The position numbers and the translations under genes were made by a program. A DNA stretch of 64,000 bases from Mytilus edulis. Lineage: Eukaryota. This document shows, piece after piece, positions 1-64,000 of the stretch. Positions within the stretch are counted from its first letter, which is position 1; every line of letters starts with the position of its first letter. The stretch is from positions 11,036,001 to 11,100,000 of the forward strand of contig NC_092347.1 in NCBI RefSeq assembly GCF_963676685.1. Reading direction: 5' to 3'. The notes under the pieces are model-generated. The model saw only the letters and a list, made by a program, of their open reading frames with translations, did no database searches and was not told where the DNA came from.

Positions 1-829
1 GTGTCTTCATTCATATTCAAAAACTTTTCTCTTCTTCAGAAAAGTTTCTATTAACGACTTGTTCATACTTTCTGGACTTGGATAGATCTAAAGCTGAAAA
101 TAATAGATAGATACTCAAAGGATACTTGTCTACGTACTGTTTAACATTTTAGACCGATGTCTATTTATATACATTTATCTTACGATTTAATGCGTCGTTT
201 GGTGCTGTCTCAATAAATTTTATACAACATTTTCTTTAATATTTATTAGAACCTTTTGATCAATGTTGATGTTTTCTCAATTAATTGCATTGTGAAACAT
301 TGAGTTGGTGTTGAAAACCTAGATATCGCAATGATTTCAGTTTTCCTGAAGTAATTAATTGTCACAGGTCATATGCTGCAGTCTAGCATTTACTCTACTC
401 TTATACGATAGACATTTTCTGGTTTCAACCGGCATTGGATCGACACCACGCTCTCAAGTCGGGAATGGTACCACAAGTTCACCGAGGGGCTCATATATGT
501 AAAAATATCATGTATATTCTAAATTACCACTGCTAGGTTGACAGATTAACCGACAGAAATTATAACATTTTTTCTGTCGTTTTAATGAATATGCTGATCA
601 TATACATGTGATTCTGTCATAAGTCCACATGTCAATTATAACTGTGGTCCGTTCGTAGTGATTTTTCTGGACCAACCTATATCAGGAACACCAAAATAAC
701 AAAAATGAAAGCCAGTGATGTGAAATTCTTATTCTGTATGACTAGGGTAAACATCGCATGAGGAAGTTGGAATATACTTTTCTTCAGAAATTAACAACGG
801 AGGTATGTTATCAGCCCAAACAGCATAGG

Positions 830-1706
830 GCGCGAGAAAATACTGCACGTGGAGGTGGACTTTGATTGACCCATAAACATCTGATATCACTCCAGGAATT
901 TAGAAGGGGTCTTGTTGCTCAGTCTTACAGTACTAACAAACCTCATCTTGCAACGCCTCTCCGTAGACAAAAAGAGGACTACTGGATCCGACAATTCTGA
1001 ACTGCAACACCATATGGTTGCAATAACAAAATTGATGGTATAGGTATTCTATCTAGAACTTCGTGTAGCTCGGTGAATGTGATGAATATTTTCAACTTTA
1101 ATTCTCTACGTAGACGCAGTCATGGTCATGGTCATCACATACTCTGCATGATGTCTCCATTAATGACTTGCTACCATTTATACAAAAGCTGTTAGGTATA
1201 TCACACATTCCCACGACACTTTATTCATTACCCCTTTCAAAACTTCATTCTCTGTTCAATTATGTTTGGAAACTATTGTTACAAACCCTCGTCCTAACCA
1301 ATACAAACTTACAGCTATCATTTCGGATATCACAAGTCACAGACTTGTCAAACCAGTTCTCGTTGGAAAAAATGATAAAAGAGAAAAGTTCTTATCTTAA
1401 ACTTTCCTTTGCCAACAATGGTCTTGGTTGCGTCAACTTGGGCAATACCCTTCACCATGAATTAGTTCAGTCGACAATACCTCCTTATTTCAACAATCAG
1501 CCTGTACCAATCATTTCATATATCTATACAAGATACATGTACCAGAGGGACATTCTAACTTATAGATCGAAACTAAAAAAGTAAAAGACAAACAGACTAT
1601 AAAAGACAAAACGCAACATGGAAAAATAAAGACTAAGCAACACGAACCACACCAAAAACTGTGGTGATCTGAGGTGCTCTGGAATGGTAAGCAGCTCCTG
1701 CTCCAT
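830..1706 (+). mobile_element. Penelope-like (Naiad-type) retroelement remnant, complex/inverted
   Basis: From ~955 the degenerate frame reads RRQKEDYWIRQF..TATPYGCNNKIDGIG (end of a GIY-YIG endonuclease), followed by the 1168-1584 ORF (LYSLPLSKLHSL..IPPYF..PIISY). This implies EN upstream of RT. Flanked by a + copy (~840-928) and a - copy (~1541-1706) of the element's 3' end. Confidence 0.65.
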
Positions 1707-1794
1707 TTAATATACTTAGTATGTACACTGAAGACATTTTAAGAAAAATCGTTAAAGATTTTTTTTATTGATTGTAATATATATAGACATGTAT

Positions 1795-2090
1795 GTATGT
1801 GCCTGTCCTTAGTCAGGAGCCTGTAATTCAGTGGTTGTCATTTGTTTATGTGTTACATATTTGTTTGTCGTTCATTTTTTTTATATAAATAAGGCCGTTA
1901 GTTTTCTCGTTTGAATTGTTTTACATGGTCTTATCGGGGCCTTTTATAGCTGACTATGCGGTATGGGCTTTGCTCATTGTTGAAGGCCGTACGGTGACCT
2001 ATATATATATATAGTTGTTAATGTCTGTGTCATTTTGGTCTCTTGTGGACAGTTGTCTTATTGGCAATCATACCACATCTTCTTTTTTAT
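1795..2090 (-). repeat. Abundant interspersed repeat family (AAGATGTGGTATGATTGCCAATGAGACAAC..CGTACGGCCTTCAACAATGAG)
   Basis: Near-identical copy at ~52230-52495. Partial copies at ~28095, 32615, 39270, 53610 and 54165. Confidence 0.8.
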
Positions 2091-2662
2091 ATGAATATTA
2101 TAACGTCATTTTTTTTAACGTGAACTATTAAACTATTATATTATTTTGTTCATGTTTCAGTTTCTGATACTATTTGAATTGAGTTATAATTTTTTTGACT
2201 TTTATTCATTTATAAATATTTGTTTTTTTAACAACTTACAAGAGTAATGCATATTTTGAATCTAATTGTTTTGATCTGACTCTGTGAAATCAGCATTGAT
2301 GATTTTATATCATCATATATTATAATTGATATTACATTTGCACATCACTGGTTTGGAATTAATCCTTAACGCATTCTAATTATTTTCCAGGAGACAAAAT
2401 AAAGGACGCTATCAGTAATGCCATTCCATACAAAAAGTATAACCAATGAATAATATCAATAATTTGATTAATTCTCAAAGCAATTAATATTAATGAAGTT
2501 TATAATGTAAACACACTATATGACTCTTCGTTATGCATTCAAAGACATGATCATGCGTGATCAAAGATAAATATGGAATTACCCTATCAATTCAGGAAAT
2601 TCTCGCTTCCGTAATTCATCCATATACCGCAAAAAGTTTTTTTCCTGAATTGATACTGGGAA

Positions 2663-5600
2663 ATGGATGTTAAATACTATCATTTGAAGAGTATTATATG
2701 TATTTTGGCACTTTCATTAATTGGTAAGTAACTTTAATTCATCCATAAGTTTGTTTTTAAGTTGATTTATTTAGTTGATAATTTAAAATAGCGCGTATAA
2801 TTTATGTATTTCCTTCAGTTATATTCATGACTTTTTATATTTATAATGCATCCAACACTTTTGGTTTGATACAATAAACTCATCATAGATACCCAAGAAT
2901 TAAAATTTTGTACGCCAAACATCACAAAAATTAAATAGACCACATAAAGTACGAAATTGAAGAAGTCTGAGTACCTAAAATTAACAAAACATCGGAATCA
3001 CATGTTTACATCACCAACAGAAAATAAGTTGTAATCAGAAATATCAGTAGACTCAGGAATACTACAAGGGACAGTCTTGTGATCTTTTATATTGCTTTGT
3101 GACATTAACTCCATCTACAGATATCATAGATTGGTATATGATCATTCTATTATCAATCATACAAATTATACAAATATGACTATCAGGAATCACAAAAAAA
3201 GGCCTGAGCAGACGCAGCATATGGATAGACTAAAATCCTTGTTATGTGCGCACCAACCTATATCTTCGCCTATCCAAACCATAGATAATAAAACTAAAAC
3301 AAACAATACAAACTTACACAATCCAATTATACCAAAAGGATCATCACTTAATTGTAACCTGTAAATAGAAATGGCAAATGATAATAAGACAGGGTCAAAA
3401 TGTTCTCGCTACTACACGAAGCTATCTTAGCCTAGGTAGCTTAAATATACAAACACTCAAAAAGAAGATAACCATCGGAAACATCATTCCCTACAGTGAT
3501 ATACCCAAACAATTATATATGTGTAAAGAATAAACAAATAACTTTTATGATGATCTAATTCAAAGAAAACGATTTGATTACGATTGGTGTAAATAGTAAA
3601 AACATTGGAGTGTACAATCTTGTTCAGCCAGTTCATATTATTGTGTTGGTATCTTACTCAGATTTAACAATTATTGTCAGTTTTTGTTGGTATCTTATTC
3701 AGATTTAACAATTATTGTCAGTTTTTGTTGGTATCTTATTCAGATTTAACAATTATTGTCAGTTATCTTATTCAGATTTAACAATTATTGTCAGTTATCT
3801 TATTCAGATTTAACAATTATTGTCAGTTTTTCTAAAGGATGTGGCTGCGTTTTTGTATAGCATACATAGCGAACCGGCGATCTTCAACATGGATCTTTTT
3901 GGAATGGGAGCACACTCCAAGTTTCCATATTTCTATAACCCGATGTCACGGGCTAGAAATAAAACAGTGGTCGCTTTCTGTCTTTTACTGTCACACAATG
4001 TTTTTAATAATATTTCGCGACTCATACTTTCAGCTTTCGTAAGGAATCATTGTCAGGTGTCTACAAATCAGTGTCGTGCACACCGAAAGTACTGTCATGC
4101 GCAAAACAATCGGTGTCATACGCACAGAAATAAAAGTCCGAATTCCATTAGCCTTACGAAAATCGTTCGGCAAGATAACGGGTGATTGATAATAATTACA
4201 AATATTTTTCCCTCAAGTTTGCGATTTGTAGAAATTTGAAGTTATTCTAGAATCGCTGCGCTGATTGATAATAACTACAATTGTTTTTCCCTCAAGTTTG
4301 CGATTTGCAGAAATTTGAAGTTATTCTAGAATCGCTGCGCTTGCTCAGAAAATAGTCATTATGTTTATGTATCGTTCGATTTTGTGTGTGTTGCATTGTC
4401 CTTTCTTTTTTATAACACTTTAGTGTTTATGTTGCTTCGTTCTTTTCCTCTTATATTTGATATGTTTCCCTCAGTTTTAGTTGGTAACCCGTTTTTTTTC
4501 GAACAGCGGTAAACTACACTGTTGACTTTATTTATGTTAACCTTTGTAAACAACAGACCCCAGATGTATTTAATTTTTGTGAAAAAGGCTATATTTTCCA
4601 TAATCAAATTTTGTAGATTGTTCCAGTATTTCAAAGAATATATCCGACACGATCTTTGAAGGTTATGATAGTGGACTACGACCAGTATGTGCAAATGTCC
4701 CACTTGTCAATATGACATTGGGTATAGCTGTACGTCAAGTTATTGGTTTGGTAAGTACATTTTAGGTACATTTAAGAACTTTGTTAATAATGTGAAGATG
4801 ATAGCAATAAAAATACTAGAATCTGAAATCTGAAATATCTTAACCAATATTGTTAATTCATAGGACATTCGTAACGCACTAGTAAGTATGTAAGCTTTTA
4901 ACATGTGTAAATTAATTGGAATAAATATTTATGGACAGCTCTTGTTATGTCAGACATTAAATTGCAATTACGATTTTAAAATATTCCAAAGAACAATTTA
5001 TATATGTTTGCAATGACAAAATGAACTATGATAAAATCAGCCATTTCACACACTGAAATGATTCCATTATTTGTCTGGAACAATTCTCTTTTTGTCTATC
5101 GATATCGAATATATTTCTGTTTTACTTTACTTTATTTATTTTATTAATGAGCTTTATGAATTTATGAGGAAAATCTTTTTTAGTATTTTATTTTCAGATT
5201 CTCTATATTGATATTAAACTTATTCTTTAAACAATGGTAATTGTGTTGAAATATCTACCTTATTATGAAAAGTTCCCGTTTTTGTAGTGTTAAACATGTA
5301 CATTCTTAAAAAAGACACATTTTATAGGGTCAACTAAAACATTTATATTTAGGACAAGATAATGCCATCTGTTTTTACTAAAAGTAACAAGTAAAGTTCA
5401 TACTCTATAAAAGTGTTACCATAATAATTACACTAAACTGGTCCGCCGTTCCATCTATAGCTTCGCACAGTGTAGCGATAAGTGAACACATTAGGGGTCC
5501 AGTTTATAATTACACTAGCAATGCAATGAAATATCGAACGCATCAATGATTGATTTGTGTATCAATTGTATACCGGAACATAACTCATAACTGAACATTG

Positions 5601-8600
5601 AATACTGAAATCATTCACTTCAATCGAAGCAAAGAAATTTTTAAAGCTTGGCGAACATTTTCATTGAACAATGAGTGATAAACAGGAAGTGGCTACACTT
5701 ACTCGCTTCAACTCAACAAGATCAATATGAAATCAATTATTCCTTTCTTAAAAGCCAAGAAACCTTGACAACGTTTTCTTTTTGGACGTACATGTACGGA
5801 CGGATAAAGTCTAGCGGTCATTATACCTGCTTCCCCCTTATGCAGGCAAAACAATCAATAGATTCCCTGTTCGCATTTCCGTACATTAATTTATACTGCA
5901 TATAGTTGTGTTTATTTCCTAATTATAGTAACATAGCTATATTTTGTATAATGTCAATTTCATCATGGATTTCTCCACAATCAGGGGTTCATTAAGGGAT
6001 GAAAATAAGTTTGACAATTGTGTTACTATTTAAAAAGCTATCAATGTATTTGTTTAAGTTGCAGTATAAAAACAATATTAGGTCAATGTCTTAAAAAATA
6101 TATTTTTTTGTAATCGGCGCAAAACTGTAGAAGGGCTCGGTAGAACCTCTCCCTTCCCCAGTTTCTCAGCCTCATACAAAAAAGTTTATATTTTTCTTTC
6201 ATTGACCTAATGTTGTATATTTATTGTTTACAATTTTAACATTTGGTTTTATTTTTCTAGGATGAGCCAAATCAAATTGTACGGTTAAATCTATGGATGA
6301 GATTGGTAAGTAAAAATGAATATTTCAATACATTACACTTTATATAATAAAAAGGGAGAAGACACCGTTCTAAAACCTGAAGTAGGTTGAAGAACAAAAA
6401 GGCAACACCAGCATCTAGAACCTGTGATTTTATTTTTGCAAAGCATGCAGCATGATGTACTTTGAGGAGAAAAGTATTTAAAGCGCAGCTCCTTTGCTTT
6501 TGGTGTGTTTTTTACTTTCTCTTTGACACATTCCCCATTTCTATTCTCAATGGTATGTTAATATTTGAACGACTTGATGATCCTGTGTAGTCTTTAGCTC
6601 TCTTAATAATGGTTGTTTCATTGGAAGGTAGTGTACTCGCCGATCTTTTATAGTTTTTGTCTTTTTTTAAGTGCAAATGAACTAATTAGTAGGAGTCAGA
6701 CGAGGTTCGTCTAAAGTTTAAAGCTTGAAAGAACATGGTTTCATTTGAGGTTTAATGTGAAAAGAGCTCTAATAATGCTAGCAATCAACAATTAATTACT
6801 CATTATTTTCATTTAATATTCTTCAACATAAAATATAATCACGCTTTATAAATTATTCATTTTATTTTAAAAAAAAAAAAAAAGTAATAAATGGCGATTA
6901 AGATAACTGTTAATTTCCAAATCAATTTTTCGTTGTTTCAAATATCTATCAAACAAAACATGTCCCTGTTAATATGAACCTGATCACATTTTTAATCACT
7001 ATCTGATTCACTATCTGATTGATGTACAATAATTGTTTTGGAGTTATCGTCTGTTATGACACTTCTAAAGTTTACTTTGCAAATTTATTTTTACACTAAA
7101 AAAATCGCATTTTTCTTGTATTTGGTTAACTGATTCTAAATTAAGCTTTTGTAATATCGGCAATAGCTATTGATATTATAAACTTTGATGAAGAATGCTT
7201 GGCGTACAAGAAACATCGACATGTATGATCCCTAAGGTTTTACTTTCTGGTTCGATGTTTACCTTCATTATTATATCTTCTGATCTTCATTTGATAACTT
7301 TGTTCGCTTCCGACCAGGCCTACTTATTATAAAATTAGTTTCTTTGATGTTTTGTGTCTCGTTCCAGAAGGTATTACTGGTCCAGGAGTCATTAATTTAC
7401 TTTATGCATGCAATATTATTGGTCATGTCAGTTTCTTTAAAGGGGCACTAGCTACGAGATATATAAACAATCTAATATATTGGTTTTCTTTGCTCAATCA
7501 TTAATGAAATGCAAAAAGTGAAATTATTATTCGCTTTTAACAGCCAGTATAGTTCTATTTTGTCAAAATGAGCTTAAAATTATTGATTATTAATTATTCA
7601 CTTGCAAGTGAATAGTTCGACCTCATTAAATTCGTATTCATGTGAACTTCAATTTAATCCCTTAGCTTGAGATGGATAACACGTGAATAGAATGTGTAAT
7701 GTTATTTAAAGAAATAGAATTTCAACATTGAAAGTGAAACAAATGTAAATCATTTGATTGGCTGATTCGATCTACAAAAACCATTCGTATAAGGTGTAAA
7801 CGATGATCCACATTTATTTTTCATCTATAATATCAAATTAAATAGACGTAGAAAAATCCAACAGCACGAGTTATCTTAATCTATTTATATCTATATTTAT
7901 ATTTACATCACTTATATGGTCATCGGAAGACTTTAGAGGTCAACTCGATGGTTAATCAGCTGGCGTCTAGATTTAAATACACACAAAACGAAGCTACGTA
8001 TTTTCATTCCAGTGCCCTGTTTATTGTTTATTTTAGACTTGTAACAGTTTGGAAAAATGTTTTACATTGTTATAAATCAAATATGAGAATTTGATTAAAA
8101 TGGGTGAACATGACTTTGACAGCTACAATGTAGTGCTCCTTTAAATTCACTGTACGAAAACATGTTTTGTTCTCAACGAATTATCGTGGTCAATTTCTGG
8201 ATATTAGCCATGATGTAATGCAAACTTAACTGTTTCTGTAATTACCAACTTTTGAAGGTTAAAGTAAGAGGACATTGTCTATATAAGGGAACGTGAAGGT
8301 GAATGATATTACAGTTTTCTTTTCATTCTTTCATATTAGCTTCCGTAACATCTCGTTCGAATAATTTAACAAGTTGGCCAAAAAAAAAAAAGGAACATAA
8401 CTGGTTTTTATATGAACACCGATTGTTTGTGAAAAACTCGTTCTCAAAACGCAACAATTTTTTTTTCAATTGCTATAGGAATAATCCGAACAAAATTGGT
8501 AGTATTAGAGTGTTTTTTTTTTAAAAAGTATGATTCATCCCTCATCAAGATATTTGTATCCACGAATGCCGTACTTTTTTTTTTTTTTATCAAAAAGTTA

Positions 8601-11600
8601 AACGAGTTTTTGCAATCTATCTTAAGTTTAGAATGAGGAGTACTGATATTAGGGAATATACTGTTTTTTTTTTAATTTATTGTAAGAGGAAAGAGACTTG
8701 ATCAAACTGATCATAGATACAAGGCTTAAAATTTTGTGATGTACTGCAAGTCGTTTGAATTACCAACATTGCCAATAAAAAATATCAGGTTCATTTAATG
8801 TCGATTGAGCACACTTGTTAATACCGGTTGTAATAAACTGCACGTTTCATGTTTTGGTTTGATCATGATTTATTAAGAAAAAATTGGATGAATTATAAAT
8901 TGTCAACCTAACATTAAACCAAATTAATTTATATTCTGATTCAATACTATTCGTAGGAAACCAATTATCATGGGTTCCGTTAGTATAGGCGATATACAAT
9001 TAAAAGTTCATAGGCTTTTAATTTTTTTGCAAAACGTCGAAATCCGCTGTCCACAAAAATGCATTTTTTCCACAAATTACGAAAATTGTTACACACGAAA
9101 TAAAATAAATCCACAGTATTGTTTTTTCATTTACAGACCGTCGACTCATGGTGGATTGTTTGTTCTGATATTGTCATGTAGAAAAATGTAGCTGTTCAAA
9201 TTTTATGCTGAGCCCAAAATATTAATCTGTCGTGAAAATATTCCCAGTGTATATAAATTTTGTTTACGATAGGGTACCTGTTCAGACCGTCGGAGTTCAA
9301 AGTTCAAATGATTAATTTGAATTTACATGAATATAATTTCCCAAATGTACCCCATCATAAAATGTCCGTAAAAATGAATCTGAAGTAAACCAAAATTTGG
9401 TATTTGTCAAAAGGAGTTACAGTCTCTTCCAATTTGACATTAAGTCCAAAGAAAACGTCAAAACATGACATTAAAACTTATTTAAACATTTACTTTGCAA
9501 TGGAAAATGCAATTATTTTAAATTACTAGTGCCGCAGTTGTCGGCTCGTACTTGTTTTGTGTCCGTTTTTACTTTACTTATTTGATTGTTCACCTTTGTC
9601 TGTCACATGATATATGTACATATAATTATATAAATATGTATATTTTCCCTTTGATCACACATCTATCAACATAATTTCTTTTTAGAAGTTTGAAATTAGC
9701 CTTATCAGTGTTGAGATAATAATTTGAAAGGGCTTAGACCAAACATACTTTGCTTTGTATTGTGTGTGTTACATTTTAGAAATGGAATGACTGCTTGTTG
9801 ACTTGGGATCCTAACGATTATGGTGGATTAGACAACATCATTGTCCCAATCAAGAGAGTCTGGGTACCAGATCTTACATTATATGACAGGTAATCACTAT
9901 GAATATCTATGTAAAATAATATATTATGCCGTATCAATTGTACACTTAAACATAGTTACATCTTTAACCTCTCATTCAATGTATCTGCCATAGTAATACA
10001 CCTTCTTATCAATGGTTACCTCTTGGAATCTTCTTCTCTTTTCTTTGATATGTGATTTGAGCGATTTCTCCATTTTGCTGTTTTTTTATTATGTTCTTAC
10101 CCGTTTAAAATTGTTTTGGACATTTTGTAGGAGCCTTCATACTTTATTGATTATACATATTTCTATCCCCTTAAATAAAAGTGAAATATTGAAACAACAA
10201 TTCGCTTTAAGCAGCCAGTTTGGTTTAATTTTGTCAAAATTAAGCAAATAAAAAGGGTTAATGAATTAATCACTTGTAAATAGTTTGATCTCATTGAATT
10301 CGTATTCATATGACAATCAATTTACCCCATGAGCTAGACATTTGTTGCGCTTGTAAAAGTCATATTCAAAGGAAAAATATGTCAACATTGAAAGAGAAAC
10401 AAAGGTGAACCATTTCGTTGACTGATTCGATTCACAAAAAATCATTCTAATACAGGTAAAAATGCTGAATTAACTTACTCTTTAAACCTACAACATTAAA
10501 TCAGACAGACATTGAATTTGTGTTAAATGGGTGAACATGAAATGATTAGCTAATGCGCCTTTAATGATTCACATCATTCTATTTTACCCGATGCTTTAGA
10601 GATAAAAGTAATCAGATTAAAGTTGTATCCGTGTAACACTAGCATACATCATACATATTGAGTCGATTGTTTTGCAAATGTGATGGACGTTTGATAATGT
10701 TTTATGATACCATACACGTTCAGAAATTATTTTCACATACTTGAACATTTAGGTTTGAAGGGGAATACAGATATTCCTGTTGTAGAAATAACAATTTGAC
10801 ACCATATGTTACATGTATACTAGTATACATTCAAATGATGTGTATCTACTTTGTATCATTCTTTTCGTAGCAGCAAACTAAACAGTGAGATAAGATTGTT
10901 TTGTTTGATATATCTTTTACAGCACTGCAACAGAATTCAGCGGAATTAAAGAGTATAGAGCTATCATCTTTTCAGATGGATCAGTGAAGTATAACTTCCC
11001 AACTGTCCTGGAAGCTCTGTGTCCAATCGAGGTTTTGAACTTTCCCTTCGATACTCAAATATGTGCATTAGTATTTGGCTCCTGGAACCACCACGGCCTA
11101 GAAATAGACTTATACCCGAAAGACAACCCTGGAGATCTATCAACTTTGAAATCTAATGTTGAATGGTTAGTTCCAAAGGTAGCAGCAGAAAGACACATCA
11201 TAAAATATTCTTGTTGTCCAGCACCTTATCCTGATGTCACTTTTAACGTACATTTGCAGCGGAAACCTGGTTACTATATCATCAACATATTGATACCGTC
11301 AGTGATGATAACAGTCTTAGCTATATTAGGATATTTTCTCCCGGTTGATTCTGGAGAAAAGGTTTCACTCGTAATCACAGTAATGCTAGCAATGTCGGTT
11401 TTCCAGCTGTTAGTCGCAGACAAACTTCCACCATCAGCTGAATCAACGCCTTGGATAAGTAAGACATGTTTGAAAATCATTTAGACACACTAATGGAAAT
11501 ACATTATTTACATGTTTTAGTGTCTTTCAAGAAAAAGTTAAAAATAGAATTAACACTTTTTGGGTCACTGTTTATTCAATTCTTTAACATTAATATTTGT

Positions 11601-13806
11601 TGAGAGCACAAAAAAAAAATATAATTACATGCTTTTTACTGTCCTATGTACTTTGCCTCAATTTTAAGTAATATAACAAAATAAATTATTATATACAAAT
11701 TCACAATTGTTTCTTTTCAGTGTTTTTCTTCAACTTCATCCTTGGTCTATCAGCGGTATCTACCATACTACAAGTACTTGTTATTAATTTGTATTACCGC
11801 GGTGAAAGAGAGGTACCTACTTCCTTGAAGTATTACATCATTAAACCTCTTTGTTATATCACATGTGTTCCAATACCTGGAGAAGATCCATCGTCATATT
11901 GTGGAAGAAAGGTAAGCCAATACATAAGGAACACATATATCTCCGTATAACAACAAATCATTAATTCCATGTTTTCATTTCATAAATTACATTAATTAAT
12001 AATTCCCTACAAAAGATACATATGTGTTACTAAATAATACGGAAGTTTCAGTTAAAGTTACGTGATACCTAAATTTTAAAACAATTAGAATATGTTTTAG
12101 ATACTTGAATAGCATACTATAAAACAAGTGTAAGCGGACTTCCTTGTTACAGAAAACCCCTTATGTTCTCAAAATCTTCAGAAGTGTAGTGTTATACAGT
12201 TCTTTCGTCGATTTTTTTCCCGTAGGGACAGACTTTAACTACGAGACTTCTTTTATAAATCAACTACTGCACAGCACAAGTGTGTGCATGTGGGTAAAAC
12301 CGTTATGAAATATTATGAAAAAATGTGCATGGAAAGTAAATAGTCATAAAAGAGGGACGAAAGATACCAGAGGGACAGTCAAACTCATAAATCGAAAATA
12401 AACTGACAACGTCATGGCTAAAATGAAAAAGAAAAACAGATAAACAATAGTACACATGACACAACAGAGAAAACGAAAGAATAAGCAACACAAACCCCAC
12501 CAAAAACTAGAGGTGATCTCAGGTGCTTCGGAAGGGTAAGCAGATCCTGTTCCACATGTGGCACCCGTCGTGTTGCTTATGTGATAACACATCCGGAAAT
12601 AGTCTAATTCGGTAGGTCACATTCATGAAAGGGAAGGGGATTGTAGTTACGACGTAAGGAACATATCCGATATCATTTGTGAAACGGTTATTCTATAAAG
12701 GTCAACCAACTCGTGATGGCGTCCGTAAAAGTTACGAAGGGATGATTTCAACTTCACCATTTGGAACTCTTAGTTTAATAGCTTCCTTGTGAGCAGCAAC
12801 CATCTATCAAGAAAATCATGATAGGAAATGCAAGCATGGGAATATCGTATCAATTGGGATATATATACCCCGTATGCAGGTGCCGCTGGAATGTTGCTAC
12901 TTAGAAATGGAAAGTTCACAATTGGAAAGCTGAAATCATATCTTTTGTCGTAAAGTTTTGTTTTCAACCGACCCTCATTGTCAATTTCTAGATGTAAGTC
13001 AACTGATTCGTAAAGAACAAATCTTAAAAACCAAAGCATTTAACAAGTGTTGTTGAAAAGTTTAATAAACAAATGGGAATGCACGAAAGATGAAAAAATT
13101 AGATCGTTCTATTAATTTGATTATTTTTGTCGTGCTCTACAATTTTGTGTTGATTGTTTATCAGTCACAAGCCGGAATATTTCTTCAACAATATCGAACT
13201 TTAATAAAACCTCAGTAAAAAAAACCTGATTGAAATATACTGTGTCATACGTTATTTATTCATAATGATTGTTAAAATAACATGAACAGAAGACTTATTT
13301 AAGTATATATACATGCATAAGTTCACTATTTTCTTAACGTTATAATTACAAAAATTTCTATTTATATGGCTGAAGAAAAGCTGAAGAATATGATTAAGAG
13401 AAAAAAAAATTTTCCTATGTTTTAATAGTTATCAAAGGTATAAACTTGTAAGCCTATACCGTAAAACAAAAAGAAAAACACCAAGAAATTGCCAAAACAA
13501 AAATTCAAACGGATCATAAGATTGACCGGGTGCTACTGCTATCCGAGCTTACTTTCACATCAGCTAAATACATATCATATTTAGCATATTTTGGAATGCT
13601 TCCTTCTATCACTTTTGTTTACAAAACAAGTAATCTATTTATTTCAGATCCAATGTTCCGATTTTACAAAGCCACAGGAAGCAACGAATACGGTGATGTG
13701 GCAAAGTTTTTCTATTGCAGTAGATCGGCTTGGCATTGTTTTGTTTTCATTTACTCTTGTCATTGGCATTGCTACAGTATTTAGACAAATGACAGGGAGT
13801 TTCTAA
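2663..13806 (+). CDS. Nicotinic acetylcholine receptor alpha-type subunit (alpha9/alpha10-like), cluster gene 1; 7 exons, ~411 aa
   Basis: Exons 2663-2723 (signal MDVKYYHLKSIICILALSLI), 4617-4750 (YDSGLRPVC), 6261-6305 (DEPNQIVRLNLWMRL, 45 nt), 9780-9889 (WNDC..WVPDLTLYDS, 110 nt), 10923-11458 (Cys-loop CPIEVLNFPFDTQIC, FGSW, loop C YSCCPAPY, TM1, TM2 GEKVSLVITVMLAMSVFQL), 11721-11911 (TM3, MX), 13648-13806 (WQSFSIAVDR, TM4, TAA). All introns GT-AG and in phase; total 1236 nt. Confidence 0.95.
3643..3830. repeat. Minisatellite, ~30-40-bp unit, about 5 copies
   Basis: Repeats of TATCTTATTCAGATTTAACAATTATTGTCAGT, with the unit shortening in later copies. Confidence 0.9.
4184..4340. repeat. ~80-bp direct duplication
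   Basis: GATTGATAATAA..CCCTCAAGTTTGCGATTTG..GAATCGCTGCGCT occurs twice in tandem. Confidence 0.85.
7441..8140. mobile_element. TTAA-flanked MITE (Kolobok-like)
   Basis: TTAA|AGGGGCACTA ... TAGTGCTCCT|TTAA. Related partial copies at ~10170-10564 and inverted at ~33110-33700. Confidence 0.75.
12348..13002 (-). mobile_element. Penelope-like (Naiad-type) RT C-terminus and 3' end, 5'-truncated, in intron 6 of gene 1
   Basis: DLHLEIDNEGRLKTKLYDKRYDFSFPIVNFPFLSSNIPAAPAYGVYISQLIRYS is typical of the PLE RT thumb. No downstream GIY-YIG; the 3' UTR follows. Shorter copies of this 3' end occur at ~14858-15090, 17330-17545, 27310-27388, 31320-31520, 36340-37310, 43835-44040. Confidence 0.8.
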
Positions 13807-14074
13807 ACTCCGTATAGTGTGAAAAGAACTTACAAATATTTTTGTTTAGCTAGTGAATTTGATAAGAAAGGATTATTTCTACTCAAACCCATTTGTTTAT
13901 TCTGTTTAAATGAACGCTAGAATATATGTTGTGAATATTAAATGGTTTTAATAGTTAATAGATCTAAAAAATATGAACTTTGACGCAACGATTTGAGAGC
14001 ATCTTCAAGGGTTTTTTGTTTATGTTATCACTTGGCCGTTTTAATAGTGATTATTTAGTTTAAACACATTTATT

Positions 14075-14311
14075 TGTGGTGGATTGGGAAACAAGTTATT
14101 GTAACTTATATTAATCACTTTCCACTTGCGGTTGCGAGTGCTGCCTTGTAGCGGCATTAACCTACTCTTTTTCGATATCTACAAGAGTGTCTTTTATGTG
14201 CAAGGAATATTGGTCTCTCTTAACACGGTTCAGTCATTTATCATCCTCTTCCGATGAACCAGGAACCTTTGTGTTAGTAGTCCGATGCTTTAACCACTAC
14301 ACCACGGCTCT
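14075..14311 (-). mobile_element. tRNA-derived SINE (internally deleted)
   Basis: Minus-strand head AGAGCCGTGGTGTAGTGGTTAAAGCATCGGACTACTAACACAAAGGTTCCTGGTTC, then a body containing GCCGCTACAAGGCAGCACTCGCA. Confidence 0.65.
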
Positions 14312-15681
14312 TCTAGTAATTATAGTGATTATTTGATTGTCAGACTAAATATTTCATGATTATATAATTATTTGATAATCTAGGACTGTATTTTTTATTT
14401 TCTGATTAAAACGCGAAATTAGTGTATGTAATTTACCTCGGAGTTCAGTATTTTTGTGATTTTACTTTTTTTCAACCATCATGACTGGCTAACAATACCC
14501 TTGTCATTACGGCATTGGTGTACGAACAATCAAATTCTCCAGCGAGAAGTTTTATGCAATCGATGATTAACGGCGACCCAGGACTGTCGTGAGTGAGTGA
14601 GTGTCGGGCGTCTGGCGTTTACACAAATCATGTAAATGGGTGCATTCTAAAAAGAAATTCTTTAATAGAAAAGGAATATCATGTTACTTGTCTCATTTAA
14701 AAAAAAATTAATTATTACTAGTAATGTGTATAAATATCGTTGTCAATTTGTTATTGACTCGTATTTTAAATAAGACCTTAAGTTGGTATCTTTAGCCTTT
14801 TATTTGTAAAAAAACAAACCTGATCATTGGTCTAACATTTGGCAAAGTAATAAGGAGAGGGTCAATCAAACTCGTATGTCGAAAAGACACAGACAACGTC
14901 ATGGCTAAAAGACTAAAAAGACAAATATAGAAACAATAGTTCACAAAATAAAACATAAAAAAACTTAAGACTGAGCAATACAAACCACACCAAAAATGGG
15001 AATGATCTCAGGTGCTCCGGAAGGATTCTGCACTATATGAGGCACCTGCCGTGTTGCTCATGTCATTTCAAACCCGGTAATAAGTCTTATTCAAAATCAA
15101 AGGAAGCAAACTTCATAAAAATCGTTCTTTTCGAGGCTTCCAAATTGAACTGATATTATACGATTGTCGTTTTAAGATACATAAAAGTGCAAACTGTTTA
15201 TGCTAACTGTACCGCTGTTTATCATTTTTGAAAATACATCTCTGTTTATGACTGACGAGAATAAATTTCTTGAAATATAAACACCAATTTCCCAGTTTAC
15301 ATTATATATATAAATAGATGACACACAATGATACTATTAAACGGTTAACCGCAATGGTTCGATCCACCATTTTCTACATAACAAAATGCCTGTACCAAGT
15401 CAGGAATATGACAATTTTTATCCATTCGTTTGATGTGTTAGAGCTTTTGATTTTGTCTTTGGAATCGGGACTTTCCGTTTAGAATTTTCTTCGGAGTTCA
15501 GTATTTTTGTTAATTTACTTTTAATTGTCTCTTTTGTTATTGAGAATTATAAGATATTTCACTTAAAGCATTCATAAGACAAACGTTATAGCAGCTGTTG
15601 ATTGTATATTAATATTATAGTATGTTGGAATTGATAGTAACATTATAAGTGTTGTAAAAATATCTTAACAATTGTAATTAA

Positions 15682-16283
15682 GGGCATACGATACAGTTAC
15701 AGGGAAGGTAATGACGTTGCTAACGTAAAATGTTATTTTCGCGACGTCAAACTATGACATATCGGGAAAAGATGCATTTTCGACTGATTTTTATCATTCA
15801 AACTGATTTAATTTGAAAACGAGTGCATGGACCCCTACTTTTTAAAACAGCAATTTGTTTCATTTTGCAAGGAGATTATGTGACCCAAATTTTATAAAAC
15901 TGTAAATAGCGCAATCTTTTTAATTTCGATAAACATGCAGCAAAAATGACGTTTTTTCCTCTATTCATGAACATTTGATAAATATAGAGTTATTTCGGAA
16001 TAAAAATTGCATAATTTTTAATGATACTTATAAAATATTTAACAAAAAACAATTTGTGTTTATCTTTTAAAACAAAAAAGTTATGTCTTTCTTTCGAAAA
16101 AGAAAATACAGACACAAATCTGAATTTTGAGCAAATATACAAAATTTCGACCTCATTTTACTCAAAAAGTAGCACATGAAGGTATATTTTTTATTACATA
16201 TTTGATTTAATCAGGTAAAAAAAAGCCTATATGCAAATTTTCAACAACTTGTAAATACAGGTTCAAAACTGTATCGTATGCCC
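15682..16283. mobile_element. TTAA-flanked MITE with 17-bp perfect TIR (Kolobok-like)
   Basis: TTAA|GGGCATACGATACAGTT ... AACTGTATCGTATGCCC|TTAA. Confidence 0.85.
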
Positions 16284-19200
16284 TTAAAATTGAAACAGAT
16301 TTGTTTTCATAAAAAAAAGTCTTTAAAACATTATTGTGTATTATGTAAGATTTTACAGGAGTTCGAAAGGTAAATAAAGTTTGTAATTATAATAAACGTT
16401 TATTCATTCTAAGCACAGACATATAACTATATTTCTTCATTATAGCAGTCTACAATATTATAACCTATACAGAACCTACTGTTGTTTAAATAAACGTCTG
16501 ACATGAAAATACTCCTACTTTTATAAATTTACATGCCCAGCTGATTTCATTTCAAATAAACAATGTGATCTATTGACCTTCAAAAGAGAATATTAAACAT
16601 ATTGTGGTTAATTTTGTATTTATTGTTAATGTAACTGTGCTGTATTTTGTGTTCTAAAATATAAGACTAATAATTGTTATGCCATTTTAGCTACTCCCTT
16701 AGACAGCTGCATGATTTGTATTTATCTTTAAAGCCATATGAAACGATTGACCGGTGAAAAATAATGTTAATCAAATTCTTGAACCTTACTATACATATGT
16801 CTCATTTGCAATTATAACACATATTTTTTTTATATATATATCATAAACATTATCTTTTGTTCACGATTTTATCATTTGTTTTGCATAAATTTCGTATAAT
16901 CGTCAATAAATATTCAATAAATATTTCAATCGGTCAGTGTTGTAATGAAAATATGGCAGCTAATTAATGGTCGTGTTTTGAAGCCGAAGTTTAACGATTG
17001 TAAACAATCAACAAAGAAGCATTAATATTCAGGTAAGCACGTGTATTACAGGTACCATAATATATAGTTTATCTTGATGTTTATGTTTTGTTTTCCATTC
17101 GCACTTGCGTACTACGATCACCGGATTTTTACGAGAAAGGCCACTCTGCATACGGAAAACATGTCGACGAATTGTTTGCTGGAATTTTCTTGAGAAAAAA
17201 GTATATGTACCCAAGGTTTATAATACAAACAAGCCATTTATGCAATTTTTTTTTAATTTGTAGTTTCATATGATTTTAACCGTTATTTTACTTATTGTAG
17301 TACATACATGTTTATTGTTTCAGTAACAAATGTGAAGCATGATCTGCTAAACTTTCTGCTACGCATGATTACTCTTCCGTTTTTAGTGGTATTTGTGTTG
17401 CTCAGTCTTTTGTTTTTTATGTTATGGTTATGGTTTGTAGGTTGTTGTTTGTTTTTTTGTCGTTTTCGGTTTTTGTCAGTATAATGTTAGTTTATCTTCT
17501 ACTAATGAGTTTGAATAGCTTTTTGATAACTTCTGCTTCTCTTTTACACACGTCATGCATACTTGAATCATCGCCTTACTTATATTTCAACTAGATTTTC
17601 CCCCTGCTTGTGGACTTTGCCGTGGAAGGTACCATTTCTCAATTGAATTGTCGCATTATTAAAGGATATAACTTAAAAAAATATCTCAGAAATTTAACGG
17701 AGCAAATATAAAATAAACACTACAATTCATTAAGGCAAACTTGTCTTTTGACCGATGTGGCATTTCTGATTTAGTTTTGTCTATCTGGTTTTCTAAAATA
17801 TTTATATAGTAAGAACAAATCTGTAGAAGGTTTTCTCAATTGTGCATGCTTAAATTGGCATTAAGCATTTAGTTGACAATAAATCTACAAAAGACAAATA
17901 AGATATTACTACAGTGCTTTCAGCAATGGTACATCTAAGACTTTAAGTATCAATAAAAGGAGATGTTTTGAAATGTACCAAAGGGAGCAACCATTTATCG
18001 TCAAAGGAGGTTAAGTTTTTTTTGCTTGACTAGACTATTTTTTTCTTCTTCATTCAGTTCAAGAGCAGACTATTTTGTTTTAGACGAAAACACGCCAACA
18101 TTTCCCTAAAGAAGACAGCAACCAGACGACAAAATAAAGAAACGACACTCAGACAACAACATTCAGTTTTAAACAAAAGACAAGTGTCTAAACAATATGT
18201 CAGATTCCTTATATAAACATCCAGTATGAAATAAACTTGCAACAATATTTATTGATATTACATTGAAGTGAACCTTATTTTGTGGAGTGTTTTGGCAACT
18301 TATTAATTTTCTGTCTTTATTTATAAAAGAATTTAAACTATTTACATTGTACATAATATATCTAACTACAATATATTCACATAATTTGATCAAATATCAT
18401 TCCTACAGCAAATATGTTTCAATATTGAATTAATTTAAAAGTACTTGTAACAAAATAAAATAAATGTATAAAGTCTTATTGTTAAGAATTAATATCTCAT
18501 GAGTGGTAATCTCGAGAAAAATCCAAAGATCTCGAAGGTTTGAAGAATAAGCCGGAGAAAACAACTCGTGCATGTTATTTTTATGAATTGTTTCAAGTAA
18601 AAGATTGTTGCAAAACGTTCTAAAACCAAGCCCATTCACTTTTGAATTATTTCACTTTGAATAGCGGTATACTACTGGTGCCTTTATGTGTCATGTCGTG
18701 GCCTTTTACCCATGGAGGTTAATTTACGATATGGGTTTTGTTCATTGTTGCATGCCTTACCGTCCATTATAGTTGTTGGTATTCTCGACAATTCGCTCTT
18801 TGGTTTCTGGTTGATAGCCATATATGTTCATCTTCGTATTTGTTTTGTTAACAATAAAATTAGGAAATATTCAAATTTACAGATAAAGGCAAATTTCCAT
18901 TTTTTGTATGTTAATACGGTGTCATCCTTAACCATTTGTGTGTTTAAAAACTATAGTAGTAAAATGTCTGATTTTGATTAGAGAAAAATATTTAAGACAT
19001 AAATTATGTTAAAAAAAAATAACCCTCTTATTAAGTAGTAATCGAATACAAAGTATATCGCCTCTAATTAAAAAGATTAAAATATAGAATTGAAGGGTTG
19101 ATTCACGACGAAATATATGGCATGAATGTAAGAGTCTTTATATTGGCTGGTATGTACGTTATCAGTAATACGATATACTATCAATTTTCCAGCGGTAGTC

Positions 19201-20017
19201 ATATGTACGAATTATATGGTATCGTTTCTTATGTTACAGTTGTTTATTTATTACAGTTCAAATTTCTTCTGAATGATTTTTGTTCGTTAAAATAAACAAA
19301 GAACCTAAACACAACTCAATAAACAAACAATAAGTCAACAAAATCAAAACGACGAAGATTGAAACAAAGGAAATCAAAATTATAAGACACTGATAAATAA
19401 AGTATACTCAAATTTTGAAATAAAAACCGACGATTCCTTGCGTTTAAGGAGGAGATTCGAAATACCATTTCGTATTTGCAAATTTGTTTTGCATAAAGTT
19501 CAATTGCTGGTTATTTTTGTTTCTTGACTTGACAGGTGTATAATTGCAACAATGTTCTAAATGTTTTAATGCATATGCACTTTGTGTTGTTACATATACA
19601 TCACAATACATAATTATTAGATATCAGTTTTCAGACACTGACACAAAAGTGATATTAAAACTTAAAATTATCAAAATTACTATAATGAAAATTCGGTTAA
19701 AGATGATATTCTATCACTTAATAGGGATATTTTAAACTTTTGTTTATTGGTCTTTAGTGATTGATACATTTAAAATCTTTTGAAAAAATATCGCATATAT
19801 TTCGGTCATTTTAATACATTAACTTACTTTGCGTTACCTTTCAACTCTCGTTTTTACATTCGTAACTATAAACTGTAAGATCTTCTCTATAAACAACACG
19901 TCATTTAAAACAAACATATTGAAGTTACGATTTCGAATAAATTTTAAACATTGCAGGAATAATATTTTGTATAATAACAAAGTATAGACAAACAAAAATG
20001 ATTTACTGTGGAATATA

Positions 20018-23000
20018 ATGAAGATTGGACCCCTTATAATGCAACTTCAGCAAATAAAGATAAAAAGTTCTGTAGGGTTAGCTTTCCTACTGTTTTCAGG
20101 TAAGTTCTCTAGTTGACGACAGTTGATATACATTTGTTTGCTCCTATCAGGTTGTCTCACTAACATAAAAAGCATACAGTATAGACAGTAATGAAATCTA
20201 GAGAAATACTAAAAAAAATTATATATATCTTTCATTTTTTTCTTTGAAAATCCAGTTATTAAAGAAAATAATAATTATTATAAAAATAAAAAGATGTGGT
20301 GTGCATTATATTTGCACACAAAAAAATGTTGACGTCATAATCGAATTTCGACCAATGTTGAGCTAAAATCAAAACCACACGTTTATAAATTAAAAAATTA
20401 ACATGTCAGGAAAGGCATAAATCGAGTAAGAATTCAGATATAAGTACTACGTTTTATACATCAAAACACAACTCCAGAAAAGAAGCATAATCAATCTTCA
20501 ACGCAATTAAAAGTTATACAACCAAATAATCTTAATTTAAATGTTGCTTGCTTAATGTCTGGTGTCGATTATGTCATGCATATTCACGACGAGACTAAAT
20601 AAGTAAATAAAAGTTAAGGGTGGTACACTATAAATGGCATAGAAATGGAAAAGGGGGTTGTATTATACAAGATCAGAACTGTTACTTTGCCACATGTCAC
20701 CATTTTATATTAAAAAAAAGATGTTTTGTACATCCCAACCTTCTGTTTTTCTAATTAAAAAAAAAGAAAAGAAAATAGAAAAAGTTTTGGAAACCTATCA
20801 AAAACAGAAGCAGGAACATAGGAAATTATTGCATTTGAACAATTTCTATTTGGTTATGATTAAATTTATTTTTATTAAATATACTAGTATTAATGAAATT
20901 GTTTCATTAACTATAAGATTCTTACACATACAATTACGGAATAGAGGCCAATATTTGATAAATTATTTATTTCATTATGGTTTGATGATCTTGTTAACGT
21001 TTATGATGAGTTCATTTACACTTAATAATTGTCATTCGTTGTTGGCCTTATTGTAGATCAATATAATAATTGATAAATAACCTTCGTACGGTCATTTCAT
21101 TAGTTCAAAATAGAATAAAGTGAAAACAAAATTATAGGAAATGCATTGAAGTGGATGAAAAAGATACGCAACACTAACACAACTAAGAAATCTTTCTGTC
21201 CATGTTATCAAACAATACCCTCGCCTTACTCAGACGTAGAGTAAAATTAATTAAAAGGAGTTTAACAATTATAGATCTCAATAAAACAAAAGAAAAATGT
21301 CTTAGTTGTATTATTTTTTCTTCTTCATCTCATTTTGAAAAAAAAACTTCCGGTTATTTATTGTTCTGCTCAATACAGAAATGTACAATGCACAAGTCAA
21401 AATGACTTAATTATCTTGTCCTTGTCCATGAATACTACTGAATAGGGTTTATAACATATCTTACCATTATCCTCGAGATTTCGCCCTGTGTCACAAGTTT
21501 GCTAGATAAAAATATACTGCGTGATATGACCAGTCTGTTATTGAATTTTGAGATAAAAATACAAATGTTTTGATCATATCATTGTGAAGACATGCCTTTT
21601 TTTGGTATTATATGGCTTGCATGAGATGCTCCCAAGTTTTCATCCAATAAACATTTCCGACGCTTTAACCGCAAAGAGTTTATTATTTGAACGTGCTGTA
21701 TAACACTGAAGTCAAATGTTGTAAAAATTATTTTGTGTATATTTTTTTTTAAATTTTGAGTGATTGATTATTTGACAAGCAAAAAGATACCTCTTATACA
21801 TTTATTCAAAACCAACTGAATTAAAGCATAATTTAATATAGCAGTATCATCTCATTGGGGTTAGTGTAGCGTGTAAGGTTTTGAGTTGGATTCCCGGCGT
21901 GGTCAAACCAAACAAACAAAATGCTGTTCTGGTAAGCTTGCGGAATGAGTCGTTATATGGTTGGAATAATACATTCGGGAAGAGTTTTATCTCTCGTATT
22001 GGCCTGTTACATTGTACACAGTCGCCATTATCGTCTCATCATCGTCATCTGTTTGAATATAAGATGTAAATTTTAATATTTAAACACACTTATGATGACG
22101 ATGTTGTTTATTGTGATAATGTATATAAAAAATAATGAAGCTGTTAACCTTTTAATTGACGAAACATCAAGCGAGTGACACAAAAAGCATTCATTTGTGC
22201 AAAAAGTAAAATCACAAAAATTCTGAGTTCCAAAAATTGATGAAGGAAAGTCCCTAATCAAATGGGAAAATCAAAAGGTCAAACACATCAAACGAATGGA
22301 AATCAACTGTCATACTCTTTACTTGGTACAGGTATTTTCTTAGTAGACAATGGTGGATTAAACAAGTTGATCTTCACAATAAGGTTCTTTATTGCCGATT
22401 ATATACTGCTTCTGACGACCCAGCTACACCTCATGGGTAGTCAAGGTTGCATGCAACCACACTCGTCGTACTTCTGGCCATATCATATTATAAGAGTGAA
22501 TGTTATTCAATTATCTTGTCAATAGAAATGATAGAAATAAATAAACAAATTATGTACATTGCGATGAATGTATAATTGTTATTCGTAATATTTCGTGCAC
22601 TTTTTCACGTGATGGTCTATTCGCAATCTTTTTTGTCGCGTGCTTGTTTTTATGAAAGGACTACTTCGAAAGTTCCAGTGATAGTGACACAACAAACAGT
22701 AAGTACTGCTTATTGAGTACATACATATAACTGTTAATGATTTATTATCAAGTTGATACTAGAGGATGTCTTAAGGTTGAATGGTATGAAATGAGTGATC
22801 ATAATCGTTTGATAATATTTAGCATCATTTTTTAATTACTTTTGTAGTTTACTTCAACTCGAAAATTCAATGATTTTTTTTTTCTTTTTCTTGAAATACT
22901 GTTTTTCTCAATACATTTTAAAACTTTTCACATTTGAAGAAAATGCAAAACAAATCAATGGATTGTCTAATAGAATATTAGTTCCAATTGATACATGTAA

Positions 23001-26000
23001 CAATGAAATTTTGTTAAGACGGTCACCAAATTCTTTTGTTTTATACATATTTATCAACTATTCTGTTTCTATGTTCGTATTTAAAAAAGATTTCACTGCT
23101 CTGCTGATGTTATATTAAGAACTGCACTTTCAATTACCAACACACCAAAAAACGAAGTCGTTGATCTCTTTTCTTATTTAAATTCAGTTATATGTAAACA
23201 GTTAACTCAAAGCCTTTCCAGGTTAAAAGGAAATCTAAAACAAATCTTTGACATCGCCCATTTACTGTTTCTGGATCTGAAGTCTGTCTGACATGATAAA
23301 CAATGTTTAAATTTTTAAAAGTAAATTTCAAATATTTATATCTGGTATTTCAGTTCTGAAATGTATTGAATGACAAATACCGCCAACAATGTTAGTTTAA
23401 ATTCCTTAATGAATTATTGGAAATCGTTTCTTAATTATTTATGTGTTACTTTTACTTTAATATGCATATTTATATTTGCTTTCCATATCGATATTTAACA
23501 GTGCTGTTCCTTAATTTCTCTTAGACTCTATTGGCCATAACGAAGAAAATATCTGATATGAAATCTTTAGTTTGCTATATTTTTTACCATGTGGCGTTCA
23601 TGTTTTCATTATCAGGTTAGTAATTTTATTTAAATAAGTGTTGCACGGTTACTACAAGTACATATCTTAAATTTGTAACTTTTTTATTCATGTTTTTGTT
23701 GTTTTATTTTCTTTTATATATATATAGTTATTTTTTATAATTTGTGTATCTGTGGGTGTGTTCATGATATTTTTATACATTTCTAGTATTTCTTATGTCA
23801 TACATGTTGTTATTGTTTTATCTTTATAATCATTATTGTTACTATAAGGAACAGTTTTAACACTATTTGCTTTCACATTAATATGTACACATTTTAGAAA
23901 TTATAATGTGCTCCATAGACAACATGATTATTTTTTTAAACTGATAACAATAAGCGATGTGGTAATTTTCAAAGTTTTTTTTATGAATTTCGTGCATGAA
24001 AGTGTGACATAAGCCAGAATTAAATAACAAACAGAAACATCCAGAATGCAAATAAACTCATCATAGATACCAGGATTAAATTTTGCATTTACGCCAGATG
24101 CGAGTTTCGTCTACAAAAGACTCATCAGTTACCCTTGAATCTAAAAAAGTTAAAAACGCAAAAAAAAAGTACGAAGTTGAAGAGCATTGAGGACCAAAAT
24201 TCCTAAACGTTTGCCAAATACAGCTAAAGTAATCTATTCCTGAGGTAATAAAGCCTTAGTATTTCAAAAATTCAAAATGTTTGTTAACAGTGTATTTATA
24301 AATATGACCATATCAAAGACAATTCATACCAGCACAGAAGTGCTGACTACTGGGCTTGTGATACCCTCGGGGAATTAAAACTCCACCAGCAGTGTCATCG
24401 ACCTAGTAGTTGTAAATAAACTCATCATAGATACAAGGATTAAATTTTGTATTTACGCCAGACGCGCGTTTCGTCTACAAAAGACTCACCAATCCAAAAA
24501 AGTTAAAAAGGACAAATTAAGTACGAAGAAGATACAGTCTTCAACAATAAACAGATGTTAACAAATAATTCTGCACCATATAATCAGACATCAACAACAA
24601 ATTCTTTATTTAAGAAAAAATAACAATACGATAAGATATTGATTTATACGGACAACCTATGACTAGTATCATAACTTGGGACTGACATATGAATATGTCA
24701 AGGCGTTCAAAAATTGTTGTAAAGTCTCAACCGATCTCCTCCTTTTCAATGTCGGTCAATGGACAAACAAAACGTACATAGAAGTACCAACATATAACAA
24801 AAATCCGTTTTGGGAAATCAAGTGAGCCTTAAATAACGATTGAACAGATAACACAAATCATAATAGATAAGAACCAGTAACAAACCATATCAAAGAATGA
24901 TCGTTATGACTTGAAAGTAAGTCGAATAAGTGTGTTCGATAGGACAGTGATACTGAGCACATTCAATGATTTTACAATATTGAAGAGGGTGGATCTAGGA
25001 TTTTGGAAATGGGACGGTTTTATTTTTAAAATATAAACATTTTTGAATGATCATATGCTAAAAATAAAAATAATTAATGTTCAAATCAGTGAAGGGGTCT
25101 TCAACATCCCCCTTGATCCGCCTCTGTTGAGGGAAAACCCCAAGGTTTTACTTTAATTTATTAATCAATAAGAGGAATAGTAACAAATACAATATTGTTC
25201 ATAGCTCTCTTAAACAGTTAATTTTTAAAGTCTTTTCGAGGGTGATTTGAAACATTTGGGATATCTTGTATTTTTCATAATCATTCTAGGATTTTTTATA
25301 TCGTTTAGAGTCGTTTTCTTTAAATTGCAAACCTCATTCAAAAACATTTAGTTTAATGAACTGTAATATACAAATGTATTATAAATAATATAATTACACG
25401 ATAGCCTGATATGTCTTTTTGTGATAGTTGCTGTATAATTAGTTTTTCTAAAAAAAAGACAATTTAATCTATGTCACTATTAGACATTCACTTACTTCTC
25501 AATCATCTCTAAGAATCAATGCCAATGTCCCTTTGAAAGATATTTCGTCCTGTTTCAAGTGGGATCTTATCTGTCTTTATCAAACAACACTTTTGTTTTT
25601 AAAATCCGGTTCCTAATTAGCCCTAACATTTAAGTGAGATGTAACAGTTCGTCATTTTAAAAGGTGAAAATTAGATGTTATTATTTTATACATTAGAAAA
25701 TTTATTCAATTTTAAATGAAAAAAAAAATCACTCTGTGCTATAAAAAAAACCACAGCTTAATAATGACACATTCCTTAACAAACAATTTTATTCTAAAAA
25801 ATTTCTCAATACACCTATTGGCAGTTTGATATTGCATGGTTTGAAAACAGTTCCGATTCAGCAAAGTTGTCTCTATTTAAAGGCCTTCCATTTTTTTTGA
25901 CAAACAATCTTACGATAAAAATTTATCGTGAGTTATACTGAAATGTGTATGACTTACGAGTAATTTTTTTTATGAAAAAAGCCACTGAACCTTGTATGAT

Positions 26001-29000
26001 CATGTTTTCTTTTCAATACAATGCAATATAGGAATAAGCTTATATATTTATCTATTAAATGCAAAAAATAGTTTCAAATTATAAGAAAAATAATGACTGA
26101 ACTGAAGTGTTACATGTACCTTCTAATTTTATTATAAATATACAAAGACAAAACAATTTTAATGTATAGACTAACATATTCGCGTAAAGTAATTAGATTG
26201 AATACACTGAACGAACTATACAAAATGATTGAAAAGATACATTTTATTTTGTGCAATATTGAGTAAACCGAGATAACTGGCCAAATTGGTTACATGTAAA
26301 GTCTGTATAACTAGATCCTAAACTGATTGTAACTTATCATAATAGTATAAATCTAATATTTTAAGGACCCTGGAGGATTATGATATTTAAGATTGTTTAC
26401 TTTATCGCAACAAATTGAAATTAATATGGAATAGTGTATATAATTACTGCTATTAATTTCCATTTTCTTGTCGCACAACTTGTCAACCAATAAAAAATTG
26501 ATGTGATAAATGAGTCGAAGTAAGATTAGGAGAGAGAAATTAGGAATTAACGTCATGGACCGACTTAATCTAAAATAGAGTACCTTAGAAATTTTAAATC
26601 GTTTTGAAAATTGATTTTTATTGACATTAACCTAGGCCACTGACTGCCGGAGGCTCATTGATCCGAAGAGACACATATGTCCATGTTTAATACATGCAAT
26701 TATAAGTCAAAGATTGTAGACAATTGAAAAGCAGGTCACAGCTTGACCCCAGGTCTATCAGCATGCGTAATGGAAAGACGTGATGGCGAACCGCAGAAAA
26801 TTCAGTAAAATTACACAGGAGACAAACATCAGATTTTCTCACTAATTTTACACCACCATAATTAAATCGAAACAACGTCTTGGGTATATACATATACAAA
26901 AGAAGATGTGGTATGATTGCCAGTGTTACAGGTATATATTTTCACTCGTAAGTTCTAAACACCAACTACTACCCCTCCTTTTATTTTTATCACCAAACCT
27001 AAGTTTGAATTGAAATTACTAAGTCTCCTGATCAAAAAGTCTAGATATTTCCAGGAAAACTTAAATCATGGAACGAATTTGAATTCAATAAAGCATTTCA
27101 ATAAGTAGTAAACTTTTGACTGTATCTAACTTTTTACAATTTTTAGATGTGAGTTGTAGCAGTTATTCAAAGCAGATATCTGAGTATTTATTTACTGACT
27201 ACGACACAGGACTCCGACCAGTATGTGACGGGATTACACAAGTAAATCTAACAATGGGCGTAGCTGTTAGACAACTGATAGGTTTGGTATGTTTTTTCAT
27301 CATTTATACATCATGGTTTCTCATCATGTCAGTTTGTTTCCGATCTATGAGCTTGACTGTCCCTCTGGTATCTTTCGCCCTTCTTTTAGACTGTAACGAT
27401 CAAGATGTGTAAGACTCTTTGTCGGTTCGTTAAACAATCTCATTTGATATTCTGGTCTTATTTTTAAAAGCACCAGAATTTATGCAAACCACGCGAAATA
27501 AAAGTATTTACAAAATATTAACAAAATCGAACGTTAAACAAATGAAAAACAACTGTTATAATCATGACTTAGTACAGATACTTGCGAACTTGACCAAGTA
27601 TTTTGAAGTTAATAAGTCAATGAAACTGAAATTTGTGTTTTCAAAGTCAATTCATTTAACAACATTCATGCATTTGCTAAAAAAAAAGATATAGCAGACG
27701 TTTAGCGGATCGAGAATGAACAATTGTATTCTACTGCTCTTGAAGATCCGTGTAGAATACATTCTAAGTTTTACGAAATTTTATGAGAGCTACAACAATG
27801 ATGTGAGGTCAGACCATAAAGAAATAGAAAATAACATTTCATACCATTTGGAATAGAACTTTTTGTTTCGAATCATTTTAATTTTTAAACGCCAATAATA
27901 TCTTATATTTCTCTTTAAAAGGATGAACCAAATCAAGTAGTGAAGTTAAACTTATGGGTACGATTGGTAAGTTACAAATGTTTAATAAATACCTTATAGT
28001 TAGTAGTAGTAATTATAATAGGCAAAGGTTTCAAGTAATTTCACTGCCTATACTTTTTAGGCTTCACGAAGATGCGTGACAAATATAGAAAAGAGAAGAG
28101 TTGGCGTTAATGCCATTGAGACAATTTTCCACTAGAGACATAGAAGTTTCGACTATTGGTTCATCGTATGACCTTCAACAATGAACAAAACCAATATCAC
28201 ATAGCGAGCTATATTAGGACATGACACATGTAAGACAATATAGACAAAAGTAAAAAGAAGATATTTAAAAAACGTTTCACGTGCACATGGAGATAGGTGT
28301 CATACATGTACGTTTACTTTGTTCGTAGATAAACAAACCATGCAAGGAAATAATCACACATATTCCAACAACAAAATAATAATAGAAAACAATATAAAAA
28401 CCGACTTAGTCAAACATTTAAAGAGAAAATATATGTATTACTTATTTATATATTGACAATAAGTCCACAAAAAAGCTATGCAATAAAAGATTCACACGAA
28501 ATTAAGGCCCTGCCACAAAAAGTCCATATTTTTCTATCAGTTAGTAACGTTTTTGATGGTTTGCTAAAACGTAATTATGTATGCCATGTGACTATTTTAA
28601 AAGTAATGAATAAGAAGCTATCGTAATTTTACTGCCAATGATACAAATATTCAAAAAAGTCAATATGTATGTAATACTATGTCTTTATATAGTCAATGTC
28701 AATATCGGCTACAACTGATGTTATAAAACTTTCGACCTCGTTACTCAATATCATTATCGTGAATTAATTCAAATCAACTGTGATAACTAAGAAATACATT
28801 GTATGCATAATGTTCCTCTTTTAAGGAAGCGGGTATTTTCATGTCCCATTCACGATCGCAACTGTTACAATTTCTATTGTATCCTGCTTTTAAATCATGA
28901 ATCTCAACTTAATTCTCTGGATCTAGTTTGTATTGGGATTGCATCTTATTGACTTATACACCTCATATCGTTATAGAATATATACCAGTTGATTTGCTTT

Positions 29001-32000
29001 TAAGACTTTATTATATAAAATTATATTGTTAGAACACAAAATTTTTAGCATAATAGATAGCTTGTTGTCATGTCAAGAAAGATTTTTGCATTTGGCTTAA
29101 CATTCTAAAAATTATGGATTTTTCACTTACTAGTAAATTACATTTGTTTTTTTCACTTATGATATTTGCGGGAAATTAAGTTCTAATTAAAACTGGACAC
29201 AAAGATGAAATTATACAAAAGCACAATTATAACTTATTGTTATAAACTTGTAGTTTTACGCGATCAATTTTGCCCAACTAGTTAATCAATAACATTTAAG
29301 TTTATGGTTCCTTTGTTCAATTATTACCTACAAATGCTGTGTTTTGTTTGAAATAAGTAAACACAATTTCTATTAGTTGTTGAATAGATATTTTAAATAC
29401 TATAATATATCGGTTACTAGTTCTGTACACTGTCATGCGGTATATTGTATATTTCCATTATTGTTTATGATAATTGACATTAATCACTAAGTTTATTGAA
29501 CCTAATGTTGTTAGGTTGATGCAAATATGCATAAATCCCAAGAGAATTCCTTAGTTGTCATGCACCTACTTCAATGCAATTTTAAATTTGTTTGTCGAAT
29601 CTAACACTTCAAAGTTGTTTTATGATTAAAACAAGACATATCATGAACTCAATCTGTTTGTTTAAACGCAGAATTCAGTGGCTTTATACTTTATTTTTGT
29701 GTGTTTTGGAAATTTGATGATATTAAGTTAAATATATATAAAAAAAAATTCCAAAGAGATTACTTCACAAAATCATTTGAAATTTACCTTCAATAGAATA
29801 ATACTATGACGACGAACATATTAATACAATGATTTAGATAAAATTTAAGCCCACACATAGTTATAACAAAACATTGAATGCTAAACTTGGCAATATGAAT
29901 GAAAAAAAAACCACATACAGTACTGTTATTCCTTAATTCTAATGCAATTTGGATGTAACAACTTTTTTCATTGGCTAAAAGTTGCCGTCAAATCCACAGT
30001 TGACCAGGAGTAACTAAGGAGGGACCCGCCATTTTGAATTGATGAATCAACAAATGTTCGATTACTACAACCTCCAGTTTGTAAGTTTTCATTTGTATGA
30101 CGTCATGTTTAGCCATGACGTCTTTGTGCCAAAATCGTTCATGAAGTTTCGCGGATTGTTTGTTATTTGACAAATTTAGACATTTTTTCAAGTTTTATTG
30201 ATTTTTTCTTTTTGTAATGCATTAGAATCGGAATAACAGTACTGTAGTTGAAGAGTTGCCACCGTCAATTTTGATTTGACGGTCGCAATGAAATCTCCGT
30301 TTTACTGTCTCCGCTACGCGTCGCCAAATCTATTATATATTCTGGTTAAAAAAGGTCAAACACATCTAACGAATGGTAAGCAACTGTCATATTCCTGACT
30401 TGGTAAACACATTTCCGTATGTAAAAAAGAGTGGATTAAACCTGGTTGATTTTTTTTAGAAAAAAATTGTTTTAAGAACACATGATTTCAAAATGTATAA
30501 GTCTTCGTTTTAGTGTTAAGAGATCAACACAAGGGGAAATAGATAATTTCAAATAAAAATCGTCTTGTTTTTCATAGATTCTGGTACTGAGATGACCGTA
30601 AATGTCAATTCGAGGTATAGGTTAAAAAATAAGGCGAATGAAGCCGTGTCTGTTGTTTCTTCAATTTCTAGTTCTGGGGGAACGTAACCAGAAACGTTTG
30701 GACTGTTTTATGGAATGAGATTATCCACTTACTAATAATGAGTCAACGCCAGTCTTTATTGAACATTTATTTATATAAATCTGACCACATTTTATAAGAG
30801 CAAGTCATTATAATAAAAAACATCCATTATTTCAATTTTATTTCTTGTAAACAGTAACCTTTGAATATTATTTTTAGAAATGGAATGACTGTTTATTACA
30901 ATGGAATGCTAGCGACTTCAATAATACCCAATATATTATTGTGCCGATCAAAAGGATATGGGTGCCAGATGTTACACTTTTTGACAGGTATTATCTTGTG
31001 GTCATCACCGTTCATAACACTACTTGTCATATATATTTTAACCGCCTTGGTAGTATATAGTAACAGAATGTTTGCATTTGCATTTGTTGTCTGCCTTGAG
31101 CCCAGTGCTTTACCTTAAAGAACAAGATTAAGGTTGTCAGCTCGGAATAGTATGCAATCTTGTCATATATATTAACTGTGTGTTGTTCTTAATATGAGAG
31201 AAAGAAGAAAAAAACTGTTAGATGTTCAATTGTCCACCCTTTCAAAATCGGATATATTTATATATAGAGATATCCATGTTATACTGAATGTCGTATATAA
31301 ATCATGTTACAAAAACATCGCTGTAGATACCAAAGAGTCATTTATAACTCTTAAATCGAAGGAAATGACGATGTCACGTAACAAACCCCAGAAACACAAC
31401 AAAAGACAAACGAGTCTATAAAACGCTTCATAAAAACTGTGGATTGTACACCATGAACAACACCAACAACTTAGCTTGATATCTGTTCGTTGAGATGGGT
31501 GCTTCACATGTGACACACGTCGCGTTTTAAAAAATACGTTACAAGTTTTCAAGTGAATATATTATGCATCACGCAGTGTTGACATTATTAAACATTTTAA
31601 ACTTTGAGTCATGGACTATTGTTTGGGTATATGTGATAAATAAGCCAAATCAAAAAGAGACGTTCTTTTAAGTAAGCGGACGTGAATGAAGGACGTGATT
31701 TAGACTAATTACGTCTGATTACGGCTAAAATTCGGCATCTCAACAATGTAACACATACTACTGTAGTCGATTACATTAATGTCTTTCAATAAATATGAAA
31801 TATATAAACACAAGAAGTTCATGTATGATTGCGGTAAGAATTAAAAGCGTACTTAAAGGAATTGAATATTTAAAAAGAGACATAAATTAGTCGAATGCGA
31901 TTTATAGGGTTTTTACCTATGTCTTTTTTCTTTTATTTAAGTATCACCATAGAACTTTCAGGTATGAAGAGTTATAAAGCTATTGTCTATCAAGATGGAA

Positions 32001-34122
32001 CAGTCTACTACAACTTCCCAACGCTTATTGAATCTATTTGTCCTATAGACGTTACCAGCTTTCCGTTTGATTCTCAGATGTGTCCTCTAGTCTTTGGTTC
32101 ATGGGTATACCATGGGTTGCAGCTTGACATTCAGCCAAGAAACAATCCTGGTGATTTATCATCTATGAAGAAGAATGTTGAATGGATAATTTCAAATGTT
32201 GACGTTGAAAGACATGTTCTTAAATACGGATGCTGTCCAGAACCGTATCCAGATATTACATTTTATATTTACTTGCAACGTAAACCAGCATATTATGTAA
32301 CAAACATAATTATACCGTCAGTGATAATTACCGTGCTGGCTATCCTTGGCTATTTTCTGCCGGTAGAATCTGGTGAAAAGGCATCTTTAGTCATCACAAT
32401 CATGCTATCCTTGTCAGTTTTCCAGTTACTTGTAGCAGACAAGCTACCACCATCCGCTGACGCAACACCTTGGTTAAGTAAGTTATTCTAATGTTATCAC
32501 CACAGTTTCATAATAACGGTTAAATACTGATGCAGTATAAGATAATCTTGAATTTCACCTAAAAATAGGGTATTTTCATATTTTTTATAGGTCCAGTCTA
32601 ATTTTCATATAAAAAAAGAAGATGTGGTAGGTTTGCAAATGAGACAACTCTCAACAAGATACCAAAATCACACACAAATTAACAACTATAGGTCACCGTA
32701 CGGCCTTCAATTTATGTCTTTGTTAGTCATATAGCTCTTCTCGTGTTTCTGCGCTTAAACATCCTTGGCTTTAAAATTGTTTTGTTCTGTGTTATCAAGC
32801 TGTTAGTTGTCAATATTGTTGGTTATTCATCTCTTTTTCAGTGTTTTTCTTCAATTTTATTCTCGGGATGTCTGCCGTTTCCACAATGATACAGGTAGCT
32901 GTTATCAATACTTATTACCGTGGTGAGAAGATTGTGTCAGCGTGGATGGCAAAGTATATTATAGTACCACTATGTTTCATTACAATGGTTCAGATTCCGG
33001 GATACAGTTCACCAAACTGTCGCCAAAAGGTAATTCAAGTTGATCAAAAGTACTGGACATGTTAAATTCATATTGAAATGCCGCCTGGTTAAATAATTTA
33101 GACAGAGACATTAAAGAGACATAAGCTGTCAAACTCATATTCACCGATTTGAATCAAATTCTCATATTTGATTGATAACAAACGTATACTCAAATTATAA
33201 AAAGTCTAAAAGAAGCGATTAACAATGCATGGAGTTGATAATTCATATCAGCATGTCATGTGCATTTTAGTCTAGACGCCATTTAATCGAGGTGACCTCC
33301 GAATACTGCCGACGGTACTAAGATAACTCGATATCAACATAAATATTAATATTAATAGATAGCAAACTCGTGCAATTGGATTTTTCTGGTCCGTTTGATT
33401 TCATATTATAGGTTTAAAATAAATTTTAATCGTCATTTTTACCTGTATGAGAATGAGGTTTTTTTTATCGCATGAGCCAATCAAATTGTTTACCTTTGTT
33501 ACACATCAATAATGACAATATTTTCCTTTTAATAACCGAAAACAGAGAATTCATGCGTAAACCGTCTCTAGCTAAAGGGTTAAATTGGAGGTCATATGAA
33601 TACGGTTTCAATTAATCTTTCTTATTTTGACAAAATTAAACCAAACTGTCTTCTAAAGTGAATTATTGTTACACAATTTCATTTTTAATTATGATTGAAC
33701 CCCTAAAAAATCACATTTTCATTTTTTTTTTGCAGCTCGTTGATAATGCTCCTTAAGGTCAATGTATAGGTTTTTGTTATTATTAAAAATACGTACATGC
33801 CTGAATTTGGCGTGGATAAGCATGTTGTAGGATCCATGAATAGCACATCAACATTGTATGGTGATAATTCAATATAATAGAGAAATGGTTGATTTCCACT
33901 TTGCACTTTGAATTTAGTACATATATAATTGATAAGCAGATTAATTTCTTTTCTGATGTTTTGCAGAACAAAGTTGAAGATATTTTCGAGAAAGACAAAG
34001 AACCGACTAATACGGCTTTATGGAAGTGTTTTTCTGTTGCAATAGACAGACTTGGCATACTTTTATTTGTATTCACTGTAACTGTAGGATGTGGCTGTGT
34101 ATTTGGACAAATAACATCATAA
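20018..34122 (+). CDS. nAChR alpha-type subunit, cluster gene 2; 7 exons, ~418 aa
   Basis: Exons 20018-20099 (putative signal exon; alternative ATG 20039; least certain exon), 27147-27286 (YDTGLRPVC), 27922-27966, 30878-30987 (WVPDVTLFDS), 31942-32477 (CPIDVTSFPFDSQMC, YGCCPEPY, GEKASLVIT), 32842-33029, 33967-34122 (WKCFSVAIDR, TAA). Phases consistent; 1257 nt. Confidence 0.92.
24051..24528 (-). mobile_element. Non-LTR retrozyme-like tandem repeat (364-nt period) with two degenerate type I hammerhead motifs
   Basis: AATAAACTCATCATAGATAC recurs at 24051 and 24415. The minus strand reads CTGATGA-GTC-TTTTGTA-GAC-GAAAC-TCGC-ATC-TGGCGT (copy 1) and TTGGTGA-GTC-TTTTGTA-GAC-GAAAC-GCGC-GTC-TGGCGT (copy 2). 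Confidence 0.8.
29916..30246. mobile_element. Inverted-repeat (MITE/foldback) element
   Basis: TACAGTACTGTTATTCC..TTCTAATGCA versus TGCATTAGAATCGGAATAACAGTACTGTA. Confidence 0.6.
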
Positions 34123-36398
34123 CAATGTATGACAACAGGTCTTTTTTTTTTGATAATTCTAAGAATGTATATAGTTTTCATGACAATAAATATGTATCAA
34201 TCAAAGAACGTCTGAACATGGTTCCATTGCAGGCGATGTGGGTTTTTTTATAAAAGAAGTTTCCAATACGTATGCTTTCGGAAAATAAAAGTAGCATTGC
34301 TAGCGTAAATGTATCTTAAGTGTGTTCGTAATAGTAGTCGTATGACTCGATGGTAAGAGTGGTACTAAGCATGAGGTTAAAACCTATGATATACTTTTGT
34401 GAATATCTCCTAAGACAACTCTTATAAGAATCTTAAGTACAACACGCAGGACTATACTTACAGTTGTTTTGTGAACCTGATCACTGTCTGTAATACAAAT
34501 TGGTAATGTCCCGTAATTGTATATAAATATAAAATATGATTTAATCAAGTTTGATCTATATTAATGTGACGCAACACTATAGGTTCATCCAAAATTAACA
34601 GACTACCGAAAGATAGTCTGTGGCAGAGCAGATTTAGTAATGTGTTGTATGCCCTCTTCCTTCAATCCACAGCATACACTAAACTAAACCATCTCTTGTA
34701 TAAGGAATTAAGTTATAAAAGTAAAGTATAACAAACACAGAATATGATATCGAGAAAATGTCTCGAAAACGTGCAATATTTTACTGCAGTAAATCCATTG
34801 CAATTAATGTTGCTGGGTAGTTGGTACAGAGACTAGTGCGGTTAAATGTAACACAGAAGACACATGTTCTCTCTAGGTAAGTGGGGCTAAAAAACGATAT
34901 CGTCAGGAAGAAGCCTTGTATATTAAAATTAGAACATAAAAGTTACCAAATGATTTTGATGATTCCATTAGTATGTTATAGTGTGACACTCCATTCCAGT
35001 CACTTGTATCTATCAAGACAACTTTGTGGCTTACAACAAAGCATGCGTGTCAGTTGTTTCATCTTACGATAATCAGAAAATTGTTATGGTCTGCATAAAA
35101 TTTTGGTGAGCAAAAGACAATTAACCGTGATTATGTTGTTTCAGTTTGTTATTCGCATACCTTATGCAGATCGTAAACGTTCTTTACCGCTCGGGTTCTC
35201 ATATAATTAATTAGCTTAAGCAATCTTCACATTTGACTACTAGTTTTTTTTATTTTTTCTCATTAGTTGTTTGATATTATGAATAAAATACTTCAAAGCT
35301 CAGTTGTCTCTCAACAAAACCTAGGTAAAAGCCTGAGACCATAATTACATTTACCGGGCAATATCTACTGTACTGAATTGTCTGTGTCAAGACGCTTGAA
35401 AATGCAGACAGGTCCGTTTCAAAATGTTCTATTTTACACTACTTTCAAGTTGGAAGGCATAGTCTCTTATTAAGTAAATATATTTGTCAATTTGAACATC
35501 CCTGGGTTTTTTTTGTTGAGATTGAGTTGATTTATTCTTGATAAAAAAAAACTGTCTCAGTTTCTTTGTCTCGCCCAGTAATTTCTCCTTTAGTTACTCG
35601 ATACTTAATGATGATTGTGTGGTGTGAATTTAAATTATGTTCTGAATAATTAAGGTTCAAATTCCTGCGTGTACAATTAACTAAATTACTTTCTGGTCAC
35701 TTTGTCTCATTATTTTCAATACTGCACGTTGGTCTAATTCAGTATTTGCTGTCTGGACATTTAAAATGAATACGTATCTTTTTCTTTCTGTTTTTGTTTT
35801 GGAAATAGAAATAGACTGCACCAACCTTAAATGAATGTTACCTTAATGTAGCAGAGACCTGGATTTCTCACAGAAGTAAACACAACAATACCAAACAATG
35901 ATACTAAGTTCTCATTGTACATTTTTTGTATCGATACTACCATTTTGCAAATTCTGTCAAAGTTATATTTCAAATTGGTCAGATATAAACTAAAAAATAA
36001 AATTTGAAACCCGAAGTATTTTAGTTAAATATTGAAGTACTTTTTGAAAGTAGAATGAAATTGGTACTACCTTTTAATTATAAAAATGTCTATTACCTTA
36101 ATTAAGATCAGGTTATTAAGAGTTTTCAAATGTTTTAAATACTTAAAAGAACCAGCCTTGAAAAACCGAACAATAGAACAAAGCAGATTTTCAATAATTA
36201 TCGAAATGAGTATCAAGCGTTATCAATAGGATGACTTTATTAAACATTGATGGTTGACCGTCATGGAATGTCGGTGTCACTAAAGACCAAATATATTATT
36301 TACTAAATACGATTCGATCTTTTTTTACTCGATTGTAATTTGAGATCACACCAATATTTTGGTGAGGTTCGTTTTGCTCACATTTAACCCGTTTATGT

Positions 36399-37185
36399 TG
36401 ATGATATGTGGGTTTTTCTATCCGACTATCCTGTCTGGATATTGCGGACTTTCTACTTATTGTCTGGTTCTGATTCAGTTGACCGTTTAGCTTTTACTTT
36501 GTTTCTAGGAGTGTGATAAGGTGTATCTGGCCGTTCCAAGAACATAAGTGCTGTTGTAATTGCCTCTGGAGATGGCATCAATAGTGGCGATGTGTGAGGT
36601 GGTGTCCGGAGCAACTCGGGATCATCTAGGTCGAATCCCTCGTCATAGTCGATCCGACATCGCTTGCCTCTGTCTTTAGTTGGCTGGAGATAGTATTGGC
36701 GATGGCATGCCTTCCTGGGGTTGTACGGACTGATGACAGTGTCCGTCTTGATGAAAATGCCCTCAGGTTCCCCTTGATATTTTGTGGGTACTATCTCCCT
36801 GCTTCCCTCTCGTGCTGGTTTGGCTTCTGTCTGTTGGTTCTGGTCTACCTTGGTGGTGTGTGGTATGACCTCAGCCGATGTTGCAGCAGAGCTTTTTGCC
36901 TGCACCCACTGGTTGTAACGCTTGGCGTACCTTCTCCTGGTGGATGGTGGTTTACTGTTTTTCAGGACCGGCTTGGCTTTACTGGAGGATACCTCTTGTT
37001 CCTTAGCCTTGGTCCACGTCAACTGTACTGTCACCTGGTCAGTACTTGCCGAGAACTTCCAGGCAGGTTCTTTTCCAGTCAACTTCATGGCTGCTAACAA
37101 AGCATTCAATTCATCGGGGATTTCCATGATGATTGTCCAAAAAGTGAGTGAGTTGTGTTAAGCTGTGATCAGTACGAATACATCA
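36399..37185 (-). mobile_element. 787-bp ORF-bearing inserted cassette with 13-bp TSD and TGATG...CATCA termini
   Basis: AACCCGTTTATGT at 36386-36398 and 37186-37198. Removing the insert and one copy restores a continuous Penelope-like 3'-end repeat fragment. GC content visibly higher than the flanks. Confidence 0.85.
36453..37127 (-). CDS. Intronless 224-aa protein of unknown function inside the 787-bp cassette
   Basis: Uninterrupted ATG-to-TAG ORF filling 675 of 787 bp. Predicted small folded N-terminus (LNALLAAMKL..WKFSAS..VTVQLTW), basic KPPSTRRRYAKR motif, Pro/Ser/Thr-rich C-terminus. Confidence 0.7.
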   Translation of the reverse strand: MEIPDELNALLAAMKLTGKEPAWKFSASTDQVTVQLTWTKAKEQEVSSSKAKPVLKNSKPPSTRRRYAKRYNQWVQAKSSAATSAEVIPHTTKVDQNQQTEAKPAREGSREIVPTKYQGEPEGIFIKTDTVISPYNPRKACHRQYYLQPTKDRGKRCRIDYDEGFDLDDPELLRTPPHTSPLLMPSPEAITTALMFLERPDTPYHTPRNKVKAKRSTESEPDNK

Positions 37186-37787
37186 AACCCGTTTATGTAT
37201 TGTTTTGTGGTCTTATTCAACTTTACGTTGTCAATTTTGCAATGCCATAATCGGTTTCCCTTCCACTTGTATGTTTGTTTTAAATGTCACAACGTTATCT
37301 TCTAACTCTCTTTCACATAAATATGCACAAAATGTATAGGTCTTATTAAAAGCAACGTGCATTTACTCGACAACATACGTTATCCTTATTATTTTCTAGT
37401 TCATTAATTTTCTAATTACCTTTATTTGATTTCCTGTGAATTTTTTTTTTATCTATGCACCAGTATAAATTATATCAAACCATATCCCATATATTAAGCG
37501 TTGTTATATAACAATGTTCATGAATGTTTAAATTTATAAATAATTTAAACTGTCTATGACCTTGCCTACGATGATGGTTTTCCAAATGTTACCATTGAAC
37601 AGACCATATATATACAATGCATACAATAGATAAAAAAATTAAAAAAATGTTTTGGAATTCCAGCGTGATTGATCCTGTTGCTACTACCTACATGTCTTTC
37701 GTCCCTAAATAAGTCACTCGTAGAGGTTTTGCATCAGAGAATGATTTAGATCATGTTGAAACACTCATCGTATTTTTGTATTTCTAG

Positions 37788-40700
37788 CTGTTTTTTGTAC
37801 TACAAGCCCTGTGAAGAATGTCAGTGATGTGATATTTGCAGACTATGATAGCAGCTTAAGACCAGTATGTAATGGGACTACACAAGTTAATGCTACTCTA
37901 GGCATTGCACTGCGACAAGTTATAGAATTGGTATGTTATATAACAGGCTACTTCTGATAGTTTGTAGAGTAGTGTTAAATGAAGCCAAACAGACATCGAA
38001 AAAAAGTAAAATCACAGAAATACTGAGCTCTGAGGAAAAACGGAAAGTCCCTTATCAAAATTAATGGTAAAACACATCAAACGAAATGATAGCTTCAGAC
38101 CGATTTCTAAAGCAAATCGATGCAGATTTCTAGGTTAAAATACACTTTCAATAAGCTAGTCAATCAAAGAGGAATAATAATCATTCATATCTCAACAGAT
38201 TATACTTCGTTTGTGGTGTCCTTGTGTAATGTCGTAAATTCATGGCAGATGTCCGTTATTGATTTTCAGTTTACATGTTGTAATGCACTATTATATCGTT
38301 CATTTATGTATTTCTCTGTCCTCAATGTACTTACGTTTATTTAAAACTTGTACTGTATTCCTGCCACGCAGTGTTAGTATTTTAACGTATTCTTAACATT
38401 GCCATATAAGCAGGAGCTTTGGTTAGCTATAAAACCAGGTTCAACATAGTATTTTTTCTTAAAACGACCTGTACCTATTCCTAAATATGGCAAGTGTTAG
38501 CAAATATAGCCCGTTTCTATGTATGTTGTGTTTTTTCTTTACTTTTGTTGCAGTTCAGTTTTTTCTGTTTTCTATTGTTTTCCTATTCCAGTTGGTGTGT
38601 TTCCCTCGGTTTTAGTTTGTAACCCGGAGTTGTTTTCGCTTAATCGATTTATGACTATTGAACAGCGGTATACTACTATGGCTTTTATATATTATTGCAG
38701 TCTATTTTACTAAATTTACTAAAATATTGAGCAATAGAGCAGATCAAACAATCCATCAACACCCGACTTCCAAAACAATGATCAACAAACAAAAAGAGAA
38801 TATAACAGAGAGCAAATAACAGAGATAGACTGACTTGGTATACTAAACATTAAACGTGGCTTACTCCCGTTTTATCTTATAATATCTGTAAAGATTATTC
38901 ACTTGTTTTACAGGACGAGCCTAACCAAGTTATAAAGCTTAATTTATGGATACGTCTGGTATGTTTTGTTCTAACTATGAGCATTTCAAATCGTTTGGGC
39001 ATGAATGGAAACATTTTTGGAAATCGGTTAACACTTTAACATGATAAATACTTTCACCCTTGTAAACTTAACAACAACACAATTCAATATTTGACCGATA
39101 CATGGCTCTAGCATTTACACATGGCTGATTGTACTTATTAAATAAATAAAAGGAGGGATCGACAAAGTGTATATATAATTTAAGTATCACGTGCATCGCA
39201 TGAAAATGAAATATATGGTATGGTATGTTGGCATCTTTGATGATAATTTTCTTCTTATTATTAAATATAAAAAGATGTGGTATGAATGCCAATGCCAACA
39301 GTTCTAAATCAAGTCATAATTTGTAAAAATAAACAATTATAGGTCAAAGCAATGAAATGCCATGAAAATAAAAACACATATTACTCCTAAGTTGAAATAA
39401 TTCTTGTAAATTTTTGAATTATGTTCCATATTCATTATAAATGCAGTGTCGCTTTGATTAATAATAATATATGAATGTTTCAGAAATGGAATGATTGCCT
39501 TCTTCAATGGGATCCAAATGATTTCGATGGAATAACTAATATAATCGTACCTTATAAAAAGATATGGGTGCCCGACTTAACCCTTTATGACAGGTAAAAT
39601 ACAGTCCTAACTGAAAGTTTCACAGTCATGACGTAAATGCCTCTACAGCTTTACATACGGTACTATTTCAATGCAGTAAATGTTTTACCCATTTAATTCA
39701 AATGCAAGGGGCGATGTGATTTTCGTTGTCGGCTCAGTTGTATAAAAATATAGCATAGTACCTTATACCTACGATTATTTTACAATTTTCTTAGTGTATA
39801 TTTATAAAATATATTCAATTAAACTCATACCTTTTGCAAACTTTATGCAAACGTTGCACTAACGAACGTGAAATTTCTCTATAAACTTGATGGCATTCCG
39901 TTTCGCGTGTCAGGATTGCACAAATAAAAACATCCCTTCTTTCATTTGACCAAGCCTGACAGCCCTTGGTGTGTTATACTTCAAGAACACTCTTTAAAAA
40001 TGCATTATCTATTATAACATATTGCTTTTTAAATCAATGAACTAATTTTACAAAGTGTAGCACTATCAGATCAATATATTAAAATAAAAATACACAAAAA
40101 TTTATATGAACAGATAAAACCTTTACATTGTTTGTATTTTTACCACTTACTATTATTTTGACTTTTGGGATTTTTATTTGAAATGCATGCACATGTGTAC
40201 ATAAAACAGGGTAAAATTTTATGATTATTTGTTTTGATGGAAAACACTGTCAACTTCCGTTTCAGTATTTCATCAGAGTTCTTTGGATTAGCAGATTTCA
40301 GACCAACTATTTACAATGATGGATCAGTATATTACAACTTCCCAACAGTTATTGAAGCCTTGTGTCCAATTGATGTTGCAAACTTCCCTTTCGATTCACA
40401 AAAATGTGAGTTGATTTTTGGTTCTTGGGCTTATCATGGATTTTCTCTAGACTTTTCTCCAAGATCAAGTGCTGTCGATTTATCATCAATGAAACAAAAC
40501 GTTGAATGGGAGGTTCCGCAACTAACCGTAGAACGACACGTTGTTTATTATGGATGCTGCCCAGAACCATATCCAGATGTTACATTCTACTTTTATCTGA
40601 AAAGAAAACCAGCTTTCTACGTGACGAATATAATTATACCGTCGATTATGATTACGATATTAGTGGCCCTTGGATTTATACTTCCGGTTAGTTCCGGTGA

Positions 40701-43359
40701 GAAAGTATCGCTAGTGATAACCGTTATGTTAGCAATGTCTGTTTTCCAGCTTCTTGTAGCGGATAAACTTCCTCCGTCAGCTGAAGCAACACCATGGATC
40801 GGTTAGTATTGTATTATAGCCATGATAAAATATGTGTCATTTAAAAATACATATTTACGGTTTACATAACGAACACATGAAATATTTACATATATACAGA
40901 AAGTAAATAATTAATAATTTCGATAGGACTGTTTGGCTTTTGTTTAGCATTTTTAATTATTTAAATAGAGACGGAATATGAATTGTCGGGTTAGAACAAA
41001 AGCAATATCACGTATACATTATAAAATCAAAAGTTATGTATTTTTTTGGCAATTGAAATATAAAAAAAAAGAAATTTGTCTAAGAAAACTTACACGACGA
41101 ATCTCGGAACTAGTTAACGGGTTTGTCTAAAGTAAGAGTGCTCGCGTGTTTTCTCTATATTAAAGCACAGGTCATCTTTCAACACGTATAGGTGGAATTA
41201 ATAATGTCATCTGTTAAATATTAACCCTATTTATGTTTTGTTCAAGTGATTTTCTTCAACTTTATTCTTGGATTATCTGGCGTGTCAACCATACTCCAGG
41301 GAGTTGTAATCAATGTGTTCTATCGTGGTCAAAAAGACATTCCAAACTGGCTAATGAAGGGCGTGATAACACCCGCATGTCTTATAACGTTTGTTACTCT
41401 ACCCGGCGTGGAAAGAACCAACTGCTGTGCGAAAAAGGTATTTCTTTTTTTTTCTCATTTGAATTGTATCATGGACAGGATAATGAATAATTGATTTTTA
41501 GCTTAGATTTCTAACGACCGTTGCCTTAATAGCTTTTGGCGGGAAAATAAATAAAAGGTCTTGGATCTAGACATTAGTATGATATTTCTCTTGCGATAAT
41601 TTCGAAAGAATAATTGACAAAACTGTATTCTGATACAGTCAGGGAATAGTGGCTATTTTATTTCAAACAGTGAAAGAATTAAAAAGTAAGCTACGATCCT
41701 ATATTAATACTGACTGTGGTTTTTTTTTTTATATCTTTTTAAAATATATTGATAGATTAAAAAAAAACTATCAAAAATAAACTTCATCCTCCGGATCGTT
41801 TTATATATTCGCCTGCAACTTTAATGTTACTCAAACCTTGTAAAGTTTCTTCAGACATTTGTAATTCGGGTGTTTTAACATCGGATGAACATGAGGGTAT
41901 TCTGTAGTATCGTTGCCTCAGACATTTCTACACACGCGGTTTTCGTTTTTGACTGGTAACCGTATAATTATGCAGATATTATCGAGTGCAATTTACATTC
42001 TTGTCGCTTGTTAATATTTTTGATTTCATCAATAAATATTTATGAAAATAATTTTTAAGAACATAGAAAAATGAAATGAAAATATATAAAAATTTATCAT
42101 GAGAAATATATAATAGCATATTAAAAAAACCGAAAAGTTGTGTTAACACATGCGGAAGAATATCTCAAGAACCTTTGCAACTAACGTGGGAAAATATGAA
42201 TGCCTACTCAAATCTAACCAAAAGAGTGTCCACCATGCACTTGCACTGCACTGTCATTAGCATAGTAGAATAGAATGATATACAAATGGATGAAAATTAT
42301 ATATAACTGTCATACAAATATTAATTTAATTTATAAAAACAAACAAGAGTATACTGATAAAACATTATCATATCACTACAATATAATAGTTATTACGGTG
42401 AGGTAGAATTCCCTGTAATTTATAATTCATCATCCACACAGGAACTTGTATCGGAAAAAAAATATATCTATGGTACCTTAACCTAACTTTCGGGTATAAG
42501 AGATGTAATTTTTTTCTGAGACAAGCGACTGGGACTATCCACCAGAACATGCGGTCATTCGATGTTCAGTACTTCAGCACTTTGATTGTTGGCAATAGAC
42601 GTCATTGTCAGTTAAAATTTACTATCTACTTTGCCTTTTTTTTTTGGCGTATTTGTAAGATTTATTTGTATGTGTGTTTGAATTTCTTAGATAGTTGTCA
42701 ATTGTGTTGTATGTTGTCACAGTTTTGGCTACTGGAACAAATTTATCGTCACATCAACCTATTATGTCTGTTTGGGTTGCTCACCCAGTTTTGTCAATAA
42801 AACAAACGATACATCAATGCCATACAAGTGGGACGTTTAGCTAGCTATAAAACCAGATTAACCCCACCATTTTTCTTAAGAAAATGTCAATATCAAAATG
42901 AATACCTCATTTGTGTTGTTACTTATTCCATTGCTTGATAGGTGAGCGTTTTATTTTGTCACTTTTTGTGGACTCTCCCTTTTTTTTTTATTGGATTTGG
43001 AGTTTGATATTTTTGTTTTACCTTTTTGGCTATGCAAAGTTTTAAAATTAGTGTTTATTCTGCATTACAACACTAAAGAAGATATCGACAGACTGGACTG
43101 TTCAAACAAATCGAAACTAACAATAAGCAGTGACCCAAAATACTGCAAAATAGCTTTACCTTGTTTTTTTTTTATTTTTTAGGATGATGTCGAAAAAATG
43201 ACTAAAGGAAAACTGGAAACAGAAACTTCTGACAATGCTACAATATGGAAATGTTTTTCAAACGCTATAGATAGACTTGGACTAGCAGCATTATCCTCGA
43301 CCTTGATGATTGGTTGTATTGTTGTATTCGGAAACATCACAAACGCGGAGTCTGAATGA
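37788..43359 (+). CDS. nAChR alpha-type subunit, cluster gene 3 (signal-peptide exon not confidently located upstream)
   Basis: Exons 37788-37930 (YDSSLRPVC), 38914-38958, 39484-39593, 40266-40801 (CPIDVANFPFDSQKC, YYGCCPEPY, GEKVSLVIT), 41247-41437, 43183-43359 (WKCFSNAIDR, TGA). No stops or frameshifts in these exons. Confidence 0.92.
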
Positions 43360-44644
43360 GGATTACAGAAACTTTTATATAAAACATGTATGCAATAACC
43401 TAACGTATATGATAAAATATATATGAGCTAGTGGCTTGGCCAGATAAACACGCCTCCGGGTGTGGATTTTCGTATGTTGAAGACCCATTGGTGGCCTTCG
43501 GCTTTTTTCTGCTGTTTTATCGGTTGTTGTCTCTTTGACACATTCAACATTCCTATTCTCAATTTTATATATAGATAGATAATTTTAAATGAATGATTAT
43601 TTGGAATGTTTAAATCATTGTACAATGTACTTACTAATCATGTAATTGCAATGCTTATCGGATTGCATGTGTATATGAAAAATACTTCCAAGTAAGTTAA
43701 ACGAATAATTAAAACACAAAGGCTCAAATGAAGATGTTTTTTGGGGGGCAATTTCATTTGTATGATACATATTAAAAGTTTATCGTTTAGGACCTTCATA
43801 TTGAACTAACGTAAACCTAAATACATCACAATTCTTCAAGAGAGAGGCGTCAGAAGAATATCCAAACTGATAAGCCGAAAACAAACTGACAATACGATAA
43901 CAAGAAAGGAAAAAAAAAACGATCAAAATAATTAAAAAAAATAATACATGTAGATAAGTATGCAAAACACATCTGAGAAAACTGCTTACTGAACAACACG
44001 AACCCCGTCATAAACTGAACCGATCTCATGTGCCTGATTAACGTGTTATATTTAATATTTTTTTGACGTTTACACATCATTAATGTTTATTTATATGATC
44101 CTTTATTTTGGTTCTTTCCATGAAATTGTTCACTTGGTAGTATCTTCAAATTTTCAAAGAGTTCAGTGTTTGGCCTGTATCATATGATGTTTAATTTGCT
44201 TATTTCCCTAATTGTATTTCAAGAAACATAACTAATCGTAAAATTTACTGATTTGGAATAAATTTCATCCGGTACATGTTCTATTGAGACCATGCATAAG
44301 TTCAAGTAACCCGGAATATAAATGCTTGAGAGATTAAAACCAAAATGTTCCGTCCGAGATTCATACTGAAATCGATATCAAAGTTTTTATGTACGGTACC
44401 TGTTTTTATAGCGGAATAAATCATAATTTTGTAAAGTGTTATTTTTGCATAGTCAATGCTATTTGAAACACAACCTTATTCTGTAAAAAGTGACGGTAAA
44501 ACAATTTCTCCATAACATGAGAGTTGAAATGAAACTCAAAGACACGTTTTCTTCTGAAATCTTGAAAATAATAATTTTGATTTTAAGATACACGCAATAC
44601 GTATGTACAATTTACAATTTGTCTTTTTCACCCTCCGATCAGGA

Positions 44645-47600
44645 TTATTCTGTATTCATACGCACAAAAATATGGGCTGTACCACTAATCAAAACAAGAA
44701 CAAACAAGCCAAAGCCTAATCTGTCAAGTATGACAGACAGGTACATCCATAGGTCAGGGTCATTTGGTTCCATCGTTATGTCGTCTGATGGCGATTTACG
44801 ACCAGTCATTCCATGGAATAGTTTTACCAGCTGTGTATCCTTAAAGAAAAATATGAATAATCATGTTATTGTATTTTTCAATATCGTTACTAAGTGATTT
44901 GTTCAGTGCTTATATTAGCGTTGATCACTGAATATGTTCTGAAGCAAGAAAAGAAAATCACGGTAGAACTCTTTTAAGTTATCTTCCTTGTAATGAATTA
45001 CAAACTATGTCAATCTGCAATGGAGTTTATATCCTATGATATACAAATATTATACATCTTGACTAAATAAAAAATAATTGTAATAAATATTTTACTATAA
45101 CTATCTTGTCTTCATTATGCTAACTTCTTCAGATTCCATATTGCAATTGATTCCACGTAGAAATGATACTCACTGCTTCCACTCACTCTGTCCAACTTTT
45201 GTCGTAATTTTGTGTTTTCAGATTAAATGTTTTAAAACAAATGAAGTGATCTCGAATACCAAGGAACTATACGGGCTTCCGCAAATATCTGATTTTATTC
45301 ATTTCAAAAATCAAAAAAAGGACACTTAAATTGCTTCCACTACTGATAATGTAAAAAAAAAAACACCAAACAAGTGTTCAATTCTATATAATTTAATTTT
45401 GGATGTAACGCGTCTTCTGATTCTGACGTTATTTTGTTATCAGCCCATAGACATAATTTAGTCATGTGATCGTGACGTCATTAACGTTTTTTTATGGTTT
45501 TCTACGGTTTAAAATGGAATTTAGAATTAAATTCGAAATAACATAAAAAAATGTGGTGCACACTGTTAAATAACCCACTACGCGCGTTATTCAGTGTGCA
45601 CCAATTTTTTTTTATGTAATTTCTTCGTAGACAGAAAAAATATTGCAGTCATTCCTTAAATAAATACATACTGAACACTTGTTAGAGATAAAAAAAAAAG
45701 AAAAAAGAAAAAAAGAAAGAAAACAACAAATAACAACTAAAAAACACTTACTGGTTTAGATTTACAGATATGGTTTTTCATTCCTGGTATTGGAACCAGC
45801 GTTAAAACTGACAGAGGCTGTAAGATATAATACTTGATCGTCTTTGGCATTTTGTTGTGTCCTTTATAATAAACATTCAAAACCAAGACCTGCATTAGAG
45901 TTGATCCACCACTTAATACAAGTGTAAATTTCAGGAACGTTGCTGAAACAAAGGGAAAACATTGCTTTGAAAGTTAAAAGTATAAACCATGAACTGTATT
46001 TGGCATTTTTAGATTTTTTTTTATTGGAGCGTCACTGATGAGTCGTTTGCATACGAAACGTGTGTCTATCTTACATAATTTTAAACCTTATATATATATA
46101 TTTAAGAGCCCAGGTGGTCGTGTGGTCTAGCGGGACGGCAGCAGTGCAGGCGATTTGGTGTCACGATATCACAGTAGCATGGGTTCGAATCCCGGCGAGG
46201 GAAGAACCAAAAATTTGCGAAAGCAAATTTACAGATCTAACATTGTTGGGTTGATGTTTAGACGAGGAGTATTATATATTATATATATATAGAGATATGA
46301 TGAGTCTATTTACACACTTTAATCACGAATTAACATAATGGTTAAAATAAATATTCTTTCTTAAAGAATGTTGAAGATTATGTATAAACAAAAAAATATA
46401 TAAAATAGTCTCTTGTCAGTCTTTTAGAATGAATGTTTGTAATGTTATATTTCACTTAGAGACTTTATTTAAATATTTTGTACTTTCTGCTTTTGATTGT
46501 CTTGTCATATACAATAAAATTACACACACAAAGCTCACATATACAGTTGACAATAAAGTCAGCAAGCTTGTCACTTTGTGTGGCCTTGGCAGGCAGGTTT
46601 TCATTTGACAGAGGAAGCCGAGCCTAGGACGTTAAATCAGCACAAAAGAAAAAAAAAAGAACTACATACATATCAAAGGTTCAACGTCAGCAGAAGGTGG
46701 TAATTTCTCAGCAACCAACATCTGAAAAACGGAAATGGTCAACATAACAGTCAGTTGTAATCCTATTTTCTCTCCAGAGTCAACCGGAAGTATAAACCCT
46801 AAAATGGCAATAGACGTAACCAGCATTGACGGGATGATAATGTTTATTACATAACCGGTTGGTTTCCTTTTCATATAAACATAAACAGTCACATCCGGGT
46901 ACGGTTCTGGGCAACATCCATAAATAACTTCATGGCGGACGATTTCACCTTTAGTGATAGTCCACTCTGCGTTTTCTTTAGTTTGGGACAGGTCCACCTT
47001 ACCAACCAGTGATGTGACATCGATTTCGAATCCATTATGAACCCATGAACCAAATGTTAACGTGCATATTTGTGAATCAAAAGGAAATCGAGACACATCC
47101 AACTGACAAAATGTTTCTAGTTTTGTGGGAAACGTATATTTCACAGTACCATCGCTATGAATTATAGCTCTGTAATCAAGCAATCCAAAAAACTCCTCAG
47201 CAACACTGAAAAATACAACATTTTACATTGCAATCTAAGTGTATAAGTAAGAGAACACAAGTAACATTTCTAGATATCCAATTAGTTTAACAAGCTAATT
47301 TCTTTTTTGAGGTTGGAAAATTTTTTCACGTTTGCAATCGGCTTATCTACAGAGTTGGCAGTATCATGAACATAATTTTTATACACTGTTGGCATTAATG
47401 ACGAAATGCGTTTGATATAATTGGAATGCAACTTAAGATACTATTAGTATTCTCATTTTATAAATTTAAGTAATAATTGTAAAAAAAAAAAAGCAAGTTT
47501 AAGTAGAAAAAAGATACGTACCTTTCATACAGGGTGATATCTGGCATCCACACAGATTCTATGGGTAAAATAATTTTATTTGTACCGTTATAGTCTGTTA

Positions 47601-50600
47601 CGTTCCAAACCAAATTACAGTCAAACCAGCCCTGTGTGAATGATGAAGGTTGTGTAGTAAATACATGTATTAATTAAAATGAAGAGGTTTAATTTGCATT
47701 TAAGTCAATAATGGAAATAATATAAATGATTAAAAAAAGGAAACACATCAGACAGGCTTATTTGTTTTATATGGTTGCTCTTTGTTATTTTGCTGTTTCT
47801 TTTTTCACTATCTATCTACTGCTCAGAAAAACAATTATATAGTTACCCATCGCATCCATGCACTGAGTACTAATATTTGTTCTGGTTCGTCCTACAACAA
47901 AGAAAACAATAAAGGTAGAGCTATTATAGTTTTGCCTTTCGTGAAATTACAATGTACACAGGTAAGCGAGACTGGGCAATTTTTTGTTTGCTCCGTGTTG
48001 AAGCACTGTGACTTTGATATGACGAAAAGCAATAAAAGCGCTGTTCCTTTGCTTTTTGTGCTATATCCTTTTTTTTATTATGTAATTGATATTAGAATAC
48101 CACACCTGGCTATTGCAAGTGTATCATTCTCAAGAGTTGAATAATCATGTACTGGTAATTCATTTTGCCTGGTCATCAAATTTAAATTTGGTACTGGCTA
48201 TTTCCGACAATCCAAACAATGTAAATTATGAATAATATTCCTTCTTAACTTTGCTTCTGGTTGTTTTGTTAGCATCATTTCCAGAGGTAAGTTTATTATT
48301 TTTATAAATAAATTATGTATGAAAACATGCAATACTTCTACGACAGAATATAAAAGTTCTAAAAACCTTCTAAGGTAAAGAAGGGGGGGGGGGGCGATTG
48401 AACGCTCATATTATACCCTACCACATTCGTTTTGTGCATGTCCCATTTATCAAGAGTCTGTATCTCAGTGGATATTGTTGGTTCCTGTATTTGTTTTTTT
48501 ATTTGCTTTCAACATACTAGTATTAAGAACGTTTTAAAAATAGCTTATTGTATGGTATTGAACATTAACTTACCAAATTGATCAGCTGACGTATTACCAT
48601 GTCTATGGTAACAGTGACCTTATCTGACCCTTCACAGTATGGAATCACGCTTGATTCATAGTTGTCTCCGATATCAAGTGACAAATTTGTATAACCGGCG
48701 TCCATACCTACATAAAGACATTTAGTAATTTAATTTTTAAATTGTGTTTCCGAATTGCATTTTTGGGGTTAACCTTCATCAAAAACACTCACATATAATA
48801 AATAAATGCAACCTTGGATTCGTAATTATTTGCTACTTGAGGTCCAACTTTGCCTGAATGATAAAATTTTGTGCTTCCTATATTTGTCGATGGCTAAACA
48901 AGAGTAGGATTTGAGAAATTGAAGAAATTGTATGCATAAATAAATAGTTTGCTCTGTTCGCTTTATTTTTTGGGGATAAATGTTCGAGATTGTACAGATT
49001 CATGTTATAATGATATGAGCAAAACAGAAGCATAAAAGCTAAATATTGTGAACGTCACATTGGGTTGTTGCAAAATTTAATTTTGAGGAAAACACTGTTT
49101 TTATAAACCGAAAATTTTCGATCGAAATACACTATTAAAATCGCGCAGGGCCTCTTTTTACACAAAAATCTTACAATAATATCGATCGTAAGTTATACTA
49201 AACATTTTACTACTTTCGAGTATATTTTTCGCGTAATTTTTTTGTGAAATGTGGCCAATACCTCCAGACTGATAGTCTAACAGCATAGATTCTGATTCGA
49301 CAATCATTGATGCATGAACATTAACAGTCCCGTTCCCGAGAAAATTTACCTCACACTAAAATACGATTAATTTACCTCGGAAATTAAACGAAGCTTGATC
49401 TTCTGTTTCATTGTCTTCTAGATTTACACTGTTATTTGAATTCATTCGAGTGGTTGTCATTGGAGCAGTTGACGTCAAATACGTAGACGTTTTGACATCA
49501 GTTGTATACGTAGACGTTTTGGCATCAGTTGAAGTTTCAGTCGTCATGCAAGAATTTGTCGAAGTATTTTCATCGGCTGTTGATAATGCTGCAAGAAAGG
49601 TAAATTATATCCTAATAAAATTTGTCACCCCTTTTGTTGGTCTTTTGACACTCAACTAAAATACAACCAACTACCTCGACACTATCCCAGACAATAAAGA
49701 AAGCATTAGGACTCCCCATGAGAGGCGGCATACAAACTACCCTATCTTGGATCCCAGGTCAGAGTTTTATAGCCGGGAACAAACTAGCGGACCTATTAGC
49801 AAAAGATGCATCACAGAAGGCCCCAAGTCTTCAGGACCAGTACAACGTCATAACAATGTCAGATGTGAAAAGTGCAGTTAAGATGTCAACAAAACTTAAA
49901 TGGCAAATTAGATGGACTAGAAGTGAAACTGGGAGACAACTACATGAATTAGTTCCTATATTGTAGGTAAGACCCATCCACTTAATTATCAAAATCCAGT
50001 TATAAGGAAAACCAGGACAATTTATAACAGGCTACAATAAAATAAATAAATACCGCCATCAGATAGGCCAATCCCTTACGCCATACTTCGAGTGTGGTGA
50101 AGAAGAAAGCACAGAACACTTCCTACTTAATCGTACGAGATAACACCAGGAAAGAGAAGAAATAAAAAGACAGCTGGAGAAACAAAACATCACAATAGAA
50201 CTTCAGATCTCCTTCATGCCACCAACAAAGACAGAGAGATACGAAAGAACAGCGGGTATAATAAGAGTGTTTAAAAGAGTTCAGGGCAATTCTAAGATAC
50301 ATTTAGCCCTAAAGAATTCCAATCCTGCGCCTAAACAAATTAACCTAAGCATAGAGTGTGACATAACTCAGAGAAACTATAGTACCGAGATGAATTAAGC
50401 TAAGTTAAACGCAAAGTCACCAGTTGTGTTAAACTACATGCACATATTGACCTAAGGATTAGAATGAGAATAATAAGGTTAATAGATTTACATATTTTAT
50501 ATTTCATTTTATTTTTATTGTTAGTTCTTTGCCACTAAATTAGAAAAAAAATCAGGAAAGAGCTTTATAATCTCTGACTCTCTCTATTTATATGAAGACT

Positions 50601-53172
50601 ATGCTAGTACGTATGGTGAATTACTTGTACGAGCACTTGTTGTGCTGAAAAATTGTAAATACATGTATAACATTTCCTGTTTTGGGAAATGATGGACATT
50701 GTGACCGTGTATGTTGTACTTTTCCAAGATATTCAAGTATTCTCAATTTCAGTGGAAACGCAGTCAGTCACAAATGTACTTGTGTAGAATGTAGGACAGT
50801 ATGGTTTTGGTTTTGGTTTTCATTTTACTGTAATTCACATAAAGCTGTTCAGAAAACAAATTAAAATGAAGTATCAAATAAGCCGCAAGACATACTAAAA
50901 AAAAATCAATCGTCTTAATATTCGAGAAGGTTAATGGTTGTATTGAGTCATTTTTCATGTTAAGTTTTATTATGAGTTGTCTCTCATATATGGCTCAAAT
51001 ATTCTTATATATATACTAGAACACACCCGTGATATCGCGGGTCTGTGACTGAATTAAAGAATATAACTATGCGTAAGCCTTATTTTAGTATTGGTATTGT
51101 CATTTGATAAAGTCATGCCGATTATAAGTCTAAAGATGCACAGTTTTCTCTGCTTTCACCATCTTTCTTTTTGAACCCGTCGACCTAGAACTTATCAATT
51201 ATTGGTATTATTAATTTTATTTGGAAGACAAAAGGGCCTGGAAAGGAGTATAATTTAATTAACAGCATTGGCCTTTATGAGTTATAAATAAAGTTGAATT
51301 CTTTGATTTGCTGTTTTACGTCATTCCGGCTAACAAATTGAAAACTGTACATGCTGTACCTATACGCCTTATTTTAAGTCCAGATTTTTATTATTCGTAT
51401 TGTCATCTTAGAAAGAGTTTTCTCTGCTTTCACAATCTTTCTTTTTGAACCCGTCGACCTAGAACTTATCAATTATTGGTATTATTAATTTTATTTGGAA
51501 AACAAAAAGGCCTGGAAAGGAGTATTATTTAATTAACAGCATTGCCCTTTATGAGTTATAAATAAAGTTGAGTTCTTTGATTTGCTGTTTTACGTCATTC
51601 CGGCTAACAAATTGAAAACTGTACATGCTGTACCTATACGCCTTATTTCAAGTTAAGTCCAGATTTTTATTATTCGTATTGTCGTCTTAGAAAGTCATAT
51701 TGATTAAAATACTAAAATCGGAAACAATGTAACAATGATCAAATTAAGTAGTGTCAACCCTGTGATGACAAACCGTGAATATAGCAAAATCCAAAGTACA
51801 GCGTTTGGTGGTGCGCCTGTCAGATGCGGAACGTACAGATAAGGTAATAGGTAACAGGTTAATATACTATTGGTATCGGTATCGGATTCGACCCGGAACT
51901 TCTTAATTATTGGCAATATTAATTATGTGGAAAACAAAAGGATCTGGAGTGGTGCAATTTTTAATCAACAGCATTGTACTATATTAGTTATATATAAAGT
52001 TGAATTCTTTGATTCATCGTTTTTACGTGATGACGGCTGACAAATTGGACCTCGTCATTTTAGTATTACTAGAACACACCCGCGAAATCGCGGGCATTCA
52101 GAGCGGAGTTAAAAGTATGTAAAGTGTTGTTAGAAGTTTTATACCTCCTCCTTCATTTCCAAAATTCCCAATTTTTGGTTTTCTATCAATTTCAATATGA
52201 ACATACATTTAGTATGTTATGAACATTTAAGTAAGGAGCCTGTAGTTCAGTGGTTGTCGTTTGTTTGTGTGTTACATATTTGTTTTTCGTTCCTTTTTGT
52301 ACATAAATAAGGCCGCTAGTTTTCTCGTTTGAATTTTTTTACATCGTCATTTCGGGGCCTTTTAAAGCCGAGTATGCGTTATGGGCTTTGCTCGTTGTTG
52401 AAGGCCGTACGGTGACCTATAGTCGTTAATTTCTGTGTCATTTTGGTCTCTTGTGGAGAGTTGTCTCAACATGGCAATCATACCACATCTTTATTTTTGT
52501 AATCAATGAATTTTGTAAAATATTTAATGAATGGAGAGTTTCAGAAGAAGGTATCAAAAGTTCACATGAATAGTTTTAGCGCTTATCTGTATATTACTAT
52601 ATAAATAAAGTGTATTTACTTTCAATTATTAGTTTAGTAATCGATCCATGGTGGTCAATTGACATAGTATACAGACCCTCTCCATTTAATAAACTCTGTA
52701 CAGAATTAAAATACACTTTATTCGTACTATTTGTTTGTTCAAAGTATACAGAAAAACGCAAACCGGAAGTATAATCTGACTTAAAATTTCGTCCAATGAC
52801 GGGACAATATCCGGATGCCTTTTTTCTCGTTTTTCTCCAAAAATAACTCAATCTGAATAATCATATGAATGGATGACAAATGCGACTATGCACTGTACAT
52901 ATAGGACACAGAGTCGTGTTGATTAATTTATTGTGGAAAGAAGAGAAGCGACACCAAAAATGAGGTCTTCTCGTTTAATAGTATAGATAGATATAACGCA
53001 AAAAGTGCTATCCCCTTTGACAACGTTAGAGACTGGATTGGTTTTTTTTCAATTTTCGCCGGCGTATAAAATTATAATAAACTAAAATATGAATTATTAA
53101 ATGTGTATACAAAAAAATCTTACCTTGTAACATCAAAACATAGAAAGCAAGAAAAACTTTTCTCGAAAACAT
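44645..53172 (-). CDS. nAChR alpha-type subunit with Ser/Thr-rich N-terminal extension, cluster gene 4; 8 exons, ~490 aa
   Basis: Exons in transcript order: 53172-53124 (MFSRKVFLAFYVLMLQ), 49588-49376 (S/T-rich, phase 1-1), 48707-48574 (YESSVIPYC), 47891-47847 (DEPEQILVLSAWMRW), 47631-47522 (WFDC..WMPDITLYES), 47205-46670 (CQLDVSRFPFDSQIC, YGCCPEPY, GEKIGLQLT), 45942-45752, 44839-44645 (WMYLSVILDR, TAA). 1473 nt, open throughout. Confidence 0.92.
46027..46072 (+). ncRNA. Type I hammerhead ribozyme motif (retrozyme fragment), intact core with damaged stems
   Basis: GAGCGTCA-CTGATGA-GTC-GTTTGCA-TAC-GAAAC-GTGT-GTC-TATCTT. Flanks resemble the 24051-24528 repeat. Confidence 0.65.
46106..46270 (+). 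mobile_element. tRNA-derived SINE inserted in a (TA)n tract inside the retrozyme fragment
   Basis: A-box-like GGTGGTCGTGTGGTCTAG and B-box GGTTCGAATCCC at ~46182, followed by a non-tRNA body. (TA)n on both sides; retrozyme sequence resumes as ATGATGAGTCTATT near 46297. Confidence 0.75.
49660..50410 (+). mobile_element. 3' fragment of an RNase H-bearing LINE (I/Nimb-like), decayed
   Basis: WIPGQSFIAGNKLADLLAKDA (RNase H C-terminal WxPGH..GNE.AD.LAK motif), WQIRW, and a decayed zinc knuckle (ECGEEESTEHFLL). Contains stops and frameshifts. Confidence 0.8.
51016..52991 (-). mobile_element. Non-autonomous Helitron containing a second nested Helitron (52069-52987)
   Basis: On the minus strand both elements begin TC (TCTA/TAATACTAAAATGACGAG and TCTATACTATTAAACGAG) and end hairpin + GTGTGTTCTAG (CCCGCGATATCACGGG; CCCGCGATTTCGCGGG). 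The inner element sits at an A|T site. Outer element has an internal ~280-bp duplication around 51140-51690. Confidence 0.8.
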
Positions 53173-53428
53173 TGCTTCTTCACAATGAAAAATTATATAA
53201 ACTTGTTTTGTGACCTTTAAGATTTGTAGAGTAATGTTCAACACACACTTTACAGTCAATGTGCCTCAGGTTTAATTGGTTTCTTGGTCAACCTTTGAAC
53301 ATTAGTCAATCAGTTAAAGCTACATATATCATTTCTAAGTCTTGGATTTTAAAAGTACTCGGGACTCACTGGCAAATTTACAACAGGTTCTGAAGTTTGC
53401 AGCGAAATTAAACTGTGACAAACTAACT
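53173..53428. promoter_or_regulatory. Putative bidirectional promoter / 5' UTRs between head-to-head genes 4 and 5
   Basis: Divergent signal-peptide exons start at ATG 53172 (-) and ATG 53429 (+), 256 bp apart, with no recognisable repeat between them. Transcription start sites unknown. Confidence 0.7.
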
Positions 53429-56400
53429 ATGTTTATCAAACAGAATTTGGCAAGCATAGCAATATTGGCGTTTATATTTTTGTTGAAAATCGGTAAGTAA
53501 TAATTATTTGTCATATTTGCAATTTACCTCTTCTGTTATTTTTTAATATTGTATATATAATTTATCTGTCTCATCCGAATGCTCCTACACCGGTTGGAAT
53601 TACGGAAGAAGTCGCCTACTTACTATAAGTGCTGTTCGGTGTGGGCCAAGGCTCCGTGTTGAAAACCGTACATTGACCTATAATGGTTTACTTTTATAAA
53701 TTGTGACTTGGATTGCGAGCTGTCTCATTGGCACTCATACCACATCTTCCTATATTTATGAAAGTCTGTTTTGTTATGCACAGACATTAAGCGTTATAAT
53801 AATTTGTATGCAAATTTTATAGTTTTAATAAACTCATTATAACATTTCTATCAAATTCTCAAAATTTTCAACATATTTATCAAAAATTGCTTTTATATTT
53901 TGTATACTAAAGCAGTTCTGCTTTTGGCTATTTTCAGTTTTTGTTTTGAGCCTGAGACTTCTGTCGCAAAAAGCGAAACTTGAAAGTGATCCGACTGGTT
54001 TAAACACAAGACCTTAACAAAGTTTCCTCTTCCATTATCAAATCTAACAGTAGCTGGTATTTGCAATATCTATTTACAAATTAAAACTATGTTCATCTAA
54101 GATATTTAGAGTTTATGATGTGATAAGCTCCTGACAAGGCCTCTGACAGGATGGTAACATAAAAAAGAAGATGTGGTATGATTGCCAATGATACTGGCCT
54201 TGAACTCTTCTAGTGTAGCTGAAGTTGTGGCTTTTTCCGATAAAGTGCTCCATTCCCTAGTTGATACTGGGGAGAGGTGGTACATGTATCTGTGTTAGTC
54301 TTTGAGAATACGCTGTTGGTGTATGCGATGTCGATACCTTTAATTTGCTGGTGGACTATCATTCTTCTTCTTCTTCTTCTTTAGTTACCGAATACCATCA
54401 ACTTTTTGAGGATTACTTTCTGTAGGCCCGAGGATATCATCAGCCCAGTAGACAGTACTTTGGTACTGCCATGATTTATAACCAACTATCTAAAACTGTC
54501 CGTTTATAGATTTTTAAATTATACAGACACTTCCTCAGGCAAAGTTGGCATCAGATGGATTAAGTTATTTTCTTATGTCCTTTTTTGGTTTATAGCTCTT
54601 CAACATGTTTGGTCCTAATGCATCCTTGGCTTTTAAATATTCGGCTTTGAGTCTTTCTGGTGAAGATAAATTCAGCAAAACGTCTCGAACGCATTGATTA
54701 TAGGTTTTACAGATCTGTTGAAGTGGACTAAGAAAATGTTATCTAATTTTAGATTTAACAGATCAGAAGTTATTGAACAAGGAAAAGAATGATAGAGCAT
54801 CTAAAAGTGACGACTCTTCTACAAACACAGCAAATATCAACGGTACTGTATGATTGACACAAATCACTGTTTAAAGCGTCTATTTCCTCATATATTATTT
54901 ATTCATATAAAAAAGTTTAAGAAAAAGAAGCGTAACAACCTTAAAATATTAATAACGCAATTTTTTATTTGAATAAACAATTACTTTGCTAAATTTTACG
55001 GTAAAATCCTCAATTGACATTGGTCACGTCGACATCAGATGTCTACATACTGAATTGCCTCAATCCACAAATTAATGTTTGATAACATTTGTAATACAGA
55101 AAAATTGAAATAAAACATCACATTTAATAAATAACACATAGCTGAGAGGGTGATATATAGCAGATTGGTACCCCGAGAAAACATTGTCAACCGCGGCAAA
55201 GCCAAGGTTGACAATGCTTTTTCGATCGGTGGCAATCACCCTCTCAGCTATGTGTTATTTAATTTATTATAGTATACTGAATGTCATATAATTATTGTCT
55301 TTTACAGATCAATTTTATTTAAAAGTGTTTTCTATAACGTGAAATATTTACATAACAACGTTACGTCAAATAATAAGATCTGAGCCAAAACGTAGAACTA
55401 GTATTTTTAATTACTTGATGTAAATTCAATTTATCGTCCTTTAAATTACCGATTTTTGATTGGTCTGGACGAGAGGGTAACTAAAAAAATTGTCACCCGC
55501 TCAGCCATGTACATTGTACATTGGAGCAGTAAATTAACATCCTCGTCTTAGCCAATCAAAATATGGCATTTTAATGTGACGTAAAATAAATCCAAATATT
55601 ATCAACAATATACAACAGATTGAGGACGTGGGGATAGTGATCCGGCGGCGGCGGCGGCGGCGTTAGCTGACTTCTTAAAAGGTTTATATTTTAGAAGGTG
55701 AGAGACCTGGATGCTTCATACTTTGTATATAGATGCCTCATGTTACGAAGTTTCCGTCAGTCACATGTCCAATGTCCTTGACCTCATATTCATGGTTCAG
55801 TGACCACTTGAAAAAAAAGTTCAGAATTTTTGTAATGTTGAATTCTCTTATTATAAGTAATAGAATAACTATATTTGGTATGTGCGTACCTTGCAAGGTC
55901 CTCATGCCCGTCAGACAGTTTTCACTTGACCTCGACCTCATTTCATGGATCAGTGAACAAGGTTAAGTTTTGGTGGTCAAGTCCATATCTCAGATACTAT
56001 AAGCATTAGGACTAATATATTTGGTGTATGGAAGGACTGGAAGGTGTACATGTCCAACTGGCAGGTGTCATCTGACCTTGACCTCATTTTCATGGTTCAG
56101 TGGTTATAGTTAAGTTTTTGTGTTTTTGTCTGTTTTTCTCTTACTTTATGCAATAGGTCTACGATATTTGTTGTATGGAATGATTGTAAGGTGTACATGT
56201 CTAGCGGGCAGATGTCATCTGACCTTGACCTCATTTTCATGGTTCAGTGGTCAAAGTTAAGTTTTTAAGTTTTGGTCTTTTTATCTAATATTATATGCCA
56301 AAGGTCAACTATATTTGGTGTATGGAAATATATTATGATCTGGTTTTATTTGACCATGACCTCAATTGCACGGTTCATTGCACAGTGTTAAGTTTTTGTG

Positions 56401-59400
56401 TTTTGGTCTATTTTTCTTAAACTATAAGTAATAGGTCAACTATATTTGTTGTATGGAAGCTTTGTTAGCTGTACATGTCTGCCTGGCATGGTTCATCTGA
56501 CCTTGACCTCATTTTCATGGTTCATTGGTCTTTGTTTAATTAATTAGCTATCTTGGTTAATGTTAAGTTTATGCGACAGTTGTAATAAAGCTTTATACTT
56601 AGGACTATCAACATAATATCAATGATAAGTAAAGAAGGCGAGAATTTCAATTTGTGCACTCTTGTTTTTTTTTGGGAGGGGGTGTACAACAGAAGATAGA
56701 CAAAAGAGACATTAACTTTAAAAAGAAATGAAAATTGAAATATTAAAGATTTATCGATTCTATATAGGCCAATATATTAAGTAAAATGTATCATTATATT
56801 TAATAATTGAATGGCTATTATTTATTTTTGGATTTATTGCTTCGCGGATTATTCAATGTCAAAGTCAAAAAATAATTTTATGGTTTTATTGTCATTCATT
56901 ATAAATAAATTTCGATCAAAAATAAGGCTCAAAGAACTTTTTATATTATTTATTTTAACAATAACAACGTACACACATGTTGGCGTATGAATACACAACG
57001 TCAGAGTGGGCGTGTCGCCATAAAAATTGACAACATTGAAAATAAAAGTAATACTTTTAACCAATCAGAAGACAGTAAATTCACCAAATTTTTTTATTGT
57101 AGAATTAAGTTTTGTCTCTTTTTCTAAAGTAACATTCTTTCACTTGTCAACATTTGATTATAATTTCAGAAATCATAATATATTATTAACATTTTTCCGA
57201 GAAGTGGAAGTGATTATTTATAGTATAACTAATCGCCGTATTTGAATATCAAAAATAAGACAACGCGTGACCGAACGACGCATGGATTAAACGAGTGCGC
57301 AGCACGAGTTTAATCCATAGCGGCGTTCGGTCACAAGTTGAGTTTAATCCATAGCGGCGTTCGGTCACAAGTTGTCTTATTTTTGATATTCAAATACGGC
57401 GATTAGTCATTCTTTTTATTACATTGGCAAATGGCTTTTTTTTTATGAAATTAATGTAGAAAATGTAAGGAACTATATCTTTTTCCTACGCATTGACAAT
57501 TTGTTTTGATCAGACGTTATCGACGTCTTGACATCGCCTATTGTTGTATGACGTCAGAGAGTGAAATAACCACGTTTATTTCACATGTGAAATTATCGGT
57601 TTTTATTTAACTGGGAAATCAATGTAATTCATTGCAACCAATGTAATAAAACTCCTTCCCAGTCAGTTTCATAATTCAACCAATTCAGAATATTCACTGC
57701 AGTCGGGAAAATTAACTACTGTAACAGTACTGTATAGTATTACTGGCTGACTTCTTAATAACATCATGTCAACAAGTTACAAACAAATATATTATACAGA
57801 ACATAAAAAGGCTTTCATACGTTTATATGGACTTAAACATAAAATTCCATTATTCCAGGTGAGGCCTCTTTGTTAGCAAATTTAACGGCAACAATATTAA
57901 CCAATTATGACCAAGCACTCTTACCGAAATGTACCGGACGGGAGCAAGTACAATTAGAAATAAAAATGGCCGTAAGACAACTCATATTACTCGTAAGTAC
58001 ATTATACATCCTCTTAAAGTTCATAGTTGTTTCAGTATCATCGACTTTATATTCATCAAAATTAGTATTAACTGATGCACCGTTGTAATATTTGCAGAAC
58101 AAAGCAATATTAGATCTATATGGTTATTGGATGAATATTTTGGAATATTGTCCCGAGTAGAATTTTATATTGCACGAGCGCTTGCGAGTGCAATATATGT
58201 TCTACGAGGTACAATATTCCCCAATATTCATGCAATAACCCTTCTATTGTATAGCAATATAATATTTGTAAGTAAAAAATGTTTAAACTAAGAATTTGAC
58301 GTCATGAATTTTGAAGATTTATTGCATTAGAGCAATATCGTAATTTATTGCACGCTAACTTTTGGTTACTTTCTGTGGGAACTAGTGTATGCTATGCAGA
58401 AATAACCGTTTTATTTCTGTTACAAGAAAATACATTGTTAAAAATACAAAATGGACGTGTTTTCTTTATACTATTAACATCCAAGTAATAAGGCTGACAC
58501 TATTTTTAAAAATAGATACGTAAAACATTATCATGGTTAGTACTGAGACAAAGGCGGAGATAACCAGATAGAAAAGGACAAACTAGACATTGGGAAACGT
58601 GAAAAAGACCAACAACAACTCCCAAAATATAACCATAAACAGTTAAGATTGAGGAATACGAACTCATGTTATTCGAACACGAATAGAAACTTTTCCATTA
58701 TTGACATCTGTTGTTTTTCAAGTGCATTAAAACATAAAATAAATGTAGCAACAACAAACGGACTAATCAGTGGTAAAACAGGTATGTCTTCATATCTTTT
58801 TCATGACGAACTCTTCGTTTAAAAAGTAAAATCACAAAAATACCGAACTAAGAGGAAAATCAAATCGGAAAGTCCCTAATCACATGGCAAATAGACTACT
58901 TTCGAGTTCATCCGTCACCGGAAAAATCTCGTCAATTATACGCGCCTTTATGACGTCATTTACCAGATAGAGGGGGTCGCCTGTATCCCTGCACTATTTA
59001 CTTTCATCAAGCGTCTTGGTGATCGTCATTGTGCAGGATAAACTAGAAATAATGGTTGTTCTGTAGGTACTTAATGACAATTCCCTAATGACATCAATGC
59101 TGATTGTCAATTTTGAGAATTCAATTTGTCGTATAATTCGTACAATAGAATTATAGTTTTCCAACCACTCGCTCAACATTGGAATGGAAGTGACGACGCC
59201 CCTAAACGCACAAATGACGTTCACTAAAACCAGAGTTTTTGACGGAAATGCATCGAACTCGAAAGTTGTCTATTCAAATGACAAAACACATAAAAAACGA
59301 ATGGACAAGAATTGTCATATTTTTGACAATATTATAGATTCCTTGTGAGCTGATTGTTTTCGTCAAATGTATTGTGTAAGAGACATTGGCTGCATTTTTA

Positions 59401-62400
59401 ATGTTATTTGATCCCTTTTAATTATTTGTAAAAATCTAATACTATTTCAATGATACTTTGCAGGATGAACCCGAACAAATTGCGAAATTCAATATGTGGA
59501 TGCGCTTGGTAAGTCAAATGTTAGGCTTATTTGTACGTTTGTTTGATTGTTTATGTCTGTTGTGTTGTATGTCTGTAATGTATGTTTACACATCTGTGAC
59601 TGTAGTAAACCAATTATTTCCACATTAACATATAATGTCGGTTTAGCTTGCTTAAACAGTTTAGTCAATATAAGGGAACTATAAATAACTGCCATACAAG
59701 GAGAAGGTTAAGCTACGTAAAACTAGGTTACATCCACCTTTTTCTTTAATACAAGGAGAAGGTTAAGCTACGTAAAACCAGGTTACATCCACCTTTTTCT
59801 TTAATACAAGGAGAAGGTTAAGCTACGTAAAACCAGGTTACATCCTCCTTTTTCTTTAATACAAGGAGAAGGTTAAGCTACGTAAAACCAGGTTACATCC
59901 TCCTTTTTCTTTAATACAAGGAGAAGGTTAAGCTACGTAAAACCAGATTACATCCACCTTTTTCTTTAATACAAGGAGAAGGTTAAGCTACGTAAAACCA
60001 GGTTACATCCTCCTTTTTCTTTAATACAAGGAGAAGGTTAATCTACGTAAAACCAGGTTACATCCTCCTTTTTCTTTAATACAAGGAGAAGGTTAAGCTA
60101 CGTAAAACCAGGTTACATCCTCCTTTTTCTTTAATACAAGGAGAAGGTTAAGCTACGTAAAACCAGATTACATCCACCTTTTTCTTTAATACAAGGAGAA
60201 GGTTAATCTACGTAAAACCAGGTTACATCCTCCTTTTTCTTTAATACAAGGAGAAGGTTAAGCTACGTAAAACCAGGTTACATCCTCCTTTTTCTTTAAT
60301 ACAAGGAGAAGGTTAAGCTACGTAAAACCAGGTTACATCCTCCTTTTTCTTTAATACAAGGAGAAGGTTAAGCTACGTAAAACCAGGTTACATCCTCCTT
60401 TTTCTTTAATACAAGGAGAAGGTTAAGCTACGTAAAACCAGGTTACATCCACCTTTTTCTTTAATACAAGGAGAAGGTTAAGCTACGTAAAACCAGGTTA
60501 CATCCTCCTTTTTCTTTAATACAAGGAGAAGGTTAAGCTACGTAAAACCAGGTTACATCCTCCTTTTTCTTTATCAAATACCCGTACAGAAACAGGAATA
60601 TGACAGTTGTTTTTCACTCGTCGTCCTTTTAAGTTGATTAAGTTTGATTGTAGTAGTTTTATAGACTACTTGTTTTCATGCCCCATTTATGGGCATTATG
60701 TTTTTTGGTTAGTGCGTTCGTTCGTCCGTTCGTTTGTCCGTCTGTCCCGCTTCAGGTTAAAGTTTTTGGTCGAGGTAGTTGAAACTTAGTACAAATGTTC
60801 CCTAAGGTATGATTTTTCCAATTTTAATGCCAAGTTAGAGTTTTTATCCCATTTTTACGGTCCACTGAACATAGAAAATGATAGTGCGGATGGGGCATCC
60901 GTGTACTAGGGACACATTCATGTTTTAATTTACCTAGGAGTTCGTTGTCTTTGTTATAATTTTGCATGACTTTAAGCCTCATCTTGTATTTACAAAATAT
61001 AAATGCATGTGATGAACAAAACAAAGACCACTCTGAAATTAAGTTCACATAACATCTCAAAAGATTAACCCTGACAGCTATGCCTCTTTTTTAAAACTTT
61101 AATGTGGGTTATCATGATCTTATATTTCAAATATTTATCAAACATGATAGAGTAACACACACTACAGATTATAAAACTACACTTCTGAAAATACATAATT
61201 ATACTGATTTCAAGGTATTATCTAGGAACAACACAAAAGCATGTACAATGCAGATATTTAGGTTTATAACGATACGGTGACCTTGCCATTTTTCAGATAT
61301 GGACAGATTGTAGATTATACTGGAATCCTGAGGATTTTGGAAACATCACAGAAGTTGTTTTGCCTTTTGATTTGTTATGGACTCCAGATCTAACCTTATA
61401 CGAAAGGTTTGTTTACTAAGTATATACAATTAGATGCGGAGTATATGTTAATGTATCAAGTCCCAGTCACACTGTCACGTTTCAAGAGCTTCATTTTACT
61501 ATGTTTTGAAAGCGTAAAACGGGAATATACGTAACGAAGCGTATCGAAACGTAGTGATCCTTTGTTCAAAACTGGACCTGCCCCGTATGTTTTGAAAATT
61601 CAACAACAACCGTGCAAAAATTCAAACGAAGTAGAAACCTAGTAAATACGTATCAAAGCTTAGCGGAACGCAACAAAACGTGCTTACTACGTATCGAAAC
61701 GTATCAATGCGTGGTGAAATCGTGGGTCTACACGTACATGTACTAATACGTAGCAAAACGTGATAAGAACGTAGCACAAACCTAGTAAAACCTAGTTTTC
61801 AAAATAACGGGACATGTTTGTTCAAAACGTAGTTGAAACGTAGAATTTTAAAATGTAGTAAAACTTGACAGTTGCCACAGTCACACTCACGTTTCAAGAG
61901 TTACGTTTTACTACGTTCTGAAAGCGTATCGAAACGGGAATATACGTAACGAAGCGTATTGAAACGTAGTGATCCTTAAAATGTTTGTTCAAAACGGGAC
62001 TTGCCCTGTATGTTTTGAAAATTTAACAACAAACGTAAAAAATGTGCCAACTACGTATCGAAAGGTATCAATGCGTGGTGGAAACGTGGTTCTACACGTT
62101 CTTATACGTAGCAAAACGTGGTAAGAATGTAGCACAAACCTAGCTTTCAAAATAACGGGACATTTTTATTCAAAACTTGGTTGAAATGTAGCATTTTAAA
62201 CCGTAGTAGAACGTGACAGTGCGACTGGGGCTTTAACAACCTGACTTAAAACAAAACCAGACAACGGGAAGTCAACGTACGGCCTTAACCAAATGACACA
62301 TTTCATTGATTGTCATTTTTCTTGTTTTTACGATCAAAAGACGTAAAAGAACATCCGTCTATTGTTGGTTACTGTCTTTTGCCTCTAGATATATATACAG

Positions 62401-64000
62401 GTATTGGTTTCTTTTGTCGTTAGAATACTGTCTCATTGACGTATACATACCTCATATTTTCTTTTGTGTGTCTTTAAATTACTTTCTACTCTTTTTAAAA
62501 ATGAAGTGTGCTTTTAAAACAATTTACATGCATCAATCTGACTTTAAAAAGACAGTGAAAGCCAATGGTATGTAACATGCAATTGTTTCATCATAAATTT
62601 CAGTTTCCATGAAAACTATTTCGCGGTCAAACCTTACAGTCCACGATCCACATACTTTGTAATATTAGTTTTCTATTTTTATTTGATTTGGTTTGATTTG
62701 TTTTGTTATTGTTTTTGTTTGTTTACTCGTTGTGTTTTTGTTTGTTAAATGTCACTGCTAGAAGACGAAGCATGTTTCTGTGTTAACAGTTTACATTTTA
62801 TTTTACAGTGTAGCTGAAGAGTTTTATGGCTTTAAAGACTACAGACCTAGAGTAATGTTTGACGGAACAGTATATTATAATTTTCCCACTTTAGTAGAAT
62901 CCGTGTGTCAAGTTGATGCTCTGAAGTTTCCATATGACACTCAAATATGTCTATTAACTTTCGGATCCTGGGTGTTTTCAGGATCGGATCTAGATGTATT
63001 TTCGAGTAAAAAGTTTGCCGATGTTTCGTCTATAAAAGACCACGTGGAATGGGTTGTTGAAAGTGTTCCAATCGTAAGACATGTAGTTTTCTACCCGGAG
63101 CCATATCCTGACGTGACTTTTTACGTTCACATCAGACGAAAGCCAGCGTCATACGTCACTAATATCATAATACCATCACTTTTGATCACTCTCATATCGG
63201 CGCTTGGATTTTTACTTCCGGTTGAATCGGGAGAGAAAGTTGGGCTACAACTGACAGTTATGCTGGCAATATTTGTATTCCAAGTACTTGTAGCAGACCA
63301 ATTACCACCTTCTGCAGATTCTACGCCATGGATATGTAAGAATGCGTAAACTTTTTTTATATACATTTAGATGACGAGACTAAAAAAAGTGTGTATAATG
63401 GGCAAAGTTAAGCTTTGTAGAGCCCAGTATAGTATTTCTGTTTTCGCGACTGCTTCAAAATTATCTTTAACATTTATAGGTGTTTAGCAATTTATTAAAA
63501 CAAGGAAGCGATGTGTCAAATATGTGCAATAATTATAATTTATTTATATCAGCAAATTGCTTTTCATTTTTTCACATTTTTTAATGTTTACTAAGATCCT
63601 ACTTTGAAATGATGAAAATATACAAGCTATATTCTAGAACAGATTTTTTTTCTGGAACATGCTAACCTCTTTTTATAGGTTTGTGAATTAAATTACCATA
63701 TTTCGAATAAATCACAACAAACAAACAGGATCAATTATGTTGTGACATGTGTGGTTACGAGTGCGATCTCTTACCGAACTCTGTTGGTTCAAATATTACG
63801 ATTTGTATTTCAGCTGTCTTCCTGAGTTTCACTCTAATATTATGTGGAGTGGCAAGTCTTCTGCAAGTTCTGGTTATAAGCGTACATTTCCAAGATAAGG
63901 ATATGCCCAACTGGACGAAAAGATATATTCTTTACCCTCTTGCTCTTGTGTCAGGTGTCCAAACTCAAGGTTTACAACGTACTTGTTCTCAAGATGGTCA
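53429..64000 (+). CDS. nAChR non-alpha subunit (loop-C Cys-Cys deleted), cluster gene 5; truncated by the window edge
   Basis: Exons 53429-53492 (MFIKQNLASIAILAFIFLLKI), possible 54753-54842, 57859-57992 (YDQALLPKC), 59464-59508, 61297-61406 (WTDC..WTPDLTLYES), 62809-63335 (527 nt; CQVDALKFPYDTQIC; loop C VVFYPEPY; GEKVGLQLT), 63814->64000 (TM3/MX). Confidence 0.92.
54753..54842 (+). CDS. Candidate extra phase 1-1 exon of gene 5 (polar N-terminal extension DLTDQKLLNKEKNDRASKSDDSSTNTANIN)
   Basis: Acceptor AATTTTAG, donor G|GTACTG, 90 nt, open in the phase required between exon 1 and the 57859 exon. Same position as the extension exon of gene 4. Confidence 0.55.
55625..56665 (+). mobile_element. 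Helentron-associated (HINE-like) element with internal ~146-bp tandem array
   Basis: (GGC)n microsatellite after GGGATAGTGATCC, about six units carrying TGACCTTGACCTCATTTTCATGGTTCAG-like sequence, 3' end GTGCACTCTTG followed by a T-run. Confidence 0.7.
57228..57407. repeat. Long foldback palindrome with a 33-bp internal duplication
   Basis: Left arm ACTAATCGCCGTATTTGAATATCAAAAATAAGACAAC, centre ACGAGTGCGCAGCACGAGT, then a reverse-complement arm. Similar foldbacks at 45535-45623, 55126-55264 and 58122-58240. Confidence 0.85.
58890..59274. mobile_element. MITE with 19-bp imperfect TIR, nested in another interspersed repeat
   Basis: AATAGACTACTTTCGAGTT ... AACTCGAAAGTTGTCTATT. It interrupts the AAAAGTAAAATCACAAAAATAC..CACATGGCAA|TCAAATGAC repeat also seen at ~22200 and ~38000. 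Confidence 0.7.
59695..60573. repeat. 55-bp tandem repeat, 16 near-identical copies, in a gene 5 intron
   Basis: Unit TACAAGGAGAAGGTTAAGCTACGTAAAACCAGGTTACATCCTCCTTTTTCTTTAA starts at 59695, 59750 ... 60520. Confidence 0.97.
60673..60925 (+). mobile_element. Short HINE-like element
   Basis: TTTTCATGCCCCA subterminal repeat matches TGGGGCAT near the 3' end; (CGTT/CGTC)n microsatellite; 3' GTGT..ACAC hairpin and T-run. Confidence 0.6.
61459..62233. mobile_element. Tandem dimer of a ~400-bp MITE (Harbinger-like TIR)
   Basis: CCCAGTCACACTGTCACGTT ... AACGTGACAGTGCGACTGGGG. The unit restarts at ~61880 (GTCACACTCACGTTTCAAGAG) and is rich in ACGTA motifs. Confidence 0.65.

Follow-up and report, generated by a model that had tools for sequence, protein, structure and literature searches.

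The window considered here, a stretch of 64,000 nucleotides from Mytilus edulis, contains an intact open reading frame of 224 amino acids (36453..37127, minus strand) within a short GC-rich piece that interrupts an older Penelope-like fragment. GC content at this element is 47.8%, versus 25-37% in all remaining 1-kb bins of the window. The left half of the interrupted repeat lies at 36250..36379, as placed by alignment of the flank, and the right half at 37199..37315, which is collinear with 12349-12521 through the junction (both plus strand); I take the repeat to be the 3' end of a Penelope-like element ('Penelope/Naiad'). A preliminary description of this DNA had proposed that an older repeat is split here, and the rejoined flanks can indeed be aligned through the junction to three further repeat copies that the window contains (blastn E 6e-9, 5e-8 and 2e-5), of which one codes for the last part of a reverse transcriptase; with nhmmer, the rejoined flanks matched the other repeat copies at E 0.07-0.4 only. 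The insertion is real. An Rfam match to RAGATH-20 in the flank was rejected as chance (E 0.38, far below the gathering score).

The inserted piece is bounded by AACCCGTTTATGT, present exactly at both 36386-36398 and 37186-37198 as had been claimed, with 787 bp in between; the leader of 58 nt, the trailer of 54 nt, the length of the reading frame and the lack of a polyA stretch in the element were likewise as described. However, on the single DNA copy from which its length could be measured, the direct repeat stretches beyond its exact 13 bp to 19 bp (17/19 identical, 89%; 36380-36398 and 37180-37198). The target-site duplication at the 3' end of the element is then 36380..36398, with its exact core at 36386-36398, and that at the 5' end is 37180..37198, composed of the exact 13 bp and 6 bp with two mismatches, where the apparent terminal inverted repeat sits. 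A 13-bp repeat by itself is no rarity in this window, which holds 158 exact repeats of at least 13 nt with spacings of 100-3000 bp; three tandem arrays account for all but 56 of these. There is no tandem repeat at the insertion site. A second DNA copy of the element, or an empty allele, appeared neither in the 64-kb window nor in GTDB, which was scanned with the tail pattern and the protein.

The 5-bp inverted repeats TGATG...CATCA, initially read as the termini, are probably not the element ends. With the direct repeat at its extended length of 19 bp, TGATG is absorbed into the duplication, whereas CATCA comes from an (ATC)n tail. The ends of other copies were deduced from protein translations throughout: P0008 and P0020 have N-terminal extensions that run in register with the leader, match it from about 37179 and differ upstream, and neither of the two can encode TGATG at that place (2/2), while those of P0013 and P0081 either lie in another register or part from the leader sooner. 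The inverted ends are therefore unconfirmed as termini, and the conservation of inverted repeats among copies that marks TIR transposons and MITEs is, to the extent that translations reveal it, absent in both readable copies. A 5-bp inverted match is expected by chance about once in 1000, a coincidence that is only partly explained; TGATG at the 5' junction might be duplicated target sequence that has since mutated, or else a few filler bases at the join. The element would thus be about 781 bp long, from 36399 to about 37179-37182, and its 5' leader of approximately 52 nt, which begins ATTCGTAC, occupies 37128..37179 (minus strand), possibly starting up to 3 nt further out, at 37182. Five proteins of a more distant family have a common boundary of their own, compatible with AYTCNGA, and the leader may hold an internal Pol II promoter.

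Downstream of the reading frame lies a two-tier hairpin (36420..36449, minus strand; outer stem GTCCG/CGGAT, an internal loop, inner stem TATCC/GGATA), followed by a AAAAACCC box and the short (ATC)n tail that gives the 'CATCA' (36399..36419, minus strand). The hairpin, noted before, is more stable than expected (z -4.1 and -4.2, with 0/200 shuffles reaching it in each of two tests), and it is a candidate recognition signal for a reverse transcriptase. The tail is also readable in relatives: SAIP-like or CPQY-like C-terminal peptides, chosen by a motif spotted by eye, occur in 34 of 92 proteins and represent two reading frames of the trailer. In eight pairings the two frames fit one DNA with 0-1 conflicts and with the outer stem kept, and TAARAC follows the outer stem in the 7/8 that extend that far. 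The outer stem of the distant family reads TCCG/CGGA, with the same two-tier hairpin and AAAAC as in the window element. When five of the tail peptides were ranked over the whole window, the trailer was the best match for three, tied best for one and tied second for one. The tail pattern found no match in GTDB.

Family alignments, AlphaFold models and motif counts give the protein a helix and beta-hairpin (aa 1-40), a basic helix (aa 61-83), a disordered QT linker (aa 84-110), a three-stranded beta domain (aa about 112-177) and a proline-rich, basic C-terminus. Base shuffling of the element produced a stop-free run of at least 224 codons in only 2 of 5000 trials. The best-conserved part is the basic motif [SP]P[SA][TS]RxR, found in 71 of the 88 aligned proteins. 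The linker of the distant family is rich in TQT, a known LC8 anchor (PMC7919418, in the part consulted): 35 of these proteins, which are related and not independent, hold 94 against 6.3 in shuffles (max 13), whereas the copy in the window has QQT only and lacks the strict TQT. The element is a single reading frame without a reverse transcriptase, and the earlier statement that no reverse transcriptase, transposase or integrase motif is present held, as a YADD-like motif was found in 0/88 aligned proteins and no transposase or recombinase among the protein matches; a CCHC zinc knuckle was equally absent (0/88). Pfam searches with P0001 and 29 aligned members returned no family, only single-member coiled-coil or weak matches, and none for an antisense frame of 155 aa. 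The ESM Atlas gave no usable match, the PDB sequence search nothing better than E 0.3-0.7, and the exact 224-aa protein is absent from the protein cluster collection. Two AlphaFold models (mean pLDDT 61) had no match at E<=0.001 in BFVD, by Foldseek against the PDB or by VIA-align, the best structural Z scores (3.3 and 3.2) covering single helices or a small sheet. These models cover the domains jointly, so that the missing fold match is no evidence for a new fold. A homodimer prediction for aa 1-85, made without an alignment, scored 0.08 and is uninformative.

Close matches of similar length number 27 (16 from M. edulis, 8 from M. coruscus, 1 from M. galloprovincialis and 2 others), and by these sequences the protein is multicopy and dispersed in three Mytilus species. 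Seven longer M. edulis gene models carry pieces of the reading frame fused to unrelated domains, namely multicopper oxidase, Ig, amine oxidase, Sushi, C-type lectin and Ty3/Gypsy RT, and many copies of the family are frameshifted. Successive profile searches for distant relatives returned 65 and then 97 matches, 67 of the latter new; at approximately 30% identity these keep the whole architecture, with apparent exchanges of N- and C-terminal modules. Two doubtful members, P0085 and P0090 (E about 1e-4 and 8e-4 in the first profile search), were given no weight, their low E in the second search being discounted as circular. The protein has no match in GTDB, and no published description of the family was found in the literature, although Repbase or Dfam may carry it under a name.

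Target-primed reverse transcription is the established mechanism of LINEs, and LINE-driven retroposition very probably produced this insertion. The suggestion of a protein-coding, non-autonomous retroposon inserted in this way gains support because the family is multicopy and dispersed and the LINE-type 3' tail is conserved in distant relatives. I consider it likely that the element is such a non-LTR retroposon of approximately 0.78 kb, copied by a Nimb-type reverse transcriptase. RNA polymerase II would transcribe it from the putative internal promoter with a fixed 5' start, and at the 3' end of the RNA the two-tier hairpin would be followed by the AAAAC box and an (ATC)n tail derived from a Nimb-type LINE of the I group. 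The endonuclease and reverse transcriptase of this presumed partner would bind the tail in trans, and target-primed reverse transcription would insert a full-length copy, leaving the duplication of 13-19 bp. More tentatively, and somewhat short of an even chance, the protein may be an ORF1-like helper that binds nucleic acid via its basic helix, dimerises through LC8-type TQT motifs in the disordered linker, and brings its own RNA into the partner ribonucleoprotein and the nucleus.

That the partner is a Nimb/I-group LINE seems probable. The layout of the tail in the window matches, by eye and at the motif level, those published for bivalve Nimb (I-group) LINEs. In both Nimb tails the two halves of the outer stem enclose a short purine-rich loop and an inner hairpin and are followed by TAAA(A)CC; one Nimb tail and the distant family have CGTAAAAC in common, and a Nimb-partnered SINE and the window have GAAAGTC and AAAACCCA in common (PMC11481361, in the part consulted). 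A pattern test of the tail counts for little, because it was devised after the fact and puts GTCGG in a different structural register. In the same part of that source, a Nimb partner is given for 10/11 of the Meta SINEs of Mytilus that close with ATC/ATCA. The ATC tail is nevertheless only suggestive, since each of the 28 SINE rows for Mytilus terminates in an ATC-like or AGAT repeat, with AATC as the end of one row linked to Nimb; bivalve SINE duplications measure 6-18 bp (PMC11481361). No partner LINE for the element was found in the 64-kb window or in GTDB. An RNase H-bearing LINE relic at 49649-50330 was rejected as partner, since its terminus is different and shows no more folding stability than shuffled sequence (17/200).

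The element could alternatively be an I-group LINE that lost its interior but retained promoter, tail and an ORF1 of its own, with an ORF1p outside Pfam coverage. ORF1s of the I group usually carry CCHC knuckles, and their absence from the 88 aligned proteins, together with the lack of a Pfam match, speaks against this; moreover, the reading frame of the distant family enters the terminal hairpin, unlike an ORF1 followed by a leftover 3' UTR. In its favour, the tail is Nimb-like, the class is known (cf. HAL1 and Ag-Sponge, in the part of PMC5786205 consulted), and a linkage to reverse transcriptase was invisible to protein searches because ORF1 and ORF2 are separate proteins. On balance I regard a deleted LINE as unlikely. 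Less likely still, the protein is that of a captured RNA virus (phosphoprotein-like) or host gene that acquired a LINE tail, with a role outside the ribonucleoprotein, such as counter-silencing by titration of LC8. A disordered TQT linker flanked by two small folded domains, numerous S/T-P sites and a high GC content would suit this origin, and the architecture may resemble that of viral phosphoproteins. However, the motif is weak in the Mytilus copy, the low-confidence model matched no viral structure in BFVD at E<=0.001, phage genomes gave no match by tblastn, and no intron-bearing parent was among the matches. That piRNA-guided silencing in Drosophila requires LC8 (PMC7919418, in the part consulted) fits such a role, and on mobility the capture is compatible with the retroposon reading.

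A cut-and-paste or recombinase element that truly ends in TGATG...CATCA and makes a 13-bp duplication, including a panhandle segment, would account for the perfect 5-bp inverted match bounding the exact repeat, but it is highly improbable given that neither in-register copy can encode TGATG, that the extended repeat covers it, that an (ATC)n tail behind a LINE-type hairpin accounts for CATCA, and that no transposase or recombinase was among the protein matches. The alternative of a viral segment with panhandle ends, raised in the preliminary description, loses its basis because the inverted ends are unshared by readable copies and no viral match was found in BFVD or among phage genomes. I give equally little credence to retrocopies of a host gene or to a multigene family of the ordinary kind: Mytilus annotations list many homologues as genes, yet polyA is lacking, the structured tail is conserved, many copies are frameshifted and pieces of the reading frame lie inside unrelated gene models. 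Taken further, the retroposon reading allows a possible, rather speculative history in which an old, undescribed lineage that looks autonomous but lacks a reverse transcriptase parasitises Nimb via its conserved RNA tail, carries a protein of other than LINE ORF1 descent whose multivalent LC8-type motifs recruit the dynein light chain for building or moving the ribonucleoprotein or against silencing, was amplified independently in Mytilus and at least one other animal, and swapped modules between subfamilies.

Short parasites of LINEs are regarded as non-coding SINEs or as deletion remnants that keep the ORF1 of their partner. An element of 0.78 kb that has retained a LINE tail, together with a conserved protein outside the recognised families, through deep divergence falls between both kinds, and offers a compact system for asking what a passenger protein does in trans-mobilisation. 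A set of 'uncharacterised' Mytilus genes and several chimeric models (HEPH, OBSCN/TTN, MAO, CSMD, ENAH, integrin) would be explained as copies of a mobile element, which bears on mussel gene counts and presence/absence studies.

Among known elements, an LTR retrotransposon or solo LTR (TG...CA, duplication of 4-6 bp) and Troyka (3 bp, CG...CG ends) were rejected in view of the duplication of 13-19 bp found here (PMC12440569, in the part consulted). Non-LTR retrozymes and Penelope-like elements are also non-autonomous Mytilus retroelements, the insertion target being, as I take it, a fragment of the latter kind (PMC8557442, likewise in part); unlike retrozymes, the mussel element has a long reading frame and no tandem pseudo-LTR, and no hammerhead or other ribozyme was found in it by Rfam, which atypical hammerheads can escape. 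As far as the relevant part of PMC11481361 goes, it shares with the Nimb-tailed bivalve SINEs (BivaV-SINE1, Meta SINEs) a two-tier hairpin and AAAACC box, and with the Mytilus Meta SINEs a short-repeat ATC tail and a duplication within or near 6-18 bp. These SINEs are non-coding, have a tRNA head and measure 245-418 bp in Mytilus, whereas the present element has another stem sequence, a conserved reading frame of 224 aa and no tRNA-, 5S- or 7SL-derived head (ARAGORN found 0 tRNA genes, and Rfam no match in the element at the gathering score or at E up to 5), and so is not a SINE. The LP-SINEs of molluscs are also short retroposons with a tandem-repeat tail and a probable Pol II 5' promoter; they have variable duplications and a Nimb-derived head of about 70 bp, similar to Nimb-17_LMi, and no protein is described for them in section 10 of PMC4758252.

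The statement that the element fits no class was too strong, as protein-coding, non-autonomous LINE derivatives exist in HeT-A (Jockey clade), HAL1 (L1 clade) and Ag-Sponge (CR1 clade). Like these, it has one reading frame and no reverse transcriptase, and probably a LINE-type 3' end and the need for an autonomous partner; their proteins are thought to aid transposition (PMC5786205, in the passage on these elements). Their proteins, however, are ORF1ps belonging to known LINE clades, whereas no ORF1 domain is recognised in the mussel protein; the mussel element is only approximately 0.78 kb long, and its apparent partner, Nimb/I, is not named in that passage. Short passenger elements normally lack a gene, and this one appears to be a passenger with its own conserved, undescribed protein family.

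The window consists of AT-rich animal DNA in which at least five ligand-gated (nicotinic-receptor-like) ion-channel genes form a tandem cluster (4600-63400; four on the plus strand, one on the minus); five large exons, at 10909, 31886, 40225, 46662 and 62762, match Neur_chan_LBD and Neur_chan_memb. The element sits between two neighbouring channel genes, after the last exon of one (~34.0 kb) and before the first exon of the other in which ligand-binding sequence can be recognised (~37.8 kb), and is read from the opposite strand. Every part of it listed in the preliminary description was found in place. The exact 13-bp duplication claimed there is present, but by itself it is unremarkable, as 158 exact repeats of at least 13 bp, spaced 100-3000 bp apart, occur in the window, 56 of them outside three tandem arrays. 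This particular repeat, however, brackets a GC island of 48% and an ORF equalled in only 2 of 5000 shuffles, and upon removal of the insert the rejoined flanks align across the junction with three other window copies of an older repeat (blastn E 6e-9 to 2e-5; nhmmer support is weaker, E 0.07-0.4). On these three grounds I consider the 13-bp repeat a real insertion mark. A stop-free frame of 155 codons runs antisense to the element's ORF (36630-37097, plus strand), and a Pfam search with it gave no match.

A reverse-transcriptase frame ends in one of the three copies, the 3' fragment at 12349-13000 (minus strand), which aligns to the rejoined flanks; shorter copies lie at 1570-1670 and 14942-15010. 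This fragment and the split repeat are presumably of the Naiad-type Penelope group. Naiads are abundant in Mytilus according to PMC8557442. Several tandem repeats are also present in the window. The array at 59694-60573 is very homogeneous (55-bp unit, 16 copies, 98% matches), and by eye its unit resembles a Penelope-like end motif that recurs at ~38420-38445, so it is perhaps a young element-derived satellite. Further repeats are found at 51142-51694 (274 bp, 2 copies) and 55927-56530 (147 bp, 4.2 copies), the latter of which resembles a known bivalve satellite/Helitron core, and a dense set of direct repeats spaced 150-420 bp at 61475-62160 is absent from the Tandem Repeats Finder output.

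The inverted ends TGATG...CATCA are probably not termini of the element. The direct repeat reaches 19 bp with two mismatches and then overlaps TGATG, while CATCA is a portion of the short (ATC)n run at the element's other end. In four Mytilus-type proteins an N-terminal extension continues through the leader. Two of these are in register with the window copy, and in both TGATG is unencodable at that place, the other two being shifted or diverging earlier. The start common to the copies is at ~37179, at most 37182, and in five distant-family proteins the common boundary fits AYTCNGA with differing upstream sequence. The six junction bases are either a mutated duplication or insertion filler, and the 5-bp inverted match is possibly an unexplained 1-in-1000 coincidence.

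Judged by its relatives, the element belongs to a dispersed and evidently mobile family. The closest relative of its ORF is an M. edulis protein (96% identity), which points to Mytilus or close kin as the host. In all, 27 relatives were found (16 in M. edulis, 8 in M. coruscus, 1 in M. galloprovincialis and 2 more), many of them broken or mis-spliced. In seven longer M. edulis models parts of the ORF are joined to unrelated domains, the pattern to be expected where insertions in introns are taken up into gene predictions; one of these models, a Ty3/Gypsy polyprotein, has a fragment at its end, and none of the seven contains a non-LTR RT. The public Mytilus gene models with pieces of the ORF (P0026, P0027, P0029-P0035) are probably chimeric annotations; they include integrin alpha-4, ENAH, HEPH, OBSCN/TTN, MAO, CSMD and a C-type lectin. 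A first profile search gave 65 matches and another, which used the N-terminal domain, 97, of which 67 were new; these new proteins, from JGI or ENA, are 164-260 aa long and belong to clusters with as many as 88 members, which may be repeated samples rather than copies. With P0001, the element's own product, distant relatives share ~33% identity over the N-domain and 25-36% over the C-half, and they keep the order W..V.L.W, SPSTRxR helix, QT linker, TPTKY, SPY, FDxDxP, RPxTP and basic end. Five counted motifs occur in 71, 39, 36, 46 and 37 of 88 aligned proteins, many rows being truncated or frameshifted. The N-domain tree, with weak support, separates a Mytilus group, a large second group and several long single branches.

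Two relatives, P0008 and P0012, have P0001-like N-domains (66/74 and 63/74), but their C-halves (65/110 and 64/110) are no nearer to P0001 than those of other subfamilies, a mixture that suggests module exchange. Near-identical N-terminal domains with differing C-halves are seen in P0008, P0012, P0018 and P0025 against P0001, and in P0114, P0117 and P0120-P0122 against the P0076 type. Such mosaics in both families suggest template switching between subfamilies.

No family or fold was matched by P0001. In both structure models a helix with a beta-hairpin is followed by a long helix rich in basic residues (11 K/R within aa 41-83), then by a disordered linker and, after it, a domain of three strands, with pLDDT 74-89 in the second model over aa 121-170. 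TQT, described in PMC7919418 as the anchor for the LC8 dimerisation hub, occurs 94 times in the linkers of 35 distant-family proteins against 6.3 expected. Of five further divergent singletons examined, four have it or a close variant; TQT itself is kept by some Mytilus subfamilies, the window copy having QQT. I-factor RNA reportedly uses an oocyte transport machinery in common with gurken. From the basic helix, the TQT linker and this parallel, an ORF1-like RNP helper is a reading to which I give a little less than even probability.

Folding confirms the trailer as a two-tier hairpin (z about -4.1). Its two other frames read ..SAISRQDSRI.. and ..SPQYPDRIVG*KNPHII, and SAIP-like or CPQY-like C-terminal peptides, a motif picked by eye, end 34 of 92 proteins examined. 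For 21 longer tail peptides an equal match occurred at only 0-3 of 20000 random window sites; in the fairer test, ranking five peptides over both window strands, the trailer was best for three, tied best for one and tied second for one. Intersecting the two frames in eight pairs gave one consistent DNA, with no conflicts in four pairs and one in the other four, and the reconstructed distant-family tail has the outer stem TCCG/CGGA and an altered inner stem, followed by TAARAC. Members that are only ~30% alike in protein thus retain one 3' RNA signal.

Tail stem-loops with compensatory changes mark the LINE partner (PMC4824008), and the I-group clades of molluscs are Nimb and Ingi (PMC10294476). 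By eye, two bivalve Nimb tails in Suppl. Fig. 1 of PMC11481361 share the trailer's layout, whereas the CR1, CR1-Zenon and L2 tails in that figure are without it. Among the 28 Mytilus rows of its Suppl. Table 2, each of the 11 Meta SINEs has ATC or ATCA at its end and 10 of them have Nimb as the assigned partner, similar terminal repeats being present in other rows as well. Little weight attaches to a tail-pattern test (1 match against 0 of 100 shuffles), which was post hoc and in part out of register. No partner LINE sequence was found in the window or in GTDB. A decayed LINE relic at 49649-50330 (plus strand), which retains a stretch of RNase H (Pfam E 0.036) and a disrupted Cys/His knuckle, was considered, but its 3' end is unlike the tail of the element and shows only weak folding. 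I assume this relic to be I-group-like.

A search of the open-access literature, Repbase and Dfam being outside its scope, gave no description of the family, and PMC11203168 contributed nothing to the question. That the element represents a lineage of its own, whose cargo protein does not come from a LINE, is conceivable, though I regard it as less likely than not. The tail looks like that of Nimb-dependent SINEs, but the element has no small-RNA head and is coding, in contrast to a SINE. Pfam recognises no ORF1 domain in its protein, unlike in HeT-A, HAL1 and Ag-Sponge, and yet it is these, as described in PMC5786205, that the element resembles in the way it works.

Follow-up and report, generated by a model that had tools for sequence, protein, structure and literature searches.

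The nicotinic acetylcholine receptor (nAChR) families of lophotrochozoans, bivalves among them, are expanded and lie in tandem arrays, and 33 of the 132 nAChR genes of C. gigas are of the alpha type (Jiao et al., 2019; PMC6896357). A five-gene nAChR array on one chromosome of Mytilus edulis resembles these families in its lineage-specific expansion, its tandem arrangement, its mixture of alpha and non-alpha subunits and its alpha-9/alpha-10-like RefSeq names. However, the published account emphasizes intron-poor retrogene arrays, whereas genes 4 and 5 of the mussel array retain a full eight-exon structure, and neither the Mytilus clade to which they belong nor a start-to-start divergent pair is described there (PMC6896357). 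The proposal in an earlier note on this DNA that the two genes encode a receptor not previously described is too broad: both have RefSeq models (alpha-10-like) and both are part of the known bivalve receptor expansion.

Two further systems bear on the arrangement of the genes. In the vertebrate GABA-A clusters, as outlined in PMC1934366 (after Russek), alpha and beta subunit genes lie head-to-head, a conserved orientation that, it has been suggested, helps to coordinate their expression. The likeness to the mussel pair lies in the common superfamily and in the divergent encoding of partner subunits of a ligand site; the difference is one of scale, since the GABA-A clusters described there extend over hundreds of kilobases, with long-range elements presumed to serve their genes jointly, whereas the mussel start codons are 256 bp apart. 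The nematode des-2/deg-3 operon, as cited in PMC2662886 (Treinin et al., 1998), physically couples two nAChR subunit genes that are co-expressed and functionally dependent. In that account it is polycistronic, on one strand and composed of two alpha-type genes, whereas coupling of the divergent mussel genes would require a common promoter.

The best matches of solved structure are alpha6 and alpha7 for gene 4 and alpha7 for gene 5 (7EKI and 8ZRN; E values of 1e-57 to 1e-68). Genes 4 and 5 share with human alpha7 and alpha6 the Cys-loop, the aromatic box residues, the GEK ring and the 9' Leu, at about 35-40% identity in the alignments, and differ from them in that the M3-M4 loop is very short, an additional N-terminal exon of low complexity is present, TM2 has Gly at 2' and Gln at 4', and gene 5 lacks the Cys pair.

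Gene structure and receptor class

The window is the whole stretch of DNA analysed, 64,000 nucleotides long. Genes 1, 2, 3 and 5 of the array are on the forward strand and gene 4 alone is inverted. The models of genes 4 and 5 rest on the database proteins P0291 (490 aa, M. edulis XP_071166732.1) and P0298 (439 aa), respectively, mapped to the window, together with single-exon references; both proteins match with 100% identity in each exon and with GT-AG introns, giving two intact nAChR-type genes of eight coding exons (Table 1). This mapping confirms the start codons noted earlier, at 53172 (-) and 53429 (+), with 256 bp between them. Each ATG opens a hydrophobic signal-peptide exon that is followed by a GT donor. 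The common eight-exon plan includes an extra phase 1-1 exon 2, which has the same position in both genes and is absent from genes 1-3; in gene 4 the copy number of the repeat that it holds differs between Mytilus proteins, and the exon is missing from M. trossulus isoform X2. A 5.1-kb partial duplicate of the 3' half of gene 5 (exons 6-8), which may be either genuine or an artefact of assembly, adjoins that gene. An Rfam scan of positions 44000-64000 gave no match.

Table 1. Features of genes 4 and 5 and of the spacer between them (window coordinates)
Feature	Position	Strand	Description or basis
Gene 4	44645-53172	-	Alpha-type nAChR subunit, 490 aa; P0291 mapping, Pfam LBD and TM domains
Gene 4 exons 1-4	53172-53124, 49588-49376, 48707-48574, 47891-47847	-	P0291 mapping
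Gene 4 exons 5-8	47631-47522, 47205-46670, 45942-45752, 44839-44648	-	P0291 mapping
Gene 4 stop codon	44647-44645	-	
Gene 4 exon 2	49376-49588	-	Ser/Thr-rich low-complexity cassette, phase 1-1; P0291 mapping
Repeat in gene 4 exon 2	49479-49531	-	27-bp repeat
Gene 4 DEPEQ	47877-47891	-	
Gene 4 loop C	46899-46922	-	YGCCPEPY, vicinal cysteines
Gene 4 TM2 start	46749-46775	-	GEKIGLQLT (-1' Glu, 2' Gly, 4' Gln); alignment to alpha6
Spacer	53173-53428	.	256 bp between both ATGs; may hold a common promoter and the 5' UTRs
Gene 5	53429-64000	+	Non-alpha nAChR subunit, 439 aa; P0298 mapping, Pfam domains
Gene 5 exons 1-4	53429-53492, 54753-54842, 57859-57992, 59464-59508	+	P0298 mapping
Gene 5 exons 5-7	61297-61406, 62809-63335, 63814-64007	+	Exon 7 cut at window end (64000)
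Gene 5 exon 8	64892-65044	+	Extended coordinates, 892-1044 bp past window
Gene 5 exon 2	54753-54842	+	Short Ser/Asp/Lys-rich cassette, phase 1-1
Gene 5 DEPEQ	59464-59478	+	
Gene 5 loop C	63089-63106	+	FYPEPY, Gly-Cys-Cys gone, both tyrosines kept
Gene 5 TM2 start	63230-63256	+	GEKVGLQLT; alignment to alpha7

In both genes the large exon matches PF02931 (Neur_chan_LBD; E values of 1e-20 to 1e-27) followed by PF02932 (Neur_chan_memb; about 1e-11), and the same two families are precomputed for the orthologue clusters. Both genes keep the C-x13-C Cys-loop (CQLDVSRFPFDSQIC in gene 4 and CQVDALKFPYDTQIC in gene 5), the loop A Tyr, the loop B and loop D Trp residues and the -1' Glu, and gene 4 carries the aromatic residues of both the principal and the complementary face. 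TM1-TM3 and TM4 of gene 4 align significantly to alpha6. TM1-TM3 of gene 5 align to alpha7; its TM4 stretch alone scores -3.2 bits and was read from the family alignment. Both genes have SGEK and lack the Pro-Ala insertion of anionic pores, residues from which a pore of the cation type is predicted. Fish alpha-10 proteins share about 40% identity with P0003, a member of the same clade; the RefSeq name alpha-10-like denotes a best hit and not a demonstrated one-to-one orthology with CHRNA9/10, the trees being without vertebrate sequences.

A vicinal Cys-Cys in loop C defines an alpha subunit. The reported contrast between a Cys-Cys in gene 4 and its lack in gene 5 is seen at both loops: that of gene 5 is exactly 9 nt shorter than that of gene 4 and reads FY---PEPY, so that gene 5 is by definition non-alpha. 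Gly-Cys-Cys is also missing from the gene 5 orthologues of M. galloprovincialis, M. trossulus and M. coruscus.

The spacer and possible joint expression

The spacer is AT-rich (33% GC, with 2 CpG), single-copy in the genome and not of the CpG-island type of bidirectional promoter, and holds a single palindromic TATA element at 53193-53201. Bidirectional-promoter pairs were taken to be divergent genes of correlated expression whose starts are separated by less than 1 kb, the 256 bp given here being the distance between ATGs. If neither gene has a remote untranslated first exon, the spacer would have to contain the core promoter and the 5' UTR of each; with only 256 AT-rich base pairs between the ATGs, one open promoter region would probably be shared, which could give a tendency to joint expression. 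A subunit without the loop-C disulfide would be expected to require an alpha partner, and the prime candidate for gene 5 is gene 4, with which it could form alpha(+)/non-alpha(-) heteropentamers. The reading preferred here, tentatively and with somewhat less than even confidence, is that genes 4 and 5 are an ancient, divergently arranged paralogue pair that may share a promoter, be co-expressed and co-assemble as alpha(+) and non-alpha(-) subunits. This reading is favoured by the exact exon mapping of both genes, their common exon plan and retained receptor hallmarks, the short single-copy spacer with its one TATA element, the consecutive accessions of the pair, the loop-C state of the gene 5 orthologues and of P0005 and the precedents for linked genes of partner subunits. 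Counting against it, genes 4 and 5 are not nearest relatives in the best tree and share only 46% identity, the spacer lacks CpG-island character, and the published expression of bivalve nAChR paralogues is highly diverse and specific to stage and organ. The same clade has four further non-alpha members, of which three lie at C4:11.35-11.40 Mb, some 250-300 kb from the pair, and these provide alternative partners for gene 4; moreover, since most bivalve nAChR genes are non-alpha, an alpha gene beside a non-alpha gene is expected by chance.

It is quite possible, if on balance doubtful, that the layout is incidental: gene 4 would be an array member whose inversion dates far back, each gene would have its own regulation through tissue- or stage-specific elements in its long first intron and flanks, and each would assemble with other partners, unless gene 4 forms homomers, of which alpha7/alpha9-like subunits are capable. 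The lone inversion of gene 4, its equal closeness to genes 1-3 and to gene 5, its aromatic residues on both faces, the further alpha and non-alpha clade members that could serve as partners and the diversity of paralogue expression all agree with this. Against it, a start-to-start distance of 256 bp is very tight for a genome of 1.37 Gb and offers scant space for two separate promoters, and accession numbering suggests a lasting adjacency across the genus. Both genes are conserved across Mytilus, and on one chromosome or contig each the pair has consecutive accessions in M. galloprovincialis (XP_076101735-39 and VDI42726-30), with further consecutive accessions in M. trossulus (XP_063431836-39) and in an older M. 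edulis assembly (CAG2214911-12); the accessions in M. coruscus are near-consecutive, again on one chromosome or contig (CAC5398426/28). This numbering, which gives no orientation, suggests that the genes also lie side by side in M. galloprovincialis and M. trossulus, as they probably do in M. coruscus too.

Non-coding first exons could also extend beyond the first exon of the partner gene, resulting in antisense 5' overlap and antagonistic expression. Weak acceptor-like AG sites lie just upstream of both ATGs, and upstream ATGs on both strands of the spacer set a limit to the length of a simple leader. However, the AG sites lack good polypyrimidine tracts, and such overlapping transcription is considered improbable.

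Should the preferred coupling of genes 4 and 5 by co-expression and co-assembly hold, the locus would be a compact example of gene order holding the partners of a heteromeric channel together, would illustrate how a minimal deletion in loop C turns an alpha subunit into a non-alpha one and would offer a first handle on the pairing rules of a very large, functionally uncharacterized bivalve nAChR repertoire. If the genes are not co-expressed, the locus amounts to no more than a tandem array in which one gene is inverted.

Origin of the pair and of the non-alpha subunit

Judged from their sequences, genes 4 and 5 are anciently diverged paralogues in a Mytilus-restricted clade of alpha7/9/10-like nAChR subunits. 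This clade is nested among bivalve sequences and is separate from genes 1-3 (support 96/96). In the best tree gene 4 groups with three genes at C4:99.14-99.17 Mb, 88 Mb away (95/90); a tree constrained to make genes 4 and 5 sisters is 5.4 lnL worse and is not rejected (AU p = 0.108). The residues that the earlier note listed as shared by the pair are indeed absent from genes 1-3, which have DEPNQ in place of DEPEQ and GEK[VA]SLVIT in place of GEK[IV]GLQLT and lack the LYES and SVAEEF[FY]G of genes 4 and 5. Two of them are not private to the pair, however, as DEPEQ and LYES recur in the paralogues near 99 Mb (DEPEQ and LYES at C4:99.155 Mb, LNEPEQ and LYES at 99.165 Mb, LNEPEQ and LYNS at 99.143 Mb). 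Specific to genes 4 and 5 are SVAEEF, the TM2 Gln at 4' and an LWMYLS that precedes TM4.

The nearest relative of gene 5 outside Mytilus, P0005, for which gene 5 is the best match in the genome, keeps YGCCPEPF; a metagenome scan for further relatives of P0005 returned only unrelated matches of 29% identity. The loss of Gly-Cys-Cys from gene 5 probably occurred on the Mytilus stem by a clean 9-nt deletion, which made the subunit non-alpha, with the gene remaining intact ever since. A stronger proposal, and an unlikely one, is that the two subunits form a dedicated, obligate heteromer under a 256-bp bidirectional promoter, in which the partner would have been non-alpha since the Mytilus stem through that one three-codon deletion. 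If true, this would be a naturally dated birth of a complementary (non-alpha) subunit from an alpha subunit, which genome architecture subsequently tied to its partner.

The suggestion that an inverted duplication produced the pair is not supported for a simple or recent event. The sister relation allowed by the AU test and the columns shared exclusively by genes 4 and 5 (five, compared with two and one for the alternative groupings) are compatible with a matched pair made by a recent event of this kind, but such an event is very unlikely and was rejected: the two proteins are only 46% identical, the same value as for gene 4 and genes 1-3, their stem branches are 0.85 and 0.73 changes per site compared with 0.01-0.1 within Mytilus, and a gene-4-like protein (P0001) and the gene-5-like P0005 already exist separately in another taxon. 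Inverted similarity between the two genes was found only within the large coding exon. No inverted symmetry is left in the non-coding DNA, and any inverted duplication would therefore be ancient.

That gene 5 is in decay or has lost its function, as the lost disulfide and the adjoining partial duplicate might suggest, is scarcely credible and was rejected, since all eight exons are open with intact splice sites, the orthologues are 89-97% identical across four Mytilus species, all without the Cys pair and with every other hallmark kept, and a 1575-nt public contig encodes a full orthologue of 435 aa. As the gene spans more than 11 kb, this contig must derive from spliced RNA.

Gene models and predicted products

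The window (G000:C4:11036001-11100000 of a 1.37-Gb Mytilus edulis assembly) contains five nicotinic receptor (nAChR) subunit genes, all with introns. Genes 1, 2, 3 and 5 are on the plus strand and gene 4 is on the minus strand. Searches, first with the large exon of gene 4 and then with full-length sequences, together with cluster look-ups, retrieved the products of gene 4 (P0291, 490 aa, XP_071166732.1) and gene 5 (P0298, 439 aa), which map exon by exon onto the window with 100% identity and canonical splice sites. Each gene has eight coding exons, with identical intron phases between the two; gene 5 overruns the window, exon 7 being cut at 64000 and exon 8 lying ∼0.9–1.0 kb further on. The start codons lie where the earlier note placed them, each in a hydrophobic signal-peptide exon followed by a GT donor, and are separated by 256 bp.

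Coordinates of features in and near the gene pair (window positions unless prefixed C4)
Feature	Position	Strand	Remarks
Gene 4 start codon	53172	-	
Gene 5 start codon	53429	+	
Spacer between start codons	53173-53428		
TATA element in spacer	53193-53201		single, palindromic
Gene 4 exon 2	49376-49588	-	Ser/Thr-rich cassette
Repeat in gene 4 exon 2	49479-49531		27 bp (9 aa, VKTSTYTTD)
Gene 4 intron 1, ORF fragment	49718-49966	+	retroelement-like
Gene 4 intron 1, tandem repeat	51142-51694		274 bp, two copies
Gene 5 intron 2, array	55927-56530		147 bp, four copies, satellite-like
Gene 5 intron 2, inverted repeat	57222-57413		60-nt arms (92% complementary), 72-nt loop
Gene 5 intron 4, minisatellite	59694-60573		55 bp, 16 copies, 98% identity
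5.1-kb unit with gene 5 exons 6–8	61459-64000, on to G000:C4:11108143		tandemly repeated past window end; loci L003, L001, L002
Non-alpha trio	G000:C4:11351421-11395365	- (all)	loci L012-L014; 250-300 kb downstream

Pfam Neur_chan_LBD and Neur_chan_memb match both products, and the closest solved structures are the human alpha6 and alpha7 nAChR subunits (E 1e-57 to 1e-68). Both retain the C-x13-C Cys-loop, the loop A Tyr (W-x-PD-x-T-LY), the loop B Trp (GSW), the loop D Trp and two loop C Tyr residues, together with the GEK ring (-1' Glu) and 9' Leu as in a cation-type pore; TM2 has Gly at 2' and Gln at 4', and the M3-M4 loops are very short. Loop C reads YGCCPEPY in gene 4 and FY-PEPY in gene 5, which lacks the Cys pair and is shorter by exactly 9 nt. 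By the loop C definition, the predicted product of gene 4 is an alpha subunit and that of gene 5 a non-alpha subunit. Within the window, DEPEQ (DEPNQ in genes 1–3), LYES, SVAEEF[FY]G and the TM2 sequence GEK[IV]GLQLT (GEK[VA]SLVIT in genes 1–3) are limited to genes 4 and 5. These motifs separate the pair from genes 1–3, but DEPEQ and LYES both also occur in a paralogue at 99.155 Mb; the paralogue at 99.165 Mb carries LNEPEQ and LYES.

Subfamily, spacer and possible partners

In a whole-genome search with the large exon of gene 4, three genes at C4:99.14-99.17 Mb rank first among its paralogues (60-62% identity), ahead of gene 5 (61%, lower score) and genes 1–3 (55-58%). Maximum-likelihood (ML) trees place genes 4 and 5 and the 99-Mb genes in one clade (large exon, 50 rows; 94/85), which in the full-length protein tree (31 rows; 96/96) also includes a non-alpha trio at C4:11.35-11.40 Mb, indicating that genes 4 and 5 are members of one subfamily. 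Clade members have a short linker between the signal peptide and the ligand-binding domain that genes 1–3 lack, and an extra low-complexity exon at this position appears to be a clade feature.

In several assemblies, orthologues of genes 4 and 5 lie on a single chromosome or contig and are numbered consecutively as protein accessions: M. galloprovincialis (XP_076101735-38 and XP_076101739; older assembly VDI42726-30), M. trossulus (XP_063431836/37 and XP_063431839) and an older M. edulis assembly (CAG2214911/12). In M. coruscus, gene 5 has accession CAC5398426, and CAC5398428 is a fusion of genes 2 and 3. This numbering suggests that genes 4 and 5 stay neighbours throughout the genus, as probably does the array order as a whole.

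The spacer is single-copy genome-wide. Its 33% GC content and two CpGs set it apart from promoters of the CpG-island type; besides the TATA element it contains a minus-strand CCAAT and has Inr-like sites and upstream ATGs on each strand, the ATGs limiting the start positions of simple leaders. The earlier note's proposal of a co-regulated heteromer is a reasonable hypothesis, and the reading tentatively preferred is a conserved divergent pair with a common promoter region, the product of gene 5 assembling chiefly with that of gene 4. Without distant non-coding first exons, the 256 bp would have to hold both core promoters and both 5' UTRs, and joint opening of chromatin and coupling of expression would then be likely. 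As a derived non-alpha subunit, gene 5 should require an alpha partner, of which gene 4 would be the main one. Partner subunit genes are also physically linked in two systems of the same superfamily, namely the GABA-A clusters, where alpha and beta genes have a conserved head-to-head arrangement (PMC1934366), and the nematode des-2/deg-3 operon (in the passage of PMC2662886 that cites Treinin 1998).

Alternatively, and with somewhat less confidence, the arrangement could be an incidental inversion inside a tandem array, the two genes being regulated separately and pairing with other subunits. The clade contains four further non-alpha genes, three of them at 250-300 kb; these three lack the loop C Cys pair (YFNSIPYPYPD or YYKSIPYSYPD) and so would give the alpha subunits of the array other non-alpha partners. 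Gene 4 retains all requirements of both binding-site faces, expression among bivalve nAChR paralogues is very diverse, and bivalve nAChR genes are mostly non-alpha (33 of 132 are alpha in C. gigas; PMC6896357). Antisense overlap of the 5' ends, recent inverted duplication and decay of gene 5 are all less likely than the common-promoter pair or the incidental inversion. Overlap is improbable.

The earlier note also did not recognise the receptor as one already described. Genes 4 and 5 already have RefSeq models, and the massive expansion of bivalve nAChR families, largely in tandem arrays of mixed alpha and non-alpha genes, is published (PMC6896357), whereas no description of the Mytilus clade, the 256-bp start-to-start layout or the clean loop C deletion was found in the literature searched.

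Age of the pair and probable loss of the Cys pair

The split between genes 4 and 5 is, from sequence comparison, clearly old, given their long stem branches in the full-length tree (0.85 and 0.73 changes per site versus 0.01-0.1 inside Mytilus), the presence in another taxon of distinct gene-4-like (P0001, 70% identity) and gene-5-like (P0005) proteins and the restriction of the sole inverted similarity between the two genes (133 nt, 74% complementary) to the large coding exon. These stems and this restriction, together with a full-length identity between genes 4 and 5 of 46% (46-48% for gene 4 against genes 1–3), do not support the proposed origin by inverted duplication as stated. In the full-length tree gene 4 groups with the 99-Mb genes (95/90), not with gene 5; forcing genes 4 and 5 as sisters worsens lnL by 5.4 and is not rejected (AU p=0.108), and the two exclusively share five columns versus two and one for the alternative pairings. 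An ancient inverted duplication is possible; a recent one is excluded by the old split.

Gly-Cys-Cys is missing from all four Mytilus gene 5 orthologues, and P0005, whose top match in the M. edulis genome is gene 5 (74%), retains YGCCPEPF; loss of the Cys pair thus most likely dates to the stem of Mytilus. Gene 5 has stayed intact after this loss, with 89-97% identity among Mytilus orthologues, and a 1575-nt public contig encodes a full 435-aa orthologue. Since the gene extends over more than 11 kb, this contig must be spliced RNA, indicating that the gene 5 lineage is transcribed; that gene 5 is decaying is the least credible of the readings.

Repeats and variant gene models

The copy number of the VKTSTYTTD repeat varies across Mytilus proteins (490-535 aa). 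Exon 2 of gene 4 has phase 1-1 and can therefore be skipped without a frame break; M. trossulus isoform X2 lacks it. The 5.1-kb copies differ by 22 substitutions and indels, the sole exonic difference being an in-frame 3-nt insertion (SWVLFSG versus SWVFSG), and P0299 (277 aa), a database protein, is modelled on the second copy; the repeat reflects either very recent duplication of part of the gene or an error of assembly. In CAG2214911.1 (1323 aa; older M. edulis assembly) a retroelement-like ORF of ∼850 aa, with no match in the window at 80% identity or above, is fused to gene 4 exons 2-8 (cf. protein P0287), suggesting a transposon insertion polymorphism or mis-annotation in gene 4 intron 1. 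The inverted repeat in intron 2 of gene 5 resembles a miniature transposon.

Follow-up and report, generated by a model that had tools for sequence, protein, structure and literature searches.

The locus examined here raises the question of whether a Ser/Thr-rich segment, lying after the signal peptide and ahead of the ligand-binding domain (LBD) of a nicotinic acetylcholine receptor (nAChR) gene in Mytilus edulis, is in fact coding, transcribed, and maintained, and what it might do on the outside of the receptor. An earlier note on the window, that is, on the entire 64,000-nucleotide stretch of DNA analyzed, had described it as a mucin-like stalk exon of the gene numbered 4. We find that exon 2 of gene 4 is real, conserved, length-polymorphic, and skippable. 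It is already contained within public gene models, yet it is undescribed in the literature searched, where the titles and abstract openings retrieved for this combination of features included no paper describing it.

Gene 4 and Its Receptor Family

The features of gene 4, by position in the window, are as follows.

53124..53172, minus strand: exon 1, ATG and n/h region of the signal peptide, 49 nt, phase-1 donor (residues 1-16 of XP_071166732.1)
49376..49588, minus strand: exon 2, 213-nt phase 1-1 cassette exon, 71 residues, Ser/Thr-rich, with Cys30 and three N-sequons
49479..49531, minus strand: 27-nt tandem repeat within exon 2 (Tandem Repeats Finder: period 27, 2.0 copies, 96% match)
48574..48707, minus strand: exon 3, helix alpha1 and beta1 of the LBD, Cys112
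47847..47891, minus strand: exon 4, 45 nt, loop D Trp
47522..47631, minus strand: exon 5, 110 nt, Cys152 and loop A Tyr182
46670..47205, minus strand: exon 6, 536 nt, Cys-loop (C217-C231), loop B Trp238, loop C Tyr279-Cys281-Cys282-Tyr286, M1, and M2
45752..45942, minus strand: exon 7, 191 nt, M3 and the start of the intracellular loop
44645..44839, minus strand: exon 8, end of the intracellular loop, M4, and stop

The eight exons run from 53172 to 44645, and the joined coding sequence of 1473 nt gives an intact protein of 490 residues. It is identical to the M. edulis RefSeq protein XP_071166732.1, which probably comes from the same assembly as the window and hence is not independent evidence. 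The protein matches PF02931 (183 bits) and PF02932 (73 bits), and nAChR alpha subunits rank highest in both the sequence and the fold comparison. It contains the Cys-x13-Cys loop (C217-C231) and the vicinal pair C281-C282 in loop C, and residues Y182, W238, Y279, and Y286, together with the loop D Trp, align to the same residues of human alpha7; these are the aromatic-box residues of loops A to D. The Glu of the M1-M2 linker also aligns with alpha7, and the channel is predicted to be cation-selective. Gene 4 is an intact alpha9/alpha10-like nicotinic subunit (annotated as alpha-10-like) and a part of the bivalve nAChR expansion described in PMC6896357, with 151 related loci matched in this genome. 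At position 109 gene 4 has Ile and gene 5 has Leu, where Arg stands in 236 of 291 aligned domains (Arg-Pro after helix alpha1). Intron 1 of gene 4 contains a tandem array of 2 x 274 nt (95%, 51142-51694).

The Cys-loop and loop C cysteine pairs of gene 4 are canonical. Cys112 and Cys152 occur together in 109 of the 291 aligned domains, neither occurs in 181, and one occurs alone in a single domain, a co-occurrence count that is inflated by related sequences. These two residues likely form an extra disulfide that marks this receptor subfamily, and, because they co-vary almost perfectly, Cys30 in exon 2 is likely the only unpaired cysteine of the ectodomain.

Exon 2 Is a Real Exon

The acceptor of exon 2 is pyrimidine-rich and ends in AG (...TTTCTTGCAG), its donor is GTAAAT, and the phase is 1 at both ends. 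Translation gives 29 Ser plus Thr among 71 residues (10 Ser and 19 Thr) with one Pro and one Cys, and sequons at NTS24, NNS68, and NET76. The 213-nt length, phase, splice sites, and translation that the earlier note had reported all hold, as does its internal 27-nt repeat, which Tandem Repeats Finder recovers. As a chance control, both strands were scanned for AG..GT segments that measure 150 nt or more, contain no stop, and preserve phase. Two passed on the minus strand, exon 2 itself and one that starts at the true acceptor of exon 7, and eight passed on the plus strand; all nine segments other than exon 2 contain at most 15% Ser plus Thr. Transposon exonization as the source of exon 2 was considered and rejected on a single genome match for the exon DNA, a weak result in that the search skips common words.

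Inclusion, Skipping, and Conservation in Mytilus

Exon 2 is present and in frame in 11 of 12 records of gene 4 orthologs from four Mytilus species, a count that leans toward intact exons since annotated proteins are pre-filtered for open frames. The 11 inclusion records comprise two from M. edulis, five from M. galloprovincialis, M. trossulus X1, one from M. coruscus, and two Logan proteins. The two Logan contigs, of 1546 and 1576 nt, contain an open reading frame of 470 residues that joins the end of exon 1 to exon 2 and exon 2 to exon 3, and, as gene 4 extends over 8.5 kb in this genome, both exon 2 junctions must be spliced in these contigs. The twelfth record, M. trossulus X2 (XP_063431837.1, 419 residues), equals X1 minus exactly the 88-residue exon, and skipping of exon 2 is in these gene models an annotated form. 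Hence exon 2 is borne out as coding, included in transcripts, and kept in orthologs, and the ortholog records show neither an invariable 53124 to 48707 junction nor an exon that is absent or frameshifted, the outcomes that had been named as arguing against it. No ortholog of gene 4 from M. californianus appeared in our searches.

Several public models deserve comment. The M. galloprovincialis RefSeq forms X1, X2, and X4 (P0002, P0032, and P0031) differ only by 12 and 21 residues in the repeat, and these "isoforms" are likely repeat-length alleles modeled as splice forms because such differences are too short for ordinary introns. CAG2214911.1 (P0030) and CAC5398427.1 (P0038) are gene 4 models fused to unrelated long sequence, at front and end, and are likely annotation errors.

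The Repeat Varies in Length

The number of repeat units is 1 in the coruscus type, 2 in the M. edulis sequence here, 4 in M. trossulus, and 3-6 in M. galloprovincialis, so that counts of 1, 2, 3, 4, 4, 5, and 6 are seen across the ortholog records and the exon ranges from 63 to 116 residues, with 33-45% Ser plus Thr. The repeat of exon 2 is a coding variable-number tandem repeat (VNTR) of 1-6 units. In the comparison of edulis with coruscus, indels aside, identity is 47/62 in exon 2 and 8/16 in the signal peptide, versus 190/211 in the LBD, 86/88 in M1-M3, and 60/68 in the intracellular loop, and by these counts exon 2 outside its indels diverges faster than the receptor core. Cys30 and at least one sequon are nevertheless kept in 9 of the 9 exon sequences counted, covering all four species, and the aromatic-x-aromatic-Arg|Gly end of the exon is kept in four of four Mytilus species.

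Rarity among Nicotinic Receptors

To place this extension we used a sample of 303 proteins, representing the nearest few hundred nAChRs and not the superfamily, in which 295 match the LBD profile and 274 align to the profile start (29 dropped). The median spacer is 4 residues in the 206 proteins with a hydrophobic leader. A spacer of at least 40 residues occurs in 18 of the 262 nAChRs other than gene 4, and 0 of the 262 combine such a spacer with at least 30% Ser/Thr; the near misses are a 39-residue spacer at 31% Ser plus Thr and a 60-residue spacer at 28%. In the same genome, an intronless nAChR check covered 20 of the 151 loci, picked for long open frames; 19 of the 20 could be aligned and 16 have at least 30 upstream residues, and similar tails were not seen at these loci, where no 30-residue window exceeds 20% Ser plus Thr. 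A search with the exon only among longer proteins gave the two gene 4 clusters alone (2 of 80 candidates), and a search of the ESM Atlas with residues 17-135 gave LBD-fragment clusters below 0.9 and nothing else. Within this sampling the Ser/Thr-rich extension is still rare, despite the paralog exons described below, and gene 4 represents an uncommon variation rather than a novel class of receptor.

Long polar N-termini do occur elsewhere. Dreissena XP_052268388.1 (P0336), found after the count of 262, has an N-terminus of 73 residues, 20 of them Ser/Thr, that contains four sequons, and Glandiceps XP_077988497.1 (P0218) has a polar one of 59 residues with 17 Ser/Thr and 5 Pro; both appear to be independent cases. 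An intronless nAChR-like gene of the Mytilus genome (L020, C9:31281500-31285500) carries a duplicated, Cys-rich motif after its signal peptide and before the LBD.

The Exon 2 Slot in Gene 5 and Other Paralogs

The extra exon had been presented, by implication, as unique to gene 4. Genes 1 and 2 do run from the signal peptide straight into helix alpha1, as had been stated. Uniqueness does not stand, since short polar phase 1-1 exons occupy the same place in gene 5 and in five further paralogs on the same chromosome, those of the latter being 60-81 nt long.

54753..54842, plus strand: gene 5 exon 2, 90-nt phase 1-1 short polar exon, the positional counterpart of gene 4 exon 2

Identity to gene 4 is no higher than 42-49% in these six paralogs (gene 5, XP_071166172.1, XP_071170808.1, XP_071166740.1, and two copies). 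Their short exons share with that of gene 4 the position, the 1-1 phase, the polarity, and the branch of the tree; unlike it, they encode 19-29 residues rich in Lys, Asp, and Ser and are without repeats. Sequence homology between the gene 4 exon and the short exons was rejected, as no significant likeness was found in 10 of 10 tests (p 0.075-0.86), and the homology is thus positional only, while 5 of 10 pairs of the short exons among themselves reach p<0.01. The slot is old, and we take its occupant in gene 4 either to have diverged greatly or to be a replacement.

When 36 proteins are placed in a tree with their N-termini left out, 12 exon-2 proteins and one without the exon fall into a single branch (support 97/89); for this labeling, exon structure was examined solely in the present genome, and proteins of other species were labeled by their spacer. 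The exon-less member of the clade is the P0004 ortholog, and the stem branch of gene 4 is the longest in the exon-2 clade (0.58). One gain and one loss would fit this tree, with which a single origin is compatible, though not proven.

Genes 4 and 5 begin head-to-head, with their start codons 256 bp apart, at 53172 on the minus strand and 53429 on the plus strand, and in four Mytilus species the two have neighboring accession numbers. They may share a promoter, and an alpha/non-alpha pairing of the two is possible. At 62798-63334 on the plus strand gene 5 is without the Gly-Cys-Cys of loop C, and the P0023 group also is without these cysteines. The 10 kb just past the window (L002, C4:11100001-11110000) hold a near-identical second copy of the large exon of gene 5, with two exon-1-like fragments nearby; this second copy is a recent partial duplication. 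An intron of gene 5 contains a tandem array of 16 x 55 nt (98%, 59694-60573).

Properties of the N-Terminal Tail

Signal cleavage may follow Ala21, a plausible site by the (-3,-1) rule. AlphaFold, run on an alignment of 20 sequences, models residues 20-87 as coil with a pLDDT of ~26, a low value partly due to the shallow alignment there, and helix alpha1 at 91-103 (whole-model pLDDT 63.7), and the exon 2 segment is predicted to be disordered. It is likely to be both O- and N-glycosylated. An empirical coil-size formula gives an estimated random-coil Rg of 22-33 Å across the alleles. The earlier reading of exon 2 as an unusual Ser/Thr-rich, likely glycosylated extension before helix alpha1 is upheld (29/71 Ser plus Thr, three sequons). 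The term "stalk" does not suit it, as it is a free N-terminus, coil from residue 20 to ~90, with no domain on its end and preceded by the signal peptide alone.

A Proposed Role and Its Rivals

Based on these data, we propose that exon 2 would put ~68 Ser/Thr-rich, predicted disordered, and likely glycosylated residues at the free N-terminus of the subunit, and that after signal cleavage these would extend freely above each subunit, from its top, where a flexible extension may aid folding, assembly, or surface stability, with ligand binding and gating resting on an unchanged core. We infer that the slot arose once in a Mytilus subclade, that the gene 4 copy became Thr-rich and then grew by slippage of 27/36-nt units, and that repeat number is largely tolerated. 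To this reading, in which the extension is glycosylated and flexible, is tolerated at varying length, and promotes assembly or stability at the surface, we assign a probability of roughly one half, and we rank it highest because deletion of N-terminal extensions in GABA-A receptors can lower surface expression or assembly, as reported in PMC4786271. There, GABA rho1 showed reduced surface expression once its extension was deleted, and assembly with GABA-A alpha1 also fell, whereas beta2 and gamma2 were unaffected; the beta2/gamma2 region is described as fairly insensitive to sequence, such that some unstructured peptide may be needed, of any sequence. Against our reading, the assembly role is carried over from GABA-A subunits, two of which were indifferent to deletion, the skip isoform, the exon-less clade member, and genes 1 and 2 show that related subunits manage without the exon, and the retention of Cys30 in four species hints at a more specific role.

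Such a role might be that of an extracellular glycan brush or tether, in which up to five glycosylated chains would lie over the top of the receptor, Cys30 would link subunits, receptors, or a matrix partner, and repeat number and skipping would tune the effect. Retention of Cys30 in all nine exon sequences, in an ectodomain where the remaining cysteines have partners, would fit this, as would the sequon kept in every species and a coil size sufficient to cover the pentamer top. However, four closely spaced species keep many residues by descent alone, the near two-fold range in length speaks against a tuned length, and agonists bind at the flank of the extracellular domain, where a brush should let small ligands through, and we consider this role unlikely. 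Equally tentative is its fullest form, in which a length-polymorphic, skippable brush and a free cysteine would cross-link subunits or anchor the channel to mucus or matrix, repeat alleles and splicing would tune it from outside the folded core, and head-to-head gene 5, devoid of loop C cysteines, would supply the partner subunit expressed alongside it. Two earlier suggestions, mucus sensing and a shield against bungarotoxin or conotoxin, find no support here, and these mussels are unlikely to be under selection from the toxins of snakes or cone snails. We consider it just as probable as the brush or tether role, and so also doubtful, that the exon is purely a neutral passenger at an N-terminus that tolerates polar sequence, with a minisatellite that drifts and only the frame under constraint. 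The faster divergence of exon 2 relative to the core, its length range of 63-116 residues, the annotated skip isoform, and the loss of the slot in one clade member all agree with neutrality, as does the GABA-A epsilon subunit, for which work on rat used a clone without the ~400 Pro/Glx repeat (PMC9312946) and the insertion is read as consistent with relaxed constraint (PMC1975676). Full neutrality sits less easily with a slot that is kept in six paralogs so distant from gene 4, or with an exon better conserved against coruscus than the signal peptide is.

Two further possibilities are far less probable than these. In one, proposed in the earlier note, exon 2 encodes a cleavable pro-segment removed after Arg87, which the aromatic-x-aromatic-Arg|Gly end common to the four species might suggest; yet the first 100 residues contain no dibasic or R-x-x-R motif after residue 5, the CGA codon for this Arg and the following G form the AG of the splice donor, a constraint by itself, and the paralog exons are without a terminal Arg, and we therefore set this proposal aside as very improbable. 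In the other, exon 2 is rarely used and most transcripts join exon 1 to exon 3. Skipping does preserve the frame and one M. trossulus isoform shows it, but 11 of 12 records and both transcript-length contigs include the exon, and the cluster lists no M. edulis RefSeq form other than the one with inclusion; we consider rare use highly unlikely.

Comparison with Known Systems

The sequence before helix alpha1 in pentameric channels has so far been probed mostly by artificial tags and deletions, and gene 4 offers a natural allelic series (63-116 residues and a skip form) for the role of this sequence. If length or Cys30 alters function, this would be a nicotinic receptor modulated by a coding VNTR; if not, the repeat would simply be tolerated within a rapidly evolving gene family and would serve at most to mark species or alleles in Mytilus. 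Like the bivalve alpha9/alpha10-like nAChRs of Jiao et al. (2019, PMC6896357) and the Alpha-A10 clades of PMC13174522, gene 4 has a full LBD and four transmembrane segments, belongs to a tandem array, and retains all of the aromatic-box positions. The long Ser/Thr repeat extension is extra in gene 4, and term searches of these two articles bring up no description of such an extension.

The comparison with mucins is only partly apt. The tail of gene 4 has in common with mucin PTS domains and O-linked sugar stalks a high Thr/Ser content, tandem repeats of variable number, and predicted disorder, and to that extent "mucin-like" applies, in a loose sense only. It differs from them in being short, in lying at a free N-terminus, and in having 1 Pro per exon (1 among 71 residues here), and the Pfam Mucin family (PF01456) reaches only 12.3 bits against the longest allele (cut-off 34.7); exon 2 alone matches no Pfam family.

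Closer parallels exist within the Cys-loop superfamily. The extensions of GABA-A rho1, alpha1, beta2, and gamma2 (PMC4786271) are, like the gene 4 tail, unstructured sequence before helix alpha1, which in GABA-A receptors can affect assembly or surface expression; Ser/Thr repeats or length polymorphism are not described for them in the portion of that article consulted. In rodents, the GABA-A epsilon subunit carries a Pro/Glx repeat of ~400 residues in its extracellular domain (PMC9312946), and 483 residues are reported as inserted in exon 2 (PMC1975676). The epsilon insert is rich in Pro, Glu, and Gln, ~6 times longer, and part of an anion channel, whereas the gene 4 segment is rich in Thr and Ser, contains sequons and one Cys, and constitutes a whole symmetrical exon. 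Nevertheless, both are lineage-restricted, repeat-built, low-complexity extracellular segments in exon 2 of a Cys-loop subunit, and for both, versions without the segment are used or annotated.

What the first reader, a model, noticed from the sequence alone, without database searches (positions are those of the whole stretch)
63075..63115. Precise 9-nt deletion removes Gly-Cys-Cys from loop C of gene 5
Seen: this exon is 536 nt in genes 1-4 and 527 nt in gene 5. RHVVFY---PEPYPD aligns with RHVVYYGCCPEPYPD. Both loop-C tyrosines, the loop-A Tyr, loop-B Trp and loop-D Trp are retained. Established: vicinal cysteines define alpha subunits. Inference: an independent origin of a non-alpha subunit from an alpha9/10-like ancestor, or a shortened loop C tuned to a different ligand.
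Basis: partly seen in the sequence, partly recalled or inferred. Interest (0 to 1): 0.7.

Follow-up and report, generated by a model that had tools for sequence, protein, structure and literature searches.

The report
Mussel acetylcholine receptor with clipped loop
A mussel acetylcholine-receptor gene has lost the three-residue tip that normally caps the neurotransmitter pocket but keeps the rest of the pocket and is still expressed; such losses have happened several times in this gene family, so it is a neat natural test case rather than a new kind of receptor.

Summary
Observation confirmed. The exon is 527 nt in gene 5 and 536 nt in genes 1-4, and loop C is three residues short. It is not an artefact: 12 of 12 cluster members, including named proteins of four Mytilus species, carry it, and spliced contigs of 4 of 4 runs show no indel. 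Selection is still purifying (dN/dS about 0.10-0.21). Gene 5's sister is not gene 4 but an unnamed 76%-identical relative that keeps Gly-Cys-Cys (100/99), so the loss is recent and independent. It is not unique: at least 4 separate cysteine-pair losses among 72 relatives, and only 33 of 132 oyster subunits are alpha (PMC6896357). New here: the loop now has beta2/beta4 length, but the pocket stays alpha-like (loop-B Gly, four aromatics, loop-C Asp), and gene 5 lies head-to-head with intact gene 4, start codons 256 bp apart. Best reading (0.4): a cation-channel subunit, probably partnered with gene 4, with a weakened but working agonist site. Rivals: purely structural subunit (0.27), new ligand (0.2). 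No function was tested.

The parts
63092..63097 (+). Deletion junction in loop C of gene 5: Tyr243 codon directly followed by Pro244 codon; three codons present in genes 1-4 are missing
63074..63112 (+). Shortened loop C (Val237-Asp249) with Tyr243 (63092-63094), Tyr247 (63104-63106) and Asp249 (63110-63112); identical in 12 of 12 cluster members; 4 listed differences in run X19 are all silent
62809..63335 (+). Gene 5 exon 6, 527 nt: loops E, Cys-loop, B, F, C, then M1, M2 and the M2-M3 linker
62963..62971 (+). Loop B Gly200-Ser201-Trp202: alpha-type Gly, not the Arg that plugs the pocket in beta2 and beta4
63230..63238 (+). Gly-Glu-Lys before M2 (-1' Glu), the cation-type motif
53429..53492 (+). 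Gene 5 coding exon 1 (start codon, predicted N-terminal hydrophobic helix)
54753..54842 (+). Gene 5 exon 2 (disordered N-terminal extension, pLDDT under 50 for residues 23-51)
57859..57992 (+). Gene 5 exon 3
59464..59508 (+). Gene 5 exon 4 with loop D Trp108 (59497-59499) and Arg110 (59503-59505)
61297..61406 (+). Gene 5 exon 5 with loop A Tyr146 (61399-61401)
63814..64000 (+). Gene 5 exon 7 (M3), runs off the window; 385 of 439 residues of P0046 are encoded in the window
53173..53428 (.). 256 bp between the divergent start codons of gene 4 (53172, minus) and gene 5 (53429, plus); candidate shared promoter (inferred)
44648..53172 (-). Gene 4, alpha-type subunit with the cysteine pair intact (large exon 47205-46670); candidate partner
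37784..43356 (+). Gene 3 (matched coding span), cysteine pair intact; used as fold control
27146..34119 (+). Gene 2 (matched coding span), cysteine pair intact
2663..13803 (+). Gene 1 (matched coding span), cysteine pair intact

Best explanation
Gene 5 encodes a working cation-channel subunit of the mytilid alpha9/10-like expansion. After the Mytilus lineage split from the lineage of P0089, an in-frame 9-nt deletion removed the disulphide-bearing flap of loop C (shown). The beta9-beta10 hairpin closes with a tight turn and both tyrosines stay (model only). The pocket is left open-roofed but otherwise alpha-like, so it most likely still binds acetylcholine or a similar small cation at its principal face with lower affinity, and it offers a normal complementary face (inferred). 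It is probably co-transcribed with gene 4 from the 256-bp divergent promoter and co-assembles with it, giving a heteromer with a right-shifted dose response (inferred).
For: Fixed, spliced and under purifying selection. Keeps Gly200, Tyr146, Trp202, Tyr243, Tyr247, Asp249, Trp108, Arg110 and the -1' Glu. Beta2 and beta4 instead have an Arg plugging the pocket, and beta3 lacks the first loop-C Tyr and the Asp (PMC9319688). Loop C is identical in four species while its silent sites change, whereas loop tips of the other cysteine-less Mytilus group differ between species. In rat alpha9alpha10, replacing both cysteine pairs leaves a working channel with EC50 18 to 405 uM, while Y190T in both subunits abolishes it (PMC5325082). 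A muscle receptor loop C of nine glycines and two tyrosines still responds to acetylcholine (PMC3607824). AlphaFold: strands 235-243 and 245-258 with a one-residue turn, against a six-residue loop in the gene 3 control. Head-to-head position, and neighbouring accession numbers for genes 4 and 5 in records of four species.
Against: No ligand, assembly or co-expression data were obtained. The published mutants are substitutions or single-residue deletions, not this three-residue deletion, which could move Tyr243 out of the pocket. The fold was predicted from an alignment dominated by intact loops, and only secondary structure and confidence were returned. Beta2 also keeps several principal-face aromatics without binding there, so retention is not proof. 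Alpo4 keeps key aromatics, lacks the pair and does not respond to acetylcholine (PMC10338036). Loop-B neighbours changed on the gene 5 stem (His/Asn to Ser205, Phe/Leu to Ser207), which fits a changed ligand equally well. Divergent neighbours need not co-assemble.
Confidence: 0.4

Rival explanations
1. Purely structural, beta-like subunit: the deletion killed the principal site, and the subunit gives only its complementary face and pore lining to a heteromer with gene 4 or another alpha paralogue.
For: The loop is now three residues shorter than alpha subunits, the length of beta2 and beta4; it spans the same number of residues as Torpedo beta (40 against 40, weak match at E 0.06-0.07). Complementary face Trp108, Arg110, Asn172 intact. 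An intact alpha gene lies 256 bp away.
Against: None of the known beta-type plugs is present and all principal aromatics are kept in four species. The extracellular part is no more diverged than in paralogues (93% to the M. coruscus-type P0004, against 91% for gene 4 and 97% for gene 3).
Confidence: 0.27
2. Receptor for a different ligand (an environmental or bulkier compound): removal of the flap opens the pocket, as proposed for chemotactile receptors and Alpo4.
For: Repeated losses of the pair in this clade with aromatics retained. Several changes at otherwise conserved sites near loop B and the Cys-loop on the gene 5 stem. Precedents in PMC10338036 and PMC13174522.
Against: No burst of change: outside loop C the gene 5 lineage is no longer than its intact sister (0.10 plus 0.03-0.06 against 0.14), and the sister has as many derived changes at conserved sites. 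The choline-binding aromatic box is complete. Tissue of expression is unknown.
Confidence: 0.2
3. Nearly neutral loss: the flap was dispensable in a redundant paralogue and the receptor behaves much as its intact sister.
For: The pair is dispensable for gating and partly for binding. It is lost often in this family.
Against: Loss of the pair costs about 20-fold in alpha9alpha10. 79 of 89 distinct close loop-C stretches keep it.
Confidence: 0.12
4. Assembly artefact, rare allele or pseudogene.
For: None found.
Against:: several assemblies, four species, spliced transcripts, open frame, purifying selection.
Confidence: 0.01

Closest known systems
Bivalve alpha9/alpha10-like nAChR expansion (Jiao et al. 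2019, PMC6896357; Alpha-A10 clades of MolluscaGenes, PMC13174522)
   Same: Tandem array, same Pfam domains, annotated 'alpha-10-like' or CHRNA10; many members lack the cysteine pair.
   Different: A clean three-residue deletion with an intact sister group in hand. Databases call it alpha-10-like although it fails the alpha definition. In the passages read, neither paper discusses this gene; their supplements were not seen.
Vertebrate alpha9/alpha10, and the CC/SS mutants of Boffi et al. 2017 (PMC5325082)
   Same: Best structural match of the loop F-C stretch is human alpha9, aligned with a gap at Gly-Cys-Cys; loop D Trp-x-Arg shared.
   Different: Natural deletion rather than substitution; loop three residues shorter; Phe at M2 12' and Val at 16', shared with the intact sister.
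Vertebrate beta2, beta4 and muscle beta1
   Same: Same loop C length; no cysteine pair.
   Different: Separate origin; no Arg before loop B; first loop-C Tyr kept.
Nematode EAT-2 (PMC7173930)
   Same: Non-alpha by motif, aromatic box largely kept, cation channel.
   Different: EAT-2 is a demonstrated homomer needing EAT-18; nothing equivalent is shown for gene 5.
Alvinella Alpo4 and cephalopod chemotactile receptors (PMC10338036; PMC13174522)
   Same: Lophotrochozoan nAChR-like subunits without the pair.
   Different: They are far diverged and insensitive to acetylcholine; gene 5 is 76% identical to an intact alpha subunit over the exon.

Membership tests
Cys-loop cation channel of the nAChR type | Ligand-binding domain, 13-residue Cys-loop, four membrane helices | tested here: met
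   PF02931 and PF02932 above cut-off; Cys181 and Cys195 invariant; fold matches nAChR structures, TM 0.72-0.78
Cys-loop cation channel of the nAChR type | Glu at -1' (GEK) rather than the anion-type PAR motif | tested here: met
   motif meaning from PMC13174522
nAChR alpha subunit | Vicinal cysteines in loop C | tested here: not met
nAChR alpha subunit | Principal-face aromatics (loop A Tyr, loop B Trp, two loop C Tyr), Gly before loop B, Asp after loop C | tested here: met
   sequence level only:
nAChR alpha subunit | Binds acetylcholine at its principal face | not testable with these tools
   needs electrophysiology or binding
Mytilid alpha9/10-like clade | Nests in the clade on a tree built without the loop C columns | tested here: met
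   39-row clade at 100/100, sister group at 100/99
Vertebrate-type beta subunits (beta2, beta4) | Loop C three residues shorter than alpha, no cysteine pair | tested here: met
Vertebrate-type beta subunits (beta2, beta4) | Arg before loop B that blocks the pocket; no first loop-C Tyr | tested here: not met
   Gly200 and Tyr243
Vertebrate-type beta subunits (beta2, beta4) | Descent from the beta clade | tested here: not met
   No beta sequence was in the trees, but the sister group is an intact alpha type at 76% and beta2 scores 191 bits against 317 for the P0089 fragment (different libraries)
Chemotactile or Alpo4-like receptors for non-choline ligands | Insensitive to acetylcholine, remodelled hydrophobic pocket | tested here: inconclusive
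   Pocket aromatics are canonical; ligand not testable

The most novel reading that the evidence does not exclude
Gene 4 and gene 5 are a co-transcribed alpha and neo-beta pair: Mytilus has re-invented an alpha/beta heteromeric receptor from alpha9/10-like stock by one 9-nt deletion that lands on the vertebrate beta2/beta4 loop length, with the uncapped but aromatic pocket of gene 5 serving as a second site for a non-acetylcholine, possibly environmental, ligand. The intact sister gene makes the step reversible in one experiment.
Probability: 0.15. Interest if true: 0.72.

Novelty: new variant of a known kind. Interest (0 to 1): 0.42.

Why it matters
How non-alpha subunits arise from alpha subunits is known only from very old splits. 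Here the step is recent, is a single in-frame deletion, and has an intact sister gene at 76% identity and a likely partner next door. Adding back or removing three residues can therefore test directly whether loss of the loop C flap makes a structural subunit, a low-affinity site or a new sensor. It also shows that 'alpha-10-like' database names hide cysteine-less subunits in mussels. The surprise is limited, because such losses are frequent in lophotrochozoan receptors.

Tried and rejected
No whole genome is held for this window, so the rest of the cluster was read only through protein records. A scan of metagenome contigs for the DNA of the intact relative gave only 2 unrelated loci at 29% identity out of 83 candidate stretches, so the breakpoints could not be fixed at base level. 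An idea that the deletion runs from inside the Tyr codon into the last Cys codon was dropped: run X19 has a different silent base there. No M. californianus orthologue of gene 5, nor of gene 4, appeared in three searches; I draw no conclusion about loss. Contig depth was not used as an expression level. The Foldseek ranking does not separate alpha from beta chains. No complex prediction was run: a pass would follow from likeness to solved pentamers and could not tell the rivals apart. Rows dropped: P0208 left out of the trees because its model lacks loop F to beta9; P0208 and P0124 in the 45-55% bin look like faulty models; the first count of cysteine-less regions used a fixed window, misclassified truncated sequences and was replaced; three 'noCC' labels (P0041, P0039, P0207) were not checked and are not used. 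Look-ups of earlier scan findings were empty. Literature searches listed no paper on this gene; the library lacks most subscription journals. PMC8634148 (passages) added nothing.

Full report
What the window is. It holds five tandem genes for nicotinic acetylcholine receptor subunits. Stored protein P0046 matches gene 5 exactly over the 385 residues that lie in the window, in seven GT-AG exons; its cluster holds named records of Mytilus galloprovincialis, M. edulis and M. trossulus, and a 94% relative clusters with M. coruscus. I take the window to be a blue mussel of the M. edulis type (inference from these names).

The observation. The large exon is 536 nt in genes 1-4 and 527 nt in gene 5, and the protein gap falls after Tyr243. 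Human alpha9 and alpha7 chains align with a three-residue gap at the same place. The placement on Gly-Cys-Cys is best by one step only (2 further changes against 3), because Phe and Tyr codons are each one base from a Cys codon; the resulting protein is the same.

It is real and fixed. 12 of 12 members of the two gene 5 clusters have the short loop. 20 of 24 listed public runs, from 9 studies and three coded organisms, hold the exon or part of it. I laid 4 of them, from 4 studies: none shows an indel, and all join 63335 to 63814 at GT..AG with loose ends matching exon 5, so they are spliced transcripts (two are RNA on record, two by guess; contigs drop rare variants). The most distant contig (X19) differs at 37 bases of the exon, 33 of them listed. 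Taking P0004 as its protein (inferred from equal contig length), 10 of 175 residues differ and dN/dS lies between 0.10 and 0.21; the four listed differences in loop C are silent.

Origin. The closest relative, P0089 (76% over the exon, 33 members, all from unnamed contigs), keeps Gly-Cys-Cys in 12 of 12 listed members that cover the loop (15 of 33 were listed); it has Phe for the second loop-C Tyr. On a 44-row tree built without the loop C columns, the four Mytilus gene 5 rows form a clade (99/97) sister to the P0089 group (100/99) inside a 39-row clade (100/100) that is mostly intact. P0089 is about as far from gene 5 as other unnamed relatives are from genes 1, 3 and 4 (62-74% in the extracellular part), so I read it as the orthologue in another mytilid (inference). 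Gene 4 is not the sister: that grouping is rejected (AU p=0.0013) and the shared 20-row group is unresolved (87/81). No beta subunit was in the trees. Rows were chosen by me: 113 regions from 410 stored proteins, then 72, then 44.

How unusual. Not very. Among distinct loop C stretches in my hits, 10 of 89 at 55% identity or more to gene 3 lack the pair, 6 of 73 at 45-55% (two probably faulty models) and 22 of 95 at 35-45% (a search-biased set). The 72-row tree needs at least 4 changes of state, and one clade for all 11 cysteine-less rows is rejected (p=1.7e-6). One other cysteine-less group has accession numbers next to gene 5 in M. trossulus and lies on the same M. coruscus scaffold, so it probably belongs to the same cluster. 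Jiao et al. (PMC6896357; passages and section 9 read; supplements not seen) count only 33 alpha types among 132 oyster subunits. MolluscaGenes (PMC13174522; passages; supplements not seen, they may include this sequence) reports clades without the motif. De Gieter et al. (PMC10338036; passages) note losses in Alpo3-like and Alpo4 receptors.

Anatomy of the pocket. Gene 5 keeps Tyr146, Trp202, Tyr243, Tyr247, Asp249, Gly200, Trp108 and Arg110, and the cation-type Gly-Glu-Lys (equivalences from the alignments; the functional meaning of the numbered positions is partly recalled). By PMC9319688 (passages) beta3 is two residues shorter than alpha and one longer than beta2 and beta4, so gene 5 now has beta2/beta4 length; but those subunits block the pocket with an Arg where gene 5 has Gly, and beta3 lacks the first Tyr and the Asp. 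AlphaFold (mean pLDDT 86, 96 for residues 241-250) closes the hairpin with a one-residue turn at Pro244, where the gene 3 control has a six-residue loop. On the gene 5 stem there are also changes at conserved sites beside loop B and in the Cys-loop; the intact sister has a similar number of its own.

What such a loss does elsewhere. Rat alpha9alpha10 with both pairs changed to Ser is functional, EC50 18 to 405 uM, while Y190T in both subunits gives no response (PMC5325082; passages and section 13). A muscle loop C of nine Gly and two Tyr still responds to acetylcholine, and all-Gly does not (PMC3607824; passages). Single-residue loop C deletions give active receptors with variable affinity (PMC4621750; passages). 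[quoted passage not shown] EAT-2 forms a homomeric acetylcholine receptor without the pair (PMC7173930; passages). Against: Alpo4 keeps key aromatics and ignores acetylcholine.

Gene 4 starts at 53172 on the minus strand and gene 5 at 53429 on the plus strand, 256 bp apart. Records of genes 4 and 5 carry neighbouring accession numbers in four species, which suggests conserved adjacency. A shared promoter and co-assembly are inferences; co-expression was not tested.

Mechanism and odds. Shown: deletion, fixation, splicing, purifying selection, origin from an intact alpha type, divergent layout. Inferred: a working cation-channel subunit with a weakened principal site, probably partnered with gene 4 (0.4); a purely structural subunit (0.27); a new ligand (0.2); near neutrality (0.12); artefact (0.01).

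Verdict. A true, apparently undescribed variant of a known kind. Its value is as a clean natural experiment on the alpha to non-alpha transition. Interest 0.42.

Noticed in passing
window 53173-53428: Genes 4 and 5 are head-to-head with only 256 bp between start codons; candidate bidirectional promoter.
   Followed up: partly
window about 49359-49604 (minus strand), gene 4 exon 2: Gene 4 has a long Thr/Ser-rich N-terminal extension made of short repeats (38% Ser+Thr in P0018; 27-bp tandem unit at 49479-49531) whose length differs between records; possibly mucin-like.
   Followed up: partly
P0351, P0354, P0355, P0411, P0419 (Mytilus records outside the window): A second cysteine-less group, probably in the same cluster, with Ser for the loop-B Gly and loop tips that vary between species; one lineage has a two-residue deletion. 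Possibly under diversifying selection.
   Followed up: partly
P0358, P0363, P0348, P0106: Further cysteine-less alpha9/10-like subunits; P0348 groups with gene 1, an independent loss by substitution.
   Followed up: partly
P0089 cluster: The intact sister has Phe for the second loop-C Tyr and an extra Cys four residues before the loop-C His-Glu; it shares with gene 5 a Phe at M2 12' and Val at 16'.
   Followed up: no
window 59694-60573: Intronic tandem array, 16 copies of a 55-bp unit at 98% match, in gene 5 intron 4.
   Followed up: no
window 36456-37157 (minus strand): A 234-codon open frame between genes 2 and 3, not identified; may be a mobile-element remnant.
   Followed up: no
window 49649-50395 and 1114-1581: Open frames that look like retroelement fragments by eye (recalled resemblance, not tested).
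   Followed up: no
M. californianus records: No orthologue of gene 4 or gene 5 turned up in three searches, although gene 3 and the neighbouring cysteine-less genes did.
   Followed up: partly
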